Positions 1 to 64,000 of a DNA stretch of 64,000 bases are shown one piece after another. Source of the stretch: Candidatus Iainarchaeum sp. (GTDB lineage Archaea > Iainarchaeota > Iainarchaeia > Iainarchaeales > DTGL01). The notes under the pieces were generated by a model. That model was not told the origin of the DNA, searched no databases, and saw nothing but the letters and a program-made list of their open reading frames with translations. The position numbers and the translations under genes are program-made. Position 1 is the first letter of the stretch. Each line of letters begins with the position of its first letter. The DNA lies in contig JAWANJ010000001.1 in the NCBI GenBank assembly GCA_038895395.1, positions 298 through 64,297 of the forward strand. The letters are read 5' to 3'.

Positions 1-240
1 ATTGGTAAGGCAAAAACCTTTCAGACTATCTTTATTTGTGATGCCATCATTAACCCGATACTTCTTTGCAGGATAATGTGGAAAACTTCCACCACCATGA
101 GCTACTATGAGCCTTTTATATTTCAAAGTTGATCTTATTTCAGAGGCTAACCTTGCAATCATATCTGTTCTAGCTTTTTCCTTAATGCATTTGTTTGTTA
201 TTAGTGAACCGCCTAACTTAACCAAAACCAGTTCTTTCAA
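1..240 (-). CDS. ipk: isopentenyl phosphate kinase (amino-acid-kinase family), partial; C-terminus lies beyond the window start
   Basis: Manual minus-strand translation of 1..255 gives ...DILKELVLVKLGGSLITNK...LIVAHGGGSFPHYPAKKYRVNDG..., matching the IPK/amino-acid-kinase N-terminal motifs (LKLGGS, HGGGSFGH). No stop before position 1. The only start in frame is TTG at 240-238, which overlaps the TGA stop of the upstream gene (TTGA). Confidence 0.6.
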   Translation of the reverse strand, partial: MKELVLVKLGGSLITNKCIKEKARTDMIARLASEIRSTLKYKRLIVAHGGGSFPHYPAKKYRVNDGITNKDSLKGFCLTN

Positions 241-623
241 AATATCACCTTGGCTTTATCAGCGTCAACTGTTACAAACATGCCATTTTTTATTTTCCCT
301 ATCCTTACTTTATCAACGCAGGGTATTTCTGACAATATAGCACCTGCTGCAACTATAGCCTCACATTCTGCTAATACCATAGCAGCCGGCGCTTTGTTGT
401 TTTTCTTTAATCGATATATTGTATAGGTCCCTACTGTAGAACCTTTTCCATGTGGAAATACTAAAACTTTATCCGCAATACATTTTCCTTCAAGCTCATG
501 TCCTTTTTCTATAACTATGCCTGTTTCTGGATCCACACCACCAAAGAATGATATTGGCTGTTTAGTAACTAAGCACTCACCCTTGACTTTTCCAGAAGCT
601 ATCGTACGACCTTTTAAAATCAT
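237..623 (-). CDS. aconitase X small subunit-like (phosphomevalonate dehydratase small subunit, DUF126 family)
   Basis: 128-aa ORF directly downstream of the AcnX catalytic subunit with a 4-nt overlap. Size and operon position match the two-subunit AcnX-type mevalonate-5-phosphate dehydratase. Confidence 0.55.
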   Translation of the reverse strand: MILKGRTIASGKVKGECLVTKQPISFFGGVDPETGIVIEKGHELEGKCIADKVLVFPHGKGSTVGTYTIYRLKKNNKAPAAMVLAECEAIVAAGAILSEIPCVDKVRIGKIKNGMFVTVDADKAKVIF

Positions 624-1795
624 TTTATCGCCTCTTCAATGCACTCTTTTAATGATGCTATTCTAACCTTGAAATTGTTAGAACCCCTACCATAAAAACA
701 TGCCTTTGCAGAATTTGTCAACATATAGCCAAACCTGTTTTTAAGTGGAGCCACGGCTATGCATGTGTCACATATGATTTTTGCGCCTGCTTTTTCAATA
801 ATTTCAGTGTAGCCCATTGAATCAGCGATTTTTTTAACAGGCCTTGCACAAGTTATCCAAAACTCTTTTTTCACTTTTTTTCCTTTTAGCTCTTTTGCAA
901 TCTCACGTATTTCAACAATAGATGCGTGTGGACAACCTATTGCTATTAAATCAACGCTACCAGAATCACTTAAGGATTTTTTTGCTTTTTCAATATCCTT
1001 TCTTGTTATGTACACTTCTTTTTTCGGTGGCTTCACATTTTCAGGGGTTATATTTTCCATATGAAAAAGAGCGGTACCGCCAAAAGTTGCTATGGAAGCA
1101 CAAAAACTCTTAAGCTCATCTAAGCTAGCATGGCTTATGCCTTTAATGTAGGGTATTGAATTACCAATTTTTTCACCCAATGCTTTGCCAAATGCACCAA
1201 AGTCAGCCACGCCTGAAAGCTCAGCCTTTACCAAAACAGAGTACTTTGGCTTGCGATTTTTATCAAGATGAAAACCATATTCTGGTGTTTTGCCTGTAAG
1301 TGCACTAGCCAAACTTGAAAATCCGCTTTCTCTGTTAGTTCTAGCGCCGAGTACAGAGTTTGCGAAGCAAACAGCACTGCTCTCACTCCATGCTATATGA
1401 GAGCCATACTTTGGAATATTCCCTATCAAGTAAGGCGTGCAAGTACATGTGACTATTACCCCCATCTTCTTGAAAGCCTCTAAGATACGTTCTTGCTTTT
1501 CGACAAAATTTTTATCTATGCCTAGATTTTGCCAGTTTTCTAGATCTATGCCAGCGGGGTTTAAAGTTGTAAGTGGAACTCTTACCTTAGCGTCTTGGGC
1601 GAGTTCTTCAAGCAAGCTAAGGCCAGCGTCTCCCAGGTTTTGGTAACTAACGCCAGCAATCTGCACACTTTCAACTGGTATGAGTCTTTTTGCTGAGTAT
1701 ATGTTACCAAGTGCAACAAGCAGTTCCATTGCCTTTTTCGCAGCTTTTCCGTGTTTACCTTTAAGATATTCCTTTTCTTCGAAGCTTAGTTTCAT
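620..1795 (-). CDS. aconitase X catalytic (large) subunit-like; putative mevalonate 5-phosphate dehydratase
   Basis: 391-aa ORF embedded between the UbiD-like decarboxylase and the small-subunit gene inside the mevalonate operon. This is the architecture expected for archaeal AcnX (DUF521) phosphomevalonate dehydratase. Confidence 0.6.
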   Translation of the reverse strand: MKLSFEEKEYLKGKHGKAAKKAMELLVALGNIYSAKRLIPVESVQIAGVSYQNLGDAGLSLLEELAQDAKVRVPLTTLNPAGIDLENWQNLGIDKNFVEKQERILEAFKKMGVIVTCTCTPYLIGNIPKYGSHIAWSESSAVCFANSVLGARTNRESGFSSLASALTGKTPEYGFHLDKNRKPKYSVLVKAELSGVADFGAFGKALGEKIGNSIPYIKGISHASLDELKSFCASIATFGGTALFHMENITPENVKPPKKEVYITRKDIEKAKKSLSDSGSVDLIAIGCPHASIVEIREIAKELKGKKVKKEFWITCARPVKKIADSMGYTEIIEKAGAKIICDTCIAVAPLKNRFGYMLTNSAKACFYGRGSNNFKVRIASLKECIEEAIK

Positions 1796-3111
1796 TTCTT
1801 TTCACCAAGATATTTTTTAAGATCTACCTTTTCATAAGACACTCTCTTAAAATCATCCTTATTTTTGTTGGCGGGTATTGTGAGGTCGAACCCAACCTTG
1901 CATGTTATTCTGGTTTTTTGATCTGCGCTAGGATCAAGACTTGAGCCTTTTTGACCAGGATAGATATATAGTTGCTTGTCAGCTTGGAATCTAGTAGCTA
2001 AGGCCCATTCAACATCTTGCATGTTGTTTGCATCAATATCCTCATCTACAACAAAAACATGCTTGAGTGAACTATGACCTTTGAAAGCAGCTTTGACTAC
2101 TTTTTTTATTTGTTCATCATTTTCTTTGCGTATTTGTACTACAGCATGAAGCCATGAACAACCACCTTGCGTTATGTTTACATTTATGCATTTAGCAACT
2201 TTGTTAACTTCGTTAAATATTGTTGGTTCTCTTGGCATGCCCATAAGCAAGCCATGCTCATTACCACCAGGAAGAAGCGCATGCCAGATAGCATTTTTTC
2301 TGTGTGTTATTTTTTTTACTTTTAGAATAGGTTGCTTTCTAACAAGGTCCCTTGTACCAGTTAAGTCCAGAAACATACCTTCATTGGCAAGTTCATTCAT
2401 AGTAAGGGTGCCCTCAATAACAAACTCAGAGCTTGCCGGAACGTAAACATTTGCGAATTTTGCTTTTACAACATTAAAATCTTCTAAAGCGCTTGCAATT
2501 TCAAATTCAAATTGACCTATTGGTGGGCTGGTTGCACCAGCAAGTAGAACACTTGCTGGATTACCTATACAAACAGCAACGTCAAGCTCTCCGCCAGCTC
2601 TATTCAAAAATTCATATAGATTACGTTCGCAAACCCTTACTGAAAAATTCTTTTTGTCAAGCTGCATACATCTGTGAAATGATGCGTTCATTCCAAGTTC
2701 TTTGTCACGTGCAACGAAAACGCCAGATGTTATGTAGTTTCCACCATCGATTTTTGTATGCTTTAAAATTGGAAGTTTGTCAAGATCTATTTCTTCATCT
2801 TCAATTACAACCTCCTGACAAGGACCTTTCTTTGAAACCTTGAGCTTTTTTGGTTTATTTAGAGCATCAACCAGGATTCTTATTAGATCTTTTTCCTTGC
2901 AGTTAAAATATTTTGAGATGTAACGTTTTGATGAGAAAACATTTCCGGCAATCATAAAGTTGGATTCTCGAATATTTTCGAAAAGCACTGGTTTTCCATC
3001 TAATGCTTTTAGCACAGCTGCAGCTTCTAAATTTTTTGATACAGGCCTACTTATTTTTATTAGATCCCCCTCTTTTTCGAGTTTTTTTAAGAAGCTCCTA
3101 AAGTCCATCAT
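1792..3111 (-). CDS. UbiD-family decarboxylase; putative trans-anhydromevalonate 5-phosphate decarboxylase
   Basis: 439-aa ORF of UbiD size and character, located immediately downstream of UbiX (14-nt overlap) and upstream of AcnX in the mevalonate operon. Confidence 0.7.
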   Translation of the reverse strand: MMDFRSFLKKLEKEGDLIKISRPVSKNLEAAAVLKALDGKPVLFENIRESNFMIAGNVFSSKRYISKYFNCKEKDLIRILVDALNKPKKLKVSKKGPCQEVVIEDEEIDLDKLPILKHTKIDGGNYITSGVFVARDKELGMNASFHRCMQLDKKNFSVRVCERNLYEFLNRAGGELDVAVCIGNPASVLLAGATSPPIGQFEFEIASALEDFNVVKAKFANVYVPASSEFVIEGTLTMNELANEGMFLDLTGTRDLVRKQPILKVKKITHRKNAIWHALLPGGNEHGLLMGMPREPTIFNEVNKVAKCINVNITQGGCSWLHAVVQIRKENDEQIKKVVKAAFKGHSSLKHVFVVDEDIDANNMQDVEWALATRFQADKQLYIYPGQKGSSLDPSADQKTRITCKVGFDLTIPANKNKDDFKRVSYEKVDLKKYLGEKK

Positions 3112-3646
3112 CCCACCTCTTATACAGGTTATTTTTTACTCCAAGCAGATCAAGTATTTTGCCAACTATAAATGCTTCTAGGTCAGCAATGCTGCGTGGT
3201 TTAGAATAAAACCCAGGAGATAATGGAAATACAACTGCTCCATAAAGGGATATCTCATAGAGGTTCTTAAGCGTTGGTGGGCTCAGCGGAGTTTCCCTTA
3301 TGCAAACAATCAGCTTTTTTTTCTGTCGTAGCATGTTATCGGCACACCTAGCAATAAGAGTATCGGTATGTGCATTGGCTATATCACTAACTGTTTTTAC
3401 ACTAGCTGGAATGATTACCATAGCGTCTGTTATAAAACTAGAGCTAGATATGGAAGCTCCCAAATCATTGTTGTCGTGCATCTTTGACGCGTACCTTTCT
3501 AAGTTAGGCGCTTCTATTTCAGAAACTTTTTTAGACCATTCTGACATCACAAGGTGGGTTTCAATTTTTCTTTTTTTAAGTTCTTTGAGAAGCAACTTTG
3601 TATAGTTTAAACCACTTGCACCACATGCTGCAATTATTATTCGCAT
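3098..3646 (-). CDS. ubiX: UbiX-type flavin prenyltransferase (prFMN synthase)
   Basis: 182 aa. N-terminus MRIIIAACGASG... is the typical flavoprotein fold of the UbiX/Pad1 family. Adjacent to the UbiD-like gene. Confidence 0.8.
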   Translation of the reverse strand: MRIIIAACGASGLNYTKLLLKELKKRKIETHLVMSEWSKKVSEIEAPNLERYASKMHDNNDLGASISSSSFITDAMVIIPASVKTVSDIANAHTDTLIARCADNMLRQKKKLIVCIRETPLSPPTLKNLYEISLYGAVVFPLSPGFYSKPRSIADLEAFIVGKILDLLGVKNNLYKRWDDGL

Positions 3647-4629
3647 TCCTTGACACCCTCCACACCTATTTTAGTTATTATTGCTTGTGCCCCTGTTGAT
3701 TCTATGGCTTTTGCTATTTTTTTCTCTGTTCCATTTTTTGCTAGAGCAAACATTACACCGCCCCAGCCACCACCACTTAGCTTAGCGCCAAGAGCACCCG
3801 CATTTAAAGCTTCTTTTATGCAGTCATCGAGCTTTGGATGACTCAGGCCTAGTTTAGAAAGTATCTTTTGATTTTTGTTCATAAGCGAACCTAGTAAAGG
3901 TTCATCTTCCGTTTGAAGAGCTTTTTCTATTGAATTGCAAATCAAAGCAATCTTTTTGAATTGCTTCTGGACAAATTCAGGATATCTTCGAATTAAAGAG
4001 GGCATGTGCATACCAACGGTAAGAGCTGTTGGAGCTCTTATATTGGTGTTTCCTATAACAACACTAAATCTATGTACCCCAAGGTTTTCAAAGCTGAGAG
4101 AAATTTTGCCTTCTGATCCAATCTTTTGAATCTTGTGATAGCCACCAAAAGAGCTTGAAAGAATCTCACTGCCGGAAGCTTTACCACCATGTACCTTAAC
4201 TTGAAGAGGATAAAGATATTTGAAAAAATCTTCTTTTTTTATACCAAAATCAAAAAGAAGATTTAATGCATGTAGAGATGCACTTAGCACAGCAGTGCTT
4301 GAGCTAAGACCAGACTCAACAGGAACATCAGATTCTATGCTTAGCCTAATGCCTCTTTTAATACCATGTTTTTTAATCAGGATCTCAATTAAGTCAAAAA
4401 AGATGTATAACTCCTTTTTACCGTGTCTGTTCAAAACTTTTTCGGATTTTAAGGATGCCTTGGCTTTACCAAGCTCTCTGCTTTCCACTATGATTGATCT
4501 ACTTTTTAAAATTGAGGCTGTGCAATATGCTCTTAGGTCAACTGCGGTCACTACTGCCGGATAACCATAAACGACAGCATGCTCACCAGCAAAAAATATA
4601 TTTCCTGGAGCACTCGCCTTTACAGACAC
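3637..4629 (-). CDS. mvk: mevalonate kinase (GHMP kinase)
   Basis: 330 aa. N-terminal SAPGNIFFAGEHAVVYG matches the MVK motif APGKxxLFGEHAVVYG. GHMP-kinase Gly-rich ATP loop (LSSSTAV) is present. Confidence 0.8.
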   Translation of the reverse strand: MSVKASAPGNIFFAGEHAVVYGYPAVVTAVDLRAYCTASILKSRSIIVESRELGKAKASLKSEKVLNRHGKKELYIFFDLIEILIKKHGIKRGIRLSIESDVPVESGLSSSTAVLSASLHALNLLFDFGIKKEDFFKYLYPLQVKVHGGKASGSEILSSSFGGYHKIQKIGSEGKISLSFENLGVHRFSVVIGNTNIRAPTALTVGMHMPSLIRRYPEFVQKQFKKIALICNSIEKALQTEDEPLLGSLMNKNQKILSKLGLSHPKLDDCIKEALNAGALGAKLSGGGWGGVMFALAKNGTEKKIAKAIESTGAQAIITKIGVEGVKECE

Positions 4630-4655
4630 TTTAGAAACCTCTTTGATTGATAATA

Positions 4656-5057
4656 TTAACTTATAACTTTGAATTTATAACCATAGGTAATAGTGCCATA
4701 TTTGTCTGGTTCACCTACTCTCCTAAAAACCTTTTTTACTTTTGCACCAATCTTTATAGCTTCTGGTTCGGAGTCAACTATTTGTGCTAAAACCCTTGCT
4801 TTGTTTTCTAGCTCTATTAGGGCTAGGTAGTATGGCACCTCGTTTTTGAAACCTTCTGGTGGCACATATACTCTAGTGTAGCTTATTATTTTGCCAAACC
4901 TAGGCATATCCATTTGAACAAGTTTGCCTTTTCTTCTACAGTTGGGACATATTGCTCTGGGCGGGAAAAAAGCTTGCTTGCAGACTTCACAGTAGTTTCC
5001 TCTCAACAAGTATCTTTCAGGAAATCTTCTCCAGTTGAGAGGTGCAACGTTTTGCAC
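4656..5057 (-). CDS. DUF35 OB-fold/Zn-ribbon protein (scaffold partner of thiolase/HMG-CoA synthase)
   Basis: 133 aa with CxxC...CxxC ribbon (CEVCKQAFFPPRAICPNCRRKG). Sits 4 nt downstream of the thiolase, which is the conserved archaeal thiolase-HMGCS-DUF35 triad. Confidence 0.75.
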   Translation of the reverse strand: MQNVAPLNWRRFPERYLLRGNYCEVCKQAFFPPRAICPNCRRKGKLVQMDMPRFGKIISYTRVYVPPEGFKNEVPYYLALIELENKARVLAQIVDSEPEAIKIGAKVKKVFRRVGEPDKYGTITYGYKFKVIS

Positions 5058-5061
5058 AATA

Positions 5062-6231
5062 TCACCCTTTGAATTTTTTATAAATTGTTACAACCGCTGT
5101 AGCACCTGAACCACCGACATTGTGGCTCAAACCTATCTTTGCTTTTTTCACTTGGCGTTCCTCAGCCATCCCCATTAGCTGGTAATAGGCTTCGACTGCT
5201 TGAGCTACACCAGTAGCGCCAACGGGGTGTCCTTTTCCTTTTAGCCCACCACTTGGGTTTATAGGAATCTTTCCTTTAAGCGAGGTATATCCTTTTTCTG
5301 TTGCAATACCACCTTCACCTTTTTCAAAGAAACCAAGATCTTCAATTGCTAAGATCTCCGCTATTGTAAAACAATCATGCACTTCTGCAAAGTCAATATC
5401 CTTTGGGCTTAGCCCTGTTTTTTTGTACGCTTTTTGTGCAGCCATTCTTGTGGCTTTTAGCTCCACCAAACTTTTCCTTCCAGTTATGGCCAAGGTATCT
5501 GAAGCTTGTTCTGATGCAAGTATTTCAACGCCTTTAAGGCCGAGTTCTTCAGCTTTTTGGTTTGAACATAAAATAAGTGCTGCTGCTCCATCCGTTATTG
5601 GTGAACAATCTAGCACTTTTATTGGTTCTGCTACATATCCTGACTTCATAACTTCTTCTATGGTTATTATGCGATGGAACTGTGCATTGGGGTTTAGCAT
5701 TGCATTTGCGTGGTTTTTAACAGCTACAGCTGCCATTTGTTCTTCGGTTGTGCCAAACTCATTCATATGCGCTCTTGCTAAAAGCGCATACAAACTTGGA
5801 AAAGTAGCACCGTGAAAGAGCTCAATCTCTTGGTCTCCTGCGCCACCTAAAGCAAAGCTAACTCCTTCTGTGCTAAGCTCAGTCATCTTTTCAACACCAC
5901 CAACAGCAACAATATCATGGACACCACTTTTTATTGCGAGATAAGCAGTCCTTAATGCAACACCACCAGAAGCACACGCTGCTTCGACTCTTGTACTAGG
6001 TATTGGATTTAAACCAAGCTGGTCTGCTATCAAAGCACCTATGTGCTCCTGCCCTATGAATCTCCCTGATGCCATACAACCGCCATAAATAGCTTCAATT
6101 TTTTCTCCTTGAAGGCCTGAGCTGCTTATTGCCTTTATTGCTGCATCTAGTATAAGTTCCCTAAACGATAGATCCCAGTGTTCATCAAATTTTGTAACAC
6201 CGGCCCCAACTATTACCACCATTTTATTCAC
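5062..6231 (-). CDS. acetyl-CoA C-acetyltransferase (acetoacetyl-CoA thiolase)
   Basis: 389 aa, archaeal thiolase (SCP-x-type) fold with active-site cysteines. Immediately downstream of HMG-CoA synthase. Confidence 0.85.
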   Translation of the reverse strand: MNKMVVIVGAGVTKFDEHWDLSFRELILDAAIKAISSSGLQGEKIEAIYGGCMASGRFIGQEHIGALIADQLGLNPIPSTRVEAACASGGVALRTAYLAIKSGVHDIVAVGGVEKMTELSTEGVSFALGGAGDQEIELFHGATFPSLYALLARAHMNEFGTTEEQMAAVAVKNHANAMLNPNAQFHRIITIEEVMKSGYVAEPIKVLDCSPITDGAAALILCSNQKAEELGLKGVEILASEQASDTLAITGRKSLVELKATRMAAQKAYKKTGLSPKDIDFAEVHDCFTIAEILAIEDLGFFEKGEGGIATEKGYTSLKGKIPINPSGGLKGKGHPVGATGVAQAVEAYYQLMGMAEERQVKKAKIGLSHNVGGSGATAVVTIYKKFKG

Positions 6232-7272
6232 CTACAAACTTTTTATCTTTCGTCTGTGTTTAAGATATATCGCATAGTCAATATACTCTTTTTCTTTTAT
6301 CATCTCAAGCACAGGTATTTTTGCTCTACGCTCAGAGATAGCATCAGTGGTGTTTATAACAAAAGCATCACTGCCAGCACCACTTCCATAGCTAACAGCA
6401 AGTATTTTTTGACCTGGCTTTGCAATATCAAGAATGCTTGCTAAGCCTATCATGGTAGCACCGCTGTATGTATTTCCTATGTAAGGTGTTAGCAAACCTT
6501 GTTCTATTTTTTTTGAATCTATTCCAAGAATGCTAGCAACCTTTAAAGGAAATTTTCCATTTGGCTGATGAAAAACAGCATAGTCAAAATCGGATGCTTT
6601 ATAACCAGTATCTTCAAGGATCATCTTGGCTGCACCCAAAACATGTTTGAAGTAAGCCTCTGCTGTAAATCTGCCTGTATGCTCAGGAAAATCTGCTTTT
6701 GGTCTACGCCAAAAATCAGGCATGTCACTTGTGTAGCTGCAGGTTGCCTCAATTTCGGCAATGACCTCATCTTTGTTATCGCCTATGAAAAAGGCACCAG
6801 CACCACTTGCAGCTGTAAATTCTAAAGCATCGTTTGGTTTGCTTTGGGCTGTGTCAGAACCTATGGCTAAGCCAACATCAATCATCTTTGCTTTTTTTAA
6901 TGCATAGCATATTTGCATACCAGCAGTACCTGCTTTACAAGCAAACTCAAGGTCAACAGCAAAGTATCTGTTTGTTGTACCTATGGCATCACCTACGATG
7001 CTAGAAGTTGGGTTAACTGCGTAGGGGTGACTTTCAGAACCAACATAAATTGCATTAATTCTTTTTGGATCTATAGAGAAGTCTTCTATGCCACGTCTTG
7101 CTGCCTCAACTGCTAAAGTGCATGCATCTTCGTCTATAGCAGCGACAGCTTTTTCATAAACACCAATCCCACCAGAACTCTTTTGCCATACTCGCTCGAT
7201 TTCGCTAACTTTTATTCTTAATTTAGGTATATATGCGCCATACCCAATAATTCCAACGACCATCTCAAGCAC
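6232..7272 (-). CDS. hydroxymethylglutaryl-CoA synthase
   Basis: 346 aa. N-terminal MVVGIIGYGAYIPKLRIKVSEI is typical of archaeal HMGCS. Overlaps the HMGR stop by 8 nt. Confidence 0.85.
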   Translation of the reverse strand: MLEMVVGIIGYGAYIPKLRIKVSEIERVWQKSSGGIGVYEKAVAAIDEDACTLAVEAARRGIEDFSIDPKRINAIYVGSESHPYAVNPTSSIVGDAIGTTNRYFAVDLEFACKAGTAGMQICYALKKAKMIDVGLAIGSDTAQSKPNDALEFTAASGAGAFFIGDNKDEVIAEIEATCSYTSDMPDFWRRPKADFPEHTGRFTAEAYFKHVLGAAKMILEDTGYKASDFDYAVFHQPNGKFPLKVASILGIDSKKIEQGLLTPYIGNTYSGATMIGLASILDIAKPGQKILAVSYGSGAGSDAFVINTTDAISERRAKIPVLEMIKEKEYIDYAIYLKHRRKIKSL

Positions 7273-8530
7273 CTTGCTTAATTTTTTTCAGGATTTCTCT
7301 TGCAAATGCCTCATTTATTTGGTTATTTTCAATCATGGCCATGGCGACCTTTTCTATTTCGTCTCCTGTTGCACCAGCTTGAATTGCTATGTTTTTGGCA
7401 TGAAGTCGCATATGACCATATTGGATTCCTGTTGTTGCGAGAGCGTAGAGTGCAGCAAAATTTTGAGCTAAACCAACAGCACCCATAACTTCTGCAAGTT
7501 CTTTTGCACTTTTTACCCCCAATATCTTTAAGCACAATTTTGCCATTGGATTTACCCTTGTTGAGCCACCCACTATACCAACTTGAATAGGTATTTCAAT
7601 TTCGCCAACCAAGTTGCCTTGTTTATCTTTCCAGTATTTTGTTAGTGGTTTATATTTACCCGACAGGCTAGCATAGCTATGAGCTCCGGCTTCTAAAGCT
7701 CTGAAATCATTTCCAGTAGCTATTGCTACAGCGTCAATGCCATTCATTATACCCTTGTTGTGTGTTGTTGCCCTAAAGCGATCAGCACAAGCAAATTTCC
7801 AAGCTTTTATTATATCTTCCACCACTCCCTTAGAGGAATCTTTTTCTAGCTCTACCTTGGAAAAAACAGCCCTTGCTTTAACCAGTCTATAGATGGCAAG
7901 ATTTGATATTATTTTAATGCCTGTCTTACATTTACAAATCTGTTCTATGTAAGGTGCTACACGCTCACACATTGTATTTATAGCATTTGCACCCATCGCA
8001 TCTTTGACATCAACTAGCAAATGCAAAACCATGAATTCCTTAAATCTCCTGATTTCTATATCTTTTGCACCACCGCCATAAGAAACAAGTATCTTATCTG
8101 TTGAATTTGCAATTTCCAATATCTTTTCTTTGTTCTGTTTTATTAACCTGGTAACCTTTTGCTGTTTGCTGCCCTTTGCAAAGATTTGTACTTGTCCAAT
8201 CATGATTTGCTCTGTTGCTTTAGATTCAAAACCTCCTAAAAACCTAGCAAACTTTGCACCCTTGCTTGCTGCAGCAACAACACTTGTTTCTTCTATGGCC
8301 ATTGGCACAAGATAGTCCTTTCCGTTTATTAGAAAATGGGTTGCAATGCCCAATGGCAAACCAAAAATGCCGACAACATTTTCAATCATCTTGTCTGCTA
8401 TTTGAAAGCTAATAGGTTTAAGTTCTTTAAGCAATGTGACCTCTTCTTCTGAAAGCCCACACACATATTTTAATATTTGAAGCCTTTCTTCAAAAGTTTT
8501 ATTATAAAAACCACTTATTTTAGAACCCAT
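7265..8530 (-). CDS. hmgA: HMG-CoA reductase (class I)
   Basis: 421 aa, class-I-like HMGR in length and character (specific catalytic motifs not traced), first gene of the operon. An archaeal TATA-like element (reverse complement of ~8570-8585) lies upstream. Confidence 0.85.
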   Translation of the reverse strand: MGSKISGFYNKTFEERLQILKYVCGLSEEEVTLLKELKPISFQIADKMIENVVGIFGLPLGIATHFLINGKDYLVPMAIEETSVVAAASKGAKFARFLGGFESKATEQIMIGQVQIFAKGSKQQKVTRLIKQNKEKILEIANSTDKILVSYGGGAKDIEIRRFKEFMVLHLLVDVKDAMGANAINTMCERVAPYIEQICKCKTGIKIISNLAIYRLVKARAVFSKVELEKDSSKGVVEDIIKAWKFACADRFRATTHNKGIMNGIDAVAIATGNDFRALEAGAHSYASLSGKYKPLTKYWKDKQGNLVGEIEIPIQVGIVGGSTRVNPMAKLCLKILGVKSAKELAEVMGAVGLAQNFAALYALATTGIQYGHMRLHAKNIAIQAGATGDEIEKVAMAMIENNQINEAFAREILKKIKQGA

Positions 8531-8785
8531 TAGAACACACCTTGCAATAAATGTGAACCTACGAAAGAAATTAAAATAGTTCGATTTTTGGCTATTGCAA
8601 TTTCGTCAAAAAGCGATTTTATGAATATGTCTCGAGGGTGGCAAAAATTGTTTTTAATTTTCACGCGGGGGGGTTTTAAGATAGGTTTTTATAGTAAAGG
8701 AGTAAATTTAAATGGTAAAGGAGTACTAGCTAAATTTTATTGAATTATTATGGTGTTTTAGTTTTTAATTAAGATTACATTATTT

Positions 8786-9520
8786 ATGGTGCATGTGATG
8801 CCAAAAATCATAGGCAACAAACCCAAGTTTTATGAAAAAGCTAGGGCTTGGTATAAAAAACAAGGCAAGATAGATGTGCCTGGCTTTAAAAGGATTGAAA
8901 TCAAAAACAATAAGAACAGTCTTTTAGTGGTTTTTAATGGCAAGCGTTATGAGCTTAGGAAGTTTGGTCAAGGTTACGCCAACATATTAAGAAAAAAACC
9001 AATATATACATTTGTATCTGAACAAGGACGCATTTTAGTTGTTACAGAGTTTCTCCATAAAACACTCACAAAAGAACTTGTTCTTGAAATTGACGCATAC
9101 CATGCTGATTTACTTGCTGGGGACGTTGGTTTTAGAAGATTGTTGCATACAAACGTAAACATAATACTAGATCTTGAGATAGCGTACGATAGTTACTTCT
9201 ACTGGTGTCAGGGCGTTAACAAAAAACATTTAACAGGGCAAGCACCTGAATGGCTTAAAGGCAAAGGGTTTGGTTTGTTTGTAGAGTCTCTAAGACAAAT
9301 TAGGCTAGCAAAGCTTGGTGTTAGTAAATGGTTTGCTTCAATAATACCTGAAAAAGAAAGTTTGGAATTTGCTGAGCTTAGAGGTTTTCGTAAGCCAACT
9401 TTGGAAGAGATACTTTTGCTAGCGAAAGCAACATTGCGAAAGGAGCCTGACAAACGTACAATAAGACAAATGTTGAAAATCTATCATGTGAAAGACATTC
9501 CACCAATAAAAGGCAAATGA
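8786..9520 (+). CDS. hypothetical protein (244 aa), no recognisable motif
   Basis: Long ORF with coding-like composition, ending 4 nt before the ThyX-like gene. No catalytic motif identified. Confidence 0.4.
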   Translation: MVHVMPKIIGNKPKFYEKARAWYKKQGKIDVPGFKRIEIKNNKNSLLVVFNGKRYELRKFGQGYANILRKKPIYTFVSEQGRILVVTEFLHKTLTKELVLEIDAYHADLLAGDVGFRRLLHTNVNIILDLEIAYDSYFYWCQGVNKKHLTGQAPEWLKGKGFGLFVESLRQIRLAKLGVSKWFASIIPEKESLEFAELRGFRKPTLEEILLLAKATLRKEPDKRTIRQMLKIYHVKDIPPIKGK

Positions 9521-9524
9521 TTTT

Positions 9525-11045
9525 TTGAGGTGTTTTGGTATGTTTTATTCTGATGATGATAAAAAAATTTTGGAAAATTTTGTAACAAACCTTGACAAGA
9601 ATATTTATATCGTACACAATCTGCCGCCAGAGGTTGTTTCAGTGCTATTTGCTTATGTTAGCAGATCTCCAGAGAGCTTTAGGACAAATCTTTTGAAATT
9701 GGTTAAAGAAGGAAACTTAGATTTGCATACTGGAGAAAAAAGCAAGGAGGTTGTTTTAGAAAAAGCAATAAAAAAAGCCTCCGATTTTCAAAGGAAATGG
9801 GTTGTTGGCTTTGGCCATTTTAGCATAGCTGAGCATGCAGTAGTTCATATTGCAATAGAAAACATAAGCATACTTGCTACCAAGATATTGGAAGACAATA
9901 GGCTTGCAAGTTATACGGAAAAAAGCACAAGATATCAAAAATTTGATAGAAACACTTATTACAAACCAAAAAAAATAATTGAGTCGAAATATGGCAAAAA
10001 CTATGAGGAAACCCTAAACGGTTTATTCGATTTTTATGTTGAGAGTTTCCCTGTTGTTGAAAACTATTTCAAAGAGAAATATCCTAAAAAGGAAGAGATG
10101 AGCGAGCAATATTATGCTTCTTATATAAAGTCAAAAGCTTGTGATGTTCTTAGATACTTGCTTCCAACTGCAACGCTCACTAATTTAGGTGCAACTTTCA
10201 ATGCAAGATCTCTTGCTCACGCTATAGAAAAATTATTGTCGCATCCACTAGAAGAAGCTCAGCAAATTGGACAAGATATAAAAGCCGAGGCTACGAAAAT
10301 TATGCCAACACTTGGTGGTTTTGCTGAGAAAAGCACATACATTCAAGAAACTACAAGAGGGCTTCAAGAGTTGGCCAAAAGTGAGATTTCAATGAAATCA
10401 GGTAAAAGGTCTTTAAAAAAACACAATGAAAACAAGGTAAAATTGGTTAACTATACATTGGATGCTGAAGAAAGACTTATAGCTGCAATTATGTATAAGT
10501 TTGTTGATCTACCTTATCAAAAAGTTTTGGAAAAAGTTAAGAAGATGGACAACAAAAAGAAAAAGATTGTTTTTGAAGAATTTTTTAAAAGGATCTCTAA
10601 CAAAGATGCGCCGTTAAGGGAGCTTGAACATTCATTCTACACTTTTGAGATCACAGTTGATTATGGTGCATATAGAGATCTGCAAAGACACAGGATGTGT
10701 ACTCAAACAACACAAATGTTAACAACCAAGCATGGTTTTTGCATTCCAGAAGAGATGAAAAATTTAGGGCTTGAGAAGGAGTTTGTTGATCACATGAAAA
10801 AGGCCAATGAATTATACTTTTCATTGGTTGATGAGTTCCCATATGAAGCTCAATATTGCGTACCGCTTGCATTTAGAAACCGGACAATCTTTACAATGAA
10901 CGCTAGAGAGCTATACCACATAATAAGGCTTAGGTCTGGCAAGGCAGGCCATAAAAGCTACAGAAAAGTTGCTCAGCAGATGTACTTTGAACTACAAAAA
11001 GCACAGCCATTGATTGCGAAATACTTTGCGGTTGATTTGAGCTAA
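9525..11045 (+). CDS. thyX: FAD-dependent thymidylate synthase ThyX, tandemly duplicated (pseudo-dimeric); N-terminal copy degenerate
   Basis: 506 aa, twice the normal ThyX length. The C-terminal half has RHR (DLQRHRMCTQ) and the downstream MNARELYHIIRLRS...AHKSYRKVAQQM ThyX signature. The N-terminal half has GHFSIAEHAVVHIAIENIS and ...NARSLAHAIEKL but with RHR replaced by EDNRLAS. Confidence 0.55.
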   Translation: MRCFGMFYSDDDKKILENFVTNLDKNIYIVHNLPPEVVSVLFAYVSRSPESFRTNLLKLVKEGNLDLHTGEKSKEVVLEKAIKKASDFQRKWVVGFGHFSIAEHAVVHIAIENISILATKILEDNRLASYTEKSTRYQKFDRNTYYKPKKIIESKYGKNYEETLNGLFDFYVESFPVVENYFKEKYPKKEEMSEQYYASYIKSKACDVLRYLLPTATLTNLGATFNARSLAHAIEKLLSHPLEEAQQIGQDIKAEATKIMPTLGGFAEKSTYIQETTRGLQELAKSEISMKSGKRSLKKHNENKVKLVNYTLDAEERLIAAIMYKFVDLPYQKVLEKVKKMDNKKKKIVFEEFFKRISNKDAPLRELEHSFYTFEITVDYGAYRDLQRHRMCTQTTQMLTTKHGFCIPEEMKNLGLEKEFVDHMKKANELYFSLVDEFPYEAQYCVPLAFRNRTIFTMNARELYHIIRLRSGKAGHKSYRKVAQQMYFELQKAQPLIAKYFAVDLS

Positions 11046-11055
11046 CTTATTTAAC

Positions 11056-13332
11056 TTATTTTCTTGCTAACAAATCCGCGTAGTACTGTTTACATTCCAA
11101 TCTCCAGTTCACTGTAAGAACTATTTTTATTCCATCACCCGTGTAAGCCACATTTATATCCTTATCAGATAGTTTATCACACATTGATGCTCCAGTTCCG
11201 CTATAGAAACCATAGTTAGCATAGCATTGTGGCACTTCGTAGATAAAGTAATACTCTTTTGTAGAGGTATATTTTGCCATATTTTCTTCGGTGAATTTTT
11301 TCAGGGCTTCACACAATGGAAGGATATTTTTTGCAGTGTTGGGATCGTAACCGTAGTAAGTTAAAATCCTGCTCAAGCAATATTGCTTAACCGTCAAATC
11401 AGTGGTGTCAGTAAGGCAGCTTTGCACCTTCGCTTCTATGTTTACGTCCTTTGGTGTGACTGTTGGAGATGGCGTTATCGTATAGTAGCCAAATGAAGGA
11501 TAGCATGATGTTTTATCGCATTTCTTGCCTATGCAGACGTTAAGGTATATTGTGCCATAGTCGCTCAGGTTGCTTTCAACATCTGCTGAGACTTTCTTTA
11601 TTTCCCCGGGTTTTATTTCATAGAAGCCAATGTTTTTGTCGAAAATGATATTTTTCCTATAGTAGTCTGAATAGCCCTTTATTGTCAGGTCTCCAGAATA
11701 ATCTTTTGTAGCATATTTGTTATTTAACCTAAAACTTATGTTGTTTTTGTCGCAAGTCAAGTTGTCTATATAAAAGTAGTTGTACGAATAGCTAGTGCTA
11801 CAATAACCATATTTGACACATTCATCTTCAATGCAAACCTCAAGGGACTCGGAGCCAAAAAGCGTGGTGTTTGGGTTAAACTCAAAGCGTTTCTCTTTGT
11901 ATGATTTTAATGAAACATACCCCAGGTCCTTTTCTACTAAAGTTTCACCTGAAAAGCCATCTTTGAGTTTTGCCTTCAAAGTGCCTTGCATTTCCGAGTA
12001 TGGATACAGCACAAAGGAAACATTTTCATCGCTGCAGCTTGCAGAATATATAGTAAATGTGTAAGTGTAGGGGGAGATATAACAACCGTAGCTCCTGCCC
12101 TTTTGGCATTTGTCGCCTACGCACAACTGGACTTCTTTTGAGCCTTCAGACAAATTTTTATCTGGAACAATCTTAAAGTCCCTGGATTCAAATGCTTTTA
12201 GGCTTATTTCACCAAGGTTCTTCTCAAGTTCGATATTTGAGTCAGCCCCATTTGAAGAGTACTCATCATAGTATAGCCAACTAGAGTATCTTAAAAGAGT
12301 TAGCTTTGCCTGCCCTCTTAGATCTTCTAAGGCGGTTAGCTTTATGGAGATCTGTTTTTTGCTGCAGTTTGCATCTATTAAAAAGGGTACTGGGGGCTTC
12401 AAATCTTGCTCATTAACTTTGCCAAACTCTATTTTTTTCAGTTCAAACTTTAATGACATCTCCATCGGCTTTTTTAGACCTTTCATCTTTATAGAAAAGT
12501 TGGAATCCATTAAAGCTAAAATCCCGTGCTCTTTGTCGAGGCAAACCTCGGCGTTAAACTTTATTTCCTCATAAATTGAATCCTTCTCATAGTTGACATC
12601 TGAAAGTAAAGAAAAACCAGTAGGAAACTTTGGCTGTTCCTGTGTTAATGAATTGCTGCTATTTGCTGCTGCCAAATATGCGCTACTGCTAAGCAGCGGG
12701 ACATTTATATCCTTGCCACTGTAAGAAATTGCGTAGCATCTTGTATTCCTTTCAGCTATTTTTTTCTCATTGATAAAAGAGATATTATAATCTGTCTTTT
12801 TTGTCAAATCTGTGCTTTGGGCCATCTTCGATGGGTCAAATGCTGAGTAATAATCTTCCTTGCCAATTTGGCATTCCCATGTACTTTCTTTTGTTGGGCT
12901 GTGTGTTCCATTAATTGATGCATATCTTGTCTTTTGGCAGGTGATTGATTTGTCGTTTATCAGATAAACTTCAGTTTCAGTTTCGATACTGAGAAAACTC
13001 ACAATCAAACTGGTTTTATTTTGTGATCTTGAGAGGTGAGTTTGTGTTATATCAAAACTATAATTAAGGGCCATGCCAGGGCCATATCCTAAATATCCTA
13101 AACTACTAAAGATGTTTTGGTTTTGCATTGAAAGAGACATTATATAATCTGCTTTGTAGGGCGGCGCATCAAGACCTTTTTGTGAAAGCGCTTTGTATTC
13201 TTCTTCAACGCTCATTGGTTTTGGAAGTATAATTTCTCTTAGCTCAGGGATAAGAAATAATGCAGAAATAGCTGCTGCTGAGATAATTATTAAAACAACC
13301 AAAACAATTAATTCTACCCTCATAAAATCCAC
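11056..13332 (-). CDS. secreted/membrane-anchored Cys-rich surface protein with three internal repeats and many N-glycosylation sequons
   Basis: N-terminal hydrophobic anchor (LIVLVVLIIISAAAISALFLI). More than 12 N-x-S/T sequons. Three ~110-aa repeats each containing C-x(2,3)-C-x(n)-C-x-C-like patterns (LCVGDKCQKGRSYGCY..., LEVCIEDECVKYGYCST..., LNVCIGKKCDKTSCYP...). Confidence 0.6.
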   Translation of the reverse strand: MDFMRVELIVLVVLIIISAAAISALFLIPELREIILPKPMSVEEEYKALSQKGLDAPPYKADYIMSLSMQNQNIFSSLGYLGYGPGMALNYSFDITQTHLSRSQNKTSLIVSFLSIETETEVYLINDKSITCQKTRYASINGTHSPTKESTWECQIGKEDYYSAFDPSKMAQSTDLTKKTDYNISFINEKKIAERNTRCYAISYSGKDINVPLLSSSAYLAAANSSNSLTQEQPKFPTGFSLLSDVNYEKDSIYEEIKFNAEVCLDKEHGILALMDSNFSIKMKGLKKPMEMSLKFELKKIEFGKVNEQDLKPPVPFLIDANCSKKQISIKLTALEDLRGQAKLTLLRYSSWLYYDEYSSNGADSNIELEKNLGEISLKAFESRDFKIVPDKNLSEGSKEVQLCVGDKCQKGRSYGCYISPYTYTFTIYSASCSDENVSFVLYPYSEMQGTLKAKLKDGFSGETLVEKDLGYVSLKSYKEKRFEFNPNTTLFGSESLEVCIEDECVKYGYCSTSYSYNYFYIDNLTCDKNNISFRLNNKYATKDYSGDLTIKGYSDYYRKNIIFDKNIGFYEIKPGEIKKVSADVESNLSDYGTIYLNVCIGKKCDKTSCYPSFGYYTITPSPTVTPKDVNIEAKVQSCLTDTTDLTVKQYCLSRILTYYGYDPNTAKNILPLCEALKKFTEENMAKYTSTKEYYFIYEVPQCYANYGFYSGTGASMCDKLSDKDINVAYTGDGIKIVLTVNWRLECKQYYADLLARK

Positions 13333-13468
13333 CCGCTATTTTTTTTACATTGGATTAAAACACATAATTTAATTGTAAACTTATATAAAAAAGTTTCAAT
13401 GATTGGTGCTCTCACAAGCTGTAATCAAAAGGAATAAAAAGCAAACAACACATAAATAAATAGTAACG

Positions 13469-14260
13469 GTGACTTTTATGGGGGAGATTGTCTCTATTAT
13501 TTCTGGTAAGGGTGGGGTTGGCAAAACAACTGTTGCATTGAACCTCGCATCTGCTTTTAACAAGAAGGGCTACAATACTCTTGTTTTTGATGGAAACGTT
13601 ACAAGCCCAACAGGTGCACTTTATTTGGGATATTTGCCTGCCGAAAAAACAATAAATAATGTACTAAAAGGAGAACTTGAGCTTGGCGGCGCAATCTTAA
13701 CGCATGACTCTGGTGTTAAGCTTTTGACATGTAGCTTGGGCCTAGCAGATCTTAAAAGTGACTATAGAAGAGCCTTTGGACTATTAAGGGAGTTAAAAAG
13801 AAACTATGATATTATATTTATAGATGCCGGTGCTGGCCTAGATGAAGAAGCTCAAATGGCTATAGAAGCAAGCGACTATGTTATTGTAGTCACAAATCCT
13901 GAGCTTCCTGCAACTATAGATGCATTAAGGGCTGTGAGATTAGCAAGGGCTTTTAACAAGAAGGTTCTTGGGGTTATTGTCAATAAGGTAAACTATGGAC
14001 GCCCACAGTTACCTGTTGCAGAAGTTGGTAGCATTGCAGAAGCTCCAGTGATTGGTAGCGTAGTTGAAGATGATGCAGTACAAGAGGCTTTCGCATATAA
14101 TCAACCTGTTGTACATATGAGGCCATATGCTAGAGCTAGTGCTGACTTTATGAACATAGCCGCAAAGATCTTAGGAGAAAAAGAAAGCCACAAAAGCAGG
14201 GTATTGATAGATAGAATTTCTTTCTGGCTCCATAAGATTGGGTTAAAATACTTGCCATAG
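13469..14260 (+). CDS. minD: MinD/ParA-family P-loop ATPase
   Basis: Deviant Walker A GKGGVGKTT at the N-terminus. 263 aa. Confidence 0.8.
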   Translation: MTFMGEIVSIISGKGGVGKTTVALNLASAFNKKGYNTLVFDGNVTSPTGALYLGYLPAEKTINNVLKGELELGGAILTHDSGVKLLTCSLGLADLKSDYRRAFGLLRELKRNYDIIFIDAGAGLDEEAQMAIEASDYVIVVTNPELPATIDALRAVRLARAFNKKVLGVIVNKVNYGRPQLPVAEVGSIAEAPVIGSVVEDDAVQEAFAYNQPVVHMRPYARASADFMNIAAKILGEKESHKSRVLIDRISFWLHKIGLKYLP

Positions 14261-14296
14261 CAAAAAAGCATATTTATTCATTTTAGGAGGGATTTT

Positions 14297-16999
14297 ATGG
14301 TCGAGAAATATGTATATGAATTTTCAGAAGGATCTAAAGAAGATAAACTGCTTTTAGGTGGAAAGGGCGCAAACCTAGCCGAAATGACGAAGCTTGGACT
14401 GCCTGTTCCTCCTGGTTTTATAATAACAACAAAAGCCTGTATCCATTTTTTGAAAAATAATTGCCAGTACCCGAAGGGCATGAAAGAGCAAGTTTTACAG
14501 GGTATAAAAAGGCTTGAGAAAAAAACAAAAAGAAAATTTGGTGGTTCACCAGCTCTTCTTGTTTCGGTGAGAAGTGGTGCACCAATTTCCATGCCAGGCA
14601 TGATGGATACAATACTTAACCTTGGGATGAACGATGACGTAGCTGAGCAGATGATCAAAGAAACCAAGAATGAGCGCTTTGTGTACGATCTCTATAGGCG
14701 TTTGATTCAGATGTTTGGTGAAACTGTAAAAGGCATTGATGCAAAAAAGTTTGATTCTGTTCTAGAACATGCAAAAAAGCAACGTGGCTTAAGATTCGAT
14801 TCAGAGCTTGATGCGAAAGAAATGAAAAAGATTGTGGAAAAGTTTAAGGGGATTTACAAAAAAGAAACACATGAAGATTTTCCCCAGGATGTTTATGTAC
14901 AGTTGTTTGAGGCAATAAACGCTGTTTTCAACTCATGGAATAGTAAGAGAGCTATAACTTACAGAAAGTTGGAGGGCATTCCTGATGGTATGGGCACAGC
15001 TGTGAATGTACAGATGATGGTTTATGGAAACAAAGACAATAAATCAGCAACTGGTGTTTTGTTTACAAGGAATCCATCCACTGGTGAAAAGGTACTATAT
15101 GGAGAATATTTAGTGGCGGCACAAGGTGAAGATGTTGTTGCAGGCATAAGAACCCCAAACGATATAAAGATGCTTGCCAAGGAGATGCCAAAAGTATATA
15201 AACAGATATTAAAGCTAGTGAACAAGCTTGAAAAACATTATCGTGATGTGCAAGATGTTGAATTTACAGTGGAAAGTGGAAAGCTTTATGTGCTACAGAC
15301 AAGAGAGGGCAAGCGTACAGCAATGGCTGCAGTAAAAATTGCAGTGGATATGGTAAAAGAAGGGCTTATAAGCAAAGAAGAGGCAATAATGAGAATCAAG
15401 CCAGAACAGATAAATCAACTTCTCCACAAGCAAATAGACCCAGAAGCTAAGCTCAATGTGGTTGCTAAAGGTTTGCCTGCAAGTCCTGGAGCTGCTTCTG
15501 GAAAGGTAGTATTTGATGCTGATGTTGCTGAAGCGATGGGGCGAAACAACGAAAAGGTAATCCTGGTTAGGCCTGAGACAACCCCCGAAGATATTCATGG
15601 GGTTATTGCAGCTAAAGGAGTATTAACCTCAAGAGGTGGTATGACAAGCCATGCTGCTGTAGTAGCCAGAGGAATGGGAAAACCTTGTGTTGCTGGTTGC
15701 GAGGCATTACAAATAGATCTTGAAAAGAAAGAGGCTAGAATAGGTGCCCTGATCATAAGGGAGTTTGACATAATAACAATAGATGGAAACACTGGAAATG
15801 TTATCTTAGGAGAGGCGCCAACTATTGAACCAAAGATAAGTGGGGAACTAAAAACTTTGCTTAGCTGGGCTGATTCAGTTAGGAAACTTGGGGTAAAAAC
15901 CAATGCAGACAATCCTGTAGACTCAGCAAAAGCAAGAGAATTTGGAGCTGAAGGGATTGGCCTCTGTAGAACAGAGCATATGTTCATGGCCAAAGAAAGG
16001 GTCCCAGTTGTGCATGAGATGATCATGGCAACCACGCTTGAGGAAAGAAAAAAAGCTTTGGACAAACTTTTGCCAATGCAAAGGCAAGACTTTTACGAGA
16101 TGTTTAAAATAATGAACAACCTGCCAGTAACAATCAGGCTTCTTGATCCTCCACTACACGAGTTCTTACCAAGCAAGGATGCTCTAATTAAAGAGATAAG
16201 GATGCTAGAATGCGAGCAATGCAAAAAGAATGTTTCTCTGGCTGAAATAAAGGAAAAGGCTTTACTGCTTGAAAAGGCGAGAATGCTTTCAGAAGCTAAC
16301 CCAATGCTTGGACATCGTGGTGTACGCTTAGGGATAACAATGCCTGAGGTTTATGAGATGCAAGTTCAAGCAATAATTGAGGCTGCGATAAAAGCAATTA
16401 GGGAAGGCTATAAGGTAAAGCTTCAGATTATGATTCCTCTCGTAGGTATAGACAAAGAATTAGCTATAATGTCTGAGCTTGTGAGAAAAAAAGCAGAAGA
16501 GGTTTGCGCGAGAGAAAATGTCAAAGTAAACTACAAGATAGGGACAATGATTGAACTACCCAGGGCTTGTGTTGTGGCTGACCAGATAGCAAAGTATGCT
16601 GAGTTCTTTTCTTTCGGAACAAATGACCTAACTCAAACGACTTTCGGTTTTTCTAGAGATGATGCAGAAGCCAAGTTTTTACCATATTATATTTCCAAAG
16701 GGATTCTTGACGAAAATCCATTTGCAGTTTTGGACACAGAAGGTGTTGGAGCCTTAATGAAGATGGCTGCAGAAAAAGCAAAGAAGGTAAACAAGAACAT
16801 AGAGCTTGGAATTTGTGGCGAGCATGGTGGTAATCCACAATCAATAGAATTTTGCCATTTGATTGGACTTGACTATGTAAGCTGCTCTCCTTTCAGGGTT
16901 CCAGTGGCTAGACTTGCTGCTGCACAGGCAGCAATAAAGCACAATAATAAATCTACCAAGGGAGTAAAAAAGAAATTCAAAGATAAAAAGAAAAAGTAA
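14297..16999 (+). CDS. ppdK: pyruvate, phosphate dikinase
   Basis: 900 aa. PEP-utilising enzyme His-domain motif GGMTSHAAVVARGMGKPCVAGC. N-terminal ATP-grasp and C-terminal PEP/pyruvate domain. Confidence 0.9.
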   Translation: MVEKYVYEFSEGSKEDKLLLGGKGANLAEMTKLGLPVPPGFIITTKACIHFLKNNCQYPKGMKEQVLQGIKRLEKKTKRKFGGSPALLVSVRSGAPISMPGMMDTILNLGMNDDVAEQMIKETKNERFVYDLYRRLIQMFGETVKGIDAKKFDSVLEHAKKQRGLRFDSELDAKEMKKIVEKFKGIYKKETHEDFPQDVYVQLFEAINAVFNSWNSKRAITYRKLEGIPDGMGTAVNVQMMVYGNKDNKSATGVLFTRNPSTGEKVLYGEYLVAAQGEDVVAGIRTPNDIKMLAKEMPKVYKQILKLVNKLEKHYRDVQDVEFTVESGKLYVLQTREGKRTAMAAVKIAVDMVKEGLISKEEAIMRIKPEQINQLLHKQIDPEAKLNVVAKGLPASPGAASGKVVFDADVAEAMGRNNEKVILVRPETTPEDIHGVIAAKGVLTSRGGMTSHAAVVARGMGKPCVAGCEALQIDLEKKEARIGALIIREFDIITIDGNTGNVILGEAPTIEPKISGELKTLLSWADSVRKLGVKTNADNPVDSAKAREFGAEGIGLCRTEHMFMAKERVPVVHEMIMATTLEERKKALDKLLPMQRQDFYEMFKIMNNLPVTIRLLDPPLHEFLPSKDALIKEIRMLECEQCKKNVSLAEIKEKALLLEKARMLSEANPMLGHRGVRLGITMPEVYEMQVQAIIEAAIKAIREGYKVKLQIMIPLVGIDKELAIMSELVRKKAEEVCARENVKVNYKIGTMIELPRACVVADQIAKYAEFFSFGTNDLTQTTFGFSRDDAEAKFLPYYISKGILDENPFAVLDTEGVGALMKMAAEKAKKVNKNIELGICGEHGGNPQSIEFCHLIGLDYVSCSPFRVPVARLAAAQAAIKHNNKSTKGVKKKFKDKKKK

Positions 17000-17044
17000 C
17001 GATTGTAGCACAGAGATATAAATTTTGCCGGCATTATTTTTAAG

Positions 17045-18052
17045 ATGGGCCCAATTAGGTTTGAATTCAATGGTTTTAACAAGGATCTTGTAGAGCAACT
17101 TTGCAGTAGGATTGCTGAGGCATTGAAAGAGTATGAATTTGACAGTTTTCTTGTTGGTTGCACTTTTGAGGATTACCTAAGTGATGAAGGCAAAGAAATA
17201 CTAAGAAAAGAATTTCAACCACTTGTAGTGAAGAGGCTGGAGGAATTATTAAAAAAGAAAGCAGACTATTCTAAACCACAAATTGATATTTTGATAAACT
17301 TTAATCAAGATTTAGTTTATTTTTTAGTGCACTCAGTCTATGTTACTGGCAGGTATAGAAAATATGCCAAATTATACCAAACAAGACATTACTGTTATAG
17401 ATGCAAAGGGCGTGGTTGTGACTTTTGCAAGCAAAAAGGTGTTTTAAGCAACGAGTCTGTTGAAGAACTTATTGCAAAATATCTTGTGCCAGCTTTTGAA
17501 GCATTGAGTGCGAAGTTTCATGGTGCAGGCAGAGAAGATGCTGACGTTAGGATGCTGGGACCTGGCAGAGAGTTTGTGATGCAAATCATAGAACCAAAAA
17601 AAAGAAAGGTAGATTTGAGGCATATAGAAAAGGAAATAAATGAAAAAGAAGCTGGAAAAATTGAAGTGATTGGTCTTTCTTTTTGTGAAAAGGAGACTAT
17701 TGCAAAAATAAAAGCTAAGAAAAGCAGGAAGGTTTACGCTGCAACTGTTAAGTGTGAAAATCTTCCTGATGAAGCAAAAGTTGTTGGCCTTTTAGGACAA
17801 TATGTTGTTGCCCAAAGAACCCCAACCAGGGTACTGAGAAGACGTGCTAACATTTTGAGATATAGAAAGGTTGAAATTAAAAAAGCCTTTATTGAAAATG
17901 GGTTTTTGAAACTTGAGATGATAGCTGATTCAGGGCTTTACATAAAGGAATTTATATCTGGTGACAGTGGAAGAACAGACCCCAGCATCTCGAAAATGCT
18001 TCAGCAGAATTGCGAATGTGTTGAACTTGATGTCGTGGACATAATTGAGTAA
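17045..18052 (+). CDS. pus10: tRNA pseudouridine(54/55) synthase Pus10
   Basis: Zn-ribbon CYRCKGRGCDFCKQKG. Catalytic motif GAGREDADVRMLGPGREFV matches the Pus10 GREDxDVRMLGxGRPF Asp motif. Confidence 0.7.
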   Translation: MGPIRFEFNGFNKDLVEQLCSRIAEALKEYEFDSFLVGCTFEDYLSDEGKEILRKEFQPLVVKRLEELLKKKADYSKPQIDILINFNQDLVYFLVHSVYVTGRYRKYAKLYQTRHYCYRCKGRGCDFCKQKGVLSNESVEELIAKYLVPAFEALSAKFHGAGREDADVRMLGPGREFVMQIIEPKKRKVDLRHIEKEINEKEAGKIEVIGLSFCEKETIAKIKAKKSRKVYAATVKCENLPDEAKVVGLLGQYVVAQRTPTRVLRRRANILRYRKVEIKKAFIENGFLKLEMIADSGLYIKEFISGDSGRTDPSISKMLQQNCECVELDVVDIIE

Positions 18053-18090
18053 ATTGTTTTTTGTATCATTAGCACATTCAAAAAGTTAAC

Positions 18091-19155
18091 TTATATATCT
18101 CTGTTTATAGCAAAATCAGCAAATGCTTTAAGCTCTTGCTTGCCATCATTATTTGGAATTTTTTTGTCAATTTTGGCCCAAGCTTTTTTAACTATGGTTC
18201 TGGCTTTATTTATTGAATAATATATAGCACCTGATTTTTTAATCAAAGCTATTGCTCTTAGAATTTTGTCTTTATCCTTTGTGTGCAAGTTTAGTATTTG
18301 CTCAAGCTCTTCAGCTTCTTTTTTAGGTAAATTTTGAAATGCTTTTATTACTAAAAGCGTGCGTTTACCTTCGCTTATGTCTTCGCCTATTTCTTTCCCC
18401 CAATCTGTGCTTTTTGGAGCAATATTCAAAATATCATCTTGTATCTGAAAGGCAACACCTAGAGCCTCACCAAAATTGCCCAATGCTTCGATTTGGGTTT
18501 TTTTAGCATTGGCAAGCACAGCACCTAACTTTGCAGCAAATCTAGCCAAAACACCAGTCTTGTAAGCACACATTTGAAGATAAGCGGATTCGCTAATAAC
18601 CTTGCTTTTACCTTTATGCCACCATATGTCCATTGCCTGTCCAACACTAAGGCGAAGCATTTCTTGGGCATAAATATTGTATATTTTAATAATCTTTTTT
18701 TCTGGTAGATTATATTTGTTGTTATACAGAATTTCAAGCGGTATGAAGTACATGGCGTTGCCAGTGTTAACAGCACAGTCGATGCCGTATATTTTATGCA
18801 TTGCTGGCTTTCCACGCCTTAAATCTGCATTATCTTCAACATCATCCACAAGCAAAGTACCTTCATGTACAAACTCAATTAGCGGTGCAAATTTAACTGC
18901 AAGTTCCTCTGGGCCATTAAGAGCTTTGCAAGCAGAAATCATAAGTGCTGGTCGCCAGCGTTTGCCCCCTCTGTTTAGAAATTCCCAAACTTGATCTGTC
19001 AGGCCTTCTTGTATGGTCTTTGTATCATAGCAATATTTTGGTTCACCAAGAGCTCTTTTAACCCAAAACTTTGCACTTTTTGGAAAAACATTTTCAAGTT
19101 CTTTGTCAATTGCTTTTTTCTTTTCAGATATTATATCCATGGCATCTAAAGTCAT
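18091..19155 (-). CDS. (all-E) polyprenyl diphosphate synthase (GGPP synthase-type)
   Basis: First DDxxD-type motif LLVDDVEDNADLRRG and second FQIQDDILN are present. Confidence 0.85.
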   Translation of the reverse strand: MTLDAMDIISEKKKAIDKELENVFPKSAKFWVKRALGEPKYCYDTKTIQEGLTDQVWEFLNRGGKRWRPALMISACKALNGPEELAVKFAPLIEFVHEGTLLVDDVEDNADLRRGKPAMHKIYGIDCAVNTGNAMYFIPLEILYNNKYNLPEKKIIKIYNIYAQEMLRLSVGQAMDIWWHKGKSKVISESAYLQMCAYKTGVLARFAAKLGAVLANAKKTQIEALGNFGEALGVAFQIQDDILNIAPKSTDWGKEIGEDISEGKRTLLVIKAFQNLPKKEAEELEQILNLHTKDKDKILRAIALIKKSGAIYYSINKARTIVKKAWAKIDKKIPNNDGKQELKAFADFAINRDI

Positions 19156-19209
19156 AAGAATTATAAGCTGGGATTTATTTAATAAGCTTGCTAAGTTTTT
19201 ACTAAAAAG

Positions 19210-20628
19210 TCATTGTATTTCAAGACATCTAAAGATTTGTTCATCAAGTTTTTTATCCAGGATTTCTATGAATTCTTGGAGTTTTTCTCGCGGTATTTTT
19301 GCTCCAGCAGCTACTTGATGGCCGCCACCCTCAGCTTTTGTATCAAGTAATTCGCAACATAGCCTCATTAAAAGCCCAAGGTTCAAACCTTTTTTTACAA
19401 GTTCATAGTTTGCTCTTACACTGACTTTAATAAAGCCATCATCCGTTTCAGCAAAAGCAACTATGGGCTTTGTTGGGGATATCACATTGCTTGAGTAAAG
19501 CATTCCTGCCACAATCCCAATTATAGAATCTTTTATGCGTTTACCTGCGTTAAAATAGTAGAAATTTTTGGCTTCTTGAATGCCTTCCTTTAGCATGAGC
19601 TCTAAACCCTCACGAATGTTTTTTCTGTGTTCAACAAGCATGCTTAAAGCTTGTTTATAGTAATAACCCCTGTCGCCCATGCATATTTCAAATCCAATTT
19701 TTGAAAAGTTGTTCCTGCCACAGGCATTTAGAAGCGTTGCATACTCTTTTGCATCTCTAAGAGGCCCAGAAGACTCTTTGAGTAGTGTGTAAACGTTTCC
19801 GATGAGACGCGTTATTTTCCATTCAGGAACCTCATTTGAGCGCAAGTAAACTATAAGTGCTGTTGCCAATCTTTGTTTTTCTTCTAGCATAAGGTCTTCA
19901 TAACAGAGCCAGTGATCATTTCTTTTTAACTCAAAACCATTTTCTATTAGAAAGTGTGTTGTGTTTTCTTCGTTGCCTGTAAGTCCTGGAAGTATTGGGT
20001 CTAAGGAATATGCAATAAATTGCACTAAAGGCCTTGTAAATCTTCCATAAAGCCTTATGTCTTTTTTTACTTCTATTAGATTTTTGTTTTCAGCCTCTTT
20101 TAGTATTAAATTATTGAGCCCTTTTAGAGAGCCATCAATATCCTGAATGTCCCCCAAAGAACCAATTATGGCAAGATGTGCTGAGTCCTCAACATTTGAA
20201 ATTTTTTTAGCAACCAGGTAAGTAAGGGTTGAGCTACTGGCGTCTGTTGAGCCATTTATGTTAAAGTGCCAACAATTTAGAATATTGTCTGTTTTAGGAG
20301 CTTTTGGCTGATGGTGATCTATCACAACAAAGTTATTGCCAAGGGTTTCTTTTAACTCATCTATGTAGGATGACCCAAAATCTAAAAATACAAAAAATTT
20401 GTTCAATTCTGCGAGCTCTTTAGCAGTGTCTTTGTACATCTGCTTTAGCGCTTTTGAGGAAAAACTTTTGTTTGCATCTTGAAGGGCTTTTGCCATTATT
20501 GCCGCACTTGCTATGCCGTCTGCATCGTAATGGTGAATTATTAGGATGTCATCACTATGAAGTATTTTTTCAGCTACTATAGTTGCATGCAGCTCTAGGT
20601 TTTTTATTTTATCATCTTGGCAAGTCAT
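19210..20628 (-). CDS. DHH/DHHA1 phosphoesterase (RecJ-like / NrnA-like)
   Basis: DHH motifs (IIHHYDADGIASA, VIDHHQP) and the DHHA1 GGGH motif (EGGGHQVAAGA). Confidence 0.7.
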   Translation of the reverse strand: MTCQDDKIKNLELHATIVAEKILHSDDILIIHHYDADGIASAAIMAKALQDANKSFSSKALKQMYKDTAKELAELNKFFVFLDFGSSYIDELKETLGNNFVVIDHHQPKAPKTDNILNCWHFNINGSTDASSSTLTYLVAKKISNVEDSAHLAIIGSLGDIQDIDGSLKGLNNLILKEAENKNLIEVKKDIRLYGRFTRPLVQFIAYSLDPILPGLTGNEENTTHFLIENGFELKRNDHWLCYEDLMLEEKQRLATALIVYLRSNEVPEWKITRLIGNVYTLLKESSGPLRDAKEYATLLNACGRNNFSKIGFEICMGDRGYYYKQALSMLVEHRKNIREGLELMLKEGIQEAKNFYYFNAGKRIKDSIIGIVAGMLYSSNVISPTKPIVAFAETDDGFIKVSVRANYELVKKGLNLGLLMRLCCELLDTKAEGGGHQVAAGAKIPREKLQEFIEILDKKLDEQIFRCLEIQ

Positions 20629-20726
20629 TACTAATATGTGCTTTTATTATTGTTTAAAACTTAATCTTGGTGCTTTTCCCTTAAAAGCCGGAAATAGTTT
20701 AGGTTGGGGTTAAATATATTTTACCT

Positions 20727-22043
20727 TTGTTGAAAAGTTTTTTTATGAGTCTTTTCAAAAAGTTTCTCAAGATTTTCTTTAGAGCACGGAGAGAAAAAAC
20801 TTTAAAGATGAGCGTCGAAAATGCAAAAAAAAGGTTGAGTGATTTAAGAAACAGAAATCGTGCACTCAAAGAAGAAATACCACGCTTATTTTCAGAAATA
20901 AGGGAAGAACTTGCAGAGCTAAGAAAACTCGTCGGTGAGCTTGAATTTGAGTCTCCAGAGATGGAAAACGTGCACTTTAAGAAGGTTGTACAGACTAGCA
21001 AAAAAGATTTTGTGAGAAAGGCTTTGATGCTTTTAGATAAGCTTGAACCACCGCTTAAAATAAATGTGACCTCTGTAAAGAGATACTATGAAAATGCTAA
21101 TAAAGAGATTGAGAGGAGTATTTTCAGCAGCAGAAAAAACATAAGTTATGCTTCTGTAGGGCTTCCAAAACATATGAGGGCTATTGGGCAAAACTTTGAC
21201 TCAATTTCTAAAAGACTTCAAACACTTGGAAGCGTAATCTCAGAAAATAAAGATATTTTTTCTGAAGTTGTTGACATCAAGATTTCTGATTTAGAAAAGG
21301 TTGATGGAAAAATAAAAGAGCTCAACAATGAACTAAAAGAATTGGATGCAAAAATCGCCCCCATAGAAGCTGAGCTACAAATGCTAAATAGAGAGATTTC
21401 ATTACTGATGGAATCAAAAGAAGCAAAAACAGCTTTTGCACTTATTGATGAGAAAAAAAATTTAGAAGAAAAAAAAGCAAAAATCAAAGACGGGGTTGTT
21501 TCTGAGCTAACTTCACTTAGAAGAATGCTGAAGAAGTTTGAAAATTTATGCAAAAAAGGTGGTTATGAGCTAAGCCATGATGTTTTGTCAAATCTTGAAA
21601 AGATGATTCGAAACAGTGAGCTTTTGTTAAAGGCAGATCCCAAGGGCGAAAGCATTAAGCAAGTGCTAAAAGAGCTTAAACACAGCATAGAAACAAGGGC
21701 TTTACCAGTTAAAGAAGAGGAAGTTGAAATTTATCTAAAAAGGGTCGATAACCTATTGGCTAAAGATTTTTTCAGCGATTTCTTTTGGCCTTTAAATGAG
21801 ATTGACGCGAGGATTATACAAATTGATAAGGAACTTAAAGATAATACGACAAGCACAAAAATTGCTGATATTAAGCAAGAGATCTCAAGGTTAGAGCGTG
21901 AGATAAGCTCTTTGAAGCTCAGCAGAGAGAAGATTTATAAAAGCATGGATCTTTTGAATGAAGAACTTAAGAGAAAGGCTGAAGAGCTTTCCGTAGTGCT
22001 TTCAGAGATTTTTTGTCAAAAAGTTTTAGTAGAGGTGCACTGA
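20727..22043 (+). CDS. hypothetical coiled-coil protein (438 aa)
   Basis: Heptad-rich, K/E/L-dominated sequence. No enzymatic motif. Confidence 0.4.
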   Translation: MLKSFFMSLFKKFLKIFFRARREKTLKMSVENAKKRLSDLRNRNRALKEEIPRLFSEIREELAELRKLVGELEFESPEMENVHFKKVVQTSKKDFVRKALMLLDKLEPPLKINVTSVKRYYENANKEIERSIFSSRKNISYASVGLPKHMRAIGQNFDSISKRLQTLGSVISENKDIFSEVVDIKISDLEKVDGKIKELNNELKELDAKIAPIEAELQMLNREISLLMESKEAKTAFALIDEKKNLEEKKAKIKDGVVSELTSLRRMLKKFENLCKKGGYELSHDVLSNLEKMIRNSELLLKADPKGESIKQVLKELKHSIETRALPVKEEEVEIYLKRVDNLLAKDFFSDFFWPLNEIDARIIQIDKELKDNTTSTKIADIKQEISRLEREISSLKLSREKIYKSMDLLNEELKRKAEELSVVLSEIFCQKVLVEVH

Positions 22044-22597
22044 TGGTTTTGGTCGCAATAACAGGAAACATTGCCTGTGGCAAAAGCACATTATTAAATG
22101 AGTTTAGAAAATTAGGAGAAAAATGCATAGATTGTGATGAGATAAGCCGTGAAGTTTATAAGCTAAAAACTGTAAAAAAGATGTTGGTAAAAACTTTTGG
22201 TACTTGTGACAGAAAAAAGATTGCAAAAATTGTTTTCAGAGATCACAAAGCAAGAAAAAAATTGGAAGCCATAATTCACCCATTTATTTTAAGAAGGTTA
22301 AAAAGGTTTATAGATTCGAGAAGTGAAGACAGGTTTTTTATTGAAGTTCCATTATTGTATGAATGCTCACTTGAAAAGTTTTTTGACTATGTGGTTGTTG
22401 TGAAGGCCCCAAAGAAGATACAATTAAAAAGAATTGTCAGCCGTGGGTTAACTGAAGAAGAAGCTTTATTGAGAATCAAAACACAGTTTCCTCTAAGCAA
22501 AAAGATAAAGATGGCTGACTTTGTTGTTGATGGCACTAAAAACAAAAGTCAATTAAAACAGATTGCAAAAGATATTATTGAGAGGGTGAAAACTTGA
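22043..22597 (+). CDS. coaE: dephospho-CoA kinase, bacterial type
   Basis: P-loop VAITGNIACGKST near the N-terminus, ~185 aa. The ATG overlaps the upstream TGA (TGATG). Confidence 0.75.
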   Translation: MVLVAITGNIACGKSTLLNEFRKLGEKCIDCDEISREVYKLKTVKKMLVKTFGTCDRKKIAKIVFRDHKARKKLEAIIHPFILRRLKRFIDSRSEDRFFIEVPLLYECSLEKFFDYVVVVKAPKKIQLKRIVSRGLTEEEALLRIKTQFPLSKKIKMADFVVDGTKNKSQLKQIAKDIIERVKT

Positions 22598-23097
22598 AAA
22601 ACCAAAGCACAAACCCCAAGGTTGCCGTATATCCTGGAACATTTGATCCTATAACTTATGGTCATATTGATGTAATCGAGCGCGCCAGCAAAATTTTTGA
22701 TAAGGTTATTGTTGCTGTAACAAACAATCCTCGGAAACAACCTTTGTTTACAGTAGAAGAGAGGGTTACTCTAGCAAAAGAAGCGTTAAAACACATACCA
22801 AACATCGAAGTTGATAGTTTCGAAGGTTTGCTTGTGAACTATATGAAAAGCAAAAAAGCAAAGACCGTTTTGCGCGGCCTACGTGAAATGAGTGATTTTA
22901 GCTATGAGTTTCAGCAGGCGATAATTAATAGAAAACTCTACGAAGAGATTGACACTGTTTTTATTATGACGAGTCCAAAGTATTTTTACATCAATTCTAG
23001 TGTTGTTAAAGAGCTGGCCTCGTTAGGTGCATGCATCAAAGAGCTTGTACCACCAGTTGTTGAAAAAAAGATTTTTGAGAAATTCAAGAAATCTTAG
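22594..23097 (+). CDS. coaD: phosphopantetheine adenylyltransferase, bacterial type
   Basis: VYPGTFDPITYGHIDVIERA (T/HxGH nucleotidyltransferase motif), 167 aa. TTG start overlaps the coaE TGA (TTGA). Confidence 0.85.
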   Translation: MKNQSTNPKVAVYPGTFDPITYGHIDVIERASKIFDKVIVAVTNNPRKQPLFTVEERVTLAKEALKHIPNIEVDSFEGLLVNYMKSKKAKTVLRGLREMSDFSYEFQQAIINRKLYEEIDTVFIMTSPKYFYINSSVVKELASLGACIKELVPPVVEKKIFEKFKKS

Positions 23098-23929
23098 CAT
23101 GTTTTGTGCCTTTTAACAGGTTATCTTTGTATTTTCTGAATTCGAGAATAATATCAATTGCGCGCTCTCTTTCTCTTTCTTTGTTTAAATATCTTTTTTC
23201 ACGATCAGCAAGCATCAGAAGATGTTTCATTTTTTTCTCTATTTGATATGGTTCCAGAAGTGGTTTTTCAGATTTTTTAATGTTAGATTTAAGCTCTTGT
23301 TCAGTTATGTTATATTTTACCAGGATTTCCTTTTCTATTGCTTCTAGTTGCTCAACTTTTATCTTTTCAAATATGTTACAAAGAGCAATGCTTTGCACGC
23401 CTTTAAAGGGGATTGTTCTTTTGTGCATTGCACTAACAAAAGAAGGCACCTTTTTAAACAATGCTAAGTTGTCCTGTGTTTCCAAGAGTAATTTTTGAAG
23501 TTTGTCTGTACTTAGCTGCAAATATAGGAGCCTTGTTTTTATTGGCTCTATCATGTGTTTGTATTCTCGAATTGTTAAGGACCTCTTCAGGAAATCATGT
23601 TTTAGGGTGGTCTCTATTGACTTTAAGAATTGCATTTCTGATTTATTTTTGTTTATAAGTGTATGGCACACTTTGGCGAGGTTTTCGAAGCCTATCTGCT
23701 CCGTTTTATTCTTTAGAACATCCTTTTTTAGTTTATTGATTTCCTTTATCACATGCTTTTCAATATCCGTGCTAGGAATTTTACTTAGCAAAAAAGCGTC
23801 AATCTCTTTTAGTCGCTGCTGCCTTATACGTTTTAGGGCTTTCTTTAGGTTGTCTTTGTTTGTAAACGCTGTTACAGTCATATATCTAGTAACCTTCTTT
23901 TCTTTAAAAAAATATGTTTTGTTTTTCAA
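23084..23929 (-). CDS. hypothetical K/E-rich alpha-helical protein (281 aa)
   Basis: Long ORF, low-complexity helical. No motif. Confidence 0.35.
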   Translation of the reverse strand: MKNKTYFFKEKKVTRYMTVTAFTNKDNLKKALKRIRQQRLKEIDAFLLSKIPSTDIEKHVIKEINKLKKDVLKNKTEQIGFENLAKVCHTLINKNKSEMQFLKSIETTLKHDFLKRSLTIREYKHMIEPIKTRLLYLQLSTDKLQKLLLETQDNLALFKKVPSFVSAMHKRTIPFKGVQSIALCNIFEKIKVEQLEAIEKEILVKYNITEQELKSNIKKSEKPLLEPYQIEKKMKHLLMLADREKRYLNKERERERAIDIILEFRKYKDNLLKGTKHAKIS

Positions 23930-23970
23930 TGTTTGGTTAAGTCGATTTTTTACAAAAACACAGCAGATAC

Positions 23971-24735
23971 GTGAAAAGCATAATGGTTTTAAGTAGTTTC
24001 ATTCATAATTATGTATATATGGAAAGTGAATGTAAAAACTGTGCAGAACTAAAGCTTAAGATTGCAAAACTTCAAAAAGAATTGAAAGAGAAAGAAAGGG
24101 TGATAAGCGATTTAAAATCAAAGGTTGGATCGGCGAGCCTTTTTGAGTTTTCTGAAAAAGGATTGAGGCTGCAGCTTTATAGGCTTCTTCTAAAAAAATA
24201 TGCCTCGATAATAAATGAAAGGGAAAAGAAAACAGTGGGAGAAATAAAGGGCCTTATAAACAAAGATGACCTTACAGTACAAACATTAGCAGAACAATTC
24301 AAAAAGGATGGCTATAGTTATGAAAAGGATTTTTTGAGTGCAGCAAAAAAGGCCTTTGAGTTTATTAAGAAGGAGGTAAAGTATGTAAGTCTAGACATCG
24401 ACCTAAATTTTTGGCTCACACCAAATGAAATTTTGACTGGAAAGGTCGCAGATGATGAAGACCTAGCTGTTTTTCTTTGTTCTATCCTTTATGCCTTAGG
24501 AAACGAAAACGCAAGCGTCACAATAGCAGAACTTGAAGATTTAAGGACTCACGCTTTTGTTATGTTTGATTACAAGGGCAAAACATATTTTTTGGACCCT
24601 ACACAGGATCACGAGTTTGAACAGTACTCGGGCGATATCTTTGAGCTCTTCCAAAAGTTCTCCTTTGATGGTTTTAAGATAAGACGTCTTCTATACAAGT
24701 TTAACCACTTTGAGTATCGACAATTTATTGAGTAG
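23971..24735 (+). CDS. hypothetical protein, possible transglutaminase-like Cys-His-Asp fold
   Basis: Ordered FLCSILYALG (Cys) ... THAFVMF (His) ... LDPTQD (Asp), reminiscent of transglutaminase-like cysteine peptidases. Weak. Confidence 0.35.
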   Translation: MKSIMVLSSFIHNYVYMESECKNCAELKLKIAKLQKELKEKERVISDLKSKVGSASLFEFSEKGLRLQLYRLLLKKYASIINEREKKTVGEIKGLINKDDLTVQTLAEQFKKDGYSYEKDFLSAAKKAFEFIKKEVKYVSLDIDLNFWLTPNEILTGKVADDEDLAVFLCSILYALGNENASVTIAELEDLRTHAFVMFDYKGKTYFLDPTQDHEFEQYSGDIFELFQKFSFDGFKIRRLLYKFNHFEYRQFIE

Positions 24736-24768
24736 ATTATTTATTACTTTTCAAGAGTTTTCTGTAGT

Positions 24769-25197
24769 ATGAACAAAGAAAAAAGCGCAGGTGCAGTTGT
24801 TTTTTATGGTTTTGACCCTAGATTGTATTTGCTTTTGCATTACTCGAAAGGACATTGGGACTTTCCAAAAGGGCATGTTGAAAAAAATGAAAGCGACCTT
24901 GAGGCAATGCTTCGAGAGCTAAAAGAAGAAACAGGCATAAGTGACGTAGTTGTAATTCCAGGGTTTCGAGAAACTATATCGTATTTTTTTTCAGAAAATG
25001 GAAGAAAGGTCAGCAAAACAGTTACTTTGTTTCTTGTCAAGAGTAAAACACAAAACGTGGTTTTATCTAGCGAGCATGTTGGTTACGCTTGGCTTCCTTA
25101 TGAAGAAGCTTTAAAGAAAATAACTTTTAAGAATGCTGCAGAAGTATTAAAAAAAGCCAACGATTTTTTGAAACAGAAACGCCTTTTTGAGACTTAA
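24769..25197 (+). CDS. Nudix hydrolase
   Basis: Canonical Nudix box GHVEKNESDLEAMLRELKEETGI. Confidence 0.75.
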   Translation: MNKEKSAGAVVFYGFDPRLYLLLHYSKGHWDFPKGHVEKNESDLEAMLRELKEETGISDVVVIPGFRETISYFFSENGRKVSKTVTLFLVKSKTQNVVLSSEHVGYAWLPYEEALKKITFKNAAEVLKKANDFLKQKRLFET

Positions 25198-26221
25198 AAT
25201 TTATTGTTCCTATTTTAAAATTTTTCCATGGTTGCTATATTTCATGCATGAGTATAGGAAAGATTACTTAACCGATGAATGGGTCATAATAGCTACTTCA
25301 AGAATGCAAAGACCTCACCACTTAAAAACAGTAGTAAAGAGAACTCCAAAAAGCAAGTGTCCTTTTTGTCCAGAGCACGAATCTTGGACACCACAGGAAA
25401 TAAAACGTTATCCGGAAGGTTCAAAAAAATGGAGAAAAAGGGTGGTACCAAACAAATTCCCAGCAGTGGTTAATAAAGGGAATATAAACTATGTTAAAGA
25501 AAATTTTTTGGAAAGAATGACTGCTTTTGGCGTACATGAGGTTATTATAGAAACACCGGATCACACGAAAGATTTGTGTGATTTGAGCGAGGATGAAATT
25601 GCGGAGTTATTTTTTGTTTATAAGGAATGTTTCGAAAGAGTAGCAAAGGATAAGAGAATTTCAGAGGTTGTTATTTTTAAAAACCAAGGCGCAAATGCCG
25701 GGGCAAGTCTTTCTCACGCACATTCACAGATAATTGCAACAAACAGGATATCAGAACGCTTTGGCTCAAAGCTTAAGGCATTTGTGAAATACAAGCAAAA
25801 GCACAAGTTTTGCCCATATTGTAAGATTATAGAAATTGAAGAAAAATCAAAACGTGCTGTTTATTCTGGCAAGAATGTTGTTGCTTTTACACCTTTTGCA
25901 TCAAGAGCCGCGTATGAGCTTTGGCTTTTCCCGAGAAAGCACACCCCAAATATTTTGAACCTAGACATTGAAACTATGAAAGAATTTGCTGCAGTGCTTA
26001 AGAGGGTTTTGATTTCTTTAAGAAAAATAAACGCTGACTTTAATTATTTTATCCATATGCCATGCAAGGGCGACTTTCATATGCACATGTGCATATTGCC
26101 CAGAGTTATTCAACGTGCAGGTTATGAAGAAGCAACTGAGTGCGTAATAAATGTCGTTTCTCCAGAAGACGCTGCTGCTTTATATAGAAAAAATATTAAA
26201 GACCTAAAATGCCAGAAGTAA
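25187..26221 (+). CDS. galactose-1-phosphate uridylyltransferase family (HIT-like nucleotidyl transferase/phosphorylase)
   Basis: Zn site CPFCPEHE...RVVPNKFPAV and the active-site SHAHSQII (HxHxQ) motif. Confidence 0.75.
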   Translation: MRLKIYCSYFKIFPWLLYFMHEYRKDYLTDEWVIIATSRMQRPHHLKTVVKRTPKSKCPFCPEHESWTPQEIKRYPEGSKKWRKRVVPNKFPAVVNKGNINYVKENFLERMTAFGVHEVIIETPDHTKDLCDLSEDEIAELFFVYKECFERVAKDKRISEVVIFKNQGANAGASLSHAHSQIIATNRISERFGSKLKAFVKYKQKHKFCPYCKIIEIEEKSKRAVYSGKNVVAFTPFASRAAYELWLFPRKHTPNILNLDIETMKEFAAVLKRVLISLRKINADFNYFIHMPCKGDFHMHMCILPRVIQRAGYEEATECVINVVSPEDAAALYRKNIKDLKCQK

Positions 26222-27606
26222 AATCAGAAATTTTCAGAGAATATGATATCAGGGGCCATGAATCGGAACTTGATGATAAAACCACATATCTTATTGGCAA
26301 AGCATTTGGAAGCTTTGTTTTAAGAACATCTGGAGATGAGATTGTAGTAGGTAGAGACAATAGAAAAAGCAGTGAGAGAATAAAAAAGGCTTTTTGCAAG
26401 GGTGTTATAGACAGTGGATGTAATATCATAGATATTGGCTTGGTGCCTATCCCTGCACTGTATTTTGCAATAATAGAGCTTAACACATACGGCGGCGCGA
26501 TGATCACAGGCTCTCACTTAGCAAAAGATTTTAACGGCTTAAAGCTAAGTGCATCGAAAAACGCATTAACATTGTATGGCCCTCAGATTGCAAAGCTCAG
26601 AGAAATGATCATAGGCGAAGATTTTGAGTCTGGCAATGGTAAATTAGAAAAAAGCGAAATCTTAGACATTTATGTTGAAAATGTTCTAAAGAGAATAAAA
26701 ATTGAGGAGCCTCTCAAGGTTGTTGTTGACTGCGGTAATGGTTGTTCTTCACTTGTCGCTGAACAGATTTTTGAGGGTGCTGGGTGCAAAGCAAAAATGC
26801 TTTTTTGTGAATTGGATGGAAACTTTCCTAATCATCACCCCGACCCAGCGGAGCCAGAAAATTTGCACACTCTAATAAAAGAAGTAAAAAAGCAAAAGGC
26901 GGCCTTGGGAGTGGCTTTTGATGGTGACGCTGATAGAATTGGTGCAGTAAGCGAAAATGGAACAATAGTTGCGGGGGACTATTTATTGGCTATATTTGCC
27001 AAAGATTTACTTAAGAGGAAAAAAAATGCAAAGATAGTCTTTGAGGTGAAGTGTTCCCAAGCGTTAAAAGAAATTATTGAGGCTTATGGTGGCATACCAA
27101 TTATGTATAAGACCGGTCACTCGCTAATAAAAAATAAAATGGTTGAGGAAGGCGCACTGCTAGCAGGAGAAATGTCTGGGCATATGTTTTTTAGGGAAAA
27201 TTATTATGGTTTTGACGATGCAGTTTATGCTTCTATGAAGCTGTGTGAGATCTTGTCTAAAGAGGATAAAAGTTTGAGTAAAATTATTGGTGAGTTACCT
27301 CGCTATTATATTACACCAGAAATTAGACTTTCATGCACTGAGTCTGATAAGTGGAAAATTGTTGAAAAGATAATTGATCACTTTGAAGGAAAATATAATG
27401 TAATAAAAATTGATGGAGCAAGGGTGTTGCTTGATGATGGCTGGTTTTTGGTAAGGGCGAGCAACACCAGCGCAAAGATCATAGTTAGGGCAGAATCAAA
27501 GAGCAAAACTAAATTAAACAACACGCTAAATTTACTTTCTAAAAAGCTCATTGAAATTGGGCTAAAAAAAGAGGAGGCAATCAAGATACTTGACTATAGA
27601 GTTTAA
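26209..27606 (+). CDS. phosphoglucomutase/phosphomannomutase
   Basis: Mg-binding loop GVAFDGDADRIG. Active-Ser loop ITGSHLA, a variant of the canonical TASHNP. 465 aa. Confidence 0.8.
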   Translation: MPEVKSEIFREYDIRGHESELDDKTTYLIGKAFGSFVLRTSGDEIVVGRDNRKSSERIKKAFCKGVIDSGCNIIDIGLVPIPALYFAIIELNTYGGAMITGSHLAKDFNGLKLSASKNALTLYGPQIAKLREMIIGEDFESGNGKLEKSEILDIYVENVLKRIKIEEPLKVVVDCGNGCSSLVAEQIFEGAGCKAKMLFCELDGNFPNHHPDPAEPENLHTLIKEVKKQKAALGVAFDGDADRIGAVSENGTIVAGDYLLAIFAKDLLKRKKNAKIVFEVKCSQALKEIIEAYGGIPIMYKTGHSLIKNKMVEEGALLAGEMSGHMFFRENYYGFDDAVYASMKLCEILSKEDKSLSKIIGELPRYYITPEIRLSCTESDKWKIVEKIIDHFEGKYNVIKIDGARVLLDDGWFLVRASNTSAKIIVRAESKSKTKLNNTLNLLSKKLIEIGLKKEEAIKILDYRV

Positions 27607-27678
27607 CTGCTTTTTTGAAGATGTAATTTGGAGTTTAAGTTGGGGTTATTGGATTAGTTTTAAATTATTTTAGACTGT

Positions 27679-28703
<1,025 letters not shown>

Positions 28704-28707
28704 TTAG

Positions 28708-29944
28708 ATGGCTGGGCTAAAATTAAATGAAATTGTTAAGAACATTGAGGAGGTTAATTTCAGCGAGGTTGAAAACAAGGTTGTTTTGCTAAGAGTTGAT
28801 TTAAACAGCTCAGTTAAGGATGGAAAGCTTCTAAAAAGCCCAAGAATTGTGGGTCACTTTCGTACCATAAAAACCTTTTTAGATCACAAGGCCAGGTTAG
28901 TTATACTAGCACATCAGGGACGAAAAAGGCAGAGAAGATTTTATCTCTTTGAAACAGCATGTTGAAATGTTAAAGCAAATGCTAGGAGATGAAATCGAAT
29001 TCTGTACTTGGGACGAAGATTATGTTGCTAAGATAAAAAACCTTAAACCTGGCAAGGCCTTAATGCTAGAAAACACCAGGTTTTTAGACTTTGAAACCAA
29101 TGAGATAAGCAAAGAAGAGCACGCAAAGAATCCTGTGATTCAGAAGATTGCTTCAGTCAGCGACATGTTTGTGTTGGATGCTTTAAGTGTGTCACATAGG
29201 TGCCATGCGAGCGTTGTTGGTTTTATACCTTTGTTGAAAAGCTACGCTGGGCCTATTTTATATTCTGAACTTAAGGCTTTGGCAAAGATGTCTAAAATAA
29301 AGGGCAAATCAACCTTCGTGTTAGGTGGTATGAAACCGGATGACTCTATTTATATAATGGAAAAGATGCTTAGTTCAGGAAAGGCGAGCAAAGTACTATT
29401 AGGTGGAGGCTTAGGTGAGTTAGCGTTAATTGCTAATGGTGTAAAACTTGGTGGTAAAGAGCAGGTACTTAAAGATAAAGGCATGATGGAATTTGTACCA
29501 AAACTTAGAGATCTTATTAAGAAGTATAAAAAAGAGATTGTATTACCACAAGATTTAGCGATTGAAAAAAACACCCTTCGCGAGGAGGTTTCTATAAAGA
29601 GTTTACCTGTAAACGAAATGACTTTTGACATAGGTGAAAAAACAGCAGACCTATATTCTAAAGAGATAAAAAAAGCGAAGGTTATAATTGCAAACGGTCC
29701 AGTAGGCAAATTCGAAGCAGAGTACTTTTCGTTTGGCACAAGAAAGGTTCTTGATGCAATGGCAAATTCAAAAGGATTTAGTTTGGTTGGCGGAGGAGAC
29801 ACAGTAACAGCGATAGCCAGACTGGGTTTCAAAGAAAGTGAGTTCGACCATGTAAGCTTGGCAGGGAAAGCCTTGCTTGAGCTGCTTGCTGGTGAAGAGT
29901 TGTTTGGTCTTGAAGCTCTTGCCGAAGCAAAGTACAAAAAATAA
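28708..29944 (+). pseudogene. pgk: phosphoglycerate kinase interrupted by a +1 frameshift in an A5 homopolymer (28923-28927); could equally be a sequencing error
   Basis: ORF 28708-28965 is the PGK N-terminus (…VLLRVDLNSSVKDGKL…LVILAHQGR). ORF 28949-29944 is the rest. Removing one A from cgaAAAAAggc restores ...HQGRKGEDFISLKQHVEML... Confidence 0.7.
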
Positions 29945-30048
29945 ATAGCTTGTTTTGTTTTTACTAGTTTTATTTTCACTTATTTTTGAAAGCAATTCTT
30001 TTTAAATCTAAAAGTCATTATTTATTATAAAATCATTTTGTGATATAG

Positions 30049-31236
30049 ATGAATAGTTTTCACGTTTTAATGTTAGGTTGGGAATTTCCACCATTCAAGT
30101 CAGGGGGTCTTGGCACTTATTTGTTGGGTTTCACAAAAGCATTAAACTCCCTAGGCGTTAAAATAACTTTCATTATGCCATATACTGGCAAAAGTTTAAA
30201 ATACGATTTCATTGACATCATACAGGCTGACGGTATTGAAATTTTTGGCATAAGCTCAGGCTTGACACCATACTTTGTAAAAGGTGTTGATGGTGAAAAT
30301 AGAACTTCTGTTAGTAGCGTGTATGGTTGGCGGTTTTTCGATGAGGTGAAATATTACACTCAAAGGGCAATAGCAATAGGATCTAAAATAGAATGTGATG
30401 TGATTCACTGCCATGATTGGATGACTTACATGGCAGGCATAGCGCTTAAGAAGATTCTGAAAAAGCCTCTGGTTGTGACAATACATAGCACAGAATATGA
30501 CCGCACTGGAAACCTTTTTCCCAATGCTGAAATAGTCAGTATTGAAAGACGGGGTCTTACCGAGGCAGATATGGTAATAACAGTGAGTGAATATGAAAAA
30601 AGGCAGATTATTGAAAAGTATGGCATTGAACCAAACAAAGTTGCTGTTGTTTATAACGCCATAGACCTTGAACAATATAAGCGCAAAAATATTGAGAAGT
30701 ATTTGAACGACAGAATTGTTCTTTTCGTTGGGAGGCTTACAGTACAAAAGGGCGTAGATTTTTTCATCGAAGCTGCAAAGAAGGTACTTGAAAAGAATAA
30801 AAGTGTGAGGTTTGTTATTGTTGGCTCCGGAGATCAAATGCCACATCTAATACAAAAAAGCATCAGCTTGGGAATAGCAGACAGAGTACATTTCGTTGGT
30901 TTTGAAAATGATGTTTCTAAGTATTATTCGATTGCTGATGTTTTTGTGATGCCAAGTGTTTCTGAACCATTTGGTTTAACTGCATTAGAAGCACTTGCAT
31001 GTGAAGTGCCTGTGATAATAAGTAAACAGAGTGGAGTTAGTGAAGTTATAAGGAACTGTTTAAAGGTTGATTTTTGGGACACTCAAGAGTTGGCTAACAA
31101 GATAATTGCAATGTTGTATTATCAACCACTGTATGAAGAATTGAAAGAAAGATCAAAAATGGAAATTTTGAAGTATAGAAGTTGGAGGGATGTCGCCATA
31201 GAATGCCTGGAAATTTATCGCTTAGTTGCAAGGTGA
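30049..31236 (+). CDS. glycosyltransferase, glycogen synthase-like (GT5/GT4, KxGGL type)
   Basis: N-terminal MLGWEFPPFKSGGLGTYL resembles the GlgA K-T-G-G-L motif. 395 aa GT-B fold. Confidence 0.65.
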   Translation: MNSFHVLMLGWEFPPFKSGGLGTYLLGFTKALNSLGVKITFIMPYTGKSLKYDFIDIIQADGIEIFGISSGLTPYFVKGVDGENRTSVSSVYGWRFFDEVKYYTQRAIAIGSKIECDVIHCHDWMTYMAGIALKKILKKPLVVTIHSTEYDRTGNLFPNAEIVSIERRGLTEADMVITVSEYEKRQIIEKYGIEPNKVAVVYNAIDLEQYKRKNIEKYLNDRIVLFVGRLTVQKGVDFFIEAAKKVLEKNKSVRFVIVGSGDQMPHLIQKSISLGIADRVHFVGFENDVSKYYSIADVFVMPSVSEPFGLTALEALACEVPVIISKQSGVSEVIRNCLKVDFWDTQELANKIIAMLYYQPLYEELKERSKMEILKYRSWRDVAIECLEIYRLVAR

Positions 31237-32440
31237 TATTTTGAAAAAAATATGTTTTTACTTTCAAGTGCACCAACCTATGCGCATAGGAAAATATTCT
31301 TTTTTTGATATTGGAACAGGTAAAAGTTACTTCGATGAAGAAAAGAACAGGGCGTATTTGGAACGCGTAGTAAAAAAATGCTATGGACCAGCAACTGCAC
31401 TAATAAATGAGCTTATTAATGAAACTGATGGTGCTTTCAAGGTTAATTTTAGTATTACAGGCACTTTAATTGAACAGCTAGAAAAATATTTTCCAAAAAT
31501 TCTTGAAAGCTTTATTGCAGTTGTTGAAACGGGTTGTGCGGAATTGTTTAATGAAACTTATTATCATTCACTTTCCTTTTTGATTTCAGAAAGGGAATTT
31601 AAAGAGCAGATAAAGCTTCACAGAAAAAAGATAAAGGCTGTTTTTGGTGTTAAACCCAAGGTATTTAGAAACACTGAGGCAGTATATAACAATGACATAG
31701 CTAAAATTGTTTCGAAACTTGGGTTTAAGGCTATTGTGACTGAGGGTAGTGAGAAGATATTAGGTTGGAGAAGCCCAAATTACTTGTATAAAGCAAAGGG
31801 AGAAGATATCTTACTTCTTTTAAGAAACTATAGGCTTAGTGATGACATTGCGTTTAGATTCTCTGAGAGAAGCTGGACGGAATATCCTTTGACAGCAGAT
31901 AAGTATGCATATTGGATAGCGGCCACACAAGGAGAATGTGTAAACATATTTATGGACTATGAAACCTTTGGTGAGCATCAGTGGCCTGAAACAGGAGTTT
32001 TTGATTTCTTAAGACATTTGCCAATGGAGATTTTAAAGTATCGTGACTGTGAATTTGCTTGTGCATCTGAAGTTATAAAGAAACTTGAACCAAAAGATGA
32101 GCTGGATGTTCCGTATTTTTTGTCATGGGCTGATATAGATAGAGACTTGTCAGCTTGGCTGGAAAACAGAATACAAAGGCATGCTTTCGAGGAGATCAGG
32201 GCTCTAGAAAAAGCAGTTAGGAAAAGCAAAAATCTGGATATTTTGCATAGCTGGCGCTTGCTGCAAACATCAGACCACTTTTATTATATGTGCACAAAGT
32301 GGTTTGCGGATGGCGATGTACACAAATATTTCAATCCTTACGAGACGCCTTATGATGCATATATAAATTATATTAATGTGCTAAACGATCTAAAGATGCG
32401 CTTAGGTATTAACGCCCAGCAGCAAGCTCATATGCGTTAA
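31226..32440 (+). CDS. glycoside hydrolase family 57 protein
   Basis: N-terminal FYFQVHQPMRI matches the GH57 HxHQP signature. 404 aa. Confidence 0.65.
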   Translation: MQGDILKKICFYFQVHQPMRIGKYSFFDIGTGKSYFDEEKNRAYLERVVKKCYGPATALINELINETDGAFKVNFSITGTLIEQLEKYFPKILESFIAVVETGCAELFNETYYHSLSFLISEREFKEQIKLHRKKIKAVFGVKPKVFRNTEAVYNNDIAKIVSKLGFKAIVTEGSEKILGWRSPNYLYKAKGEDILLLLRNYRLSDDIAFRFSERSWTEYPLTADKYAYWIAATQGECVNIFMDYETFGEHQWPETGVFDFLRHLPMEILKYRDCEFACASEVIKKLEPKDELDVPYFLSWADIDRDLSAWLENRIQRHAFEEIRALEKAVRKSKNLDILHSWRLLQTSDHFYYMCTKWFADGDVHKYFNPYETPYDAYINYINVLNDLKMRLGINAQQQAHMR

Positions 32441-34220
32441 GATAGTTTGTTATTAAATTTGACCAAGACAAGTTGTAACTCAACTGCTTTGCAACTATTT
32501 TTAAGTCACCACGTTCTCTTTTAGGAAGCATGTATATGTACTTCAGATATTCCACAAGCTCAGCCAAAGTTTTCTCGTAAGGTGTGTTTGCTCTTGACAG
32601 CACTTTTATTGCATTTTTTGCAAGATCAGTATTTAGATGGTTCTTTATGTATTGACCAAAACCGCTTAAATCTGTTGTAACTGCCGGTAGACCAAGTGCA
32701 ATGGTTTCTAAAGGTGTGTATCCCCAGGATTCATAATAGCTTGGAAATACTCCTAAATGGCAGCCCATTACTGCTTGATAATATTCAAGACCTAAAAGGC
32801 CATCAGCAGTACTAAGGTAGGTAGGATAATACAGCACTTTAACTTTATCTGTTTCCCTATTGAAAAGATTGTTTTTCTTTATTCTTGTGAGGATTTCATC
32901 ACTTTCATCGACTTCTAGCACACTTATTGGTGGCACTTCATTTTTTTCATGTTTTAGTTCAAACAACATTTTTTTAACTTTATATAAAAATTCGTCATCA
33001 AGCAGATTCTTACCTGTTGGGGGCTCACCTTTTGAAATGCTGTAATAAAGCCTGTTTTTTATTTTTCGTATTTCATCCTCAATTTCGTCCTCTAATCGCT
33101 CATACAATGCCATATGTTTCAGAAGCTCGATGTTTTTGCCTCTGTTAGGCGCTGGGACAAATATAAAAGCGAATATTGTTGTTGTGTTTTTAGTATCTTT
33201 TAACTCATTGTTTAATCGCCCCAAGGCGTCTATAAACAGGTCTATGCCTTTGTTTCTTACCTCATAGCGGCCTGAAAGGAAGTAAAACAGGCTATCTTCA
33301 ACGTTTATGTAATAATATGGTGCAAAGTAGTCAAGCACGAAACGTCTAATGATGTTTCTGTAGATAACATGGAGATTTGCAAGCTCTTCCATAACATAAA
33401 ATTTTTCTACGTTTAGGCCATTTGGGGTTAAAATATCAGGTCTTCTGCCAAGAATGTACTGAGATTCGTTAGCACAAGTCTCGGATACTGTAGTAAACAC
33501 AGTAGCTTTGTGAGCGCATGCTTTTTCTGTAAGATGTTTTGCTTGAACTCCATATTTATATGCACGTTCATTTGGCACTGTTTCATTTGCCTGTATCTTT
33601 GAGATTATTTCTTCGTGCAATGGCTCTCCTGATCCAGCAATGCACCTTCCAAGCACGGTTGCATGTGTTGTAAAAATAGTTTTTATTTCTGGTTTATAGT
33701 GCACTATGTGAAGAAGTGCGCCTCCCGATAGCCACTCATGACAATGAACTATGCATTTTTTTATGTCATGCTCTTTTGCAAAAACAACCGTAATCAATTT
33801 TTCTAATAATAGGCCAACTGCCTTACCCCAAACAATAGGTTCGTTGTAATCATCGCCCGTGCCCAGAGAGTCTATTTGATAAAGATCCCAAAATTCTCGT
33901 TTTATATCATTTGTCTTTGCCTTTAGTTCATTTGGATCAACTAATATGCACTTTGGTCTGCCAGGTACAAGCCAATGGCCAGAATAGCAGTTAATTCCAT
34001 ATGTTTTTTTCAGGTAATCGAATACTTCAGCAAATTCGGGCGATGGTGTTTCTTCTTCAAATTCAACAGCGGCGCTTCTTTTGAAATAAGGACCAATTGT
34101 AAAAAAGTTTTTCAGGGAATTTTTTGCTTCAGCAGCCTTTGTGGATAGGACAGTATATATTCCGCCTACTTTGTTAGAAACTTCCCATCCAACCTCAAAA
34201 ACAGTGAAATCTTTTTGCAT
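32409..34220 (-). CDS. glycogen synthase, eukaryote-like GT3 family
   Basis: N-terminus FEVGWEVSNKVGGIYTVLSTKA is the GT3 glycogen synthase signature (EVSWEVANKVGGIYTV). 603 aa. Confidence 0.8.
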   Translation of the reverse strand: MQKDFTVFEVGWEVSNKVGGIYTVLSTKAAEAKNSLKNFFTIGPYFKRSAAVEFEEETPSPEFAEVFDYLKKTYGINCYSGHWLVPGRPKCILVDPNELKAKTNDIKREFWDLYQIDSLGTGDDYNEPIVWGKAVGLLLEKLITVVFAKEHDIKKCIVHCHEWLSGGALLHIVHYKPEIKTIFTTHATVLGRCIAGSGEPLHEEIISKIQANETVPNERAYKYGVQAKHLTEKACAHKATVFTTVSETCANESQYILGRRPDILTPNGLNVEKFYVMEELANLHVIYRNIIRRFVLDYFAPYYYINVEDSLFYFLSGRYEVRNKGIDLFIDALGRLNNELKDTKNTTTIFAFIFVPAPNRGKNIELLKHMALYERLEDEIEDEIRKIKNRLYYSISKGEPPTGKNLLDDEFLYKVKKMLFELKHEKNEVPPISVLEVDESDEILTRIKKNNLFNRETDKVKVLYYPTYLSTADGLLGLEYYQAVMGCHLGVFPSYYESWGYTPLETIALGLPAVTTDLSGFGQYIKNHLNTDLAKNAIKVLSRANTPYEKTLAELVEYLKYIYMLPKRERGDLKIVAKQLSYNLSWSNLITNYLNAYELAAGR

Positions 34221-34287
34221 CTAATCGCCTTTCAATAGTAATTAAAATAATAAAGGTTAAAATAACTTTCATTTTAACAATTAGAAT

Positions 34288-36168
34288 GTGGTTTCACCGA
34301 TAAACAAAAATTCGGAATTGGGAAAATATTCTTATTTTTTGAGCAATAAGGATTGTTTTTTTCACAGATATTACGATACTGGTTTCAAGACAAAATGGAC
34401 TGGCTTTTGGTCCAATGGCAAAAAGTATATTGAATTTTTTGACTTTAAGGTTTTTGGAAAATATCTTTCAGAGTCAAATTGCATAAAAGCAACATATGAT
34501 TTTACGAAAGCAACTCATGTTCATGCTATTGATGATGGTGTTTTTATTCAATCTGTTTGGACCCCGCTTTCTGGAGCTAAACTAGTTGTAGAGCTCCAAA
34601 GTGCAAACAACAAAAATTTTGAAGCTGAGTTTGAGTTTGCCATTAACATACGAAAGCGAGAAGAAAATTGGCATGATCGCGATTATGTAGTAAAACAGGA
34701 TGAAAATGAAAATTGTATAAATGTTTCTTCTAGTTTGGGTCAAATAAATATTTGTGTTTCTGGAAGCGAAAGCCAGTTTGTGCCTTTGCATCAGTATTTT
34801 GACCATTATCCATCTGGGGAAAAACAGCGATATTTTTTGCCGGGCATACTGAAACTAAAGGGCACAACTGTACGAATATTGTTTTCTTTGGAGAATGAGT
34901 CAGGTTTTGGTGACAACGAGCTTTTAAGCAAAAGAAGCTTTTATCGACAGCTCACCAACTGCATAGAGTGTGATGACCCTTTGATCTCTGGGTTATACAA
35001 AAAAGCCATTTTAAACATGGAGCTGCTTTTTTGTGGTAACTGTTATTACGCGGGTTTGCCCTGGTTTTTGCAGTTTTGGGCAAGAGATATGTTTTGGAGC
35101 TTACCAGCTTTCTTGTATGCGGGTTTTTTAAATCGAGCTAAATCAGCATTAGAGGTTTTTTCAGATAAGGTTATCAATGGAAGAGTTCCAAATTATATCT
35201 ACGGAGATGAAGTAAATTACTCTTCCATTGACTCCAGCATAATGTTTATATCTGCTTTAAGGGATTATATTGCGTTTTCAGGAGACACGGATTTTTTAGA
35301 GAATAAAATCGACTTAGTTTGTGATATAATGCAGAGGCTTCTTGCAGTTACTGACAGCAGAGGGTTTATATCACATGATAGCAAAGAAAACGAAACTTGG
35401 ATGGACAGTCTAAATAGGTATGAAACTGCCATAGAAATACAAGCCCTTTTTGTAAAGGCCCTTTCAGATTTTTCTGAGCTTGTATTTTTGGCAAAAAAAC
35501 CAAGTGGTGCTGCTATGGCCTTAGCATTTGAGGCAGAGGGGCTTGCAAGAAGACAACAGCACTTATTTGAAAAAGTTTTTTACAACGATGGCAAGTATGC
35601 CGACAGAATATGCGGTGAGCAAAAAGATTTCTCTAAAAGGCCAAATGCGCTTGTGCCTATTATGTTGGGGTTAAGCAAGTTTGGAATCGAAGAGTTTGAA
35701 AAGAGCGATATTTTATGCGAAAAAGGTGTAATGAGTCTTTCAAGTGAAAACAATGGATTTGATAGTGCTTCGTATCACAACGGCCAGGCATGGTCTCTTT
35801 GCACTGGTTGGCTTGCATGTGCGGAGTTTGCTATGAATCGGGTTGAAAAAGGCTATGAAATACTTAAGATCATTGATGATTACACTTACGGTGACACGCC
35901 TGGCTGCATAGGAGAATCATGGAATAGCAAAACGTTTGAGCGTATGGGGTGTAATATCCAACTTTGGGGCGCAGCACTTGCTATAAGAGCTATAGATGAG
36001 TTTATGCTTGGGATAAAACCATATGCTCCACGTCAAGAGATAGAAGTTTGCCCAAGGTTACCATCAAGTGTTGGATATGTTAAAAGGACTATAAATTTGG
36101 GTGGAAAAGAAACAAGCATCATTGTTAAGAAACAAGGCACATCAGTGAAAGTAGGCCTTTCACGTTAG
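34288..36168 (+). CDS. glycogen debranching enzyme / amylo-alpha-1,6-glucosidase (six-hairpin GDE C-terminal domain)
   Basis: 626 aa. GDE_C-like (alpha/alpha)6 region (…LPWFLQFWARDMFWSLPAF…). GTG start. Confidence 0.7.
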   Translation: MVSPINKNSELGKYSYFLSNKDCFFHRYYDTGFKTKWTGFWSNGKKYIEFFDFKVFGKYLSESNCIKATYDFTKATHVHAIDDGVFIQSVWTPLSGAKLVVELQSANNKNFEAEFEFAINIRKREENWHDRDYVVKQDENENCINVSSSLGQINICVSGSESQFVPLHQYFDHYPSGEKQRYFLPGILKLKGTTVRILFSLENESGFGDNELLSKRSFYRQLTNCIECDDPLISGLYKKAILNMELLFCGNCYYAGLPWFLQFWARDMFWSLPAFLYAGFLNRAKSALEVFSDKVINGRVPNYIYGDEVNYSSIDSSIMFISALRDYIAFSGDTDFLENKIDLVCDIMQRLLAVTDSRGFISHDSKENETWMDSLNRYETAIEIQALFVKALSDFSELVFLAKKPSGAAMALAFEAEGLARRQQHLFEKVFYNDGKYADRICGEQKDFSKRPNALVPIMLGLSKFGIEEFEKSDILCEKGVMSLSSENNGFDSASYHNGQAWSLCTGWLACAEFAMNRVEKGYEILKIIDDYTYGDTPGCIGESWNSKTFERMGCNIQLWGAALAIRAIDEFMLGIKPYAPRQEIEVCPRLPSSVGYVKRTINLGGKETSIIVKKQGTSVKVGLSR

Positions 36169-36173
36169 ATTGC

Positions 36174-36180
36174 TTTTTTT
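36174..36180 (+). terminator. T7 run immediately after the GDE stop (archaeal oligo-T terminator candidate)
   Basis: TAG stop at 36166-36168 followed by tgcTTTTTTT. Confidence 0.35.
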
Positions 36181-36211
36181 AAATAAAGTTGCTTTTATTT
36201 ATTAGAGCAGC

Positions 36212-37108
36212 ATGGGTATGAACCAAACAAATGAGAACAAGGAAAATATTGGAAACATAGTTGAAAAATATGTTGAGAACTTCAAAAGAGAACTGATTGT
36301 TGGTGGTTTTTCCAATAGGACCATTAAAATGTATCTGCTATATATCCGAGAATTTCTTGAGTTTATAAAAAAAGACCCATTGCTTGCAACTCGAGAGGAT
36401 GTTATAGCATACATGGCACACAAAAAAGAAAATAAGGCCACTGATTCTACGATGTGTTTGGTTTATTCTGCATTGAGACATTTCTTTAAAGAATATTTAA
36501 AAAGCGATGTGATGGAAGATATAAAGAGGCCAAAAAAGGGGACAAAGTTACCAGTTGTGATGACTAAAGAAGAGGTTATACGGATGATAAATGCTGCTGA
36601 AAGAAAAAAAGACAGACTGATAATGATGCTTCTTTACTCTAGCGGTATGCGTGTTAGCGAGGTAACAAAGCTGAAAATAAATGATATTAATTTTGCTGAT
36701 AGAACAGCAATAGTGCGCGGCGGTAAAGGGAATAAGGATAGAATAGTAATCTTGTCTGAGTCTTGGTTAAAAGATTTGAGTGATTATTTGAAAAAAAGAA
36801 AGGCAAAGACAGAATATGTTTTTTCAGATTATTTGGGCAGACCAATTTCAGTGGATACTATTCAGAGAATTGTAAGAAAGGCCAGAATTAAAGCAGGTAT
36901 CGAAAAAAATGTGACACCACACAGTTTTAGACATACATTTGCTACACACCTTCTCGAGCGTGGTGAAAACATTAGAAAAATACAGGAGCTTTTGGGTCAT
37001 AGCAACTTATCTACAACGCAGATATATACAAAAGTTTCTGTAGAGGAATTAAAGAAGGTCAAAAGCCCGTTGGACAATTTAGAAAAATTTGATAAATGCA
37101 ATGGATAA
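36212..37108 (+). CDS. xerA: tyrosine recombinase, XerA/XerC/XerD family
   Basis: C-terminal catalytic region HSFRHTFATHLLERGENIRKIQELLGHSNLSTTQIYTKV (HxxR...H...Y) and the N-terminal SAM-like core-binding domain. Confidence 0.85.
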   Translation: MGMNQTNENKENIGNIVEKYVENFKRELIVGGFSNRTIKMYLLYIREFLEFIKKDPLLATREDVIAYMAHKKENKATDSTMCLVYSALRHFFKEYLKSDVMEDIKRPKKGTKLPVVMTKEEVIRMINAAERKKDRLIMMLLYSSGMRVSEVTKLKINDINFADRTAIVRGGKGNKDRIVILSESWLKDLSDYLKKRKAKTEYVFSDYLGRPISVDTIQRIVRKARIKAGIEKNVTPHSFRHTFATHLLERGENIRKIQELLGHSNLSTTQIYTKVSVEELKKVKSPLDNLEKFDKCNG

Positions 37109-37227
37109 AAACAGCACAGAGGGTATTGTTCCGATAATGAAGCTCTAGCAAAAGTTTTAGGTGAGAAGATTGATTATAAAGATTTGGATCATAAACACAA
37201 AATTTAAATATTAAAAAAACATATATT

Positions 37228-37521
37228 ATGTGGTTCTTAGTTTTATTTATGAAGGGAGGGTTTGAGATGACTGTGAGGCTTTCAGAGCTTTTTGGAAAGG
37301 AGATATATACTGTTGACGGGGAAAGAAAAGGCAAGGTTTTTGACCTTGTAATAAATTTAGAAAAAGGACGTATAGAAACCATAACTACTGAACCTTTAAG
37401 AGCAAGTTCTAAAGCAGAGGCTAGAAAGATAATAACTGAAAAAAGCATACCTTATAGTAAAGTCATATCTGCAAAAGACATATTGTTGATTTCTACAAGA
37501 CAGGAAGTTTCAAAGCAATAA
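37228..37521 (+). CDS. PRC-barrel domain protein
   Basis: 97 aa. LSELFGKEIYTVDGERKGKVFDLVINLEKGRI is typical PRC-barrel. Confidence 0.5.
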   Translation: MWFLVLFMKGGFEMTVRLSELFGKEIYTVDGERKGKVFDLVINLEKGRIETITTEPLRASSKAEARKIITEKSIPYSKVISAKDILLISTRQEVSKQ

Positions 37522-37690
37522 CTCTTTGTTAAGGTTTCAACAATTGCATCTACGTTACTAACGTTAAAATGCTACCATGGTTTAGTAGCCAATTCTAAAA
37601 AGATTGTTATGTACAAAGCAAAGTTTTTAATTTTTTTCAAATATTTTTATACATAAACATCGTCAAAACAATTGTTTTTTATTATCGGAA

Positions 37691-38275
37691 GTGCAGAGGG
37701 GGTCTAAAACGTTAAAAGCACATTTCTTACAATATAAGTTTATTGTGCCAAAAACACTAAGCAGGTCTTCTTACACCTATCAAAAACTTTTTAGAGCGCT
37801 TTACGGTTATACTCAAGTAGTAAATAAATCAAATGGGAAAAGGTATAGGTATCATAGAAAAGGAATACTTTCTGATGTTCCTTTTATAAGGCCTTCTAAA
37901 AATTCCCTTATAATACCAACTGATGCTTTGCAAAAATTGATTAACTTTTTTAATACTGGTGAAAATCCCGCTCATCGATGGACTGCTAAAGGTGATTGGA
38001 AGGCGGTTTATTACTTAAGTGACAAACAAATTAGTGAACAAAGTGTCGCTAGAGCATTTGAGCAAGTTTTGGATAGGCAATGGGTAAACTATGGCGGTGA
38101 AAAAATGCTTTTGGAAGATTTCTTATCAAAATTTGTGCCAAAAAAAGAAGAATTAAAAAATAAAAAAATAGTGCAATTCTGCAATTACTTAACTTCCCAC
38201 GAATGGTTTGCTAAAAGTTATGTATATTCTGACAGACTTAAAAAATTCAAAACTCTCTGCGAAAATCTATCTTAA
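37691..38275 (+). CDS. hypothetical protein (194 aa)
   Basis: ORF only. No motif recognised. Confidence 0.3.
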   Translation: MQRGSKTLKAHFLQYKFIVPKTLSRSSYTYQKLFRALYGYTQVVNKSNGKRYRYHRKGILSDVPFIRPSKNSLIIPTDALQKLINFFNTGENPAHRWTAKGDWKAVYYLSDKQISEQSVARAFEQVLDRQWVNYGGEKMLLEDFLSKFVPKKEELKNKKIVQFCNYLTSHEWFAKSYVYSDRLKKFKTLCENLS

Positions 38276-38278
38276 TGC

Positions 38279-38728
38279 TTATTTGCTTACAAGCTTTTTT
38301 ATTAACTTTTTTTCTTTTTCTTTAGAGTACTCATCAGCATTATTTTCAGATACTGCTATTTCGAATAAGCATTCCTTTTTTCTCCACTTCATCCTACCAC
38401 CTACGCTATGTGTCTCTACTAAGTTAATGTCTACGAGTGTTTTCAAATATGGGTAAAGACTTCTTTCGTTTTTATAGTCAACACCAAAAAGCTCTTTTAT
38501 TCTTCGTCTTATTTCTGGCATGTCAACCCATTCATCAAAGCCAAGTACATTAACTAAATGGTATGCTTGTGTGTTCTCGTTAAAAGACAAAAAATCCCAT
38601 AGGGACCTTATTTCTTTTTTTACTTCTTCTTCAGGTATGCTTTTGTAAATTCGCTCTTCTTCTGTAGCCCAATTTTTTATCCTACTGCCTATTTTTATAA
38701 GAAATCTTATCAATCTTTTCATTACCAT
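38279..38728 (-). CDS. hypothetical protein (149 aa), possible winged-helix
   Basis: ORF only. Weak wHTH-like C-terminal segment. Confidence 0.3.
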   Translation of the reverse strand: MVMKRLIRFLIKIGSRIKNWATEEERIYKSIPEEEVKKEIRSLWDFLSFNENTQAYHLVNVLGFDEWVDMPEIRRRIKELFGVDYKNERSLYPYLKTLVDINLVETHSVGGRMKWRKKECLFEIAVSENNADEYSKEKEKKLIKKLVSK

Positions 38729-39075
38729 ATTTATAGTTAATACTGTATTTACTTAAAAATTTTACTGTAAAAACTAGTAATGTAAGTAATTACAAGTAAT
38801 GATAAAAAGAAAAAAATTACACAGTTTATTCGTCTTTTTTATGATCCCTAACCATAACAAACTTAAAAATCTGTTTGTATTTTATTTTGTAACTTATTTT
38901 TTTACATATTTGAAAAAATGCAAAAAATTTGGTTTTGTAAAAATTAATTAAAAATTACATAGATTAACCACCAAAACATTTTGCAATTTTAATTAAAACC
39001 ATAATTAGCGTGAATTACAAACTACAATAATGAATAATTAAAATTTAGAAATTTCGCTTAGGTGAAATTTTAACT

Positions 39076-39150
39076 TAGCGGGGGATGGATTTGAACCATC
39101 GACCTTCGGGTTATGAGCCCGACGGGCACTCCAAGCTGCCCCACCCCGCT
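39076..39150 (-). tRNA. initiator tRNA-Met (CAT)
   Basis: Reverse complement folds as a cloverleaf: acceptor AGCGGGG/CCCCGCT (A1:U72), anticodon arm TCGGG-CTCATAA-CCCGA with three G:C pairs, T arm GATGG-TTCAAAT-CCATC, discriminator A. Confidence 0.85.
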
Positions 39151-39325
39151 TTTGTTTTTAAATAAAACATCTTTTTGTTTTTCTTTTTAAAATATTTTCA
39201 AATTTATTTTATAACAACCATCAGAGATTTATTAAAACTATTTTTTCTAAAATAAATGTTTTTAGGCGATATTTTTTTAAATCAAATCTTTATTATCTTG
39301 TGTAAAACTTGTCCAATATTTTGTG

Positions 39326-39856
39326 TTATTTTATCTTACTAAGACCATCTATCTGTTTTCTTATCGCACTTATTCTTTTATTTATTTCAGTTTGCATTTT
39401 TCTTGGGTTTAAACAATCCATGTCTAAACCACATTCTGGGCACTTAAAGTTATACTCTGCTGCAATCTCAAAAGGAACCTCACAACAACCTTTTTTACAT
39501 ATAAATAAAGTGTAATTTTCTTTTAATGCTCTTTCTTTTTCAAGTTTTTCAGCAACCTCACAAAGTTCGTTTATAATAAGCTCTACAAGTTTTTTTTTGT
39601 CAATATACCATGTATAGTTATACCAACCGCTTTTCTCATCACGATCTTTTTCATAGTTTACTATCCCTCTATAGTGCAACCTGTTAAGTATGGTTCTTAC
39701 TTCGGTAACCTTTAAACCGGTTTTTTCAGCTATCTTTTCATCTTTTAAAGGCCTCTTACTTTCCCAAAGAACTGCAGCAACTTTTTCAGATCCGACACCA
39801 GCGCTTTTTTGTAGGAAATCAACCAATATTTGTTCCTTATAGATTTTGGATTTCAT
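39326..39856 (-). CDS. tfe: transcription factor E (TFE/TFIIE-alpha homologue)
   Basis: N-terminal winged helix plus C-terminal Zn ribbon (CKKGCC...CPECGLDMDC). ~175 aa. Confidence 0.8.
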   Translation of the reverse strand: MKSKIYKEQILVDFLQKSAGVGSEKVAAVLWESKRPLKDEKIAEKTGLKVTEVRTILNRLHYRGIVNYEKDRDEKSGWYNYTWYIDKKKLVELIINELCEVAEKLEKERALKENYTLFICKKGCCEVPFEIAAEYNFKCPECGLDMDCLNPRKMQTEINKRISAIRKQIDGLSKIK

Positions 39857-40380
39857 TAGCTCAACCCCTGTTTGCATTTTTTTTCTCCAGCTTTTATAAT
39901 TGCTCCATGAAACTCTTTTTTAAGCTCTTTCCCATCAAAATACCAATCTAGAAAAACAGCCAATGCTGCAATCTCGCTATGTGGCTGCTTAGTTATTGCA
40001 ATGTTATAATCACTTTCACAGTAAACGCGTGCTTCAACCTTTTTTGATCCGATTATAACCCCTATTTTTTCATTTTCCCTTATTTTATCAATTTCATTTT
40101 CTATTGGCTTACCATACATTGTGAGATGAACAATTTTATAACCCTGCTTCTTAAGGTTTTTTACCTCTTCTAACCAACTGTTTTTAAATTCTATGCTGAA
40201 AGAACCGCCCCATCTTTTAACAACACTTCTTATGGTTTTTATAATTCCCTCATCTTTTGGACCGAATATGACTATTCCATCTGAGCCAAAAGCTCTTGCT
40301 ACTAAACAGCAATGTGTAGTAACCCTTTCATCCCTTTTTGGTCTGTGTCCATATCTTAGTACTATTACAGAAGGCATCAA
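39856..40380 (-). CDS. trm56: tRNA (cytidine56-2'-O)-methyltransferase aTrm56 (SPOUT)
   Basis: VIVLRYGHRPKRDERVTTHCCLVARAFGSDGIV matches the aTrm56 N-terminus ([23 protein letters not shown]). Confidence 0.8.
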   Translation of the reverse strand: MMPSVIVLRYGHRPKRDERVTTHCCLVARAFGSDGIVIFGPKDEGIIKTIRSVVKRWGGSFSIEFKNSWLEEVKNLKKQGYKIVHLTMYGKPIENEIDKIRENEKIGVIIGSKKVEARVYCESDYNIAITKQPHSEIAALAVFLDWYFDGKELKKEFHGAIIKAGEKKCKQGLS

Positions 40381-40513
40381 AAATTATTTTTCCAGCAAAA
40401 TTATTAATTAATTTTGTATTAAAACTTATTATTGCTAATACCTAGAGCATGCTGTTTTTAAACAGCTTACAGTAAAAATTTTATGTGTTTTCCCCAACCA
40501 AATATGTGTTTAA

Positions 40514-40586
40514 GGGCCCGTAGCTCAGCTGGCAGAGCACTGGACTTTTAATCCAGGTGTCGCGGGTTCAAATCCCGTCGGGCCCA
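40514..40586 (+). tRNA. tRNA-Lys (TTT)
   Basis: GGGCCCG...CGGGCCC acceptor stem, anticodon loop CTTTTAA, T arm GCGGGTTCAAATCCCGT. Confidence 0.9.
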
Positions 40587-40587
40587 T

Positions 40588-40678
40588 GGGGCTGTGGTGT
40601 AGTCTGGTCTAGCATACCAGCTTTGGGAAATTAAATTCAAAAAAGCTGGAGACCCGGGTTCAAATCCCAGCAGCCCCA
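40588..40678 (+). tRNA. tRNA-Pro (TGG) with a ~16-nt intron after position 37
   Basis: Acceptor GGGGCTG/CAGCCCC. Anticodon stem CCAGC/GCTGG flanks TTTGGG + aaattaaattcaaaaa + A. T arm CCGGG-TTCAAAT-CCCAG has one C·A mismatch. Confidence 0.7.
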
Positions 40679-40696
40679 ATAAATTGAGGTGAGTTT

Positions 40697-42187
40697 TTGA
40701 AGGATTTAATCACAGATGAAGAAATTAAAAAACTGGGGTTTGACGAATCTAAATTAAAAAAGCTAAGAGAAATTTTGGCAAAAGGCATAAACCCATATGC
40801 ATATAGCTTTAAAGAAACCACTAAAATAAAGGACATTCTAAAAAAATATGATAAAATAACTCATGAAAAAACAAAAGAAAAGCTGCGCGTAGCAGGCCGT
40901 TTGTATACTATCAGATATCACGGTAAAGCTATCTTTGCAGACATAAGAGATTCAGACGAAAAGATCCAATTGTACCTTAGAGAAGACGAAATTGGAAAAG
41001 ACAAATACTCTTTTTTCAGAAACTTTATAGATGTTGGAGACATAATTGGAGTTGAAGGTCATGTCTTTAGAACAAAGCTTGGTGAGATAACCATATGGGC
41101 CACAAGCTATGAGCTACTTGCAAAGTCTCTTATTGTCATGCCTGAAAAGTTTCATGGTTTGCAAGACATAGAACGACGATATAGAGAAAGATACCTGGAT
41201 CTTATCTGCAATCAAGAAACACGGGAAGTGTTTAAAATAAGAACAAAAATACTCTACCTGATGAGAAAATACTTGATTTCAAAAGGTTTTTTGGAAGTGG
41301 AAACTCCAATCCTCCAACCTTTGTATGGTGGTGCAAATGCAAAACCATTTGAAACGTACCATAATTTTCTCAAACAGAAGCTATACTTAAGGATTGCCCC
41401 GGAGCTTTATTTAAAGCGCCTTGTAGTTGGTGGTTTTGATAAAGTTTTTGAGATAGCAAAAAATTTTAGGAACGAAAGCATAGATACCCTGCATAATCCT
41501 GAATTTACAATGATCGAAATATATGAGGCCTATAAAGACTATGCTGACATGATAGAACTCACTGAAGATATGCTAAGCTATATTGTAAAAGAAACCATAG
41601 GTTCATACAAAGTAAAATTTTTTGAAAATGAGATAGATTTTAAACCAAAATGGAAAGTTGCCACGATGTGTGACTTGATTGAAAGTAACATTGGCATAGA
41701 CGTGACTGGCAAAGAGCTAGCTGAACTCAAAAAATTGGCAGAAAAAAAAGGCATTAGAGACGCTAAAAATTTAAATAACAGGGGTGAAATAATTGTTGCG
41801 CTTTTTGAAAACTTTGTAGAAGATACTTTGATTCAACCAACATTTGTAACTGAGTTTCCAGTAGAGGTATCACCGCTGGCTAAAGAGAGCAGAACTAAAA
41901 AAGGCTTTAGCGAAAGGTTTGAACTTTTTATAAATGGTTGGGAAATAGCAAACGGTTTTTCAGAACTAAACGATCCTATAAACCAAAAGGTAAGGTTTGA
42001 AGAGCAAATTGCTTCTAAAAAAGAAACTCCAAAAGTGCTGGATTATGACTACATCAAAGCATTGGGCTATGGTTTACCGCCAACTGGCGGCGTAGGCATA
42101 GGAATAGATCGCTTTACAATGTTGCTCACAAATAAAAATTCAATAAAAGAAGTAATTTTGTTCCCACACATGAGGCCATCGGAGTGA
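40697..42187 (+). CDS. lysS: lysyl-tRNA synthetase, class II
   Basis: N-terminal OB anticodon-binding domain and class-II catalytic core (FLEVETPILQPLYGGANAKPF, motif-3 region GLPPTGGVGIGIDR). Confidence 0.85.
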   Translation: MKDLITDEEIKKLGFDESKLKKLREILAKGINPYAYSFKETTKIKDILKKYDKITHEKTKEKLRVAGRLYTIRYHGKAIFADIRDSDEKIQLYLREDEIGKDKYSFFRNFIDVGDIIGVEGHVFRTKLGEITIWATSYELLAKSLIVMPEKFHGLQDIERRYRERYLDLICNQETREVFKIRTKILYLMRKYLISKGFLEVETPILQPLYGGANAKPFETYHNFLKQKLYLRIAPELYLKRLVVGGFDKVFEIAKNFRNESIDTLHNPEFTMIEIYEAYKDYADMIELTEDMLSYIVKETIGSYKVKFFENEIDFKPKWKVATMCDLIESNIGIDVTGKELAELKKLAEKKGIRDAKNLNNRGEIIVALFENFVEDTLIQPTFVTEFPVEVSPLAKESRTKKGFSERFELFINGWEIANGFSELNDPINQKVRFEEQIASKKETPKVLDYDYIKALGYGLPPTGGVGIGIDRFTMLLTNKNSIKEVILFPHMRPSE

Positions 42188-42189
42188 TG

Positions 42190-42198
42190 TTTAAAAAA
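42190..42198 (+). promoter_or_regulatory. TATA-like box (TTTAAAAAA) ~24-32 nt upstream of tRNA-Phe
   Basis: A/T box at the position expected for an archaeal promoter relative to the tRNA 5' end. Confidence 0.3.
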
Positions 42199-42221
42199 TC
42201 TATAAACAATTTCTATCTTAT

Positions 42222-42293
42222 GGGGCGGTAGCTCAGAGGGAGAGCACACGGCTGAAGACCGTGGTGTCGCGAGTTCGAGTCTCGCCCGCCCCA
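42222..42293 (+). tRNA. tRNA-Phe (GAA)
   Basis: GGGGCGG...CCGCCCC acceptor, anticodon arm CACGG-CTGAAGA-CCGTG, T arm GCGAG-TTCGAGT-CTCGC. Followed by a T6 run at 42300-42305. Confidence 0.9.
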
Positions 42294-42325
42294 ATAATAT
42301 TTTTTCAAACAGTAATAGGCTGGTT

Positions 42326-43060
42326 TTACACATTAGGCTCTTCAATTTTTTTGACTTCGATGCCCCTCTTTGTTATTTCCATTGGGTGTATGTACTCCGA
42401 ATGTTTAGATCCACGCATTTTAACAACTTGTATAGCCCTAGTTATTCCACCACCAACACCTATGTAATGAAGTAGTATAACCCCATCACATAGAAACTCT
42501 TCAATTCCATACTTGCTAAACTTTTTGTCATCAACTTCAACCTCAGATATTAAAACAGAAGTAGTCCCAGCTTTTCCCAACAAATAGCTTAACTTCAAAA
42601 GGCCACGCCTTATTTCATCTTCAGATCGCATGCTAAGACCTAAAGCCGCTACGGAGTCAATCACAATTCTTTTTGCGCCAAATCTTTTTATAGAAGCAAT
42701 GATTTCAAGTAACAGTTTGTCCAAATCTAAAGTGCTGCTTGGTAATGCAAATTCTTCTTCACTAGGAAATCCCAGCCTTGCAACAGTGCCATCTATGATT
42801 CTAATCATATTTTTGTTTTCAAGCTCTCTCAGATCCCAACCAAAACTTAAACAATCTTCACGAAGAAGGGACGGTCTCTCATCAAGCGTTACGTATATAC
42901 CTGGCTCATCATATAGCACAGCACCATTATAGATGAACTGCAAGCCAAAAGTAGTTTTTCCAGAGCCACAAGAACCACTTACTAATATTGTTCTACCTGT
43001 GGGAAAACCCCCCTCTATTAACTCGTCAAGACCATATATGCCAGTTTTGGTTCTTTTCAT
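42326..43060 (-). CDS. KaiC-like/RecA-superfamily ATPase (COG0467-type)
   Basis: GIYGLDELIEGGFPTGRTILVSGSCGSGKTTFGLQF (Walker A). Confidence 0.7.
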   Translation of the reverse strand: MKRTKTGIYGLDELIEGGFPTGRTILVSGSCGSGKTTFGLQFIYNGAVLYDEPGIYVTLDERPSLLREDCLSFGWDLRELENKNMIRIIDGTVARLGFPSEEEFALPSSTLDLDKLLLEIIASIKRFGAKRIVIDSVAALGLSMRSEDEIRRGLLKLSYLLGKAGTTSVLISEVEVDDKKFSKYGIEEFLCDGVILLHYIGVGGGITRAIQVVKMRGSKHSEYIHPMEITKRGIEVKKIEEPNV

Positions 43061-43123
43061 TAATATCACCAAAAAAATTATATGCATACAACAATATATA
43101 TTTTTACCCCTATAGACACAAAA

Positions 43124-44950
43124 TTAGACTCTTTTTACATAAATTATATTCTGTATTTTTTGTAGGTTTTCAATTATCTGCTCTAAATGTGTTCTATCTT
43201 TTATATACAAATCAAATAACCCTTTTACTATGTTCCCAGATTCAACCATAAGCTCACTTCTAACGATTTTCGCATCCATTTTTTTTAATTCTTCTAAAAG
43301 ATCCCTTAAAAGCACACCGCTTTCAAATGCCTTGATTTCAATTCTAATCACATATCGGTTCATTTCAAGTAAATGGGTTGCAATTAAAAATTTCTTTTTT
43401 TTAGGTAAACAGAAAAGCAATCTACAGTCAGTTCTGTGCACTGTTATTTTATCTCTCGAAGTTTTATACGCAACTACATCATCTCCAGGGAGGGGATTGC
43501 AGCACTTTGCAAAAATTATGTCACTTCTGTTGGCTTTATTTGGATTAAAAACCCTAAAACCTTTTGTACTTTCAAGTTCCTTCCTTATTGCAGACCTTGC
43601 TTTTGATGTTCTTGCAAAGTTTAACCAACTAGCTTTTACTGTTTTTTTTGTATCAACAAAAACACGGATTTTATCACCACTTTCTAAAACATAATTGGCT
43701 GGCCTCCTTACTCCATTTACATTTGCAAACTTAAACCTATTCCCTAAATCAGTATGAACAGCATATGCAAAATCTAAAACTGTTGCCTTTTTAGGTAAAG
43801 CAATAATATCGTGCTTTGGTGTTAGAACAAATATTGTGTTGTCAGTTAGTTTAAATTTAACATAGTTTAAGAGTCCCTTCATGTCTTTTTGCTGAAGTTC
43901 AAATAATTTTCTAGCAGCCAAAAGCGCCCCATCAAAATTAGTATATTGTTCACCTCTCTTATAACGCCAGTGAGCAGCAGCACCATACTCTGCTTCTCTG
44001 TGCATATGCACTGTCCTAATCTGTACTTCTACAGGTATGTTGGAAACTTTTGTCATAACATGTATTGACTGATAATTATTTTCCTTTGGCTTTTTAATGT
44101 AGTCATAGATTTTCCCATGTATCCCAAAATTTTGTTTTATAATGTTTAACACCTTATAGCAGTCTTCTACAGAATCGCACACCACCCTAACCCCGATGAT
44201 GTCTTTAATCTTATCGATCTCTAGATTTTCTTCAATGCTTTTTCTATAGATGCTGTAAACCCCTTTTACACGCCCCTGTACTAAGGCCTTTATTCCAAAC
44301 ATTGAGACTAACTTTTCAATATCACATTTTGCCTTCGCAAGTACTTTTTCCCCACAAACAATCTTTTCATAAATTAGCGCTTTTGTTTTTTTGTACTCTT
44401 TTGGCATAAGTATAGCCATACCCAAATCTTGTAATTCCTTACACATTTCAACTAGACCTAGTTTTTGACATATATTTGAGTAAACCTCAAGTGACAGTTT
44501 TGCTGCACGTAGTTCTCTTACGCTTGGTTTCTTTGAAGTTTTGTATATCTGACGCATTTCATCTAGGTGTGAAGCAAGCTCAACAATTATACTTCTTAAA
44601 TCCTTTGATATCGCAAGAAGTATGTTTGCCAAACCAACACTGTTTAAGTGCTCAATATTTCTTTCTTTGGCTTCGTAAATCTTGTTAACCTCCATCACAA
44701 TTTCCCTTACGTCTTCATCTACGGGTGCTAAGTTTATACAGTCCTTAAGTTCATGCAACAGTGCGGCAGAAATAGATTTTTGATCAAGACTCAAATCAAA
44801 AACAATTTTTGCAGTTCTTAGCTGATGCAAAAACCGTGTCCTTTTAGAGTTTTTCTTTGAAAACTCTAATACTTCAATAATTTTCGCAGCGTCTTTATCG
44901 AACTCTCTAAATAGCTCATCTTCTGTGAGATATAAACCACTGCCTTTCAC
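43124..44950 (-). CDS. long RelA/SpoT homologue (HD-like + (p)ppGpp synthetase + TGS + ACT domains)
   Basis: Synthetase motifs GRVKGVYSIYRKS...IGVRVVC...YQSIHVMT...RTVHMHREAEYGAAAHWRYK. TGS region VFVLTPKHDIIALPKKATVLDFAYAVHTDLG. N-terminal HD-like region with ALLHELKD (HD altered to HE). 608 aa. Confidence 0.85.
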   Translation of the reverse strand: MKGSGLYLTEDELFREFDKDAAKIIEVLEFSKKNSKRTRFLHQLRTAKIVFDLSLDQKSISAALLHELKDCINLAPVDEDVREIVMEVNKIYEAKERNIEHLNSVGLANILLAISKDLRSIIVELASHLDEMRQIYKTSKKPSVRELRAAKLSLEVYSNICQKLGLVEMCKELQDLGMAILMPKEYKKTKALIYEKIVCGEKVLAKAKCDIEKLVSMFGIKALVQGRVKGVYSIYRKSIEENLEIDKIKDIIGVRVVCDSVEDCYKVLNIIKQNFGIHGKIYDYIKKPKENNYQSIHVMTKVSNIPVEVQIRTVHMHREAEYGAAAHWRYKRGEQYTNFDGALLAARKLFELQQKDMKGLLNYVKFKLTDNTIFVLTPKHDIIALPKKATVLDFAYAVHTDLGNRFKFANVNGVRRPANYVLESGDKIRVFVDTKKTVKASWLNFARTSKARSAIRKELESTKGFRVFNPNKANRSDIIFAKCCNPLPGDDVVAYKTSRDKITVHRTDCRLLFCLPKKKKFLIATHLLEMNRYVIRIEIKAFESGVLLRDLLEELKKMDAKIVRSELMVESGNIVKGLFDLYIKDRTHLEQIIENLQKIQNIIYVKRV

Positions 44951-45071
44951 AAATGAATTTAATTAAATAAACAATAAAAAGCGATATTTGTATAAAACTC
45001 TTTTACAGATATTTTCTTCAAATGTGAGCTTACAGTATGCTTAAAAAATCATTTAAACAATATTTTATTGT

Positions 45072-45318
45072 GGGCTAGGCTGGGGAGCTAGCGGTTCCCT
45101 GTATCGGAAATCCGCTATATGCCGGGCCGAAGTTCTGGGGAAGGCTTTAGGCTAAAGGCAAAGCCATAGCATCACGTTGATGCTTTGACCCCATTGACTT
45201 CACTTTGTGGTGAACCCGCTAGGCCTGGAAGGGAGCAACGGTAGCCACACTGTGAGGTGCTATGGGAAATCAGAGCTGAGTGTTGCTATGGGGTTAACTT
45301 GTCTTTAGCCTATTGTCG
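45072..45318 (+). ncRNA. signal recognition particle RNA (7S/SRP RNA) candidate
   Basis: GC-rich structured 250-nt island in an otherwise AT-rich 385-bp intergenic gap. Contains the helix-8 signature AGGCCUGGAAGGGAGCAACGGUAGCC (compare AGGUCCGGAAGGAAGCAGCC). Also has a GNRA-capped hairpin and 5'/3' complementarity (UAGGCU...AGCCUA). Confidence 0.6.
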
Positions 45319-45336
45319 ACTTCAGAACGTGCCCAC

Positions 45337-46458
45337 TCATACTCTTTTTTTCAAACGTTCTTGTTTCCCTTTTTTTAAAGCTTCTTTAAAAAGCAAGTCA
45401 AGGCAATCCTCAAGTGCTGTTAAAAAATTCCAAGACTCAGAAAAAGCATTCAAAGAAATATTTCCGCAGGAGACTTTTGCTTTTACTGAATGTTTAACTC
45501 TCATACCTTGCTTTTTACAAGATTTAAAATGTATTGCTAAGCTAAACTCTCCTGGCAGTATCCTACTAAGCTTTTCATACATCATATTTATTTTTCTTAA
45601 AGCTCTTTCTTCATCTGGTTTTGTAAGCGGTGGCATATTTGAAAGCTGTATTTTAACTCCCTCTTTTCCCAAAGAAATTATTGCCCTTAACAAATCTTTT
45701 GTTGTAACAATTCCCTTTACCTTTTTATCATCCACCAGTAGTATGCTATCAGACTTTACTAATTCGCTTTTTGCATCAGCAACTTTTTGTGTAGGTCTAA
45801 AGCTTTTAGCTTCTTCGACAATGTCTCTAAGCCTAACTTTCAATATTTTTTTTGCTTCAGGTTCATGTCCAGTTAATGAAAAAAGACCACGTTTTGGATC
45901 CTCATGAATGAAGTACTTTTCTATTAGCCCTTCTAAAGTTATCACGCCAATGCAATTGTTTTCTCTATCAACTATTGGCACCTGCTTTATTTCATTTTTA
46001 CGCATAACTGACAAAACCTTCGCTAAATTATCATCTTCATTTAGTGTTATCGCCTCCGAGCTAAGTGCTTTCAGTTCTTTTCTAGCAAGATCTTCATCTT
46101 CTAGTGCCTTTGCCAAAATATCTTCAACTCGAACAAACCCGACTAGTGTACCACCCCTAAAAACAGGCAATATTCTCGCATTTGAGTGGTACATCAAACT
46201 TGCAATTTTTAATAGATCATCTTTTTCCGAGATACTCGGAACCTTGGTGTCAGCGATAGTTTTTACCTTCGCTTCAGAGTAAATCCTCTTTCTTTTAATG
46301 AGTTCTCTCTGAGTTAATATGCCAAAATAAGATCCATCTAAAAAAATAACCAAGTTTTTTTCTTTATTCTTCAGCATTAAACTAAATGCTTCAGAGATCT
46401 TAGATTCCCCACCTACTTGAATAATTTTAGAAGTAACCAAATCGGATGCTAAAACCAA
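45337..46458 (-). CDS. CBS-domain protein (tandem CBS pairs)
   Basis: 373 aa with four CBS-like repeats. Not checked by motif. Confidence 0.65.
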   Translation of the reverse strand: MVLASDLVTSKIIQVGGESKISEAFSLMLKNKEKNLVIFLDGSYFGILTQRELIKRKRIYSEAKVKTIADTKVPSISEKDDLLKIASLMYHSNARILPVFRGGTLVGFVRVEDILAKALEDEDLARKELKALSSEAITLNEDDNLAKVLSVMRKNEIKQVPIVDRENNCIGVITLEGLIEKYFIHEDPKRGLFSLTGHEPEAKKILKVRLRDIVEEAKSFRPTQKVADAKSELVKSDSILLVDDKKVKGIVTTKDLLRAIISLGKEGVKIQLSNMPPLTKPDEERALRKINMMYEKLSRILPGEFSLAIHFKSCKKQGMRVKHSVKAKVSCGNISLNAFSESWNFLTALEDCLDLLFKEALKKGKQERLKKRV

Positions 46459-46467
46459 AAAATCACC

Positions 46468-47145
46468 TCATTTGAAACCAGCAAGAAGATCAATAACTGC
46501 TGCTTTTTTGTCCTTAGCTTTCATAATACCTGAAGCCACAAATATGCCCTGACACCCAAGCTCTAATGCCTTTTTTACATCTGCTGTGTTCTTTATTCCA
46601 GCACCGGCTATTATTGGTATGCCACTCTTTTTACCAACTTGCAAAACCACATCGGTTATTAGCTCAGGTCTTGCTGTTGAAACTGATATGTCGCCGGATA
46701 TAAGCTCTGGAGGCTCAATTGCAATCAAATCTGGCTTTACCTCAAAGGTCACTATTTTTTTAGCTCTCTCTAGTGACTCAGCACAAGCCATAACAATTAG
46801 GCCTGCTTGCTTAGCTCTTTTTACAGCCTCGGATAAAAAATCGTCATTTTTTTTGTTTTCCGCATGGTTCAATATGGTTCCGATAGCTCCTGCCTCTTTA
46901 ACTGCTTCAGGCAATATGTGTCCCGTATACGCACCATAACTTATTGGATCTACGTGCTGAGCAAAAACAGGTAACTTGACCTTCTGTGCAATAAGCCTTA
47001 TATCGCAAGCTTGTACAACTAAAACAGTAGTTATGCCACTGCCCTTTGACGTTTGTTCAATAATCTTCGCTGTTTCAACTGCTTTAGATCCAGTGCCAGT
47101 TTCATATGTTTTAAAATTTACAAAAAGCGCTGGCAGTTTAAACAT
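46468..47145 (-). CDS. tpiA: triosephosphate isomerase, archaeal short type
   Basis: 225 aa. N-terminus LPALFVNFKTYE matches archaeal TIM. Confidence 0.8.
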   Translation of the reverse strand: MFKLPALFVNFKTYETGTGSKAVETAKIIEQTSKGSGITTVLVVQACDIRLIAQKVKLPVFAQHVDPISYGAYTGHILPEAVKEAGAIGTILNHAENKKNDDFLSEAVKRAKQAGLIVMACAESLERAKKIVTFEVKPDLIAIEPPELISGDISVSTARPELITDVVLQVGKKSGIPIIAGAGIKNTADVKKALELGCQGIFVASGIMKAKDKKAAVIDLLAGFK

Positions 47146-47215
47146 GTATCTAATTTAGGATATTAGTTTTAATAAAACTTTTGTTTGAAGTCTCATATTG
47201 TTTTTGCCACTGTCT

Positions 47216-48175
47216 TTATTCATCCACATCTTCTATTCCACGTTCGGTTATTTTATAAATAGCTTCACCATCCGGAAGGCTTGGCGAGTCAATAAGTCTT
47301 GCTATTCTCTTTTCACCCTTGCTTTGTCTTAAGTATAATCTTGTTTTTGATGCATGACCTACTATGTTTCCTCCAACAGGTGCTGTTGGGTCTCCAAAAA
47401 GTATGTCAGGTCTTTCCATTACTTGATTTGTAACCAGAACACAAAGGTTATGCATTTCAGCCATTTTTGCTAACTGGTGCATATGCTTATTCAATTTTTG
47501 TTGTCTTTCAGCTAACATGCCACGCCCAATATACTCTGCCCTGAAATGTGATGTTAATGAATCTACAATTACTAGCTTTACTCCCTCTTTTTTGACCAAA
47601 TCTTCCGCTTTTTCGGCAAGAAGTATCTGATGATCTGCATTGTAAGCCCTTGCAACAAATATGTTCTTTAGAACAGTTTTTGGGTCTAAGCCTCTTGCTT
47701 CTGCAATCTGAACTATACGTTCAGGTCTAAAACTAGACTCCGAATCAATATAAACAACCTTTCCACCCAACCCTCCTTTTTCTGGAGGTAATTGTACCAT
47801 AACACTTAATTGGAAACACCACTGAGTTTTACCTGATGCCATTTTTCCATAAACTTCTGTTATGCTCTGACTTTCAACACCACCACCTAAAAGAGCATCG
47901 AGTTCCTTGCTGCCTGTGCTTATGCGACCTATTTTTGCTCTTCTTTCATGAACCCTGTCAGCAGTTTCAAACCCCATACCAAGAGCTTCTCTAGCAGCAT
48001 TTATGGCCTTTTCAGCAGTCTTTTCTCCAAGCCCCGCTATTTCAGTAAGCTCAATAGGTGAAGCAATTGCTATGCTTTCTAATGTTTTGTAGTTCGCAGC
48101 GAAAAGCTTTTCAGCTGCTTGTGGCCCTATTCCTGGAAGATCAGTAATATCTTTGATTTTCTGTGATGAAGCCAT
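47216..48175 (-). CDS. radA: DNA repair and recombination protein RadA
   Basis: N-terminal HhH ([13 protein letters not shown]) plus RecA core with Walker A (GKMASGKTQ). 319 aa. Confidence 0.9.
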
Positions 48176-48241
48176 AAAATAACACCTGCTTCAAATATTT
48201 CATTATGTAATTATTACACCAAATATCTTTTTAAGTGGTTT

Positions 48242-49630
48242 TCAAGAGGTGGCTTCCGATAAAAGAGCAAATCTTCTTTCAATCTCCTCTTTTATTTTTA
48301 AAGGCAAGATGTCATCGGCAACCAACTCGTACTCTTCGTTGTCTCCTAGCTTTCTACGCGCACTTCCACGTACTAAAATAAAGGCACCGAGAAACCTTTG
48401 CCTTAATTTTTCAGTTAATGCTTCAGCACCCTCTTTGTCAATCCCATCAAAAATTTCACTAGCGCTAAGGCCTAGCAAGTTTTCAGCATTTCTTCCAAAA
48501 AAGATGCAATCAAGTGAGCCACTACCATCATCAAGTCTGACAGAAATTAACAATCTCTTTCTTGTTTTAGTGCCACATATCTCGCAAGTGTCTCCAGACG
48601 CTTTGCTTTTACAGCTTGGGCAAAACATATAAAAAAACCTCCCACGTGCAATATCTACTATTTCGGCAAAGATTTCAAAATAACCCTCTTTATTTATATT
48701 GCTAATTTTAGTTTTCTCATAACTCTTACCACCAACTAATTCTATGCTTGGGAGTTCAAAGTCACAATTGGGTTCTTCGATAATTCTTGCTTTTGAGCCA
48801 AGATGAATCTCCAACCCATTTGTACCCTCTTTTACATCGGCACCTTCTACCTTTATAAGCTCCCCCGCATATAATCTTTTAGCCTTAAATGCCAAGTTGC
48901 GCCAGGCTACCGCCTTAAATTTAGCTGTTCCATCCCACACTTCAAAATGTATTGTAGTAGCTTTTTTACCATCACGTTCAAATTCGATAGGGTCAAAAAC
49001 CCTCACCACACGAGAAAAAAAATCTAAATTTTTGATTGGTTTTTTTATTTCTGAAAGTTTGACAGTTTGCAGACTTACTTCTGGTAAACCACTAACATCA
49101 ATGCTTGGATCAGCACGCCTTATTTTCCCATTTGAATGAAGCGAAAGAGAAAGAGAACCATTGAACTCAGTTACATAGCAACCATCAGCAACAATTGCGT
49201 CACCTTTGCATATGTTGTTGGATTCAATCATTCCTATTTTTTTGTCCCAAAGAGTGAGGGTTGTTTCCCCAGTAGAGTCAGCAATCAAAATCTTGCAGTA
49301 ATTTCCCTTTCTATCCCCCTTCTGGAAAATCCTTGCCTCGCTTATTCCTGTAACCCTGGCTAAAACACATATGTTTTTCATCCCATTCTTTAGTTCACCA
49401 ATTTTTACAAATCTGCCTTTTTGTGGTTCTAGTTCAATGTCCAAGCCAAGCTCTTTTGCAACCATGAACGCAGCACCCTCTTCTGTAAGTAGCCCAGCAA
49501 ATCTATCTATCTTGTCGCTTATCATTCCCCTGACTTCGTTTTCACTTTTACCTGTTGCATTTACTATCTTTTCTACAATCTTTTTGTAATCCAAAAGTTT
49601 TGTCATAAAATAAGTTTTGCTAGAAACCAT
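48242..49630 (-). CDS. rpa: replication protein A (multi-OB-fold ssDNA-binding protein with Zn ribbon)
   Basis: Repeated OB-fold modules and a C4 ribbon CPSCKSKASGDTCEICG. Confidence 0.75.
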   Translation of the reverse strand: MVSSKTYFMTKLLDYKKIVEKIVNATGKSENEVRGMISDKIDRFAGLLTEEGAAFMVAKELGLDIELEPQKGRFVKIGELKNGMKNICVLARVTGISEARIFQKGDRKGNYCKILIADSTGETTLTLWDKKIGMIESNNICKGDAIVADGCYVTEFNGSLSLSLHSNGKIRRADPSIDVSGLPEVSLQTVKLSEIKKPIKNLDFFSRVVRVFDPIEFERDGKKATTIHFEVWDGTAKFKAVAWRNLAFKAKRLYAGELIKVEGADVKEGTNGLEIHLGSKARIIEEPNCDFELPSIELVGGKSYEKTKISNINKEGYFEIFAEIVDIARGRFFYMFCPSCKSKASGDTCEICGTKTRKRLLISVRLDDGSGSLDCIFFGRNAENLLGLSASEIFDGIDKEGAEALTEKLRQRFLGAFILVRGSARRKLGDNEEYELVADDILPLKIKEEIERRFALLSEATS

Positions 49631-50354
49631 TTTTATTTTGATGCCGAATTTAGTTTACGTAAAGAATAAAAACAATAAACAGTATCTCTTAAATATGCTT
49701 GAAAAACTCTCCAAAAATCTTTTCGTGTTTTATTCTCCAAACATAGGCAGTAATGTTTATGTTTTGTGCGGCAAGCAAGTGGCTTTAATTGACACAAGTA
49801 TAGGCGCCAATGAAAAACTGCTTTTAGATTCTTTAATGGATATAAAAATTGATCCAAAAGAGGTATCTCTTATATTATTCACTCATGTACACATAGATCA
49901 CATTGGTTGCACCCATCTCTTCAAAAATGCTGAAAAAAGGATGCACAAAGCAGATGCTGAAGCCATAGAGCTTCAAGATTCTCATTACACTCTTGGAAAT
50001 GTAACTGGTCAAATAAACTTTTTTGAAATAAACAACTATCTTAAGGATGGTGAAATAATAAAGTTAGAACCATTTTCCCTTTTAGTTATTCACACCCCCG
50101 GTCATACAAAAGGTTCAGTCTGCTTCTATGATCAGCACAACAAATTGCTTTTCTCTGGTGACACTTTGTTTGCAGGCGCTTGTGGAAGAACCGATCTTCC
50201 AGGCGGTGATGAAAAAAAGTTAATAAACTCAATATCAAAACTTCAAGAGTTGGATTTTAAGTTGCTTTTGCCTGGTCATGGCAAAATACTCGATGAAAAC
50301 CAAAAAGAGAATATTAGCTTTATATTAAAAACTCTTAAGAGCAGATATTTATGA
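49617..50354 (+). CDS. metallo-beta-lactamase-fold hydrolase
   Basis: THVHIDHIG, HTPGHTKGS and LPGHG metal-binding motifs. Confidence 0.7.
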   Translation: MLETIFILMPNLVYVKNKNNKQYLLNMLEKLSKNLFVFYSPNIGSNVYVLCGKQVALIDTSIGANEKLLLDSLMDIKIDPKEVSLILFTHVHIDHIGCTHLFKNAEKRMHKADAEAIELQDSHYTLGNVTGQINFFEINNYLKDGEIIKLEPFSLLVIHTPGHTKGSVCFYDQHNKLLFSGDTLFAGACGRTDLPGGDEKKLINSISKLQELDFKLLLPGHGKILDENQKENISFILKTLKSRYL

Positions 50355-50364
50355 GTGGTGTTAT

Positions 50365-51159
50365 ATGAAAAAACTTGAAGAACATTTTGGCAGAGTCTAC
50401 AAATACATACTGGAAAAGATTGAAAGAAAAGAGGGGCTTGTTTTTCTTGTGATTGACCCTCCAAATCAAACACCTGAAACAGCCGGCTTTCTGGCAAAAA
50501 TTGCAGAGAGAGCTGGAATTTCTGCAATAAGCGTAGGTGGCTCAATAGGAGCACAAGGAACATTGCTTGATGACACTATATCAGCAATAAAAGAAAACTG
50601 CAATATACCTGTTATACTTTTTCCAGGAAATATAGCAACTTTATCATCTAAAGCAGACGCGATCTATTTTATGAGCATGCTTAATTCCCTTGATCCTTAC
50701 TATATAAGCGGGGCTCAAATAGCTTCAAGTTACCCTGTTAAAAAATCAGGATTAGAAGTTATACCAACATCTTATGTACTTATTGAGCCTGGGAGAGCAG
50801 CTGGCTGGGTTGGAAGGGCCAAGCTCATCCCGAGAGATATGCCTTATTTGGCAGCATATACTGCCTTAGCAGGGCAATACATGGGTTCTCACATCGTTAT
50901 ACTCGAAGCTGGTGGTGGCGCCAAAGAACATGTGCCACTAGCAATGATTTCAGAAACAAGAGCAACAGTAGACATCCCTATTGTTGTTGCAGGTGGGATA
51001 AAAACAAGCAAACAGGCTTATAACTGTATAAAAGCTGGTGCAGATATAATACACGTGGGAGCAATAATTGAAAAATTGTCTAATGATCCAAAAAAAGCAG
51101 AAAAACACATGCAAAGCCTAGTCAATGCTGCAAAAAATGCAGCAAAAGTTAGAAAATAA
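50365..51159 (+). CDS. geranylgeranylglyceryl phosphate synthase (PcrB/GGGPS family)
   Basis: TIM-barrel PcrB-like sequence with ...VILEAGGGAKEHV... and ...IVVAGGIKT... phosphate-binding segments. 264 aa. Confidence 0.75.
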   Translation: MKKLEEHFGRVYKYILEKIERKEGLVFLVIDPPNQTPETAGFLAKIAERAGISAISVGGSIGAQGTLLDDTISAIKENCNIPVILFPGNIATLSSKADAIYFMSMLNSLDPYYISGAQIASSYPVKKSGLEVIPTSYVLIEPGRAAGWVGRAKLIPRDMPYLAAYTALAGQYMGSHIVILEAGGGAKEHVPLAMISETRATVDIPIVVAGGIKTSKQAYNCIKAGADIIHVGAIIEKLSNDPKKAEKHMQSLVNAAKNAAKVRK

Positions 51160-51197
51160 TGTTTTGGCTTTTTGTAAAAAATCACGAAGGTTAAAAA

Positions 51198-52295
51198 ATG
51201 CCTAACATATTAAGGGCTTACGCGGACCTTAGAGGAATTCCAATAGAAGAAAATGTAGAAGATACTCTAAACAATATATTAGTCAGCTTACAAAATGAAC
51301 CTGAAAATGTTTTTGAGGGTCCTTTCAGAAAAGAGCTGTTGTCTGCCTGTGCAGTTGTTTTAAACGGAATGCCAAAAATAAAAGATCCAGTAAAGCTATT
51401 CAAAAATTTAGTGCTCGCATTCGAAAGGAGGGGCTATTGCATATTTACTAACACAGTCCGACTAGCTTTCAAAAGGCTTTGGGCTGTTGCTAAAAAGCAG
51501 AATAGAACCAATGAAATGATTGCAATATGGCGCACAATAAAAAATCCTTTTGCAAGAGGCGAAAACGCAAGATACTTGCCAAGAGAAGAACTTTTACAAG
51601 CATTAAAAACTAGAGATGATTTTGTGAAAGAAATTGCAGCAGAAACCCTTGTGTCAAGAAAAGATTTTACAATAAAGGAAATTAAAGCACTGCTTTCAGA
51701 AAAAAATTTTTTTATTGTTAAAGGTGCTGCAAATGGCCTAGCTAAAAGACCCGATCTTCCATTGCGCTTTCTTGAAAGCCTACTGTCACACCCTTCAGAA
51801 GAAATTGCTGCCAAGGCCGCATTTGCAATCGCAATTAGAAAAGATATAAATCCAGACTATCTCGAGAAATTAATTTTTTGTAGCAAGTCAAAAAGGTCAA
51901 AGATCAATCATTGCGGTGTTTTATATGGAATTGCCGATGCTATTAGAGAAAGAAAGGATTTGCCTGAAAAGTTTCTGCTAAAACTAATAACCATAAAAAT
52001 TCCAGACAAAGATCTGCTTTATTTGAACTATTATCTCATAAGATACAATGCTGCTTATTCTTTAGCAATGAGTGGTGTCTCTAAAAGCTTTATAAACAAC
52101 CTTTTAAATAGATTTCCAGACGAGTCAATCAGGCGTGCTATAATCGATGCTGAAAAAGCAAAACAAAGAAAAGCAGAAGAAGCTAAGATTGCTATTCTTA
52201 AACACATCAGAGGCAGTCGTGGCAAAAGGAAACGTACAATGGAAAAGCTAACTTCACCTTTAAGAACCAAAAAAATAAAACCTAAGCATGCATAG
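51198..52295 (+). CDS. hypothetical alpha-helical protein, possibly HEAT/PBS-lyase-like repeats
   Basis: Repeated ~30-aa helical units with small-residue cores (VKGAANGLAKR, AAKAAFAIAIRKD). Weak. Confidence 0.35.
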   Translation: MPNILRAYADLRGIPIEENVEDTLNNILVSLQNEPENVFEGPFRKELLSACAVVLNGMPKIKDPVKLFKNLVLAFERRGYCIFTNTVRLAFKRLWAVAKKQNRTNEMIAIWRTIKNPFARGENARYLPREELLQALKTRDDFVKEIAAETLVSRKDFTIKEIKALLSEKNFFIVKGAANGLAKRPDLPLRFLESLLSHPSEEIAAKAAFAIAIRKDINPDYLEKLIFCSKSKRSKINHCGVLYGIADAIRERKDLPEKFLLKLITIKIPDKDLLYLNYYLIRYNAAYSLAMSGVSKSFINNLLNRFPDESIRRAIIDAEKAKQRKAEEAKIAILKHIRGSRGKRKRTMEKLTSPLRTKKIKPKHA

Positions 52296-53202
52296 CTTCT
52301 TCTTTTTTAAAGATTTTGGCAACCTCTCTTACGCCTTTTTTAGCATCCCATTTTGGTTTCCAACCAAGGCTCTTTATCTTGTCTATAGAATAGCACCTGT
52401 TTCTTACAAGTCTTTCAATGTGCTCTGGTGTTACTATAGACTTTCTAAAAAAAATTATGTATAAATAGGCAATAAGTTTGCCGATAAAAATCGGTATCTT
52501 TCTGACTCTGGGCTTTAAGCCAAGTGCCTTTCTAATCTCTATGTAAATTTCTTCTAAAGAGAGCGCATCATCTTCAGCAACAATAAATTTTTCCCCTTCG
52601 GTTGAATCATTCTCAATGCAAAATTTGATAGCATCTACTAGATCATCTATATATATAATTTGCCATTTGTTCTTTCCACTTCCAATTAAAGGAAAACCTT
52701 TCTTCACCAAAGCAAATATCTTTTTCCAATATTCGTTGTTACCTAGCACGATTGCAGGCCTAATTATCGTTACATTTATAAGCTCTTGGTATTCCTCTAC
52801 CTTTTGTTCAGCCAAAGCCTTAGATTTTTCATATCTTGTTTCCGGTTTCAAAGGACTTTCTTCAGTTATCGTTCCTTTTTGATCACCATGTACGCCTGCA
52901 GTGCTTATAAAAATAAATCTATCAACCTTTGATTCGCAAGCAGCCCTTATAATGTTTTCAGTGCCATCAACATTGACACTGAAAAGCATTGGCGAATGCT
53001 CGTCAAGTATTGCCGCGCAATGTACTACGGCATAACAACCTTTTACAGCCTCTTTGCACTCATCGTAGTTCAATATGTTGTTGCCTCTTTTGTAGTCAAA
53101 TTCCTTTACAACAAAACCAACTCTTTTTAGTTCTTTCACAAGTCTCTCTCCAACAAAACCGCTGCTCCCTGTAACAAGGATTTTTTTCTCTTTTGTAGGC
53201 AT
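52282..53202 (-). CDS. NAD-dependent epimerase/dehydratase (extended SDR)
   Basis: N-terminal Rossmann motif VTGSSGFVGERL. Confidence 0.8.
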   Translation of the reverse strand: MPTKEKKILVTGSSGFVGERLVKELKRVGFVVKEFDYKRGNNILNYDECKEAVKGCYAVVHCAAILDEHSPMLFSVNVDGTENIIRAACESKVDRFIFISTAGVHGDQKGTITEESPLKPETRYEKSKALAEQKVEEYQELINVTIIRPAIVLGNNEYWKKIFALVKKGFPLIGSGKNKWQIIYIDDLVDAIKFCIENDSTEGEKFIVAEDDALSLEEIYIEIRKALGLKPRVRKIPIFIGKLIAYLYIIFFRKSIVTPEHIERLVRNRCYSIDKIKSLGWKPKWDAKKGVREVAKIFKKEEAMHA

Positions 53203-53279
53203 ACTAAAAATAAAATGGCAAATTATTAATAAGACTTCTTAAATTCTTGTTAAAAAAATATTCGCCCTGAAACAATATT

Positions 53280-54329
53280 ATGGAAGAGCTTGATTGTTCA
53301 TTTGGTGAAGGCGGTGGACAGATAGTCAGAACAGCGCTTGCTTTGGCTGCTCTAACCGGGAAAAGCATAAAGTTAAAAAACATAAGAGCAAAAAGGCCTA
53401 AGCCAGGCCTAATGCCACAGCATCTAACAGCAGTAAAAACACTTGCAAGCATATGTGGTGCCGAACTTAAAGGCGCTTACCTCGGAAGTGAAAATCTTAC
53501 CTTTATACCGAAAAAAATTCATAGCGCCAATCTAACTGCAAACATAGGCACTGCAGGAAGTACTTCTCTTTTAATTCAGCAAGTTTTGCCCGTATCACTT
53601 GCAGCTTATATAAAATTGCGAGTTTTGGGTGGTACTGACGTAAACTTTGCTCCAAGTGCAAAATATCTTCAAAAGGTTACTTTTAGCTTTCTGAGTAAAA
53701 TGGGGGCTAAGATATCTTTAGATATTATTTCTAGAGGCTATTTTCCAAAAGGTAAAGGGTCTGTTATATTTCAATCAGAGCCAAGCTTTCCATTAAAACC
53801 TTTAAATTTGACTTCTAGAGGTGAGTTAATCTCAATACATTGCTTTTCTCACTGTGCAGGTATGCCTTCAAAAGTTGCAGCAGATATGGCAAAGATTGCA
53901 AAAAAGTACCTTCAAGATTTTGTTGGGGACTTTGAATGGCAAGAGACAATAGAAGCAAAATCCGAAAGCAAAGAAATAAAAGGTTTAGGTATTGATATTT
54001 TCGCAAACTACAGAAACTGCGTACTTGGGGCTAGTTATTCCGCACCACAAGGCACCTCTGCAGATAGTGTTGCAAAAAAAGCAGCCTTTGAACTTGTAAA
54101 TGAAATTAATTCACTTGCACCTTTTGACTCGCACATGATTGATCAAATAATACCTTTTTTAGCACTTGCACAAGGCAAAAGCATGGTATACGGTAAAATG
54201 ACAGACCACACAAAAACAAATATAGAAATAACTGAAAGATTACTTTCAGTCAAGTTTGATATTAAAGAAGATAATGGTTTCGCTTTAATCTCAGTTGACG
54301 GTGTTTCATTCACTAACCCTTCGTTGTAA
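53280..54329 (+). CDS. rtcA: RNA 3'-terminal phosphate cyclase
   Basis: FGEGGGQIVRTALALAALTGKSIKLKNIRAKRPKPGL matches the RtcA N-terminal signature. Confidence 0.85.
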   Translation: MEELDCSFGEGGGQIVRTALALAALTGKSIKLKNIRAKRPKPGLMPQHLTAVKTLASICGAELKGAYLGSENLTFIPKKIHSANLTANIGTAGSTSLLIQQVLPVSLAAYIKLRVLGGTDVNFAPSAKYLQKVTFSFLSKMGAKISLDIISRGYFPKGKGSVIFQSEPSFPLKPLNLTSRGELISIHCFSHCAGMPSKVAADMAKIAKKYLQDFVGDFEWQETIEAKSESKEIKGLGIDIFANYRNCVLGASYSAPQGTSADSVAKKAAFELVNEINSLAPFDSHMIDQIIPFLALAQGKSMVYGKMTDHTKTNIEITERLLSVKFDIKEDNGFALISVDGVSFTNPSL

Positions 54330-54393
54330 AATAATAACATTAACTAATAAAAATAAAAATTTCACAAAGTGTTGAAATGTTTTTATCTAAAAA

Positions 54394-56415
54394 ATGAGCT
54401 ATTTATCTTGCGATAACTTTTTATATACCTGTGGTATATATGTGTATAGAATTTTAAATGGTGATTTAATGGTCCAGCTTTTTGTCCCTGGGAAGAAAGA
54501 TGTAATTTCTGAAAAGATAAAACCTTTGGAAGAAAAATTTGATCTCATAAAGCAAAGGATTATTGATGAAAACATACAAGATGATAATGTAAGTGCCTTT
54601 CTCTATCAATTCGAAAAAGAGCTAGAAAAAGCCAGAGCAGGTGATGAAAGTGCTTTGAAGAGAGCTGCACTAATTGCAAACACACTAGAAGAACAAATAC
54701 AACAATTATCCCAAAAATATACTTTGGATGAGCTTAGAAGTAAAATAAGGAAACCAATTATTGAGGCACAAGTAAATGCAGAAATCACCCAAAAGCAAAC
54801 CCAGCCTAAAGAAGAGGTTTTTAATAATGCGCAAGGCGTAGTAAAACCAACTGAAGAAGAAATTAAAACAAAAGAGGCCTTGCCTAAAGAAGAGCCTAAA
54901 ACACCAAAAACTTCTTTAAAGGAACAAGAAACTGAAGCAAAGGAAGAACTAGCTAAATACACCAAAGATATTTTTGAACCTATAATTGAAGAGAAGCCAA
55001 CATATGAGGCTGAAAAGGAAGAGATTCCTGAGGAGCTTTTGGAGAAACCTTTGACTGCAGAGGAAATTGAAGAGGAAGAACGACTAACTCGTGCTTTAAA
55101 AGAAGAGGCAGAAGAACTTGTAGAAAATGTTGAAGAAGAACAAAAAGAAGAGCAAACACTATCTGAAGAACAACCTTTGATACAAACTGAGAAAAAGCCA
55201 AAGAAAAGCAAGCACAAGCCAAGCATTTCAATAGCATCTTTTGACAAGGAAACTGCTGAAGCTATATTTAAAAAATCACTGGATCTTATCAAAAAGTCTC
55301 AGCTAGAAACAGGTGGTATAACAGTAGGTACAACCACATCTCTTCACTATATTTATCCAAGAGCTCACTTGCTATCGACTCTTGGGTTGATTCGTGCGGG
55401 AAAATATGAAGAAGCAAAGAAAGCATTGCTGTTTGCAATAAAGGGTCAAAACAAGCATACGGGTGCACTGCCTCAAAGATGGGACTATAATGGTAATGAT
55501 GTAAGTTATCGCAAAGTAGAACCTGACTGTACAGCACTTTTCTTGTATGTTTTTGCAGATTATGTACTGAAAAGCTCTGATTATGAATTTGCAGAACATT
55601 ACTGGGAAAGAATTGAAAAGGCCATCGACTTTATTGATTCTAAGATAGTACCTGGCAAAAACCTTGTGTTAACTCCAGCATCTATTCACGAATATCCTCC
55701 AATGGATGCAGGCTATGAAATTTGGTGTAATGCAGTTTGTGGAGCGGCTTTTAGAGACATAAGCATTGTTGCTGACAGAATAAGACTCCAGCATCGTGCC
55801 TTAGATAAGCAAAATCTCTTACGTGAAGCCATAATGTCTTTCATGTGGAACAGTCGCTTAAACACATTCATAAAAACAATAAAGGTCGAAGACGCTACGA
55901 GTGTTATCCTAGGTCCAGACGCTTCTGTATTGGCTCTTTCCTTCTTTAATATATTCCCACCAACAGATGATAGGCTAAAGAGCACAGTGGAATTTACATC
56001 AAAGAACTTGAAATATCAGCCATTAGGTGGCATAATGGATTATCCACCAACTTATGGCCAAGAGAATAGTGGCACAGGAGCAAACACTCTATTTACGCTA
56101 CTCCTTACAGATTATTACATCTCTCAAAACAACTTTGAAGAGGCAAAGAGCTACCTGCAATGGGCTCTAAGTGTAGCTTATGATGGAAAACTTCCAAAGT
56201 ATATAGCAACGGTAGAGGATTTCGAAGCACTTGTTTCCGACCTCAACGATGCTGGCCTATTAGATCGAGAAACCCTTTCTATGATTGAAAACACAAGAAA
56301 GCATCCTGACTATTCAAATAGCATAGCACACATACTCGAACCATACTTGCCAGCACATAGCATGTACGTAGTTGTGTGGGAGCATTTCAAGTCACAATTT
56401 GGAGACAAAATATAA
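54394..56415 (+). CDS. fusion protein: N-terminal coiled coil + E/K-rich acidic linker + C-terminal six-hairpin (glucoamylase/GH15-like) glycosidase domain
   Basis: Residues ~120-270 are low-complexity EEKPKT-type. The C-terminal 400 aa shows (alpha/alpha)6 glucoamylase-like character. The true start may be the Met at 54469. Confidence 0.45.
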   Translation: MSYLSCDNFLYTCGIYVYRILNGDLMVQLFVPGKKDVISEKIKPLEEKFDLIKQRIIDENIQDDNVSAFLYQFEKELEKARAGDESALKRAALIANTLEEQIQQLSQKYTLDELRSKIRKPIIEAQVNAEITQKQTQPKEEVFNNAQGVVKPTEEEIKTKEALPKEEPKTPKTSLKEQETEAKEELAKYTKDIFEPIIEEKPTYEAEKEEIPEELLEKPLTAEEIEEEERLTRALKEEAEELVENVEEEQKEEQTLSEEQPLIQTEKKPKKSKHKPSISIASFDKETAEAIFKKSLDLIKKSQLETGGITVGTTTSLHYIYPRAHLLSTLGLIRAGKYEEAKKALLFAIKGQNKHTGALPQRWDYNGNDVSYRKVEPDCTALFLYVFADYVLKSSDYEFAEHYWERIEKAIDFIDSKIVPGKNLVLTPASIHEYPPMDAGYEIWCNAVCGAAFRDISIVADRIRLQHRALDKQNLLREAIMSFMWNSRLNTFIKTIKVEDATSVILGPDASVLALSFFNIFPPTDDRLKSTVEFTSKNLKYQPLGGIMDYPPTYGQENSGTGANTLFTLLLTDYYISQNNFEEAKSYLQWALSVAYDGKLPKYIATVEDFEALVSDLNDAGLLDRETLSMIENTRKHPDYSNSIAHILEPYLPAHSMYVVVWEHFKSQFGDKI

Positions 56416-56432
56416 TATAAGCATTTTTTTTA

Positions 56433-57044
56433 CTAGGTCTTTATTACCTTACCAACCTCTCTTTTTACGCTTTCAAAAACTTCGTCAGTTGTTTTGTTTG
56501 CATCAATTATTTTTATGTTCTCATCTGGCAAAATGTCTGGAAGTCTCAAATAAACACTTCTTACGTCTGCCAAGAAATCTTTTTTTTCAAATTTTTCCCT
56601 GGTTTTTCTTTCTGCACTCATTCTTGCCATAGCAATGTCAACATCTACGTCGAGTATAAGCACAAGATCTGGGATAAGCATCCTTTTATGTGCTGCTATG
56701 ATTTTTTCTATGGGAATTCCTTGTGTGTGCTGATAGCATATTGTAGAATACTTGTATCTGTCGCATAAAACTATTGAATTCAAACGAAGTGCCGGTTTTA
56801 TCACATTTTCAATATGTTGTTTTCGATCTTCTAAATATAAACTTAGCATGAGCTTTGCCTTTTCACTAGGCTCTTTATCCAACCTCAATATATTCCTTAT
56901 ATGTTTCCCAGCACCTGAATAAGTGGGCTCTCTGGTCAGCAATATATTGTCAAATTCCATAGAAAAAAGCCACTTTGCTGTAAGACTTAACATAGTACCT
57001 TTTCCACAACCGTCTATACCTTCAAAAACTATAAACTTTCCCAT
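56433..57044 (-). CDS. tmk: thymidylate kinase
   Basis: P-loop FIVFEGIDGCGKGT. Confidence 0.85.
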   Translation of the reverse strand: MGKFIVFEGIDGCGKGTMLSLTAKWLFSMEFDNILLTREPTYSGAGKHIRNILRLDKEPSEKAKLMLSLYLEDRKQHIENVIKPALRLNSIVLCDRYKYSTICYQHTQGIPIEKIIAAHKRMLIPDLVLILDVDVDIAMARMSAERKTREKFEKKDFLADVRSVYLRLPDILPDENIKIIDANKTTDEVFESVKREVGKVIKT

Positions 57045-57123
57045 CCCAACCACAAGAGTATTAGAACAAAAATATATAAAAATCAATTCAATAAAGAATC
57101 AATAAGTAAAAATAAAAATGCAA

Positions 57124-57195
57124 GCGGCTGTGGTCTAATGGCAGGATACCAGCTTCCCAAGCTGGTTGTCCGGGTTCAAATCCCGGCAGCCGCAA
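57124..57195 (+). tRNA. tRNA-Gly (CCC)
   Basis: GCGGCTG...CAGCCGC acceptor, anticodon arm CCAGC-TTCCCAA-GCTGG, T arm CCGGGTTCAAATCCCGG. Confidence 0.9.
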
Positions 57196-57214
57196 AATTT
57201 GGTGGTGTTTTAAA

Positions 57215-57757
57215 TTGGATGACTTTTTCAATGATGAAAATGAAGAACTTGAGTATTTTGACTCTGCAGGATTTTTCAAAGGTTTTTCGAATAGAAAAAC
57301 TATCCATGAAAATGGCTTTTGGCATAAAGGGGTTCATGTTTGGGTTTTTAACAGCAAAGGACAACTTTTCCTAAAAAAAAGATCTAAATACAAGAAGATA
57401 CACCCTTTACACTGGGAAGACGTTGGAGAACACCTAAAACCAAATGAAGACTTTAAAGACGCGGCGTTAAGGGGCTTAAAAGAGGAACTTAACGTTGATG
57501 AGAGCAAAATAAAAGAATTGTATAAAGTTAAAAGTTTGAAGATGGAGTTTGGTAAAGATCGCGAGTTCATAGAGCTTTGGTTTTGCGTATATGATGGTCC
57601 TTTACAAGAATCTAAAGAAAGTTTTGGTGGGAGATTTTTTGAAATTGAAGAAATTAAAAACATGCTAAAAAACAGATCGATGATTACACCATGGTTTAAG
57701 GAACTTTTTTACTGGTGTTTGAAGGAAGTAGCATGGCCAAAGAAAAAATTTCAATGA
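57215..57757 (+). CDS. Nudix hydrolase with features of type-1 isopentenyl-diphosphate isomerase
   Basis: Nudix-like box GEHLKPNEDFKDAALRGLKEELNV. N-terminal H-x2-G-x3-H (IHENGFWHKG), KRSKYKKIHPLHW, EFIE and C-terminal ITPWFKELFYW parallel IDI-1 landmarks. The IDI-1 catalytic Cys is not present. Confidence 0.5.
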   Translation: MDDFFNDENEELEYFDSAGFFKGFSNRKTIHENGFWHKGVHVWVFNSKGQLFLKKRSKYKKIHPLHWEDVGEHLKPNEDFKDAALRGLKEELNVDESKIKELYKVKSLKMEFGKDREFIELWFCVYDGPLQESKESFGGRFFEIEEIKNMLKNRSMITPWFKELFYWCLKEVAWPKKKFQ

Positions 57758-58098
57758 AGGAAGAGATGCGCATAGTTGCCTTGAATCGAATCCACAAACT
57801 TTTTGAACAAGCTGAAAAAAATTTTACTCAAAGGCCTGACAGAAGCAAGCGTTATGTTGAACTTGCAAGAAAAATAGCAATGCGCCATAATATTAAATTT
57901 GATGTTAAGCTTAAAAAAAAGTTTTGTAAAAAATGCGGTGCATATCTTGTAATTGGAAAAAACGCAAAGATCAGAGTTTCTGGAAGATTATTAAAGATAA
58001 CATGTTGCGAGTGTAACTTCACGAGAAAAATTGGGTTAAAAGAGAAAAAGAGCACTAAAGATGTCGGGAAAAACATACGAAATAACGATCCCAAATAA
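57733..58098 (+). CDS. rnp4: RNase P protein component 4 (Rpp21/Rpr2)
   Basis: ...RYVELARKIAMRHNIKF...CKKCGAYLVIGKNAKIRVSGRLLKITCCECNF, the Rpr2 Zn-ribbon signature. Confidence 0.7.
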   Translation: MAKEKISMKEEMRIVALNRIHKLFEQAEKNFTQRPDRSKRYVELARKIAMRHNIKFDVKLKKKFCKKCGAYLVIGKNAKIRVSGRLLKITCCECNFTRKIGLKEKKSTKDVGKNIRNNDPK

Positions 58099-58863
58099 AA
58101 GAAAAGGAGCAAAAGGTGGTAGATTCCTGTAAACAGGAACTTTCTTTACGCCTTTTCTTTTCAAAAGCTTTTTGTCTTTTTCTGAGATTACTCCCTTAAA
58201 ACCACCAAATAGCTTTGCTAGATTAGTATCCAAATGTTCCTTGGCTATGATTTCGTCCTCTTCAAGTGCATCCACATTTACCCAATGAAGAAACAAAGTA
58301 TCTTGTATCTGTGTTCTGAAAGATAAAAAAATAATTGATAAAAATAGTGGTATTGACATAAGCGCAAGCGCGACTATGCTAATTGCGTTAAACACAAAGT
58401 AAAGCAAGTAAAAATAAAACATCAAAAATAGCCCCAAAATCGAAGCAATAAAAAAATCTTTTCCTATGATTAACTTTTTTTTCTTATTATTCAAAAACTT
58501 TACAATGCTTGCTGCAGATATTATGCCTGTACTCGTAAGTGACGCAACTAGCACAACATTGAAAAAAAATGGTTGTCCTTTGTAAAAAGGTAACAAAAGC
58601 GATAGCCCCACTAAGAACTTTACATCTCCTCCGCCTATTTTGCCTGCATAATATAGCAAATAAGTAAAACAAAAAACAAAGGCGGGTATCAAAAGAACGA
58701 TCGGATCTTCACCTAAAAAAACATCCAGGATAATAAAAAGCAACCCACTTGTTATCATTGGATACGTAACCTTATCATATATTAAGCCTTTTCTTATGTC
58801 GGTATATGCTGACACTAAAGCACAAATAAATGCAATAAAAAACCTTGCCTCTTCAAGCAACAT
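58036..58863 (-). CDS. A24-family prepilin/preflagellin peptidase-like membrane protein
   Basis: Polytopic membrane protein with the two catalytic-Asp contexts: ...AYTDIRKGLIYDKV... and ...GKIGGGDVKFLVG... (GxGDxK). Confidence 0.55.
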   Translation of the reverse strand: MLLEEARFFIAFICALVSAYTDIRKGLIYDKVTYPMITSGLLFIILDVFLGEDPIVLLIPAFVFCFTYLLYYAGKIGGGDVKFLVGLSLLLPFYKGQPFFFNVVLVASLTSTGIISAASIVKFLNNKKKKLIIGKDFFIASILGLFLMFYFYLLYFVFNAISIVALALMSIPLFLSIIFLSFRTQIQDTLFLHWVNVDALEEDEIIAKEHLDTNLAKLFGGFKGVISEKDKKLLKRKGVKKVPVYRNLPPFAPFLLFGIVISYVFPDIFSALFLF

Positions 58864-58864
58864 G

Positions 58865-60241
58865 CTATCGCCAGAACTTTTTTCTCTTCTTTATTGAAAA
58901 TTTTTTAAGAATCTTTTCCATATCAATATCTTCTAAAGACTCTCTATTTGCAAACTTTTTCAATTTATTAAACATCCTTTCCATCTTTTTGTAATTTCTT
59001 AGAAGCTCTCTAACACTGGCCTCAGTGCTTCCAGAACCTCTGGCTATGCGCTTTATTCTGCTACTGTTTATTATATCTGGGTTTTTTCTTTCTTGTATTG
59101 TCATTGAATCCATTATTATTTTAAATCTCTTAAGTTTTTCTTCAGTTATTTCAATTTCCTCCTTTGGTAGTGCTTGCTTAAGGCCGAGCATCTCAGCTAT
59201 TTTGTCCAACGGACCCATGCTCATTGTAGCTTTCAGTTGCTTATAAAATATATCTAAGTTAAAGTCCTCCCCAATAAGCTCCTCTGGGCTTTCTATATCA
59301 ATTTCTTTAGCCTTTTCTAGTAAACCTTGAAGATCGGGGTACCCCATTATTCTTGCAATATATCGTTTTGCATCAAAAATTTCCAAGTCCTCTATCTTTT
59401 CACCAGTTCCTATGAAATAAACAGGTGCTTTTGTTTCTGCACATGCTGCTAAAGTGCTTCCAGCTTTAGCCGAGCCATCTGCTTTGGCTATTATTATTCC
59501 GTTAACACCAACAGCTTCGTGAAATGCCTTTGCTTGTTTTTTAGCTAACTGTCCAATATCAGCACTGAGCACAAGCCAAATCTGATCTGGTTTTAGTACA
59601 TCCTTTACTTCTTTAATCTCTTGAACCAACTCAGGGTCAAGTGCTGATCTTCCTGCAGAGTCGACAATTATAAGGCCTTTCTTTTTGAAAACTTCAACTC
59701 CTTGTTCAACAATCTTTTTAGCGCTTTTTTCACCTTTTATGCCAAAAAAATCAACTTCAATCTTCTCTGCAAGCTGTTTCAGTTGTTCGTAACTAGCAGG
59801 CCTATGAACATCAGCACATATCAATGCAACACTCAGGCCCCTCTTTTTGTAAAACCTCGCGAGCTTTGCAGCAGTTGTTGTCTTCCCTTGACCAAACAGG
59901 CCTAGCAAAAGTATGGTCTTAGGCCTTTCAGGAACTTTTGGAGAACCACCCAAAAGAGCAGAAAGTAGCTCATAGGTATTCTTTATTATAAATTCTTTTC
60001 TAGTGAGATTTTCAGGTGGTTTTTTCTTTGACAGAGCACGAATCTCATTGGTTAGGTTATATACTAGGTTTACATCAACGTCACTGGCAATTAGTGCTCT
60101 TTGAATATCTCTTATAGATTCCTCAATAGTGTCATCACTTAAAAACTTAGCACTGCTGATCTTGTCTATTGCTTTTCTAAGACCTTCGCCAAGCATAATG
60201 AAATAAGCAAGGCAAAATATTAAAATAAGGTCTTTAATCAA
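58865..60241 (-). CDS. srp54: signal recognition particle protein SRP54
   Basis: NG domain with GLFGQGKTTTAAKLA, DTAGR motif and a Met-rich M domain. Confidence 0.9.
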   Translation of the reverse strand: MIKDLILIFCLAYFIMLGEGLRKAIDKISSAKFLSDDTIEESIRDIQRALIASDVDVNLVYNLTNEIRALSKKKPPENLTRKEFIIKNTYELLSALLGGSPKVPERPKTILLLGLFGQGKTTTAAKLARFYKKRGLSVALICADVHRPASYEQLKQLAEKIEVDFFGIKGEKSAKKIVEQGVEVFKKKGLIIVDSAGRSALDPELVQEIKEVKDVLKPDQIWLVLSADIGQLAKKQAKAFHEAVGVNGIIIAKADGSAKAGSTLAACAETKAPVYFIGTGEKIEDLEIFDAKRYIARIMGYPDLQGLLEKAKEIDIESPEELIGEDFNLDIFYKQLKATMSMGPLDKIAEMLGLKQALPKEEIEITEEKLKRFKIIMDSMTIQERKNPDIINSSRIKRIARGSGSTEASVRELLRNYKKMERMFNKLKKFANRESLEDIDMEKILKKFSIKKRKKFWR

Positions 60242-61224
60242 ACGATTTTACTTATAATTTCCTCAGAATTAAACTCTTTAAGTGCATCGTAGTTCTGACC
60301 AGTTCCTACAAATATAATCGGCTTTTTAAGTTCGTATAAAATGCTTAGCATTGTGCCACCTTTCGGGTCTGCATCAACCTTTGTCATTATGAACGCATCA
60401 ACGCCTATTGCTTCATCAAATGCTTTTGCTTGGTCTAAAAGTGCTTTGCCAGCAAAAGCTTCACCTACAAAAATTTTAATGTCCGGTGATGTAACCCTTG
60501 CTATTTTCTTTAGCTCCTGAACAAGGTTTACATTGGTTTCTTGCCTCCCAGCGGTGTCAATCATTACAACATCGATTTTCTTTGCTTTTGCAGAGCTTAT
60601 GGCATCAAATGCAACTGCTGCTGGATCTGCACCGTAGCGATGTTTCACAACAGGAATATCCAACCTTTTGGCGTGCTCTTCAAGCTGTTCTATAGACGCC
60701 GCTCTAAAGGTATCACTAGCTGCAAATATTGTGCTTAGCCCATTTTCTTTGAACTTCATGGCAAGCTTTGCCATTGTGGTTGTTTTCCCCGCACCATTTG
60801 GGCCTAAAAAGAGAATCTTGAATGGTTTCTGCGCCTTTTTTGCCATTTCTACTATGTCAATACGCTCAGTTTCTGTAAGTTCTTTTAATGTATCTTTTAT
60901 AGTGTTTCTGACAAATTCATCCAGATTTTTCTTTGGTACACTTTTGCTTGTAAGTCTATTCTTTATTTCTTCGCAAAATTTTTTAGCAGTTTTGTCATTA
61001 ACATCTGCTTCTAGCAATGCGAGCTCTAGCTCTTCTATAGATTCTTTTACATCAGCTTCCCTGAGTTTTAGCTCAGCCCCAAAAACAGACTTAACCTTTG
61101 TAACTGCTTTTAGCTCTGGTGTAAAATCACGCTTTTCGATGTTTTCCACTTCTTTTAGCTCTGGGGCTTTTCTGATAATATTTGAAACAAAAGAAGAGAG
61201 CTTGTTTTTTAAAACATCAAACAT
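60238..61224 (-). CDS. ftsY: SRP receptor FtsY
   Basis: NG domain with LFLGPNGAGKTTTMAKLA and DTAGR. 4-nt overlap with srp54. Confidence 0.9.
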   Translation of the reverse strand: MFDVLKNKLSSFVSNIIRKAPELKEVENIEKRDFTPELKAVTKVKSVFGAELKLREADVKESIEELELALLEADVNDKTAKKFCEEIKNRLTSKSVPKKNLDEFVRNTIKDTLKELTETERIDIVEMAKKAQKPFKILFLGPNGAGKTTTMAKLAMKFKENGLSTIFAASDTFRAASIEQLEEHAKRLDIPVVKHRYGADPAAVAFDAISSAKAKKIDVVMIDTAGRQETNVNLVQELKKIARVTSPDIKIFVGEAFAGKALLDQAKAFDEAIGVDAFIMTKVDADPKGGTMLSILYELKKPIIFVGTGQNYDALKEFNSEEIISKIV

Positions 61225-61232
61225 CTTAGCAC

Positions 61233-61730
61233 CTAAGCTACGCCAGGGGTGCTTTTTTCAGCAATTTTTCTTTGTGCTTCATTTATCAATCTCTCTAATT
61301 GAGCCAGCGATGCTATGGTTTGTTTCCTTCTTTTTGAAATCTCTTGTAGATTTGCCCTGAGTTGTGCTTTTCTTGCTTCAAGCCTTTCAATAGCTTTCAA
61401 AATTGGCATACGCTCAAAATAATTTGCCCCTATATCTAACTTCACCATTGTGTTGTCAACTATCTTAGCATAAGCAAAAACACCTGCACCTAAAGGCACC
61501 AAAATGTTTACATCTTTTTCAGCAGCTTTTAGTTCCCGCATGCAATCCTGTGAAGCTTCTATCTCTGCTATTATTGTGTTAAGAAGCTGTTCTTGTGAGA
61601 TCAAAGACTCCAAAGCTTGCTTATTTTGTTGATACATTCCAAGGACTTGATCAAAAGTTAACCTAATTTCTTTCTTTTTTGATTTTTCTTCTTCAGCATT
61701 AATTTCAGCAGATTCTTTCTTTTTAGCCAT
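61233..61730 (-). CDS. pfdA: prefoldin alpha subunit
   Basis: 165-aa coiled-coil with central beta-hairpin region. Conserved position between rplX and ftsY. Confidence 0.7.
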   Translation of the reverse strand: MAKKKESAEINAEEEKSKKKEIRLTFDQVLGMYQQNKQALESLISQEQLLNTIIAEIEASQDCMRELKAAEKDVNILVPLGAGVFAYAKIVDNTMVKLDIGANYFERMPILKAIERLEARKAQLRANLQEISKRRKQTIASLAQLERLINEAQRKIAEKSTPGVA

Positions 61731-61734
61731 GAGA

Positions 61735-61932
61735 TCACTCCTTTTTGTTTTTAGTATCTTCTTGCTTAATTACAGATTCAATCTTCACAAATCTTCTGGG
61801 AATCCCATGTTCAGATCCAAATAACCCATAAAGCTTTTCTCTTGCGAAATTCTCTGTAGATGCTTTTATCAATCTTGTGAAAGGTCTCCATTCACCCTTA
61901 ATCCTTATCTTCCCCTTAAATTCAAATTCCAT
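61735..61932 (-). CDS. rplX: 50S ribosomal protein LX (L18Ae/L20A)
   Basis: 65 aa basic protein in the conserved aIF6-LX-PfdA-FtsY position. Confidence 0.6.
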   Translation of the reverse strand: MEFEFKGKIRIKGEWRPFTRLIKASTENFAREKLYGLFGSEHGIPRRFVKIESVIKQEDTKNKKE

Positions 61933-61936
61933 ATTA

Positions 61937-62593
61937 TCACCCTAAAACATCCTGAATCCTAAGCAGCTCATATGTTGTTGTTTTATCACCTAAAAGTGCA
62001 CCACATGAGTTCATTACTGCGTTGTTTCCTACAAATTTATCACCATAGTTTAATGTGACCGCTGTGCCTTCAACCCCAAATGCTTTTTTAAGAACTTCAA
62101 ATTCCTTTGGTGTTACTGCCGGATTAACAATAAAACATGAATCTGAAGCTAAAACAGAAGAACCAACAATATCCAGTGATGCTATCTTTGTCTGATAAAA
62201 TTTAACCCCTAAAAAATCCTCTATTTCATTAATCTGTTTTTTTGTGAGAACCATGCTTGCTACTCCTCCTTTTCTGTTGGCCCTTATTAAATTTCCTATT
62301 GCAGTAGCGCCTTCGATCCTCTTTACCTTAATACCAATTGACTCAAGATACTCAATTTCAGAGTCAAGTGCTAACTCTGAAACCACTAGTCTATCATCAA
62401 TGCCGGAGCATAGAACACCAAGCAAGGTACTGTCAGCAAGCTTTGTCTTTATGAATTCAGTGTCAAATGTTTTTTTTATCTTTAGCTCTTCTTTTTGCAT
62501 TATGTTTGGAGGCATCAGTGTTATCTTCTCGGTTACAACCAAAAAAACCCCTACAAAAGGGCTTGAATTAACAGTACCTTTGTTTATCTTCAT
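61937..62593 (-). CDS. eif6: translation initiation factor 6 (aIF6)
   Basis: 218 aa with five pseudo-repeats. Confidence 0.85.
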   Translation of the reverse strand: MKINKGTVNSSPFVGVFLVVTEKITLMPPNIMQKEELKIKKTFDTEFIKTKLADSTLLGVLCSGIDDRLVVSELALDSEIEYLESIGIKVKRIEGATAIGNLIRANRKGGVASMVLTKKQINEIEDFLGVKFYQTKIASLDIVGSSVLASDSCFIVNPAVTPKEFEVLKKAFGVEGTAVTLNYGDKFVGNNAVMNSCGALLGDKTTTYELLRIQDVLG

Positions 62594-62601
62594 GTTGGAA
62601 C

Positions 62602-63099
62602 CTATTTATCTTGCCTTCTCTTTATTGCAGTTCTTTGCGCTGCTTTTTCCATCTCTTTTTTTTCTTCAAGCTTTTTTTTCTCTGCAACTTCTTCGACTTC
62701 CTTAACCTCTTTTTTCGACTTATCTTCCTTGCTTTCATCTTTCTTTTCAGAGGCCTCCTTTTTCACTTCTTTTGTTTTTGCCGCCTCCTTTTCGACTTCT
62801 TTTCCTTTTGTTGCGACCTTTTCTTCAACAACTACTTTTTCATCAGCCAAGTATGCTTTTATCTTTTCACCGTCTTTTAATACCTGAATTGACAAGCTAC
62901 GTGGGATCTTTTGAGGCCCTCTTGCAAAGATTGTTTCATTTATCTTTTGAGATATGAAAACTTTATCTTCAACCACTTTGTATTTCTTTGCAAGGTAACG
63001 CCTTAGCCTTAGCATAGCACGTCTTGCTCTTTTAGTGCACGGGTGATTGAAAAGCTCCTTAAGAGGAAAAACTATACTTTCTATTTTGTTTTCTGCCAT
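62602..63099 (-). CDS. rpl31e: 50S ribosomal protein L31e with ~75-aa K/E-rich C-terminal extension
   Basis: N-terminal 90 aa matches L31e (…HPCTKRARRAMLRLRRYLAKKYK…). The rest is KEVEKEAAKTKEVKKE…-type low complexity. Confidence 0.8.
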   Translation of the reverse strand: MAENKIESIVFPLKELFNHPCTKRARRAMLRLRRYLAKKYKVVEDKVFISQKINETIFARGPQKIPRSLSIQVLKDGEKIKAYLADEKVVVEEKVATKGKEVEKEAAKTKEVKKEASEKKDESKEDKSKKEVKEVEEVAEKKKLEEKKEMEKAAQRTAIKRRQDK

Positions 63100-63100
63100 A

Positions 63101-63313
63101 TCATGCCTCCTTTCTCAGTTTTTTCCTTTTTTTTATCTTTCTGTACAATTTTCCGAAGTCGCAATTTTTCCAACTTCTCTTTTGCTTTGGGGTGAATATC
63201 CTTTTGTTTGCTTTTTGGAATATCCAAACAGGTGCACTTCCTATGCCTGACTTTATGCTTTTTCTTTTGCTTATTATAAAATCCTTAAACTCCTTCTCCT
63301 TGTTTGAGCTCAT
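63101..63313 (-). CDS. rpl39e: 50S ribosomal protein L39e
   Basis: 70 aa, very basic, ...KRSWKNCDFGKLYRKIKKRKK... Confidence 0.7.
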   Translation of the reverse strand: MSSNKEKEFKDFIISKRKSIKSGIGSAPVWIFQKANKRIFTPKQKRSWKNCDFGKLYRKIKKRKKLRKEA

Positions 63314-63317
63314 ATGA

Positions 63318-63650
63318 TCACTTTCTTATAATTCTTGTCTCTCTTTTTTCTGAGAACTTGAGCAGTAATTTTTTCAAAAGCTCATCATCTACAGGTTTTG
63401 AAATCTGGCCTGCCTGTGCAGCAGCAATAATTGATTGTACGACCTTGTAGTAAAGCTCTTGATTAACTAAACGCACATTTTTTAGACGCTCTCTTGCAGG
63501 AGCTGTAAGCAACTTTCTTAGCAGTAGATTGATCTTTCTTTCGGCCTCGATTTGCTTAGCAAGCTCCTTTTGCATATTATAATATCTTTTTACTTCTTCA
63601 GCTTGGTGTTCTTCCGTTTCCATATCGGTACCTTTACAAATTTTCAGCAA
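63318..63650 (-). CDS. PDCD5/TFAR19-family dsDNA-binding protein
   Basis: 110 aa helical. Lies in the conserved rps19e-PDCD5-rpl39e-rpl31e archaeal cluster. Confidence 0.55.
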   Translation of the reverse strand: MLKICKGTDMETEEHQAEEVKRYYNMQKELAKQIEAERKINLLLRKLLTAPARERLKNVRLVNQELYYKVVQSIIAAAQAGQISKPVDDELLKKLLLKFSEKRETRIIRK

Positions 63651-64000
63651 GCTTTTCTTTGAGCTCAGAAACTATTTCCGCCTTCTTCTTGCTCTTTTCT
63701 TCTGATTTATCTTCAGATGATTTAACTGCTTGAGCCTTTTCTAGTGCTGACTTATCATCTTTTTTTGCGCTTTGTTTCTCTTCTAATCTCTTCTTTGTTT
63801 TTAAAGCCATCCTTGAAAGATATGAATGTCCCTTTGGTGTTAATGTTCTGCCTTTTTGCACCTTTTTAACCAAACCCAAGCTCTCAAGCTGCTGTAGAGC
63901 ATACCTTATGATTTTTCCACCAGCTCGCCTAAACTTGTGCTTTCGTCTTCCACGGTTTTTGCGACCACCATAATAAGTTCTCAAAGCACCTGTGCCAAGT
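63634..64000 (-). CDS. rps19e: 30S ribosomal protein S19e, partial (N-terminus beyond window end), with K/E-rich C-terminal tail
   Basis: ...LRTYYGGRKNRGRRKHKFRRAGGKIIRYALQQLESLGLVKK... matches the S19e C-terminal half. The reading frame is open through position 64000. Confidence 0.75.
   Translation of the reverse strand, partial: LGTGALRTYYGGRKNRGRRKHKFRRAGGKIIRYALQQLESLGLVKKVQKGRTLTPKGHSYLSRMALKTKKRLEEKQSAKKDDKSALEKAQAVKSSEDKSEEKSKKKAEIVSELKEKLAENL

Follow-up and report, generated by a model that had tools for sequence, protein, structure and literature searches.

Hayakawa et al. (2018, PNAS 115:10034) reportedly described, in A. pernix, a pathway made up of PMDh (phosphomevalonate dehydratase, AcnX type IIb), AMPD (anhydromevalonate phosphate decarboxylase, UbiD family), UbiX and isopentenyl phosphate kinase (IPK), and Yoshida et al. 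(2020, AEM) are said to have reconstituted the archaeal mevalonate pathway from M. mazei. This Aeropyrum-type pathway has the same enzyme set as the locus reported here, including a two-subunit AcnX and no PMK, DMD or PMD. The two differ in that Aeropyrum-type systems have a class I HMG-CoA reductase (HMGR), whereas the present HMGR is class II and the mevalonate kinase (MVK) is of the DPANN/CPR type. The PMDh and AMPD genes of M. mazei used in the pathway reconstruction carry consecutive Gene IDs (PMC13198327), which suggests that they adjoin each other as AcnX and the UbiD homologue do here. In contrast, T. kodakarensis and A. pernix have their AMPD and UbiX genes at distant, separate loci (PMC8184944), while here UbiX and the upper pathway belong to one co-directional block. 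It has also been stated in general terms that archaeal mevalonate genes tend to cluster (PMC11052028, PMC6107057). The Methanothermococcus thermolithotrophicus complex (6esq/6et9) joins HMG-CoA synthase (HMGCS), thiolase and a DUF35 protein, and genes for these three proteins are present in this operon.

The window, meaning the whole 64-kb stretch of DNA analysed, comes from a small uncultured Iainarchaeota (DPANN) archaeon; its source is an NCBI 'Candidatus Diapherotrites' MAG, to whose proteins those of the window are 100% identical. The open reading frame listing placed a ten-gene block on the minus strand at positions 1 to 8530, consisting of nine complete frames and a partial IPK frame. 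The ten gene identities proposed in a sequence-only reading were upheld by Pfam and NCBIfam searches of the translated frames, which gave the following order.

7265 to 8530, minus strand: HMGR, class II, 421 aa, first operon gene (PF00368, 372 bits)
6232 to 7272, minus strand: archaeal HMGCS, 346 aa (NF003274, 507 bits, cutoff 244; TIGR00748, 477 bits, cutoff 353)
5062 to 6231, minus strand: acetoacetyl-CoA thiolase, archaeal type, 389 aa (NF004720, 548 bits, cutoff 420)
4656 to 5057, minus strand: DUF35 scaffold protein of the thiolase/HMGCS complex, 133 aa (PF01796 and PF12172, DUF35/OB_ChsH2_C)
3637 to 4629, minus strand: MVK, DPANN/CPR type, 330 aa, GTG start (TIGR00549, 172 bits, cutoff 163)
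3098 to 3646, minus strand: UbiX flavin prenyltransferase (prFMN synthase), 182 aa (NF004685, 192 bits, cutoff 188)
1792 to 3111, minus strand: UbiD-family protein, candidate AMPD, 439 aa, or 438 aa from the second ATG (TIGR00148, 367 bits)
620 to 1795, minus strand: AcnX large (catalytic) subunit of phosphomevalonate dehydratase, 391 aa (PF04412, 509 bits)
237 to 623, minus strand: AcnX small (swivel) subunit of phosphomevalonate dehydratase, 128 aa (PF01989, 120 bits)
1 to 240, minus strand: IPK, first 80 codons, TTG start inside TTGA (NF040647 IPPK_Arch, 68.7 bits on 80 aa)

We consider it very probable that this operon encodes the known archaeal (Aeropyrum-type) mevalonate pathway. Gene content, order, spacing, families, AcnX active-site conservation and synteny were observed directly, and the products are predicted by homology to have the corresponding activities. 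In the proposed route, thiolase, HMGCS and the DUF35 scaffold would convert three acetyl-CoA to HMG-CoA, class II HMGR would reduce it to mevalonate, and MVK would form mevalonate 5-phosphate (MVA5P). The two-subunit Fe-S AcnX would then remove water to give trans-anhydromevalonate 5-phosphate, which the UbiD-family enzyme, using prenylated FMN from UbiX, would convert to isopentenyl phosphate for phosphorylation to isopentenyl diphosphate (IPP) by IPK. The view of AcnX, UbiD/UbiX and IPK as the signature of the trans-anhydromevalonate-phosphate route was borne out. The operon had also been thought to hold every step as far as isopentenyl phosphate; the genes of the route are all there, but the end point lies beyond the monophosphate, at IPP, because IPK is in the operon.

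Curated cutoffs were passed by class II HMGR, HMGCS, thiolase, MVK, UbiX, the UbiD family and AcnX-small. The HMGR was assigned to class II because it scored 449 bits with TIGR00532 (cutoff 260) versus 73 bits with the class I model TIGR00533. Its best PDB matches were all 3-hydroxy-3-methylglutaryl-CoA reductases (e.g., 6dio, 1qax), which we take to be class II enzymes. The thiolase reached 524 bits with NF053570, the M. thermolithotrophicus-type acetyl-CoA acetyltransferase model, just under its cutoff of 600, and the best solved relative of the DUF35 protein was the DUF35 chain of the M. thermolithotrophicus complex (6esq/6et9 'Pfam DUF35', 116 bits). The top 11 PDB matches of MVK were all mevalonate kinases. 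UbiX scored 177 bits with TIGR00421 (cutoff 109), and its best PDB match was the UbiX structure 6m8v.

With the longest frames, the junctions from HMGR to IPK measured -8, 0, +4, +26, -10, -14, -4, -4 and -4 nt. The tight packing seen earlier thus stands, with overlaps of up to 14 nt and gaps of up to 26 nt, but HMGCS and thiolase abut at 0 nt and do not overlap. A GGTG/GAGG motif lies 6-12 nt upstream of every start in the operon. Judging by the spacing of these ribosome-binding sites, translation of HMGCS and thiolase probably begins at the fourth codon, an ATG, at 7263 (with AGGTG 7 nt ahead) and 6222, respectively; their junctions would then become gaps of +1 and +9 nt. In the NCBI annotation the UbiD homologue begins at its second ATG, giving an 11-nt overlap. 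The spacing is consistent with a single transcription unit and with translational coupling, in which each gene would use its own Shine-Dalgarno-like site and stop/start overlaps (ATGA, TTGA) would couple neighbours. One promoter upstream of HMGR most likely drives all ten genes, and two elements were found there.

8568 to 8581, minus strand: TATA-like A/T box AACTATTTTAATTT, candidate operon promoter, ~40-50 nt upstream of the HMGR ATG
8582 to 8615, no strand assigned: conserved 34-bp palindrome CGCTTTTTGAC-N12-GCCAAAAATCG, candidate operator abutting the candidate promoter

The TTTT core of the box is invariant in six genomes, and the box may serve as the promoter. The palindrome occurs once in the window and keeps its position relative to HMGR in the related genomes L001, L002, L003, L085 and L086, while the flanking intergenic sequence and the upstream neighbour gene differ between genomes. 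It may act as an operator for the operon.

It is also conceivable, though unlikely, that the same pathway is transcribed as two or more units, an upper one from HMGR to DUF35 and a lower one from MVK to IPK, an internal promoter then lying either within the 26-nt gap or at the 3' end of DUF35. This gap at DUF35/MVK is the largest in the operon, the only sizeable one, and A/T-rich (TTAATATTATCAA). In genome L003 this very junction is interrupted by 1.8 kb of inserted sequence carrying an opposite-strand ORF, so that its lower half must have a promoter of its own, and L087 retains the lower module alone, with MVK divergent; the two halves can therefore work separately. Moreover, the upper genes are spaced by gaps of 0.2-2 kb in L048, L068 and L080. 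However, the DUF35/MVK distance is at most ~45 nt by tblastn boundaries (window, L001, L002, L085, L086) and at most 26 nt wherever gene or ORF coordinates exist, so that there is scant room for BRE/TATA and a leader. A promoter so near would also leave untranscribed the GAGG site that precedes the MVK start, and the operon interior contains no T-run of at least 7.

The ten-gene arrangement is not confined to this genome. The identical order was found in nine related genomes, with AcnX identities of 59-83%, and the retention of ten functionally linked genes in a pathway-consistent order in nine other genomes is far beyond chance. In dozens of archaeal genomes the UbiD-AcnX-AcnX triad accompanies MVK, IPK, IDI2 and HMGR, and large partial clusters occur in Asgard and Bathyarchaeia. 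These share the UbiD-AcnXL-AcnXS core, which is often directly preceded by the same class II HMGR and followed by MVK, IPK and IDI2. In Asgard loci, unlike here, UbiX is on the opposite strand and the genes are out of pathway order; the Asgard HMGCS matches (25-30% identity) may be paralogues, and neither thiolase nor DUF35 was detected near them. All ten genes were colinear in none of the Asgard or Bathyarchaeia loci. The operon had been called unusually compact, which holds against cultured model archaea (PMC8184944) but only against these, because the order recurs in nine genomes and mevalonate gene clustering is known; big clusters are common in uncultured archaea. The pathway is already known, and the operon is a further instance whose ten-gene layout is normal in this lineage.

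It is very unlikely that the cluster is not native but was recently acquired as a cassette by horizontal transfer, or arose as an artefact of binning or assembly. The MVK shares only ~30% identity with its counterparts in the same slot of other Iainarchaeota, its nearest kin outside the lineage being MVKs of Nanoarchaeota, Aenigmarchaeota and Patescibacteria (44-53% identity), and a few matches fell in bins labelled bacteria (L027, L034, L051, L077). Class II HMGR is also patchy across archaea (PMC6107057). Nevertheless, the operon's G+C content (0.38-0.40) is little higher than in the remainder of the window (0.30-0.40), its contig also carries an archaeal SRP RNA and housekeeping genes of archaeal type, and no integrase was found within 27 kb. 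The upstream ThyX, MinD-like ATPase and PPDK are syntenic in L085, and L001 and L086 likewise have ThyX beside the operon. MVK alone may be a replacement gene.

In the native pathway reading, the dehydration step is assigned to the AcnX pair. The large subunit matched TkAcnX, the mevalonate-5-phosphate dehydratase (7cnr_A), with 368 bits and 50% identity versus 210 bits for proline dehydratase structures, and the small subunit matched TK1248 (7cnr_B) with 155 bits and NF003046 with 183 bits (cutoff 163). The large subunit keeps each of the 14 Fe-S and MVA5P residues listed for its TkAcnX counterpart in PMC8184944, namely the type-II Cys ligands C119, C288 and C345 together with A47, G48, V49, S50, N53, N79, E138, S139, S140, K364 and Y368. 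The GKGSTVG motif of the small subunit, which holds the equivalents of Ser62, Thr63 and Val64, is kept as well; all three of these residues, of which the Ser is catalytic, are identical, and another small-subunit contact shows a conservative Leu-to-Phe change. Hydroxyproline dehydratase shares the superfamily, the fold family and the carboxylate- and C3-OH-binding residues with this AcnX, but the latter has two subunits, phosphate-binding residues and a Cys at the GCPHAS position. The candidate identity as cis-3-hydroxyproline dehydratase, raised earlier as the specificity to be distinguished, was rejected, as the model gave 301 bits, far under its 700-bit cutoff, and the protein lacks the C-x-C ligand pair of type I.

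The 439-aa UbiD homologue is a candidate AMPD, its membership being suggested by gene context and a clade motif; NCBIfam contains no AMPD-specific model. UbiD proper was rejected as its identity (129 bits vs a cutoff of 788), and its best solved relative, HmfF, scored only 218 bits. Conserved residues include N142, R147, E202 and E244. Every one of the 71 AcnX-adjacent homologues (the operon's own and all 70 others) carries the motif E-G-x-F-x-D-L-T, so the earlier question of clade was answered in favour of the AcnX-associated group; HmfF and AnInD have E-G-P-F-G/A-E instead, the second Glu of E-G-P-F-G-E being Asp here. This Asp weighs against the AMPD assignment, as does Asn164, which stands where HmfF and AnInD carry the His of an R-H pair, presumably the UbiD-family Mn ligand; the position varies among clade members (H 46, N 14, T 7, D 4). 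The UbiD homologue is directly upstream of AcnX-large in 69 of the 70 archaeal loci with room, and the adjacency was found in Iainarchaeota, Asgard, Bathyarchaeia, Micrarchaeota and some Chloroflexi.

Generic NCBI names ('aconitase X catalytic domain-containing protein', 'UbiD family decarboxylase'), a furan-dicarboxylate decarboxylase as closest solved UbiD relative and one homologue named '2,5-furandicarboxylate decarboxylase 1' by JGI might suggest that AcnX and UbiD/UbiX are mere neighbours of the mevalonate genes with another job (hydroxyproline dehydration, aromatic-acid decarboxylation), but this is hardly credible given the dehydratase scores, the kept MVA5P contacts and the recurring triad, and given that the cluster minus AcnX/UbiD has no enzyme joining MVK to IPK and the 64-kb window has no second GHMP-family gene.

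For the mevalonate pathway as assigned, the absence of phosphomevalonate kinase and diphosphomevalonate decarboxylase noted for the operon was confirmed and extends to the whole 64-kb window. Only 80 codons of IPK, its 5' third, are present because the frame runs off the left window end. The full-length orthologue in L001 scored 218 bits (cutoff 120) and is 75% identical over the 80 aa, and the relatives' IPK orthologue and the adjoining IDI2 exceed equivalog cutoffs. The TTG start overlapping TGA, proposed beforehand, was confirmed: L001 and L002 also have TTGA at this codon, and L003 has ATGA.

No gene for IDI, G1P dehydrogenase or DGGGP synthase was seen in the 64-kb window. IPP would pass to ether lipids through two enzymes encoded elsewhere in the window.

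18091 to 19155, minus strand: short-chain trans-polyprenyl diphosphate synthase, 354 aa, IPP/DMAPP consumer (PF00348, 229 bits)
50365 to 51159, plus strand: geranylgeranylglyceryl phosphate (GGGP) synthase, 264 aa (PF01884, 148 bits)

The best NCBIfam matches of the former were IdsA and GGPP synthase, both under cutoff. GGGP synthase carries out the first committed step in archaeal ether lipid synthesis, and the present protein scored 207 bits with TIGR01769 (cutoff 162) and 287 bits with NF003198 (cutoff 247).

Nine complete minus-strand ORFs were found in the ORF listing for 1–8530, and a tenth (80 codons) is cut by the left edge of the window. The genes were assigned by Pfam and NCBIfam profile searches, in which the bit score was compared with the cutoff of each model. 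The assignments are as follows.

Operon genes in the order of transcription, with their profile matches
Minus strand, HMG-CoA reductase (HMGR): TIGR00532 (class II) 449 bits, cutoff 260; TIGR00533 (class I) 73 bits, cutoff 442
Minus strand, archaeal HMG-CoA synthase (HMGCS): NF003274, 507 bits
Minus strand, thiolase: NF004720, 548 bits
Minus strand, DUF35 protein: Pfam/NCBIfam; best solved relative, the DUF35 chain of the thiolase/HMGCS complex (6esq/6et9)
3637–4629, minus strand, mevalonate kinase (MVK): TIGR00549, 172 bits, cutoff 163
Minus strand, UbiX: NF004685, 192 bits (cutoff 188); TIGR00421, 177 bits (cutoff 109)
1792–3111, minus strand, UbiD-family protein: TIGR00148, 367 bits
Minus strand, AcnX catalytic (large) subunit: PF04412, 509 bits
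Minus strand, AcnX swivel (small) subunit: NF003046, 183 bits, cutoff 163
Minus strand, isopentenyl phosphate kinase (IPK), first 80 residues: IPPK_Arch, 68.7 bits

At the level of sequence families, these assignments are unambiguous. The sequence-only reading had given the same ten identities in the same transcription order, and it was correct on both because the Pfam and NCBIfam assignments agree with it. The HMGR, whose top PDB matches are all HMG-CoA reductases, is predicted to be of class II, as it scores above the class II cutoff and below the class I cutoff. A catabolic reading, in line with the word "degradative" in the model name, was dropped given the biosynthetic context. Class II HMGR is known from DPANN, Asgard and TACK archaea (Hoshino and Gaucher 2018, PMC6107057).

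The eleven best solved relatives of the MVK in the PDB are mevalonate kinases without exception, and the full-length IPK orthologue in L001, a related locus in another genome, reaches 218 bits with IPPK_Arch against a cutoff of 120; both a mevalonate 5-kinase and an isopentenyl phosphate kinase thus appear to be encoded. The UbiX protein is nearest to solved UbiX and Pad1 enzymes (PDB 6m8v, 138 bits) and would supply the UbiX-type prFMN synthase that the archaeal mevalonate pathway requires. By tblastn, the 64-kb window holds only one GHMP-family gene, and hence no phosphomevalonate kinase, diphosphomevalonate decarboxylase or phosphomevalonate decarboxylase; the absence of the first two had been claimed for the operon and holds. 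Neither a second UbiD homologue nor an IDI gene was found in the 64-kb window by tblastn. The isopentenyl diphosphate isomerase gene IDI2 follows IPK by 75–200 nt in the related loci L085 and L002, and TIGR02151 is passed in L001 and L002; in the source genome, IDI2 is probably located just past the window edge. The product of the operon has its expected consumers, since the window also encodes two enzymes that would use it:
18091–19155, trans-polyprenyl synthase
50365–51159, GGGP synthase (equivalog cutoff passed)

The nearest solved structure to the large AcnX subunit is that of the phosphomevalonate dehydratase of Thermococcus kodakarensis (TkAcnX, 7cnr, 50% identity), and that to the small subunit is TK1248 (155 bits). 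The 391/128-aa pair matches TkAcnX (368 bits for the large subunit) and not proline dehydratase, whose structures give 205–210 bits, which supports the specificity proposed earlier. The residues of TkAcnX that bind the Fe–S cluster and mevalonate 5-phosphate (MVA5P) are listed in PMC8184944. In the large subunit 14 of 14 are kept: the three Cys ligands (C119, C288, C345) together with every one of the 11 substrate contacts (A47, G48, V49, S50, N53, N79, E138, S139, S140, K364 and Y368). In the small subunit, the Ser, Thr and Val of GKGSTVG are identical to those of TkAcnX, and L27 to F is the sole change. The Cys-x-Cys pair that ligates the [2Fe-2S] cluster of type I is absent from the large subunit, which has D-T-C-I-A in its place and carries the type-II Cys in GCPHAS. 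The identity of a hydroxyproline dehydratase was rejected, as NF051439 gives 301 bits against a cutoff of 700 and the C-x-C pair is missing. Judged by sequence, the pair is a type-II AcnX, i.e., a predicted phosphomevalonate dehydratase (PMDh), with the two subunits, the three Cys ligands for a [4Fe-4S] cluster and the MVA5P residues that the archaeal mevalonate pathway calls for.

From its sequence, we strongly infer that the UbiD-family protein is a candidate member of the anhydromevalonate phosphate decarboxylase (AMPD) group. A UbiD homologue lies directly upstream of the large AcnX subunit gene in 69 of the 70 archaeal loci with enough flank. On a separate Methanosarcinales AcnX contig, no adjoining UbiD gene was found. 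The AcnX-adjacent homologues share 44–81% identity with the window protein, and N142, R147, E202, E244 and an invariant E-G-x-F-x-D-L-T are common to all of them (71/71). The PMDh and AMPD genes of M. mazei have consecutive Gene IDs in a synthetic-biology paper (PMC13198327), which suggests that the characterised M. mazei AMPD belongs to the same AcnX-adjacent arrangement.

The best solved relative of the UbiD-family protein is HmfF, and an HmfF-like furan decarboxylase was considered and rejected; HmfF gives only 218 bits, against at least 495 bits for the clade members among the matches listed. HmfF and AnInD have E-G-P-F-G/A-E where the AcnX-adjacent clade has E-G-x-F-x-D-L-T (residues 244–251). 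The second Glu of the E-G-P-F-G-E motif is replaced by Asp249 in the window protein, a clade-wide change, and the His of the R-H pair of HmfF and AnInD by Asn164, at a position that varies in the clade (H, N, T or D). We take the Asp249 position to be that of the acid catalyst, and the Asn164 position that of a Mn ligand, in the UbiD family. The 439-aa ORF, for which the NCBI call starts at the second ATG (438 aa), is not UbiD proper (4-hydroxy-3-polyprenylbenzoate decarboxylase), just as had been supposed: the equivalog model NF008175 gives 129 bits against a cutoff of 788, and E. coli UbiD structures give 112 bits. The VdcC and phenylphosphate carboxylase types are clearly excluded by the NCBIfam models, since the protein falls below each of the VdcC, menaquinone and phenylphosphate carboxylase models.

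The nine junctions of the operon, taken with the longest ORFs, measure −8, 0, +4, +26, −10, −14, −4, −4 and −4 nt, and GGTG, GAGG or AGGTG stands about 6–12 nt before every start codon. For HMGCS and the thiolase, an ATG at codon 4 would fit the ribosome-binding-site spacing better than the upstream GTG, and with these starts their two junctions become gaps of 1 and 9 nt. The last three junctions read ATGA, ATGA and TTGA. The TTG start claimed for IPK is credible, as TTGA stands at the same position in L001 and L002 and ATGA at this codon in L003. T-runs of seven or more were not found inside the operon, and a TATA-like box lies upstream of HMGR. The spacing and the ribosome-binding sites would fit a polycistronic, translationally coupled operon. 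At 0.38–0.40, the G+C content of the operon exceeds only slightly what is found elsewhere in the window.

One genome per species was scanned, which gave 80 loci, and their neighbours were mapped by tblastn with the proteins of the window. Of the 44 loci with sufficient flank, 7 have the ten genes on one strand and in the same order: four MAGs labelled Candidatus Iainarchaeum (L001–L004) and three "archaeon" MAGs without classification, whose AcnX identity is about 60% (L048, L076 and L080). The ten-gene operon also recurs in two further relatives from metagenomes, L085 and L086. The window has the genes on a single strand with minimal spacing (−14 to +26 nt), and their order is conserved in all of these loci. 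Among these operons, which span 9.07–12.4 kb, the one in the window is one of the tightest. In L003, a 1.8-kb insertion (5339–7143) with two ORFs, one of 224 aa on the opposite strand and one of 317 aa on the same strand, lies exactly at the junction of DUF35 and MVK and splits the operon into an upper module (HMGR to DUF35) and a lower module (MVK to IPK), which indicates that the lower half can be independent. L087 (65% identity) has the lower half only.

The layout is different in other archaea. About 45 Asgard loci have the order class II HMGR-UbiD-AcnXL-AcnXS-(MVK)-IPK-IDI2; a weak HMGCS-like match (25–30% identity) precedes it by a few kb, and UbiX is encoded on the other strand. Bathyarchaeia have UbiD-AcnXL-AcnXS-MVK. 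The idea that the whole cluster was transferred recently was considered and rejected. UbiD-AcnXL-AcnXS triads were also seen in bins labelled Thermodesulfobacteriota, Nanopelagicaceae, Chloroflexia and Anaerolineaceae (L027, L034, L051 and L077). L034, with the full layout of the Asgard type, may be mis-binned; for the Chloroflexi triads, the archaeal route may really have been transferred to bacteria.

The MVK of the operon shares 44–53% identity with those of Nanoarchaeota, Aenigmarchaeota, Nanohaloarchaeota and Patescibacteria (DPANN/CPR type). With the kinases that occupy the same slot in four more distant relatives it shares only 26–31%, against 47–80% for the neighbouring genes:
L004, 6571–7473, same-slot MVK
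L048, 7156–7941, same-slot MVK
L076, 7228–8139, same-slot MVK
L080, 5442–6185, same-slot MVK
These identities suggest that the kinase may have been replaced in place within the operon. Hoshino and Gaucher (2018, PMC6107057) found that DPANN MVK clusters apart from other archaeal MVK.

A palindrome lies upstream of HMGR, and copies at the same position were found in five relatives:
8582–8615, 34-bp palindrome of the window, CGCTTTTTGAC-N12-GCCAAAAATCG, with 11-nt arms and a 12-nt spacer
L001, 3196–3229, palindrome copy
L002, 3184–3217, palindrome copy
L003, 1395–1428, palindrome copy
L085, 3179–3212, palindrome copy
L086, 3202–3235, palindrome copy
It is directly 5′ of the TATA-like AACTATTTTAATTT, 52–85 nt upstream of the HMGR ATG, and a pattern search found it in single copy in the window. 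In alignments of the intergenic region, which is poorly conserved elsewhere, it stands out as an island where the columns are invariant. Its position is fixed relative to HMGR while the upstream neighbour changes, from a 244-aa ORF in the window to a HAD hydrolase (L001 and L002), ThyX (L085) or a MazE/PIN pair (L086). The most economical reading of this pattern is a candidate operator for a dimeric regulator of the operon. That it serves a dedicated transcription factor which switches the whole acetyl-CoA-to-IPP pathway as one unit is a tentative and rather doubtful extension. If it were true, this operator would be a first handle on how flux into membrane-lipid precursors is controlled in an archaeon, and it would also define a natural self-contained, mesophilic, ATP-saving cassette of ten or eleven genes for engineering.

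Taken together, the sequence-only reading was correct, and the feature is real and tidy. The archaeal mevalonate pathway is already known, reportedly from the work of Hayakawa in 2018 and Yoshida in 2020. To our knowledge, nothing but the operator-like palindrome and the swapped MVK type lacks an earlier description. Zhu et al. (2024) noted that most archaea, most DPANN among them, have the pathway and that MVA genes "usually form gene clusters" (PMC11052028). Hoshino and Gaucher (2018, PMC6107057) gave a per-phylum table of MVA synteny and reported MVA genes in Diapherotrites. The AMPD and UbiX locus tags are distant in T. kodakarensis and A. pernix alike (PMC8184944), so it was fair to say that these genes are dispersed in characterised archaea. 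No description of the exact ten-gene operon was found in the literature consulted, though one may exist. Earlier publications cover the enzymes, the pathway, its presence in the phylum and the tendency of its genes to cluster, and the full ten-gene layout is conserved as a trait of the lineage. The operon brings no new enzyme, pathway or principle of organisation; what it offers is a clean case of a DPANN archaeon with the archaeal mevalonate pathway fully linked.

Many DPANN archaea lack lipid synthesis of their own, and the operon therefore supports the published view that the Iainarchaeota are comparatively self-sufficient. A free-living life of these archaea has been discussed as possible (PMC12892359). 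As UbiX is included, the source organism is of moderate G+C and probably mesophilic, and orthologues have IDI2 directly attached, the operon might be a convenient natural template for moving the ATP-saving pathway into production hosts. Its modest interest lies mainly in the practical value of a self-contained cassette and in the candidate operator.

Several other features were observed in the window, which also holds an archaeal SRP RNA. A ThyX gene (9525–11045, plus strand, 506 aa) has two Thy1 matches and looks like a duplicated-domain form; ThyX flanks the operon in the window, L001, L002, L085 and L086. The match of the phosphoglycerate kinase ORF (28949–29944, plus strand) to the PGK profile begins only at position 68 of 379, and 245 nt lie between this ORF and the GAPDH gene upstream; it could have an unusual start, a frameshift or a truncation. 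A glycogen-metabolism cluster within 30049–37108 comprises a GT4/GT5 glycosyltransferase, GH57, glycogen synthase and an amylo-1,6-glucosidase-like gene, and is followed by a tyrosine recombinase (36212–37108). A long-form RelA/SpoT homologue (43124–44950, minus strand, 608 aa) has the HD, RelA_SpoT, TGS and ACT domains, an architecture expected in bacteria. The lowest G+C of the window (0.30) is at 38–40 kb, past the recombinase and beside several tRNA genes (39076–40678). One tRNA match (40588–40678, plus strand) begins 1 nt after another tRNA (40514–40586), and its length of 91 nt suggests an intron or a long variable arm.

Follow-up and report, generated by a model that had tools for sequence, protein, structure and literature searches.

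How does an enzyme of the flavin-dependent thymidylate synthase (ThyX) class build its active sites when one chain carries two ThyX-like domains, and is one of these domains a passenger? The question is raised by a gene of Candidatus Iainarchaeum sp., lying in a stretch of 64,000 nucleotides that is called the window below. The first-pass annotation had described its product as a duplicated ThyX with one degenerate half, possibly working with the protein encoded just upstream. Sequence comparison, structure prediction and gene context give a probability of about three in four to a different reading: the 501-aa gene would be a bona fide thymidylate synthase of a tandem ThyX subfamily, with an ancient internal duplication, active-site residues shared out between the two halves, and a predicted catalytic activity.

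Identity and fold of the tandem protein

The tandem-domain thyX gene occupies positions 9540–11045 (+) and encodes 501 aa plus a stop codon, with two Thy1 domains. An alignment to T. maritima ThyX, together with counts of residue conservation, places the N-terminal half at residues 1–284 (9540–10391, +) and the C-terminal half at residues 285–501 (10392–11042, +). Pfam Thy1 (PF02511) matches the protein twice and is significant in each half scanned singly (N half, E=3.1e-25; C half, E=1.2e-27), which bears out the earlier description of two ThyX-like halves in one ORF and settles the doubt whether the N half resembles ThyX at all. The whole protein scores 106.8 bits against TIGR02170 (thyX), above the cut-off of 87.9 bits. 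The halves are 20% identical to each other. Their direct comparison by BLASTP is barely significant (E 0.017), so that a profile-profile comparison was needed, which related them with a probability of 91% (E 9e-7). A DNA-level internal repeat was not found within the gene, and the duplication is thus ancient.

The AF2 monomer model of the 501-aa chain has a pLDDT of 90.4 and a pTM of 0.89, a value which shows, for the model, that the two halves hold a defined mutual arrangement and nothing beyond that. The top 50 Foldseek matches of this model in the PDB are all ThyX/FDTS proteins, with TM-scores per target of 0.62–0.75, and each half has the same fold as canonical ThyX/FDTS (T. maritima TM0449, PDB 1O26; M. 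tuberculosis, H. pylori and PBCV-1). Sequence similarity to PDB entries is weak (E about 1e-4). No tandem ThyX structure was found in the PDB; the sequence and fold matches are all chains of about 200–270 residues.

An active site divided between the halves

Residues were mapped with T. maritima (Tm) ThyX as the reference, its sequence confirmed against PDB 1kq4/1o26. The N half retains H93 (Tm H53), E127 (E86), S129 (S88), R131 (R90), Y132 (Y91) and R205 (R147), and carries D119, N120 and K231 in place of Tm R78, H79 and R174. Its motif, K-I-L-E-D-N-R-L-A-S-Y-T-E-K-S-T-R-Y (residues 115–132; 9882–9935, +), has DNR for RHR and keeps S..E.S.RY. The C half retains R379 (Tm R74), R383-H384-R385 (R78-H79-R80), E436 (E144) and R465 (R174); P358 stands for Tm H53 and Q438 for Tm R147. 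In this half the motif R-D-L-Q-R-H-R-M-C-T-Q-T-T-Q (residues 379–392; 10674–10715, +) is followed by a deletion of four residues where S-x-R-Y is expected, and the S88–Y91 loop is gone. RHR in the C half and DNR in the N half had been noticed before, correctly. A contiguous RHRxxSxxxxSxR is present in neither domain (N half, DNRLASYTEKSTRY; C half, RHRMCTQTTQ and the deletion); it is complete only across both halves, and this is the state of the whole subfamily. Equivalents of Tm R80, N163, R165 and E58 occur in both halves, and each of Tm H53, R74, R78, H79, R80, E86, S88, R90, R147, N163, R165 and R174 is conserved in at least one.

This complementary pattern is invariant among the 60 closest homologues and recurs in 80 species representatives from DPANN, Patescibacteria, Methylomirabilota, Armatimonadota, Chloroflexota, Acidobacteriota and Polyangiales. 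S129, R131 and E127 are found in 80 of the 80 representatives, with Y at position 132 in 78 and F in two, and R383, H384 and R385 in all 81 sequences. Replacement residues are conserved as well: K231 in 80 of 81 sequences, P358 in 77 and K115/D119 in 66, the latter pair co-varying with E/S-A-G. As the losses of the two halves complement each other, the label of one degenerate half is too simple; both halves are strongly conserved, to an equal degree, and neither is a spare.

It might still be held, with the first-pass annotation, that the N half is a dead structural pseudo-domain and that the C half alone is catalytic, so that each chain would have a live site and a dead one. The restriction of RHR to the C half, opposite DNR in the N half, is what such a proposal would build on. 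However, a C half that lacks S88-G89-R90-Y91 is unable to provide the loop that PMC3498832 names as binding dUMP, and its proline and glutamine for H53 and R147 also speak against self-sufficiency. The invariance of the N-half loop residues across the species representatives, and the conservation of the N half as a whole, make this arrangement improbable.

Proposed assembly and mechanism

Canonical ThyX sites are built from different subunits, one providing Q75 and R174 and its neighbour the S88–R90 loop. In the structure of PBCV-1 ThyX, one site takes Gln75 and Arg182 from monomer A and Ser88/Gln89 from monomer B (PMC3498832). PBCV-1 Arg182 would correspond to Tm R174, judging from the +8 offset that also separates PBCV Glu152 from Tm E144. 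The division of residues between monomers A and B in this site is the same split as that seen between the tandem halves, and on the strength of the same paper the dUMP- and FAD-contacting residues of both halves would come together in a single three-dimensional site. The subunit that provides Q75 and R174 would also provide R74, R78 and H79, to judge from their shared helix and motif. The C half would then hold only the set of the Q75/R174 type, and the N half only the loop set together with H53 and R147.

Two tandem chains, with four ThyX-like domains between them, would assemble into a pseudo-tetramer. In it, two sites that combine C-half with N-half residues would be complete, and the two reciprocal sites would be left without every role. 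Catalysis would yield dTMP from dUMP with CH2-H4folate, FAD and NAD(P)H, as in other ThyX enzymes, with one catalytic site per chain. We infer this dimer of tandem chains, its two complete and two vestigial sites and its catalysis from the sequence together with the subunit assignments of a single paper. The tandem protein would thus have in common with canonical ThyX the Pfam family, the examined FAD- and dUMP-contacting residues (somewhere in the chain) and the expected chemistry. It differs from canonical ThyX in having two domains per 501-aa chain, the C half contributing RHR and the N half S....SxRY. By prediction, an assembly of four domains would have two complete sites where canonical ThyX has four. 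The earlier suggestion that an internal duplication must change the stoichiometry of the canonical homotetramer is supported. Since the replacement residues are highly conserved in archaea and bacteria alike, the second pair of sites may not be simply dead. We regard it as conceivable, if rather doubtful, that these sites have taken on another use, such as that of a regulatory pocket or one binding NAD(P)H or a nucleotide; the retention of Tm R80, N163, R165 and E58 in both halves would agree with this.

Distribution and genomic context

The tandem architecture is common in DPANN archaea and CPR bacteria as well as in several further phyla, and the gene is already correctly annotated. At least 577 species representatives, archaeal and bacterial, carry the tandem form, contrary to the rarity implied by the first-pass annotation. 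The product of the window gene is identical (100%) to a deposited NCBI protein of 501 aa from Candidatus Diapherotrites named FAD-dependent thymidylate synthase (P0001), and 47–66% identical to proteins of the same length from DPANN, Patescibacteria and Blastocatellia. It is a typical member of the subfamily, whose proteins of about 480–530 aa bear the same NCBI name. A description of tandem ThyX was not found among the papers searched. Distinctive ThyX motifs in such double-length proteins were reportedly noted by Liu and Yang in J Bacteriol in 2004. The characterised ThyX of Chlamydia trachomatis, of about the same length, is presumably of the tandem type.

In other lineages the tandem gene is found among genes of dTTP synthesis. 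It adjoins genes for thymidylate kinase (Tmk), dUTPase/Dcd and dCMP deaminase on an Aenigmarchaeota and a Patescibacteria contig (L088 and L089), and lies beside a dUTPase gene on a Blastocatellia contig (L090). The window gene, in contrast, lies outside any dTTP operon, the sole difference noted from those lineages. Genes of the mevalonate pathway lie on one side of it and a large, unknown protein of surface type on the other, and a thymidylate kinase gene is located 45 kb away (56433–57086). The wider context is cellular housekeeping, with mevalonate-pathway genes, PPDK and Pus10. Neither thyA nor a second thyX was found in the 64-kb window.

These contexts bear on the proposal that the tandem protein is a ThyX-fold enzyme acting on another substrate, such as a modified pyrimidine or a base in RNA or DNA, and not a dTMP synthase. 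A case can be made from the lack of the full motif in either half, the weak similarity to PDB sequences and the absence of folate genes near thyX on this DPANN contig. Against it, the halves hold between them every examined residue that contacts dUMP or FAD, the thyX equivalog cut-off is passed, the window lacks thyA and has a housekeeping character, and dTTP-pathway operons enclose the gene in three distant lineages. A change of substrate is therefore quite improbable, and the same operons led to the rejection of the viral or hypermodification role raised earlier.

The upstream gene and the limits of thyX

The thyX reading frame extends unbroken from 9525 to 11045 (+), without internal stops. 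The first-pass annotation placed the start at TTG 9525, giving 506 aa; the deposited protein and all homologues begin at ATG 9540 (MFYSDDD...). The TTG start is probably wrong, and the conserved ATG is preferred on sequence grounds. With this start the gap to the upstream gene becomes 19 nt and not the 4 nt given before. The spacer (9521–9539, +) consists of a T6 run (9521–9526) that abuts the stop codon of the upstream gene, then GAGGTG (9527–9532), a Shine-Dalgarno-like hexamer 7 nt 5′ of the ATG. Oligo-T runs are termination signals in archaea. A promoter and terminator scan around the genes gave nothing above shuffled controls, its consensus being of the bacterial type and ill-suited to archaea, and no Rfam RNA families were found near the two genes. 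Co-transcription of the upstream gene with thyX is possible from this layout.

The upstream gene (8798–9520, +) encodes a putative GNAT-fold (acyl-CoA N-acyltransferase-like) protein of 240 aa; the mechanical ORF from 8786 has 244 aa. The start is most likely ATG 8798 (MPKII...), as in the protein P0121 and the alignment of homologues. The statement that this protein has no recognisable motif stands for sequence profiles: Pfam, NCBIfam and PDB profile searches were without match, and none of 19 family members matched the Acetyltransf family profiles at E<=10. It fails for the predicted structure, from which the only lead comes and which has the GNAT core fold with CoA-binding motifs. The pyrophosphate-binding loop (Q/R-x-x-G-x-G/A, at the beta4-alpha3 junction) appears as K158-G-K-G161-F-G163, followed by a helix at 162–176. 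In the family (n=19), G161 is found in 19/19 members, G or A at position 163 in 19/19, and K or R at position 158 in 14/19. The protein departs from the GNAT superfamily in a basic segment added at its N terminus and in a small region rich in beta structure, and its model lacks clear alpha1-alpha2 helices.

Would this protein be a co-transcribed accessory or modifying partner of ThyX, as had been proposed? The genes share a strand, the spacing is 19 nt with a Shine-Dalgarno-like site 5′ of thyX, and in one relative (L001) a homologue lies less than 1 kb downstream of thyX. Yet thyX is not adjacent in four of the five contexts of upstream homologues, those of L002, L003, L004 and L006/L007 lying elsewhere with an unknown protein of about 295 aa and a MinD/ParA-like ATPase as recurrent neighbours. 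Conversely, among five tandem-thyX contexts beyond the window, only L001 has a homologue near thyX, and the slot 5′ of thyX in relatives is taken by a HAD hydrolase (L091) or MazE/PIN (L001). The upstream family has only 17 representatives, all DPANN-like metagenomic sequences, against thousands of tandem ThyX proteins, and the T6 run after its stop codon and the predicted fold also weigh against a partnership. To our knowledge the GNAT fold has no role in ThyX catalysis. A partnership is thus very improbable; the gene is an unrelated neighbour of thyX whose product is acetyltransferase-like. The kinase and hydroxymethylase partner roles once suggested for it were rejected. The gene of about 295 aa has no copy in the window by tblastn. 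Its product bears no relation to the S-layer_C proteins found beside other homologues.

Finally, an assembly or frameshift artefact fusing two adjacent thyX genes, for which only the unusual length speaks, can be dismissed: the frame is continuous, more than 120 independent homologues of 480–530 aa cover 95–100% of the query, single ORFs of the same kind occupy 80 genome loci, and the single-chain model (pTM 0.89) is one folded unit.

Significance

With its annotation already correct and its architecture common, the gene has little discovery value in itself; its product is an ordinary representative of double-length ThyX, a form that is widespread. The upstream 'hypothetical protein' can be relabelled as a divergent GNAT-fold protein of a very small DPANN family, mostly encountered alongside a MinD-like ATPase and the unknown gene of about 295 aa. 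The ThyX enzyme class is an antimicrobial target. For its tandem members, the complementary split of the motif predicts one catalytic site per chain of about 500 aa.

The tandem ThyX protein

The tandem thyX ORF (9525-11045, +) of this DPANN archaeon has a continuous reading frame. The start is conserved: like every homologue, the deposited protein begins at the ATG at 9540, which has a GAGGTG hexamer 7 nt 5′ of it. The product is 501 aa long and matches at 100% identity an NCBI entry from a Candidatus Diapherotrites MAG; residues are numbered accordingly (add 5 for the 506-aa numbering of the first-pass annotation). That annotation described two ThyX-like halves in one ORF, and Pfam Thy1 is indeed significant in each half scanned apart (N half, residues 1-284, E=3.1e-25; C half, residues 285-501, E=1.2e-27). 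The thyX equivalog model TIGR02170 gives 106.8 bits (cut-off 87.9). The two halves resemble each other only remotely, by BLASTP (E=0.017) and by profile-profile comparison (probability 91%, E=9e-7, 20% identity); no DNA-level repeat was found inside thyX, which makes the duplication an old one. Built with 50 homologues, the AlphaFold2 model is a confident single unit (pLDDT 90.4, pTM 0.89), and its best 50 PDB matches are all ThyX/FDTS structures. More than 120 full-length homologues (480-530 aa) and single ORFs at 80 genomic loci exclude a frameshift artefact joining two genes.

Distribution and gene context

When one genome per GTDB species was scanned, the tandem form appeared in at least 577 species, which removes the rarity that had been implied. 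It occurs in the archaeal Iainarchaeota/Diapherotrites, Woesearchaeota, Aenigmatarchaeota, Micrarchaeota and Pacearchaeota, and among bacteria in many Patescibacteria, Methylomirabilota, Armatimonadota, Chloroflexota, Acidobacteriota, Entotheonella and Polyangiales. The window gene belongs to a known, widespread kind, whose proteins are already named FAD-dependent thymidylate synthase or ThyX in the sources. "Distinctive ThyX motifs" were reportedly noted in such proteins by Liu and Yang in 2004. The biochemically active ThyX of Chlamydia trachomatis is presumably of the same length as the tandem form. The Chlamydia protein was used in PMC3498832.

Gene context in other lineages argues that tandem ThyX is a thymidylate synthase. 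On an Aenigmarchaeota contig the gene lies amid those for thymidylate kinase, a dCTP-deaminase/dUTPase, a second kinase and dCMP deaminase; on a Patescibacteria contig it accompanies dCMP deaminase, dUTPase and thymidylate kinase, and on a Blastocatellia contig it adjoins dUTPase. The window's own thyX region is of housekeeping character, with mevalonate genes at 620-8530 (-) on one side and, beyond thyX, a 758-aa unknown protein, MinD, PPDK, Pus10 and GGPP synthase. Thymidylate kinase is encoded at 56433-57086; neither thyA nor a second thyX was found by tblastn in the 64-kb window.

The mevalonate cluster looks like a complete archaeal-type pathway and is syntenic with L001 and L091, two relatives' contigs that also carry a tandem thyX. 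It comprises, all on the minus strand, AcnX (620-1795), a UbiD-family decarboxylase (1792-3111), a UbiX-type flavoprotein (3098-3646), a GHMP/mevalonate kinase (3637-4629), a DUF35/OB-fold protein (4656-5057), thiolase (5062-6231), HMG-CoA synthase (6232-7272) and HMG-CoA reductase (7265-8530). Directly 3′ of thyX on the opposite strand, the 758-aa protein (11056-13332, -) is Cys-rich, has a hydrophobic segment at its N-terminus and matches no Pfam family; a 756-aa protein, also without Pfam match, holds the equivalent position in L091 (5499-7769, -).

The upstream gene

The mechanical ORF 5′ of thyX spans 8786-9520 (+), but its true start is most likely at 8798, giving 240 aa. It is separated from thyX by 19 nt, with a T6 run straight after its stop codon. 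Sequence profiles (Pfam, NCBIfam, PDB profile search) were silent on this protein, but structure prediction suggests a GNAT fold. Foldseek matches the AlphaFold2 model, which is of usable quality (pLDDT 82, pTM 0.81), to GCN5/PCAF HAT domains (E about 5e-4). The family is small (17 representatives among 1.84 billion clusters). Its most conserved segment, P-x-W-L-K-G-K-G-F-G-L-F, agrees with the GNAT CoA-pyrophosphate loop Q/R-x-x-G-x-G/A, with G161 in 19/19 sequences and G or A at 163 in all 19, and F-A-E-L-R-G-F resembles GNAT motif B. The protein is read from its model as a putative divergent acyl-CoA N-acyltransferase, and the "hypothetical protein" upstream of thyX can be relabelled as a GNAT-fold, predicted enzyme.

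Its link with thyX is not conserved. In three relatives, on DPANN-like contigs (L001 5110-7583; L003 643-3142; L006 2548-4990 and L007 1355-3797, taken together), the GNAT-like gene has on one side a gene for a ~295-aa unknown and on the other a gene for a MinD/ParA-like ATPase. Those ~295-aa proteins have a basic N-terminus and are mutually homologous (29-60% identity); tblastn found no copy in the window. In two others, L002 and L004, the GNAT-like gene lies near an S-layer_C protein. Among these only L001 has thyX close to the homologue, with one other gene between. The proposal that the 244-aa protein is a ThyX partner is not supported. The gene content between HMG-CoA reductase and thyX varies among close relatives: it is the GNAT-like gene in the window (8531-9539), a 57-aa ORF and a HAD hydrolase in L091 (3192-3992), and a MazE/PIN toxin-antitoxin pair in L001 (2879-3475). 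The window arrangement looks like a local rearrangement in this variable slot; co-transcription of the two genes is possible and not meaningful by itself. HMG-CoA reductase and the GNAT-like gene diverge from an intergenic region that carries two 19-nt direct repeats in tandem, TTTTTATAGTAAAGGAGTA and TTTAAATGGTAAAGGAGTA, 21 nt apart at 8686-8725 (+); a regulator may bind there, or the two may match by chance.

Other features of the window

Glycolytic GAPDH and PGK (27699-29944) precede a glycogen/alpha-glucan cluster (30049-36168) encoding a GT4/starch-synthase-like glycosyltransferase, GH57, glycogen synthase and amylo-alpha-1,6-glucosidase. Positions 36212-37108 encode a tyrosine recombinase or integrase. 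After it come small unknown ORFs, the lowest G+C of the window (0.30 at 38001-40000) and tRNA genes, three at 39076-40678 and a fourth at 42222-42293; the segment 36212-40700 may be a small integrated element. A 608-aa RelA/SpoT homologue (43124-44950, -) has HD, RelA_SpoT synthetase, TGS and ACT domains. RSH proteins of this long multidomain type are uncommon among archaea, and this one may have been acquired horizontally. The window also encodes an archaeal SRP RNA (45068-45338).

Division of active-site residues and proposed assembly of the sites

Active-site residues were mapped on T. maritima ThyX (Tm; sequence verified identical to PDB 1kq4/1o26), to which 60 N and 60 C halves were aligned. 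Both halves keep Tm E58, H59, N163 and R165. The N half also retains H53 (H93), R80 (R121), S83 (S124), E86 (E127), R147 (R205) and S88, R90 and Y91 (S129, R131, Y132, with T130 at G89), and has K115 for R74, D119 and N120 for R78 and H79, K231 for R174 and no conserved residue at E144. The C half retains R74 (R379), R78, H79 and R80 (R383, H384, R385), E144 (E436) and R174 (R465), and has P358 for H53, T388 for S83, N/T for E86 (T391 in the window protein), Q438 for R147 and a four-residue deletion at S88-Y91. These states are invariant in the 60 closest homologues except at three positions, all with non-canonical residues: N120 (N/S/T), the C-half E86 site (N/T/S) and the N-half E144 site. 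Across 80 species representatives of archaea and bacteria at 38-54% identity, the pattern is maintained: no N half has R78 or H79, and all have S88, R90, R147 and H53; RHR and R174 are present in every C half, H53 and R147 in none. Strong constraint acts on both halves and the complementary pattern is kept, so the N half, earlier called degenerate or dead, is specialised.

In an inhibitor structure of PBCV-1 ThyX, one site takes Gln75 and the strictly conserved Arg182 from "monomer A" and Ser88 and Gln89 from "monomer B" (PMC3498832). PBCV Glu152 is related to Tm E144 by an offset of +8, which probably pairs Arg182 with Tm R174. The C half keeps the monomer-A set and the N half the monomer-B loop. 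Two tandem chains would dimerise to bring together four ThyX-like domains. Two of the resulting sites would have all roles intact, and the two reciprocal ones would have lost them all; the complementary pattern would give two active sites per dimer. No tandem ThyX was present among the PDB sequence and fold matches. The first-pass interpretation of a pseudo-dimeric ThyX whose site stoichiometry is altered survives, shorn of a dead half, rarity and a partner next door.

K115 and D119 (window 9882-9896) lie one helical turn apart in the N half. K and D occupy these positions in 66 sequences, and by per-position counts distant members have E at 115 in 14 and S/A/G at 119 in 14; the equal counts suggest that the two change together, as they would if an i/i+4 salt bridge had taken the place of the lost arginines. 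Other replacement residues are K231, found in 80/81 sequences, and P358 (77/81). Since some of them are so highly conserved, another role for the second pair of pockets is possible. The structural interest of tandem ThyX lies in the predicted single catalytic site per chain, and also in the second role that the vestigial pocket may have.

Follow-up and report, generated by a model that had tools for sequence, protein, structure and literature searches.

A putative membrane-anchored stalk-and-head protein of Candidatus Iainarchaeum with a LolA-like base and an exchanged cysteine-rich C-terminal module

A large cysteine-rich protein of Candidatus Iainarchaeum is encoded back to back with a MinD-like ATPase, and scans with Pfam and NCBIfam assign it to no meaningful family. 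What kind of protein is this, how is it held at the cell and what might it do there? An earlier note on the same stretch of 64,000 nucleotides, which we call the window, had taken it for a disulfide-stabilised surface protein. We consider it moderately probable that the gene encodes an envelope protein built as an anchored stalk and head, in which the base is of a lipid-binding type and the tip is exposed and exchangeable. Its architecture, the fold class of base and stalk, the N-terminal anchoring, the restriction to one lineage, the fast divergence and the exchange of gene and head are supported directly.

The mechanical list of open reading frames starts the gene at a GTG at 13332, which gives a protein of 758 aa (11056..13332, minus strand). 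Because this GTG falls within a Shine-Dalgarno-like motif, the ATG at 13323 is the preferred start, and the first residue of the homologues aligns with M4 of the longer version; the true product most likely comprises 755 aa. The amino acid numbers of segments, domains and cysteines given in this paper refer to the 758-aa version. A TATA-like box, located in the 145-nt divergent intergenic region common to the surface-protein and the MinD-like genes, may be the promoter element of the surface-protein gene.

11056..13323, minus strand: coding sequence of the surface protein, 755 aa from the ATG at 13323, stop codon at 11056-11058
13329..13334, minus strand: Shine-Dalgarno-like GGGTGG, 5 nt 5' of the ATG at 13323
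13381..13392, minus strand: TATA-like box TTTTTTATATAA, about 58 nt 5' of the ATG, read from the sequence
13469..14260, plus strand: gene of a P-loop ATPase, divergent neighbour of the surface-protein gene

The open reading frame represents a real, conserved gene, and all 22 cysteines of the protein (2.9 %) are invariant in its three close homologues. The ATPase gene belongs to the MinD/ParA/CbiA family, in agreement with the divergence from minD described before. In several Iainarchaeum genomes the slot X of the order PPDK-MinD-X-ThyX holds the surface-protein gene, and in the window as well as in all syntenic loci the next gene is the convergent ThyX, with its stop 10 bp away. Adjacency to MinD is found only in the clade with a transmembrane (TM) anchor, while the relatives with a lipobox reside in unrelated contexts. 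A functional coupling to MinD was rejected, the adjacency being the conserved locus of one clade. Genes for the archaeal mevalonate pathway, for a polyprenyl synthase and for an enzyme of the PcrB/GGGP-synthase type are also found in the window.

Searches for the family gave 20 hits among 1.84 billion representatives, confined to Candidatus Iainarchaeum/Diapherotrites. A word-indexed search with a 17-sequence profile added almost nothing new; the genome scan used a 6-sequence alignment. Pfam and NCBIfam scans of ten relatives and of all 17 alignment members revealed no meaningful family, and no stray modules or paralogues were found elsewhere in the window. In the relatives the partner modules are other Cys-rich modules of extracellular type. 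As only Iainarchaeum proteins were returned, the assumption of a lineage-specific protein holds. The parts of the protein, and the tract in which its gene was exchanged, are the following.

13246..13320, minus strand: N-terminal hydrophobic segment, aa 5-29
12385..13221, minus strand: N-domain, aa 38-316, predicted LolA/LolB/RseB/LprG-like unclosed antiparallel beta-barrel with an N-terminal helix
12061..12384, minus strand: repeat 1, aa 317-424, 108 aa, predicted 7-strand Ig/FN3-like beta-sandwich, Cys 323, 404, 409 and 417
11779..12060, minus strand: repeat 2, aa 425-518, 94 aa, Ig/FN3-like, Cys 433, 500, 505 and 511
11485..11778, minus strand: repeat 3, aa 519-616, 98 aa, predicted Ig/FN3-like with 7 strands, Cys 527, 600, 605 and 610
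11059..11457, minus strand: C-module, aa 626-758, about 130 aa, mostly helical, six invariant Cys
10980..13400, no strand: recombination island, 88-99 % nucleotide identity to JAWALG010000002.1, flanked by 66-82 %

The cysteines are distributed over these parts with four in the N-domain, three times four in the repeats and six in the C-module. Their invariance at about 25 % identity suggests that the protein is probably disulfide-stabilised, as had been supposed.

Exactly one strongly hydrophobic segment is present (19-aa Kyte-Doolittle mean up to 3.09), which is the N-terminal anchor already proposed and probably an uncleaved signal-anchor. All full-length relatives possess at their N-terminus either an equivalent hydrophobic stretch of about 22 aa or an L-A-G-C-type lipobox; six of them (P0008, P0009, P0011, P0012, P0013 and P0015) carry L-A-G-C, F-A-G-C or F-T-G-C. 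Because the relatives have either a TM-like N-terminus or a lipobox, the whole family appears to be held at the membrane by its N-terminus. The single anchor, and its exchange for a lipobox in relatives, bear out the claim of an exported, membrane-tethered protein; no other large open reading frame of the window combines a single N-terminal anchor with an extracytoplasmic-looking body, in line with its description as the only obviously exported large protein there. The protein itself was ruled out as a lipoprotein: the pattern [LVI][ASTVI][GAS]C is absent from the end of the signal peptide, and its first cysteine is aa 132. A type IV pilin-like reading was rejected as well, since the class III motif ([KR]-[GA] before the hydrophobic stretch) is missing from the N-terminus M-R-V-E-L-I-V-L, which has no G/A at -1. 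An A24 prepilin peptidase gene is present in the window (58036-58863).

If aa 5-29 were a cleaved Sec signal peptide, the mature protein would leave the membrane and serve, as LolA does, as a soluble carrier of hydrophobic molecules in the extracellular or pseudo-periplasmic space. Candidate A-x-A-type sites (S-A-A-A and I-S-A) can be read after a 10-residue hydrophobic core, and the best structural matches of the N-domain include soluble LolA-type carriers. However, the hydrophobic stretch measures 21-25 residues in the TM-type relatives and is followed by Pro in all of them. Moreover, membrane retention appears to be conserved, because the lipobox, the alternative within the family, is a tether too. 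We hold such a release to be very unlikely and continue with a protein that stays at the membrane.

About 12 residues past the anchor begins the N-domain, the largest domain of the protein, whose barrel had been overlooked in the earlier reading. Its conserved cysteines are 132, 154, 199 and 264, and D-Y-N-I-S-F and C-L-D-K-E-H-G are motifs of the family. AlphaFold2 modelling of aa 38-424 with the 17-sequence alignment reached a mean pLDDT of 75.1 and a pTM of 0.75; the five models agree, and core strands mostly show pLDDT values of 80-95. The N-domain is modelled with one N-terminal helix and about 11 long strands. Foldseek matches this model to LprG with a probability of 1.00, including the PIM- and triacylglyceride-bound forms, and to VioE with a TMt of 0.61. 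An independent, poorer model from 4 sequences also returns LprG, MucB, RseB and DUF1329. The N-domain is therefore assigned, as a predicted structure and at fold level only, to the LolA/LolB/LppX structural superfamily. None of the LolA-clan Pfam profiles (LolA, LolB, MucB_RseB, LppX_LprAFG and DUF-type LolA-like) matches the protein or the 17 family members at E <= 10, and a PDB sequence search with two profiles, one of them from 17 sequences, found no match.

The mycobacterial proteins LprG and LppX, and LolB, are N-terminally lipid-anchored carriers of lipids and lipoproteins with the LolA fold, which bind such ligands at the membrane surface. As in LprG/LppX (LppX_LprAFG) and LolB, an N-terminal tether directly precedes the barrel and holds it at the outer surface of the cytoplasmic membrane, and several members of the family carry a lipobox. 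Unlike them, the Iainarchaeum protein is archaeal, without detectable sequence similarity, and has a larger barrel of about 280 aa, in which long loops are inserted and two disulfides are probable. In this family the barrel is joined to 1-3 Ig-like domains and to a Cys-rich head. RseB/MucB, which sense sigma-E stress in the periplasm, also have a large LolA-like N-domain; they differ in being soluble, periplasmic and Gram-negative, in having another C-terminal domain and in their dependence on RseA/MucA, and no such context exists here. By analogy the barrel may bind a hydrophobic or lipid-linked ligand at the cell's own membrane surface, for which an archaeal lipid, a glycolipid, a polyprenyl-linked glycan or a lipoprotein anchor would be candidates. 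Lipid scavenging from a host as a necessary role was rejected in view of the lipid genes of the window and of the barrel position, which is membrane-proximal rather than distal.

The N-domain is followed by the three internal repeats with conserved Cys spacing that had been described before. Their pairwise Smith-Waterman scores of 114, 92 and 86 compare with about 29 +/- 5 after shuffling (z = 16, 12 and 10; 0/500 shuffles reach them), which confirms the repeats. The sequences N-terminal of aa 317 and C-terminal of aa 616 bear no relation to them. Structure prediction yields a 7-strand sandwich for each of repeats 1 and 3, the latter with pLDDT values of 72-84 in the full-length model, and thus points to Ig/FN3-like domains; the Pfam Ig/FN3 families do not match the protein. 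The number of repeats varies from 1 to 3 among the relatives, as one would expect if they served as a spacer.

The structural matches of the repeats (Foldseek) include adhesin repeat domains, and resemblance to these would also fit a protein for adhesion or cell-cell contact whose function lies in Ig stalk and variable head, the barrel being a mere scaffold or binding something other than lipid. VioE is an enzyme with the LolA-type fold and has a non-lipid role. The amidase activator GerS is another non-lipid use of this fold (bioRxiv 10.1101/2025.01.13.632879), surface proteins of DPANN archaea with Ig-like folds have generally been proposed to serve cell-cell interaction (bioRxiv 10.1101/2023.10.27.564410), and an adhesin would suit the exchange of the head by recombination described below. 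The N-domain, however, is present in 16 of the 20 family hits with invariant Cys, Gly and Pro, more widely conserved than any other part, and is therefore unlikely to act as a mere spacer. Its place next to the membrane, right after the TM or lipid anchor, is also the one found in LprG, LppX and LolB. An adhesin with an idle barrel is possible but in our opinion unlikely, and we stay with the lipid-binding-type base.

The more than 12 sequons behind the description as heavily N-glycosylatable are confirmed for the protein itself: it contains 13 of the N-x-S/T type, in comparison to 6.4 +/- 2.2 in composition-preserving shuffles (12/2000 reach 13), and its density of 1.7 per 100 aa is the highest among the large, plausible-gene open reading frames of the window. 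However, only three of the 13 (N183, N278 and N393) are kept in both full-length orthologues, and members of the family differ in density between 0.2 and 3.0 per 100 aa. Heavy glycosylation is thus no conserved trait of the family.

Sequon enrichment also belongs to the reasons for which an S-layer protein, or a SlaB-like S-layer anchoring stalk, of this archaeon had to be considered. Large, exported, lineage-specific and fast-evolving proteins with sequons and Ig-like domains are common among archaeal S-layer proteins, and since a DPANN S-layer protein has never been determined experimentally, sequence searches could not recognise one (bioRxiv 10.1101/2023.10.27.564410). Furthermore, surface-layer genes are hot spots of recombination and replacement (PMC4033161, PMC4535781). 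Still, Pfam and NCBIfam scans gave no match to S_layer_N/C, SlaA/SlaB-type or PGF-CTERM domains, and the anchor is the sole, N-terminal hydrophobic segment, or a lipobox in relatives, instead of a C-terminal TM helix or PGF-CTERM. The varying repeat number and C-terminal modules, together with paralogues 6 kb apart within one genome, fit poorly to a lattice subunit; in addition, the copy of the closest relative is frameshifted and the sequons are poorly conserved. As positive evidence for this idea of the earlier note did not emerge, we judge it quite improbable.

The C-terminal 130 aa had not been recognised as a separate six-Cys module before. A short Pro/Thr linker (aa 617-625) leads to this C-module, which contains the cysteines 639, 652, 674, 703, 718 and 747 and the motif V-P-x-C-Y-A. 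In a full-length AlphaFold2 model from 4 sequences (pLDDT 44.8) only repeat 3 and the C-module are partly confident, and the C-module model (pLDDT about 60) has no significant structural match in Foldseek. Other Iainarchaeum proteins contain the module too, alone or in 2-3 tandem copies. It is a new, separate and previously undescribed six-Cys helical module.

The gene diverges fast, and its positional orthologue in one genome (L004) shares 31 % identity, in comparison to 61-78 % for the neighbours. In the Ca. Iainarchaeum contig JAWALG010000002.1 (L006) the surface-protein gene is 94 % identical at the nucleotide level and the flanking genes 70-80 %; the tract of 88-99 % identity matches the gene in extent, and the dS of the gene is 0.11 versus 1.7-2.4 for MinD and ThyX. 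Informative sites in the flanks (21:4:6 and 33:5:3) favour the species topology, whereas those in the head (1:70:1) favour the window together with L006 against the flank tree. The conserved 3' end of repeat 3 (C-I-G-K-x-C-D-K-T-S-C, about 11,500-11,540) is a recombination junction. Recent recombination between related lineages has exchanged the whole gene and, separately, the head, and the C-module has a recombinational history of its own. The low identity in L004 and the identity tract with L006 agree with the fast evolution and recombination of surface proteins. Assembly chimerism is formally possible, as all genomes compared are MAGs or contigs; but the pattern appears in L006 and L009, which are independent assemblies and both differ from the window.

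Between window and L006 the head differs by one synonymous and 11 non-synonymous changes, a count that is suggestive but too small for claiming positive selection (about P = 0.2 against neutrality). Because the L006 copy has two frameshifts, relaxed constraint in this copy is an alternative explanation.

A variable C-terminal domain with its own history, absent or replaced in L004, is also what a polymorphic-toxin-like or VARTIG-like protein for self/non-self recognition would have, with the C-module as variable effector or recognition cassette. The Thermococcales VARTIG module (arCOG07710) likewise comprises archaeal Ig-domain proteins, in which recombination between lineages diversifies the C-terminal part (PMC8416519). 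It differs, however, in its linked variable downstream genes, in the variable part, which is Ig there and helical and Cys-rich here, and in the lineage. Neither at the window nor at the syntenic loci are downstream immunity or variable cassette genes present, the convergent ThyX following in all syntenic genomes; Pfam and NCBIfam scans matched no toxin family to the C-module, and its tandem copies elsewhere are unlike toxin domains. The polymorphic toxin was rejected for the missing cassette and the tandem C-modules, and the recognition reading as a whole seems to us scarcely credible. The exchange of the gene also resembles replacement flexible genomic islands with cell-surface genes such as the cell-wall island of Haloquadratum walsbyi, where conserved flanks allow homologous recombination to replace a surface gene at a fixed locus by divergent alleles (PMC4033161, PMC4535781). 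Here, in contrast, a single gene is concerned, with an extra internal breakpoint at a domain boundary and between lineages 20-30 % diverged at the flanking genes.

Taken as an anchored envelope protein, the product of this Diapherotrites (DPANN) archaeon would be exported by the Sec pathway, and its N-terminal hydrophobic helix would keep it at the outside of the cytoplasmic membrane. Outward from the membrane would follow the LolA/LprG/RseB-type barrel, the three disulfide-stapled Ig/FN3-like domains, the Pro/Thr linker and the six-Cys helical head. The Ig domains may set the reach, and the head may be the exposed surface that makes contact with an outer envelope layer, with another cell or with a virus, and that is under pressure to vary.

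With the Ig-like surface proteins of other DPANN archaea (Nanobdella aerobiophila MJ1_0160-type, N. equitans NEQ300) it shares lineage specificity, export, several Ig-like folds, sequons and a TM helix, although homology to them was not found in our searches. These proteins were proposed to build the envelope or to contact hosts, and a LolA-like base with a six-Cys helical head is not described for them there (bioRxiv 10.1101/2023.10.27.564410).

The gene thus defines a small Iainarchaeota-restricted family which joins a lipid-carrier-type fold, undetectable by sequence, to an Ig stalk and a disulfide-rich module. To our knowledge no DPANN surface protein has a demonstrated function, and the family bears on how these cells build their envelope and handle lipids and partners at their surface. 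Lineages 20-30 % diverged at neighbouring genes still trade alleles of this surface protein, and the exchange tracts would mark the head as the part that viruses, hosts or kin "see" from outside. Should the link to lipids fail, an ordinary but well-delineated lineage-specific surface protein would remain. It is a bold and improbable further step to see in it the first archaeal counterpart of the LprG/LolB-type machinery, in which contact by the head is coupled to extraction or insertion of a lipid, lipid-linked glycan or lipoprotein anchor by the base; if true, DPANN archaea would possess a dedicated device for moving hydrophobic molecules across the envelope or between cells. With aa 38-316 a concrete, expressible target is at hand for the question whether archaea use LolA-fold proteins on ether-lipid membranes.

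The window does contain the open reading frame at 11056..13332 (minus strand, 758 aa), whose product most likely has 755 aa and begins at the ATG at 13323, because the GTG listed as start falls inside a Shine-Dalgarno-like motif (GGGTGG) 5 nt 5′ of this ATG. The first residue of the homologues corresponds to residue 4 of the target, and a TTTTTTATATAA box lies about 58 nt upstream of the ATG. Residues are numbered on the 758-aa form unless stated otherwise. The earlier note had described a Cys-rich protein with an N-terminal hydrophobic anchor, more than 12 N-x-S/T sequons and three internal repeats, and these features hold up: aa 5-29 form the sole strongly hydrophobic segment, there are 22 cysteines and 13 sequons (6.4 +/- 2.2 in shuffles; 13 or more in 12 of 2000), and the three tandem repeats R1 to R3 (aa 317-424, 425-518 and 519-616) give alignment z-scores of 16, 12 and 10 against shuffled controls. 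Compared with these repeats, the N- and C-terminal regions show no kinship to them. The divergent neighbour, called minD in the note, is a MinD/ParA/CbiA-type ATPase, and no other large ORF of the window has both a single anchor at the N-terminus and a long hydrophilic body.

The suspected lineage specificity is also borne out. Among 5.8 billion clustered proteins the target has only three close homologues (81, 63 and, partial, 90 % identity), and an HMM search run exhaustively over 1.84 billion representatives extends the family to 20 proteins; in both sets all named members come from Candidatus Diapherotrites. Four loci were found in 185,579 species-representative genomes, three titled Candidatus Iainarchaeum and one an unclassified archaeon. 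Neither the target, nor ten relatives, nor any member of a 17-sequence alignment matches Pfam, NCBIfam or PDB sequences.

When the family was scanned with module HMMs derived from the orthologue alignment, a common plan emerged: an anchor at the N-terminus, an N-domain (the base) of about 270 aa, one to three repeats (the stalk), and either zero to three copies of a C-terminal module (C-module, the head of the target) or other Cys-rich modules. The anchor is either a hydrophobic stretch of 21-25 residues followed by Pro, as in the target, or a signal peptide with a terminal lipobox (L-A-G-C, F-A-G-C or F-T-G-C). Because these two different tethers interchange, there is good evidence that the family is exported and stays at the membrane's outer face; that the target is instead cleaved and works as a soluble carrier seems quite improbable. 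A class III (pilin-type) motif is absent, although the organism seems to have type IV pilin-like processing, since an A24-family prepilin/preflagellin peptidase gene (58036-58863, minus strand) directly adjoins the SRP54 gene (58865-60241, minus strand).

The most conserved residues of the family are cysteines: at 22-32 % identity Cys 132, 154, 264, 323, 404 and 409 never vary and Cys 199 hardly does. The 22 cysteines are split 4 + 4 + 4 + 4 + 6 across five modules, so that internal pairing is possible in each, and they are probably disulfide-bonded. The C-module has six invariant cysteines and a V-P-x-C-Y-A motif, and occurs in two to three tandem copies in other Iainarchaeum proteins. In three relatives (P0014, P0019, P0020) a C-module or N-domain is joined to a small Cys-rich module (C-x-D-S-D-x-G ... 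E-Y-Y-C ... G-C-x-D-G-A-C), and P0020 additionally carries MopE/thrombospondin-type-3-like Asp-rich repeats. Such combinations point to a set of disulfide-rich extracellular modules that is specific to the Iainarchaeum lineage.

Modelled at full length from four sequences, the target gave a poor result (pLDDT 44.8), in which R3 nonetheless forms a sandwich of seven strands (pLDDT 72-84) and the final 130 aa are mostly helical (pLDDT about 60); no fold could be assigned to the C-module from its model. With the 17-sequence alignment, aa 38-424 gave a good model (pLDDT 75.1, pTM 0.75; five models differing by at most 2.4 units), for which Foldseek found LprG, including PIM- and triacylglyceride-bound forms, at probability 1.00, and VioE (TMt 0.61). 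Even the poor model recovers LprG, MucB, RseB and DUF1329. The target is an extracytoplasmic protein with an N-terminal tether. Its membrane-proximal domain is predicted to have a LolA/LprG/RseB fold, and distal to it come an Ig-like stalk, whose length varies, and a Cys-rich head that lineages exchange.

LprG, LppX and LolB, which are LolA-fold proteins with an N-terminal lipid anchor, bind hydrophobic or lipid-linked ligands at the membrane. Taking them as a model, the base would bind such a ligand at the cell's own membrane, the stalk would set the reach and the head would be the exposed contact surface. We favour this picture with moderate confidence, its architecture and topology being much more secure than the ligand; an adhesin whose base serves a non-lipid role is unlikely. 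Genes for lipid precursors lie in the same window:

620-8530, minus strand: contiguous archaeal-type mevalonate cluster (AcnX, UbiD-like, UbiX-like flavoprotein, GHMP (mevalonate) kinase, thiolase, HMG-CoA synthase, HMG-CoA reductase)
18091-19155, minus strand, and 50365-51159, plus strand: polyprenyl synthase and PcrB/GGGP-synthase-family enzyme

With these genes this DPANN archaeon can apparently supply itself with isoprenoid lipid precursors. For this reason, and because the base is proximal and not distal, it is more plausible that the ligand is endogenous than that lipid is stolen from a host. An archaeal tether that handles lipids like LprG/LolB and couples this to contact with a partner is improbable.

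The slot PPDK - MinD-like - target - ThyX is conserved in no fewer than five further Iainarchaeum contigs, and the target diverges much faster than its neighbours (31 % against 61-78 % protein identity between the window and the relative L004, whose protein has two repeats and a different C-terminus). Further observations on the neighbouring genes and on the family are:

8786-9520, plus strand: 244-aa ORF between HMG-CoA reductase and ThyX, no Pfam match; relatives have unrelated genes here, one or two HAD hydrolases (L001, L009) or a DUF6438 protein (L004), and a 138-nt piece matches L008 at a different position
9525-11045, plus strand: ThyX, 506 aa (495-498 aa in other Iainarchaeum contigs), the fastest-diverging housekeeping neighbour (61-66 % protein identity)
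L004, 1-1792 and 8001-9764: two family paralogues in the same genome, separated by 6 kb, P0007 (N-domain, one repeat, two C-modules) and P0006 (N-domain, two repeats, different C-terminus)
L006 (JAWALG010000002.1), 6001-8230: copy of the target gene in the closest relative, frameshifted twice (about aa 8 and about aa 296) and annotated as two proteins, QW400_00455 and QW400_00460

The first of these is a second variable slot beside the surface-protein gene. ThyX holds two Thy1-domain stretches and so looks like a tandem duplication of a flavin-dependent thymidylate synthase, and the frameshifts reflect either an assembly error or a decaying allele. The earlier note had also considered an S-layer protein. 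We found no positive support for an S-layer subunit or anchor, and the N-terminal or lipobox anchor, the varying repeat number, the nearby paralogues and the frameshifted copy in the nearest relative speak against this reading, which is improbable; to compare it with, however, no S-layer protein is known from DPANN archaea (bioRxiv 10.1101/2023.10.27.564410).

Comparison with L006 gave the opposite, unexpected pattern: dS is 0.11 for the target against 1.7-2.4 for MinD and ThyX. Nucleotide identity is 88-99 % exactly across about 10,980-13,400, the gene with its promoter, and drops to 66-82 % outside. The flanking genes group L006 with L009 (94-95 %), then L005, the window and L004, from which the target departs (window-L006 93.9 %, window-L009 85.9 %, L006-L009 87.9 %).

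Identity per module (755-aa numbering)
Promoter through R3: window-L006 91-94 %; window-L009 82-92 %; L006-L009 86-97 %; L009-L005 58-73 %
Linker and C-module: window-L006 97.2 %; window-L009 64.4 %; L006-L009 64.7 %; L009-L005 72.9 %

Parsimony-informative sites for (L006,L009 / window,L005) : (window,L006 / L009,L005) : (window,L009 / L006,L005)
MinD flank: 21:4:6
ThyX flank: 33:5:3
C-module: 1:70:1

The allele of L006 is mosaic and becomes window-type at about 11,500-11,540, at the conserved end of repeat 3 (C-I-G-K-x-C-D-K-T-S-C). To account for this, at least two lateral allele exchanges are needed, an older one from the promoter to R3 and a recent one of the head (dS 0.011). An assembly chimera is unlikely, since the pattern appears in two independent assemblies, both of which differ from the window. 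That surface genes are replaced through recombination is expected in prokaryotes (PMC4033161, PMC4535781). Between the window and L006 the head has one synonymous and 11 non-synonymous changes, which is suggestive of diversifying or relaxed selection without being significant. A variable C-terminus is shared with VARTIG (PMC8416519), but no cassette lies downstream of the target, and a polymorphic-toxin or VARTIG-like recognition protein is very improbable.

Lineage-specific exported Ig-repeat proteins are to be expected in DPANN genomes. New are a LolA-fold family in an archaeal lineage that is invisible to sequence methods, the fusion of such a predicted base to an Ig stalk and a new six-Cys module, and a module-resolved allele exchange between lineages that are 20-30 % diverged at the flanking genes.
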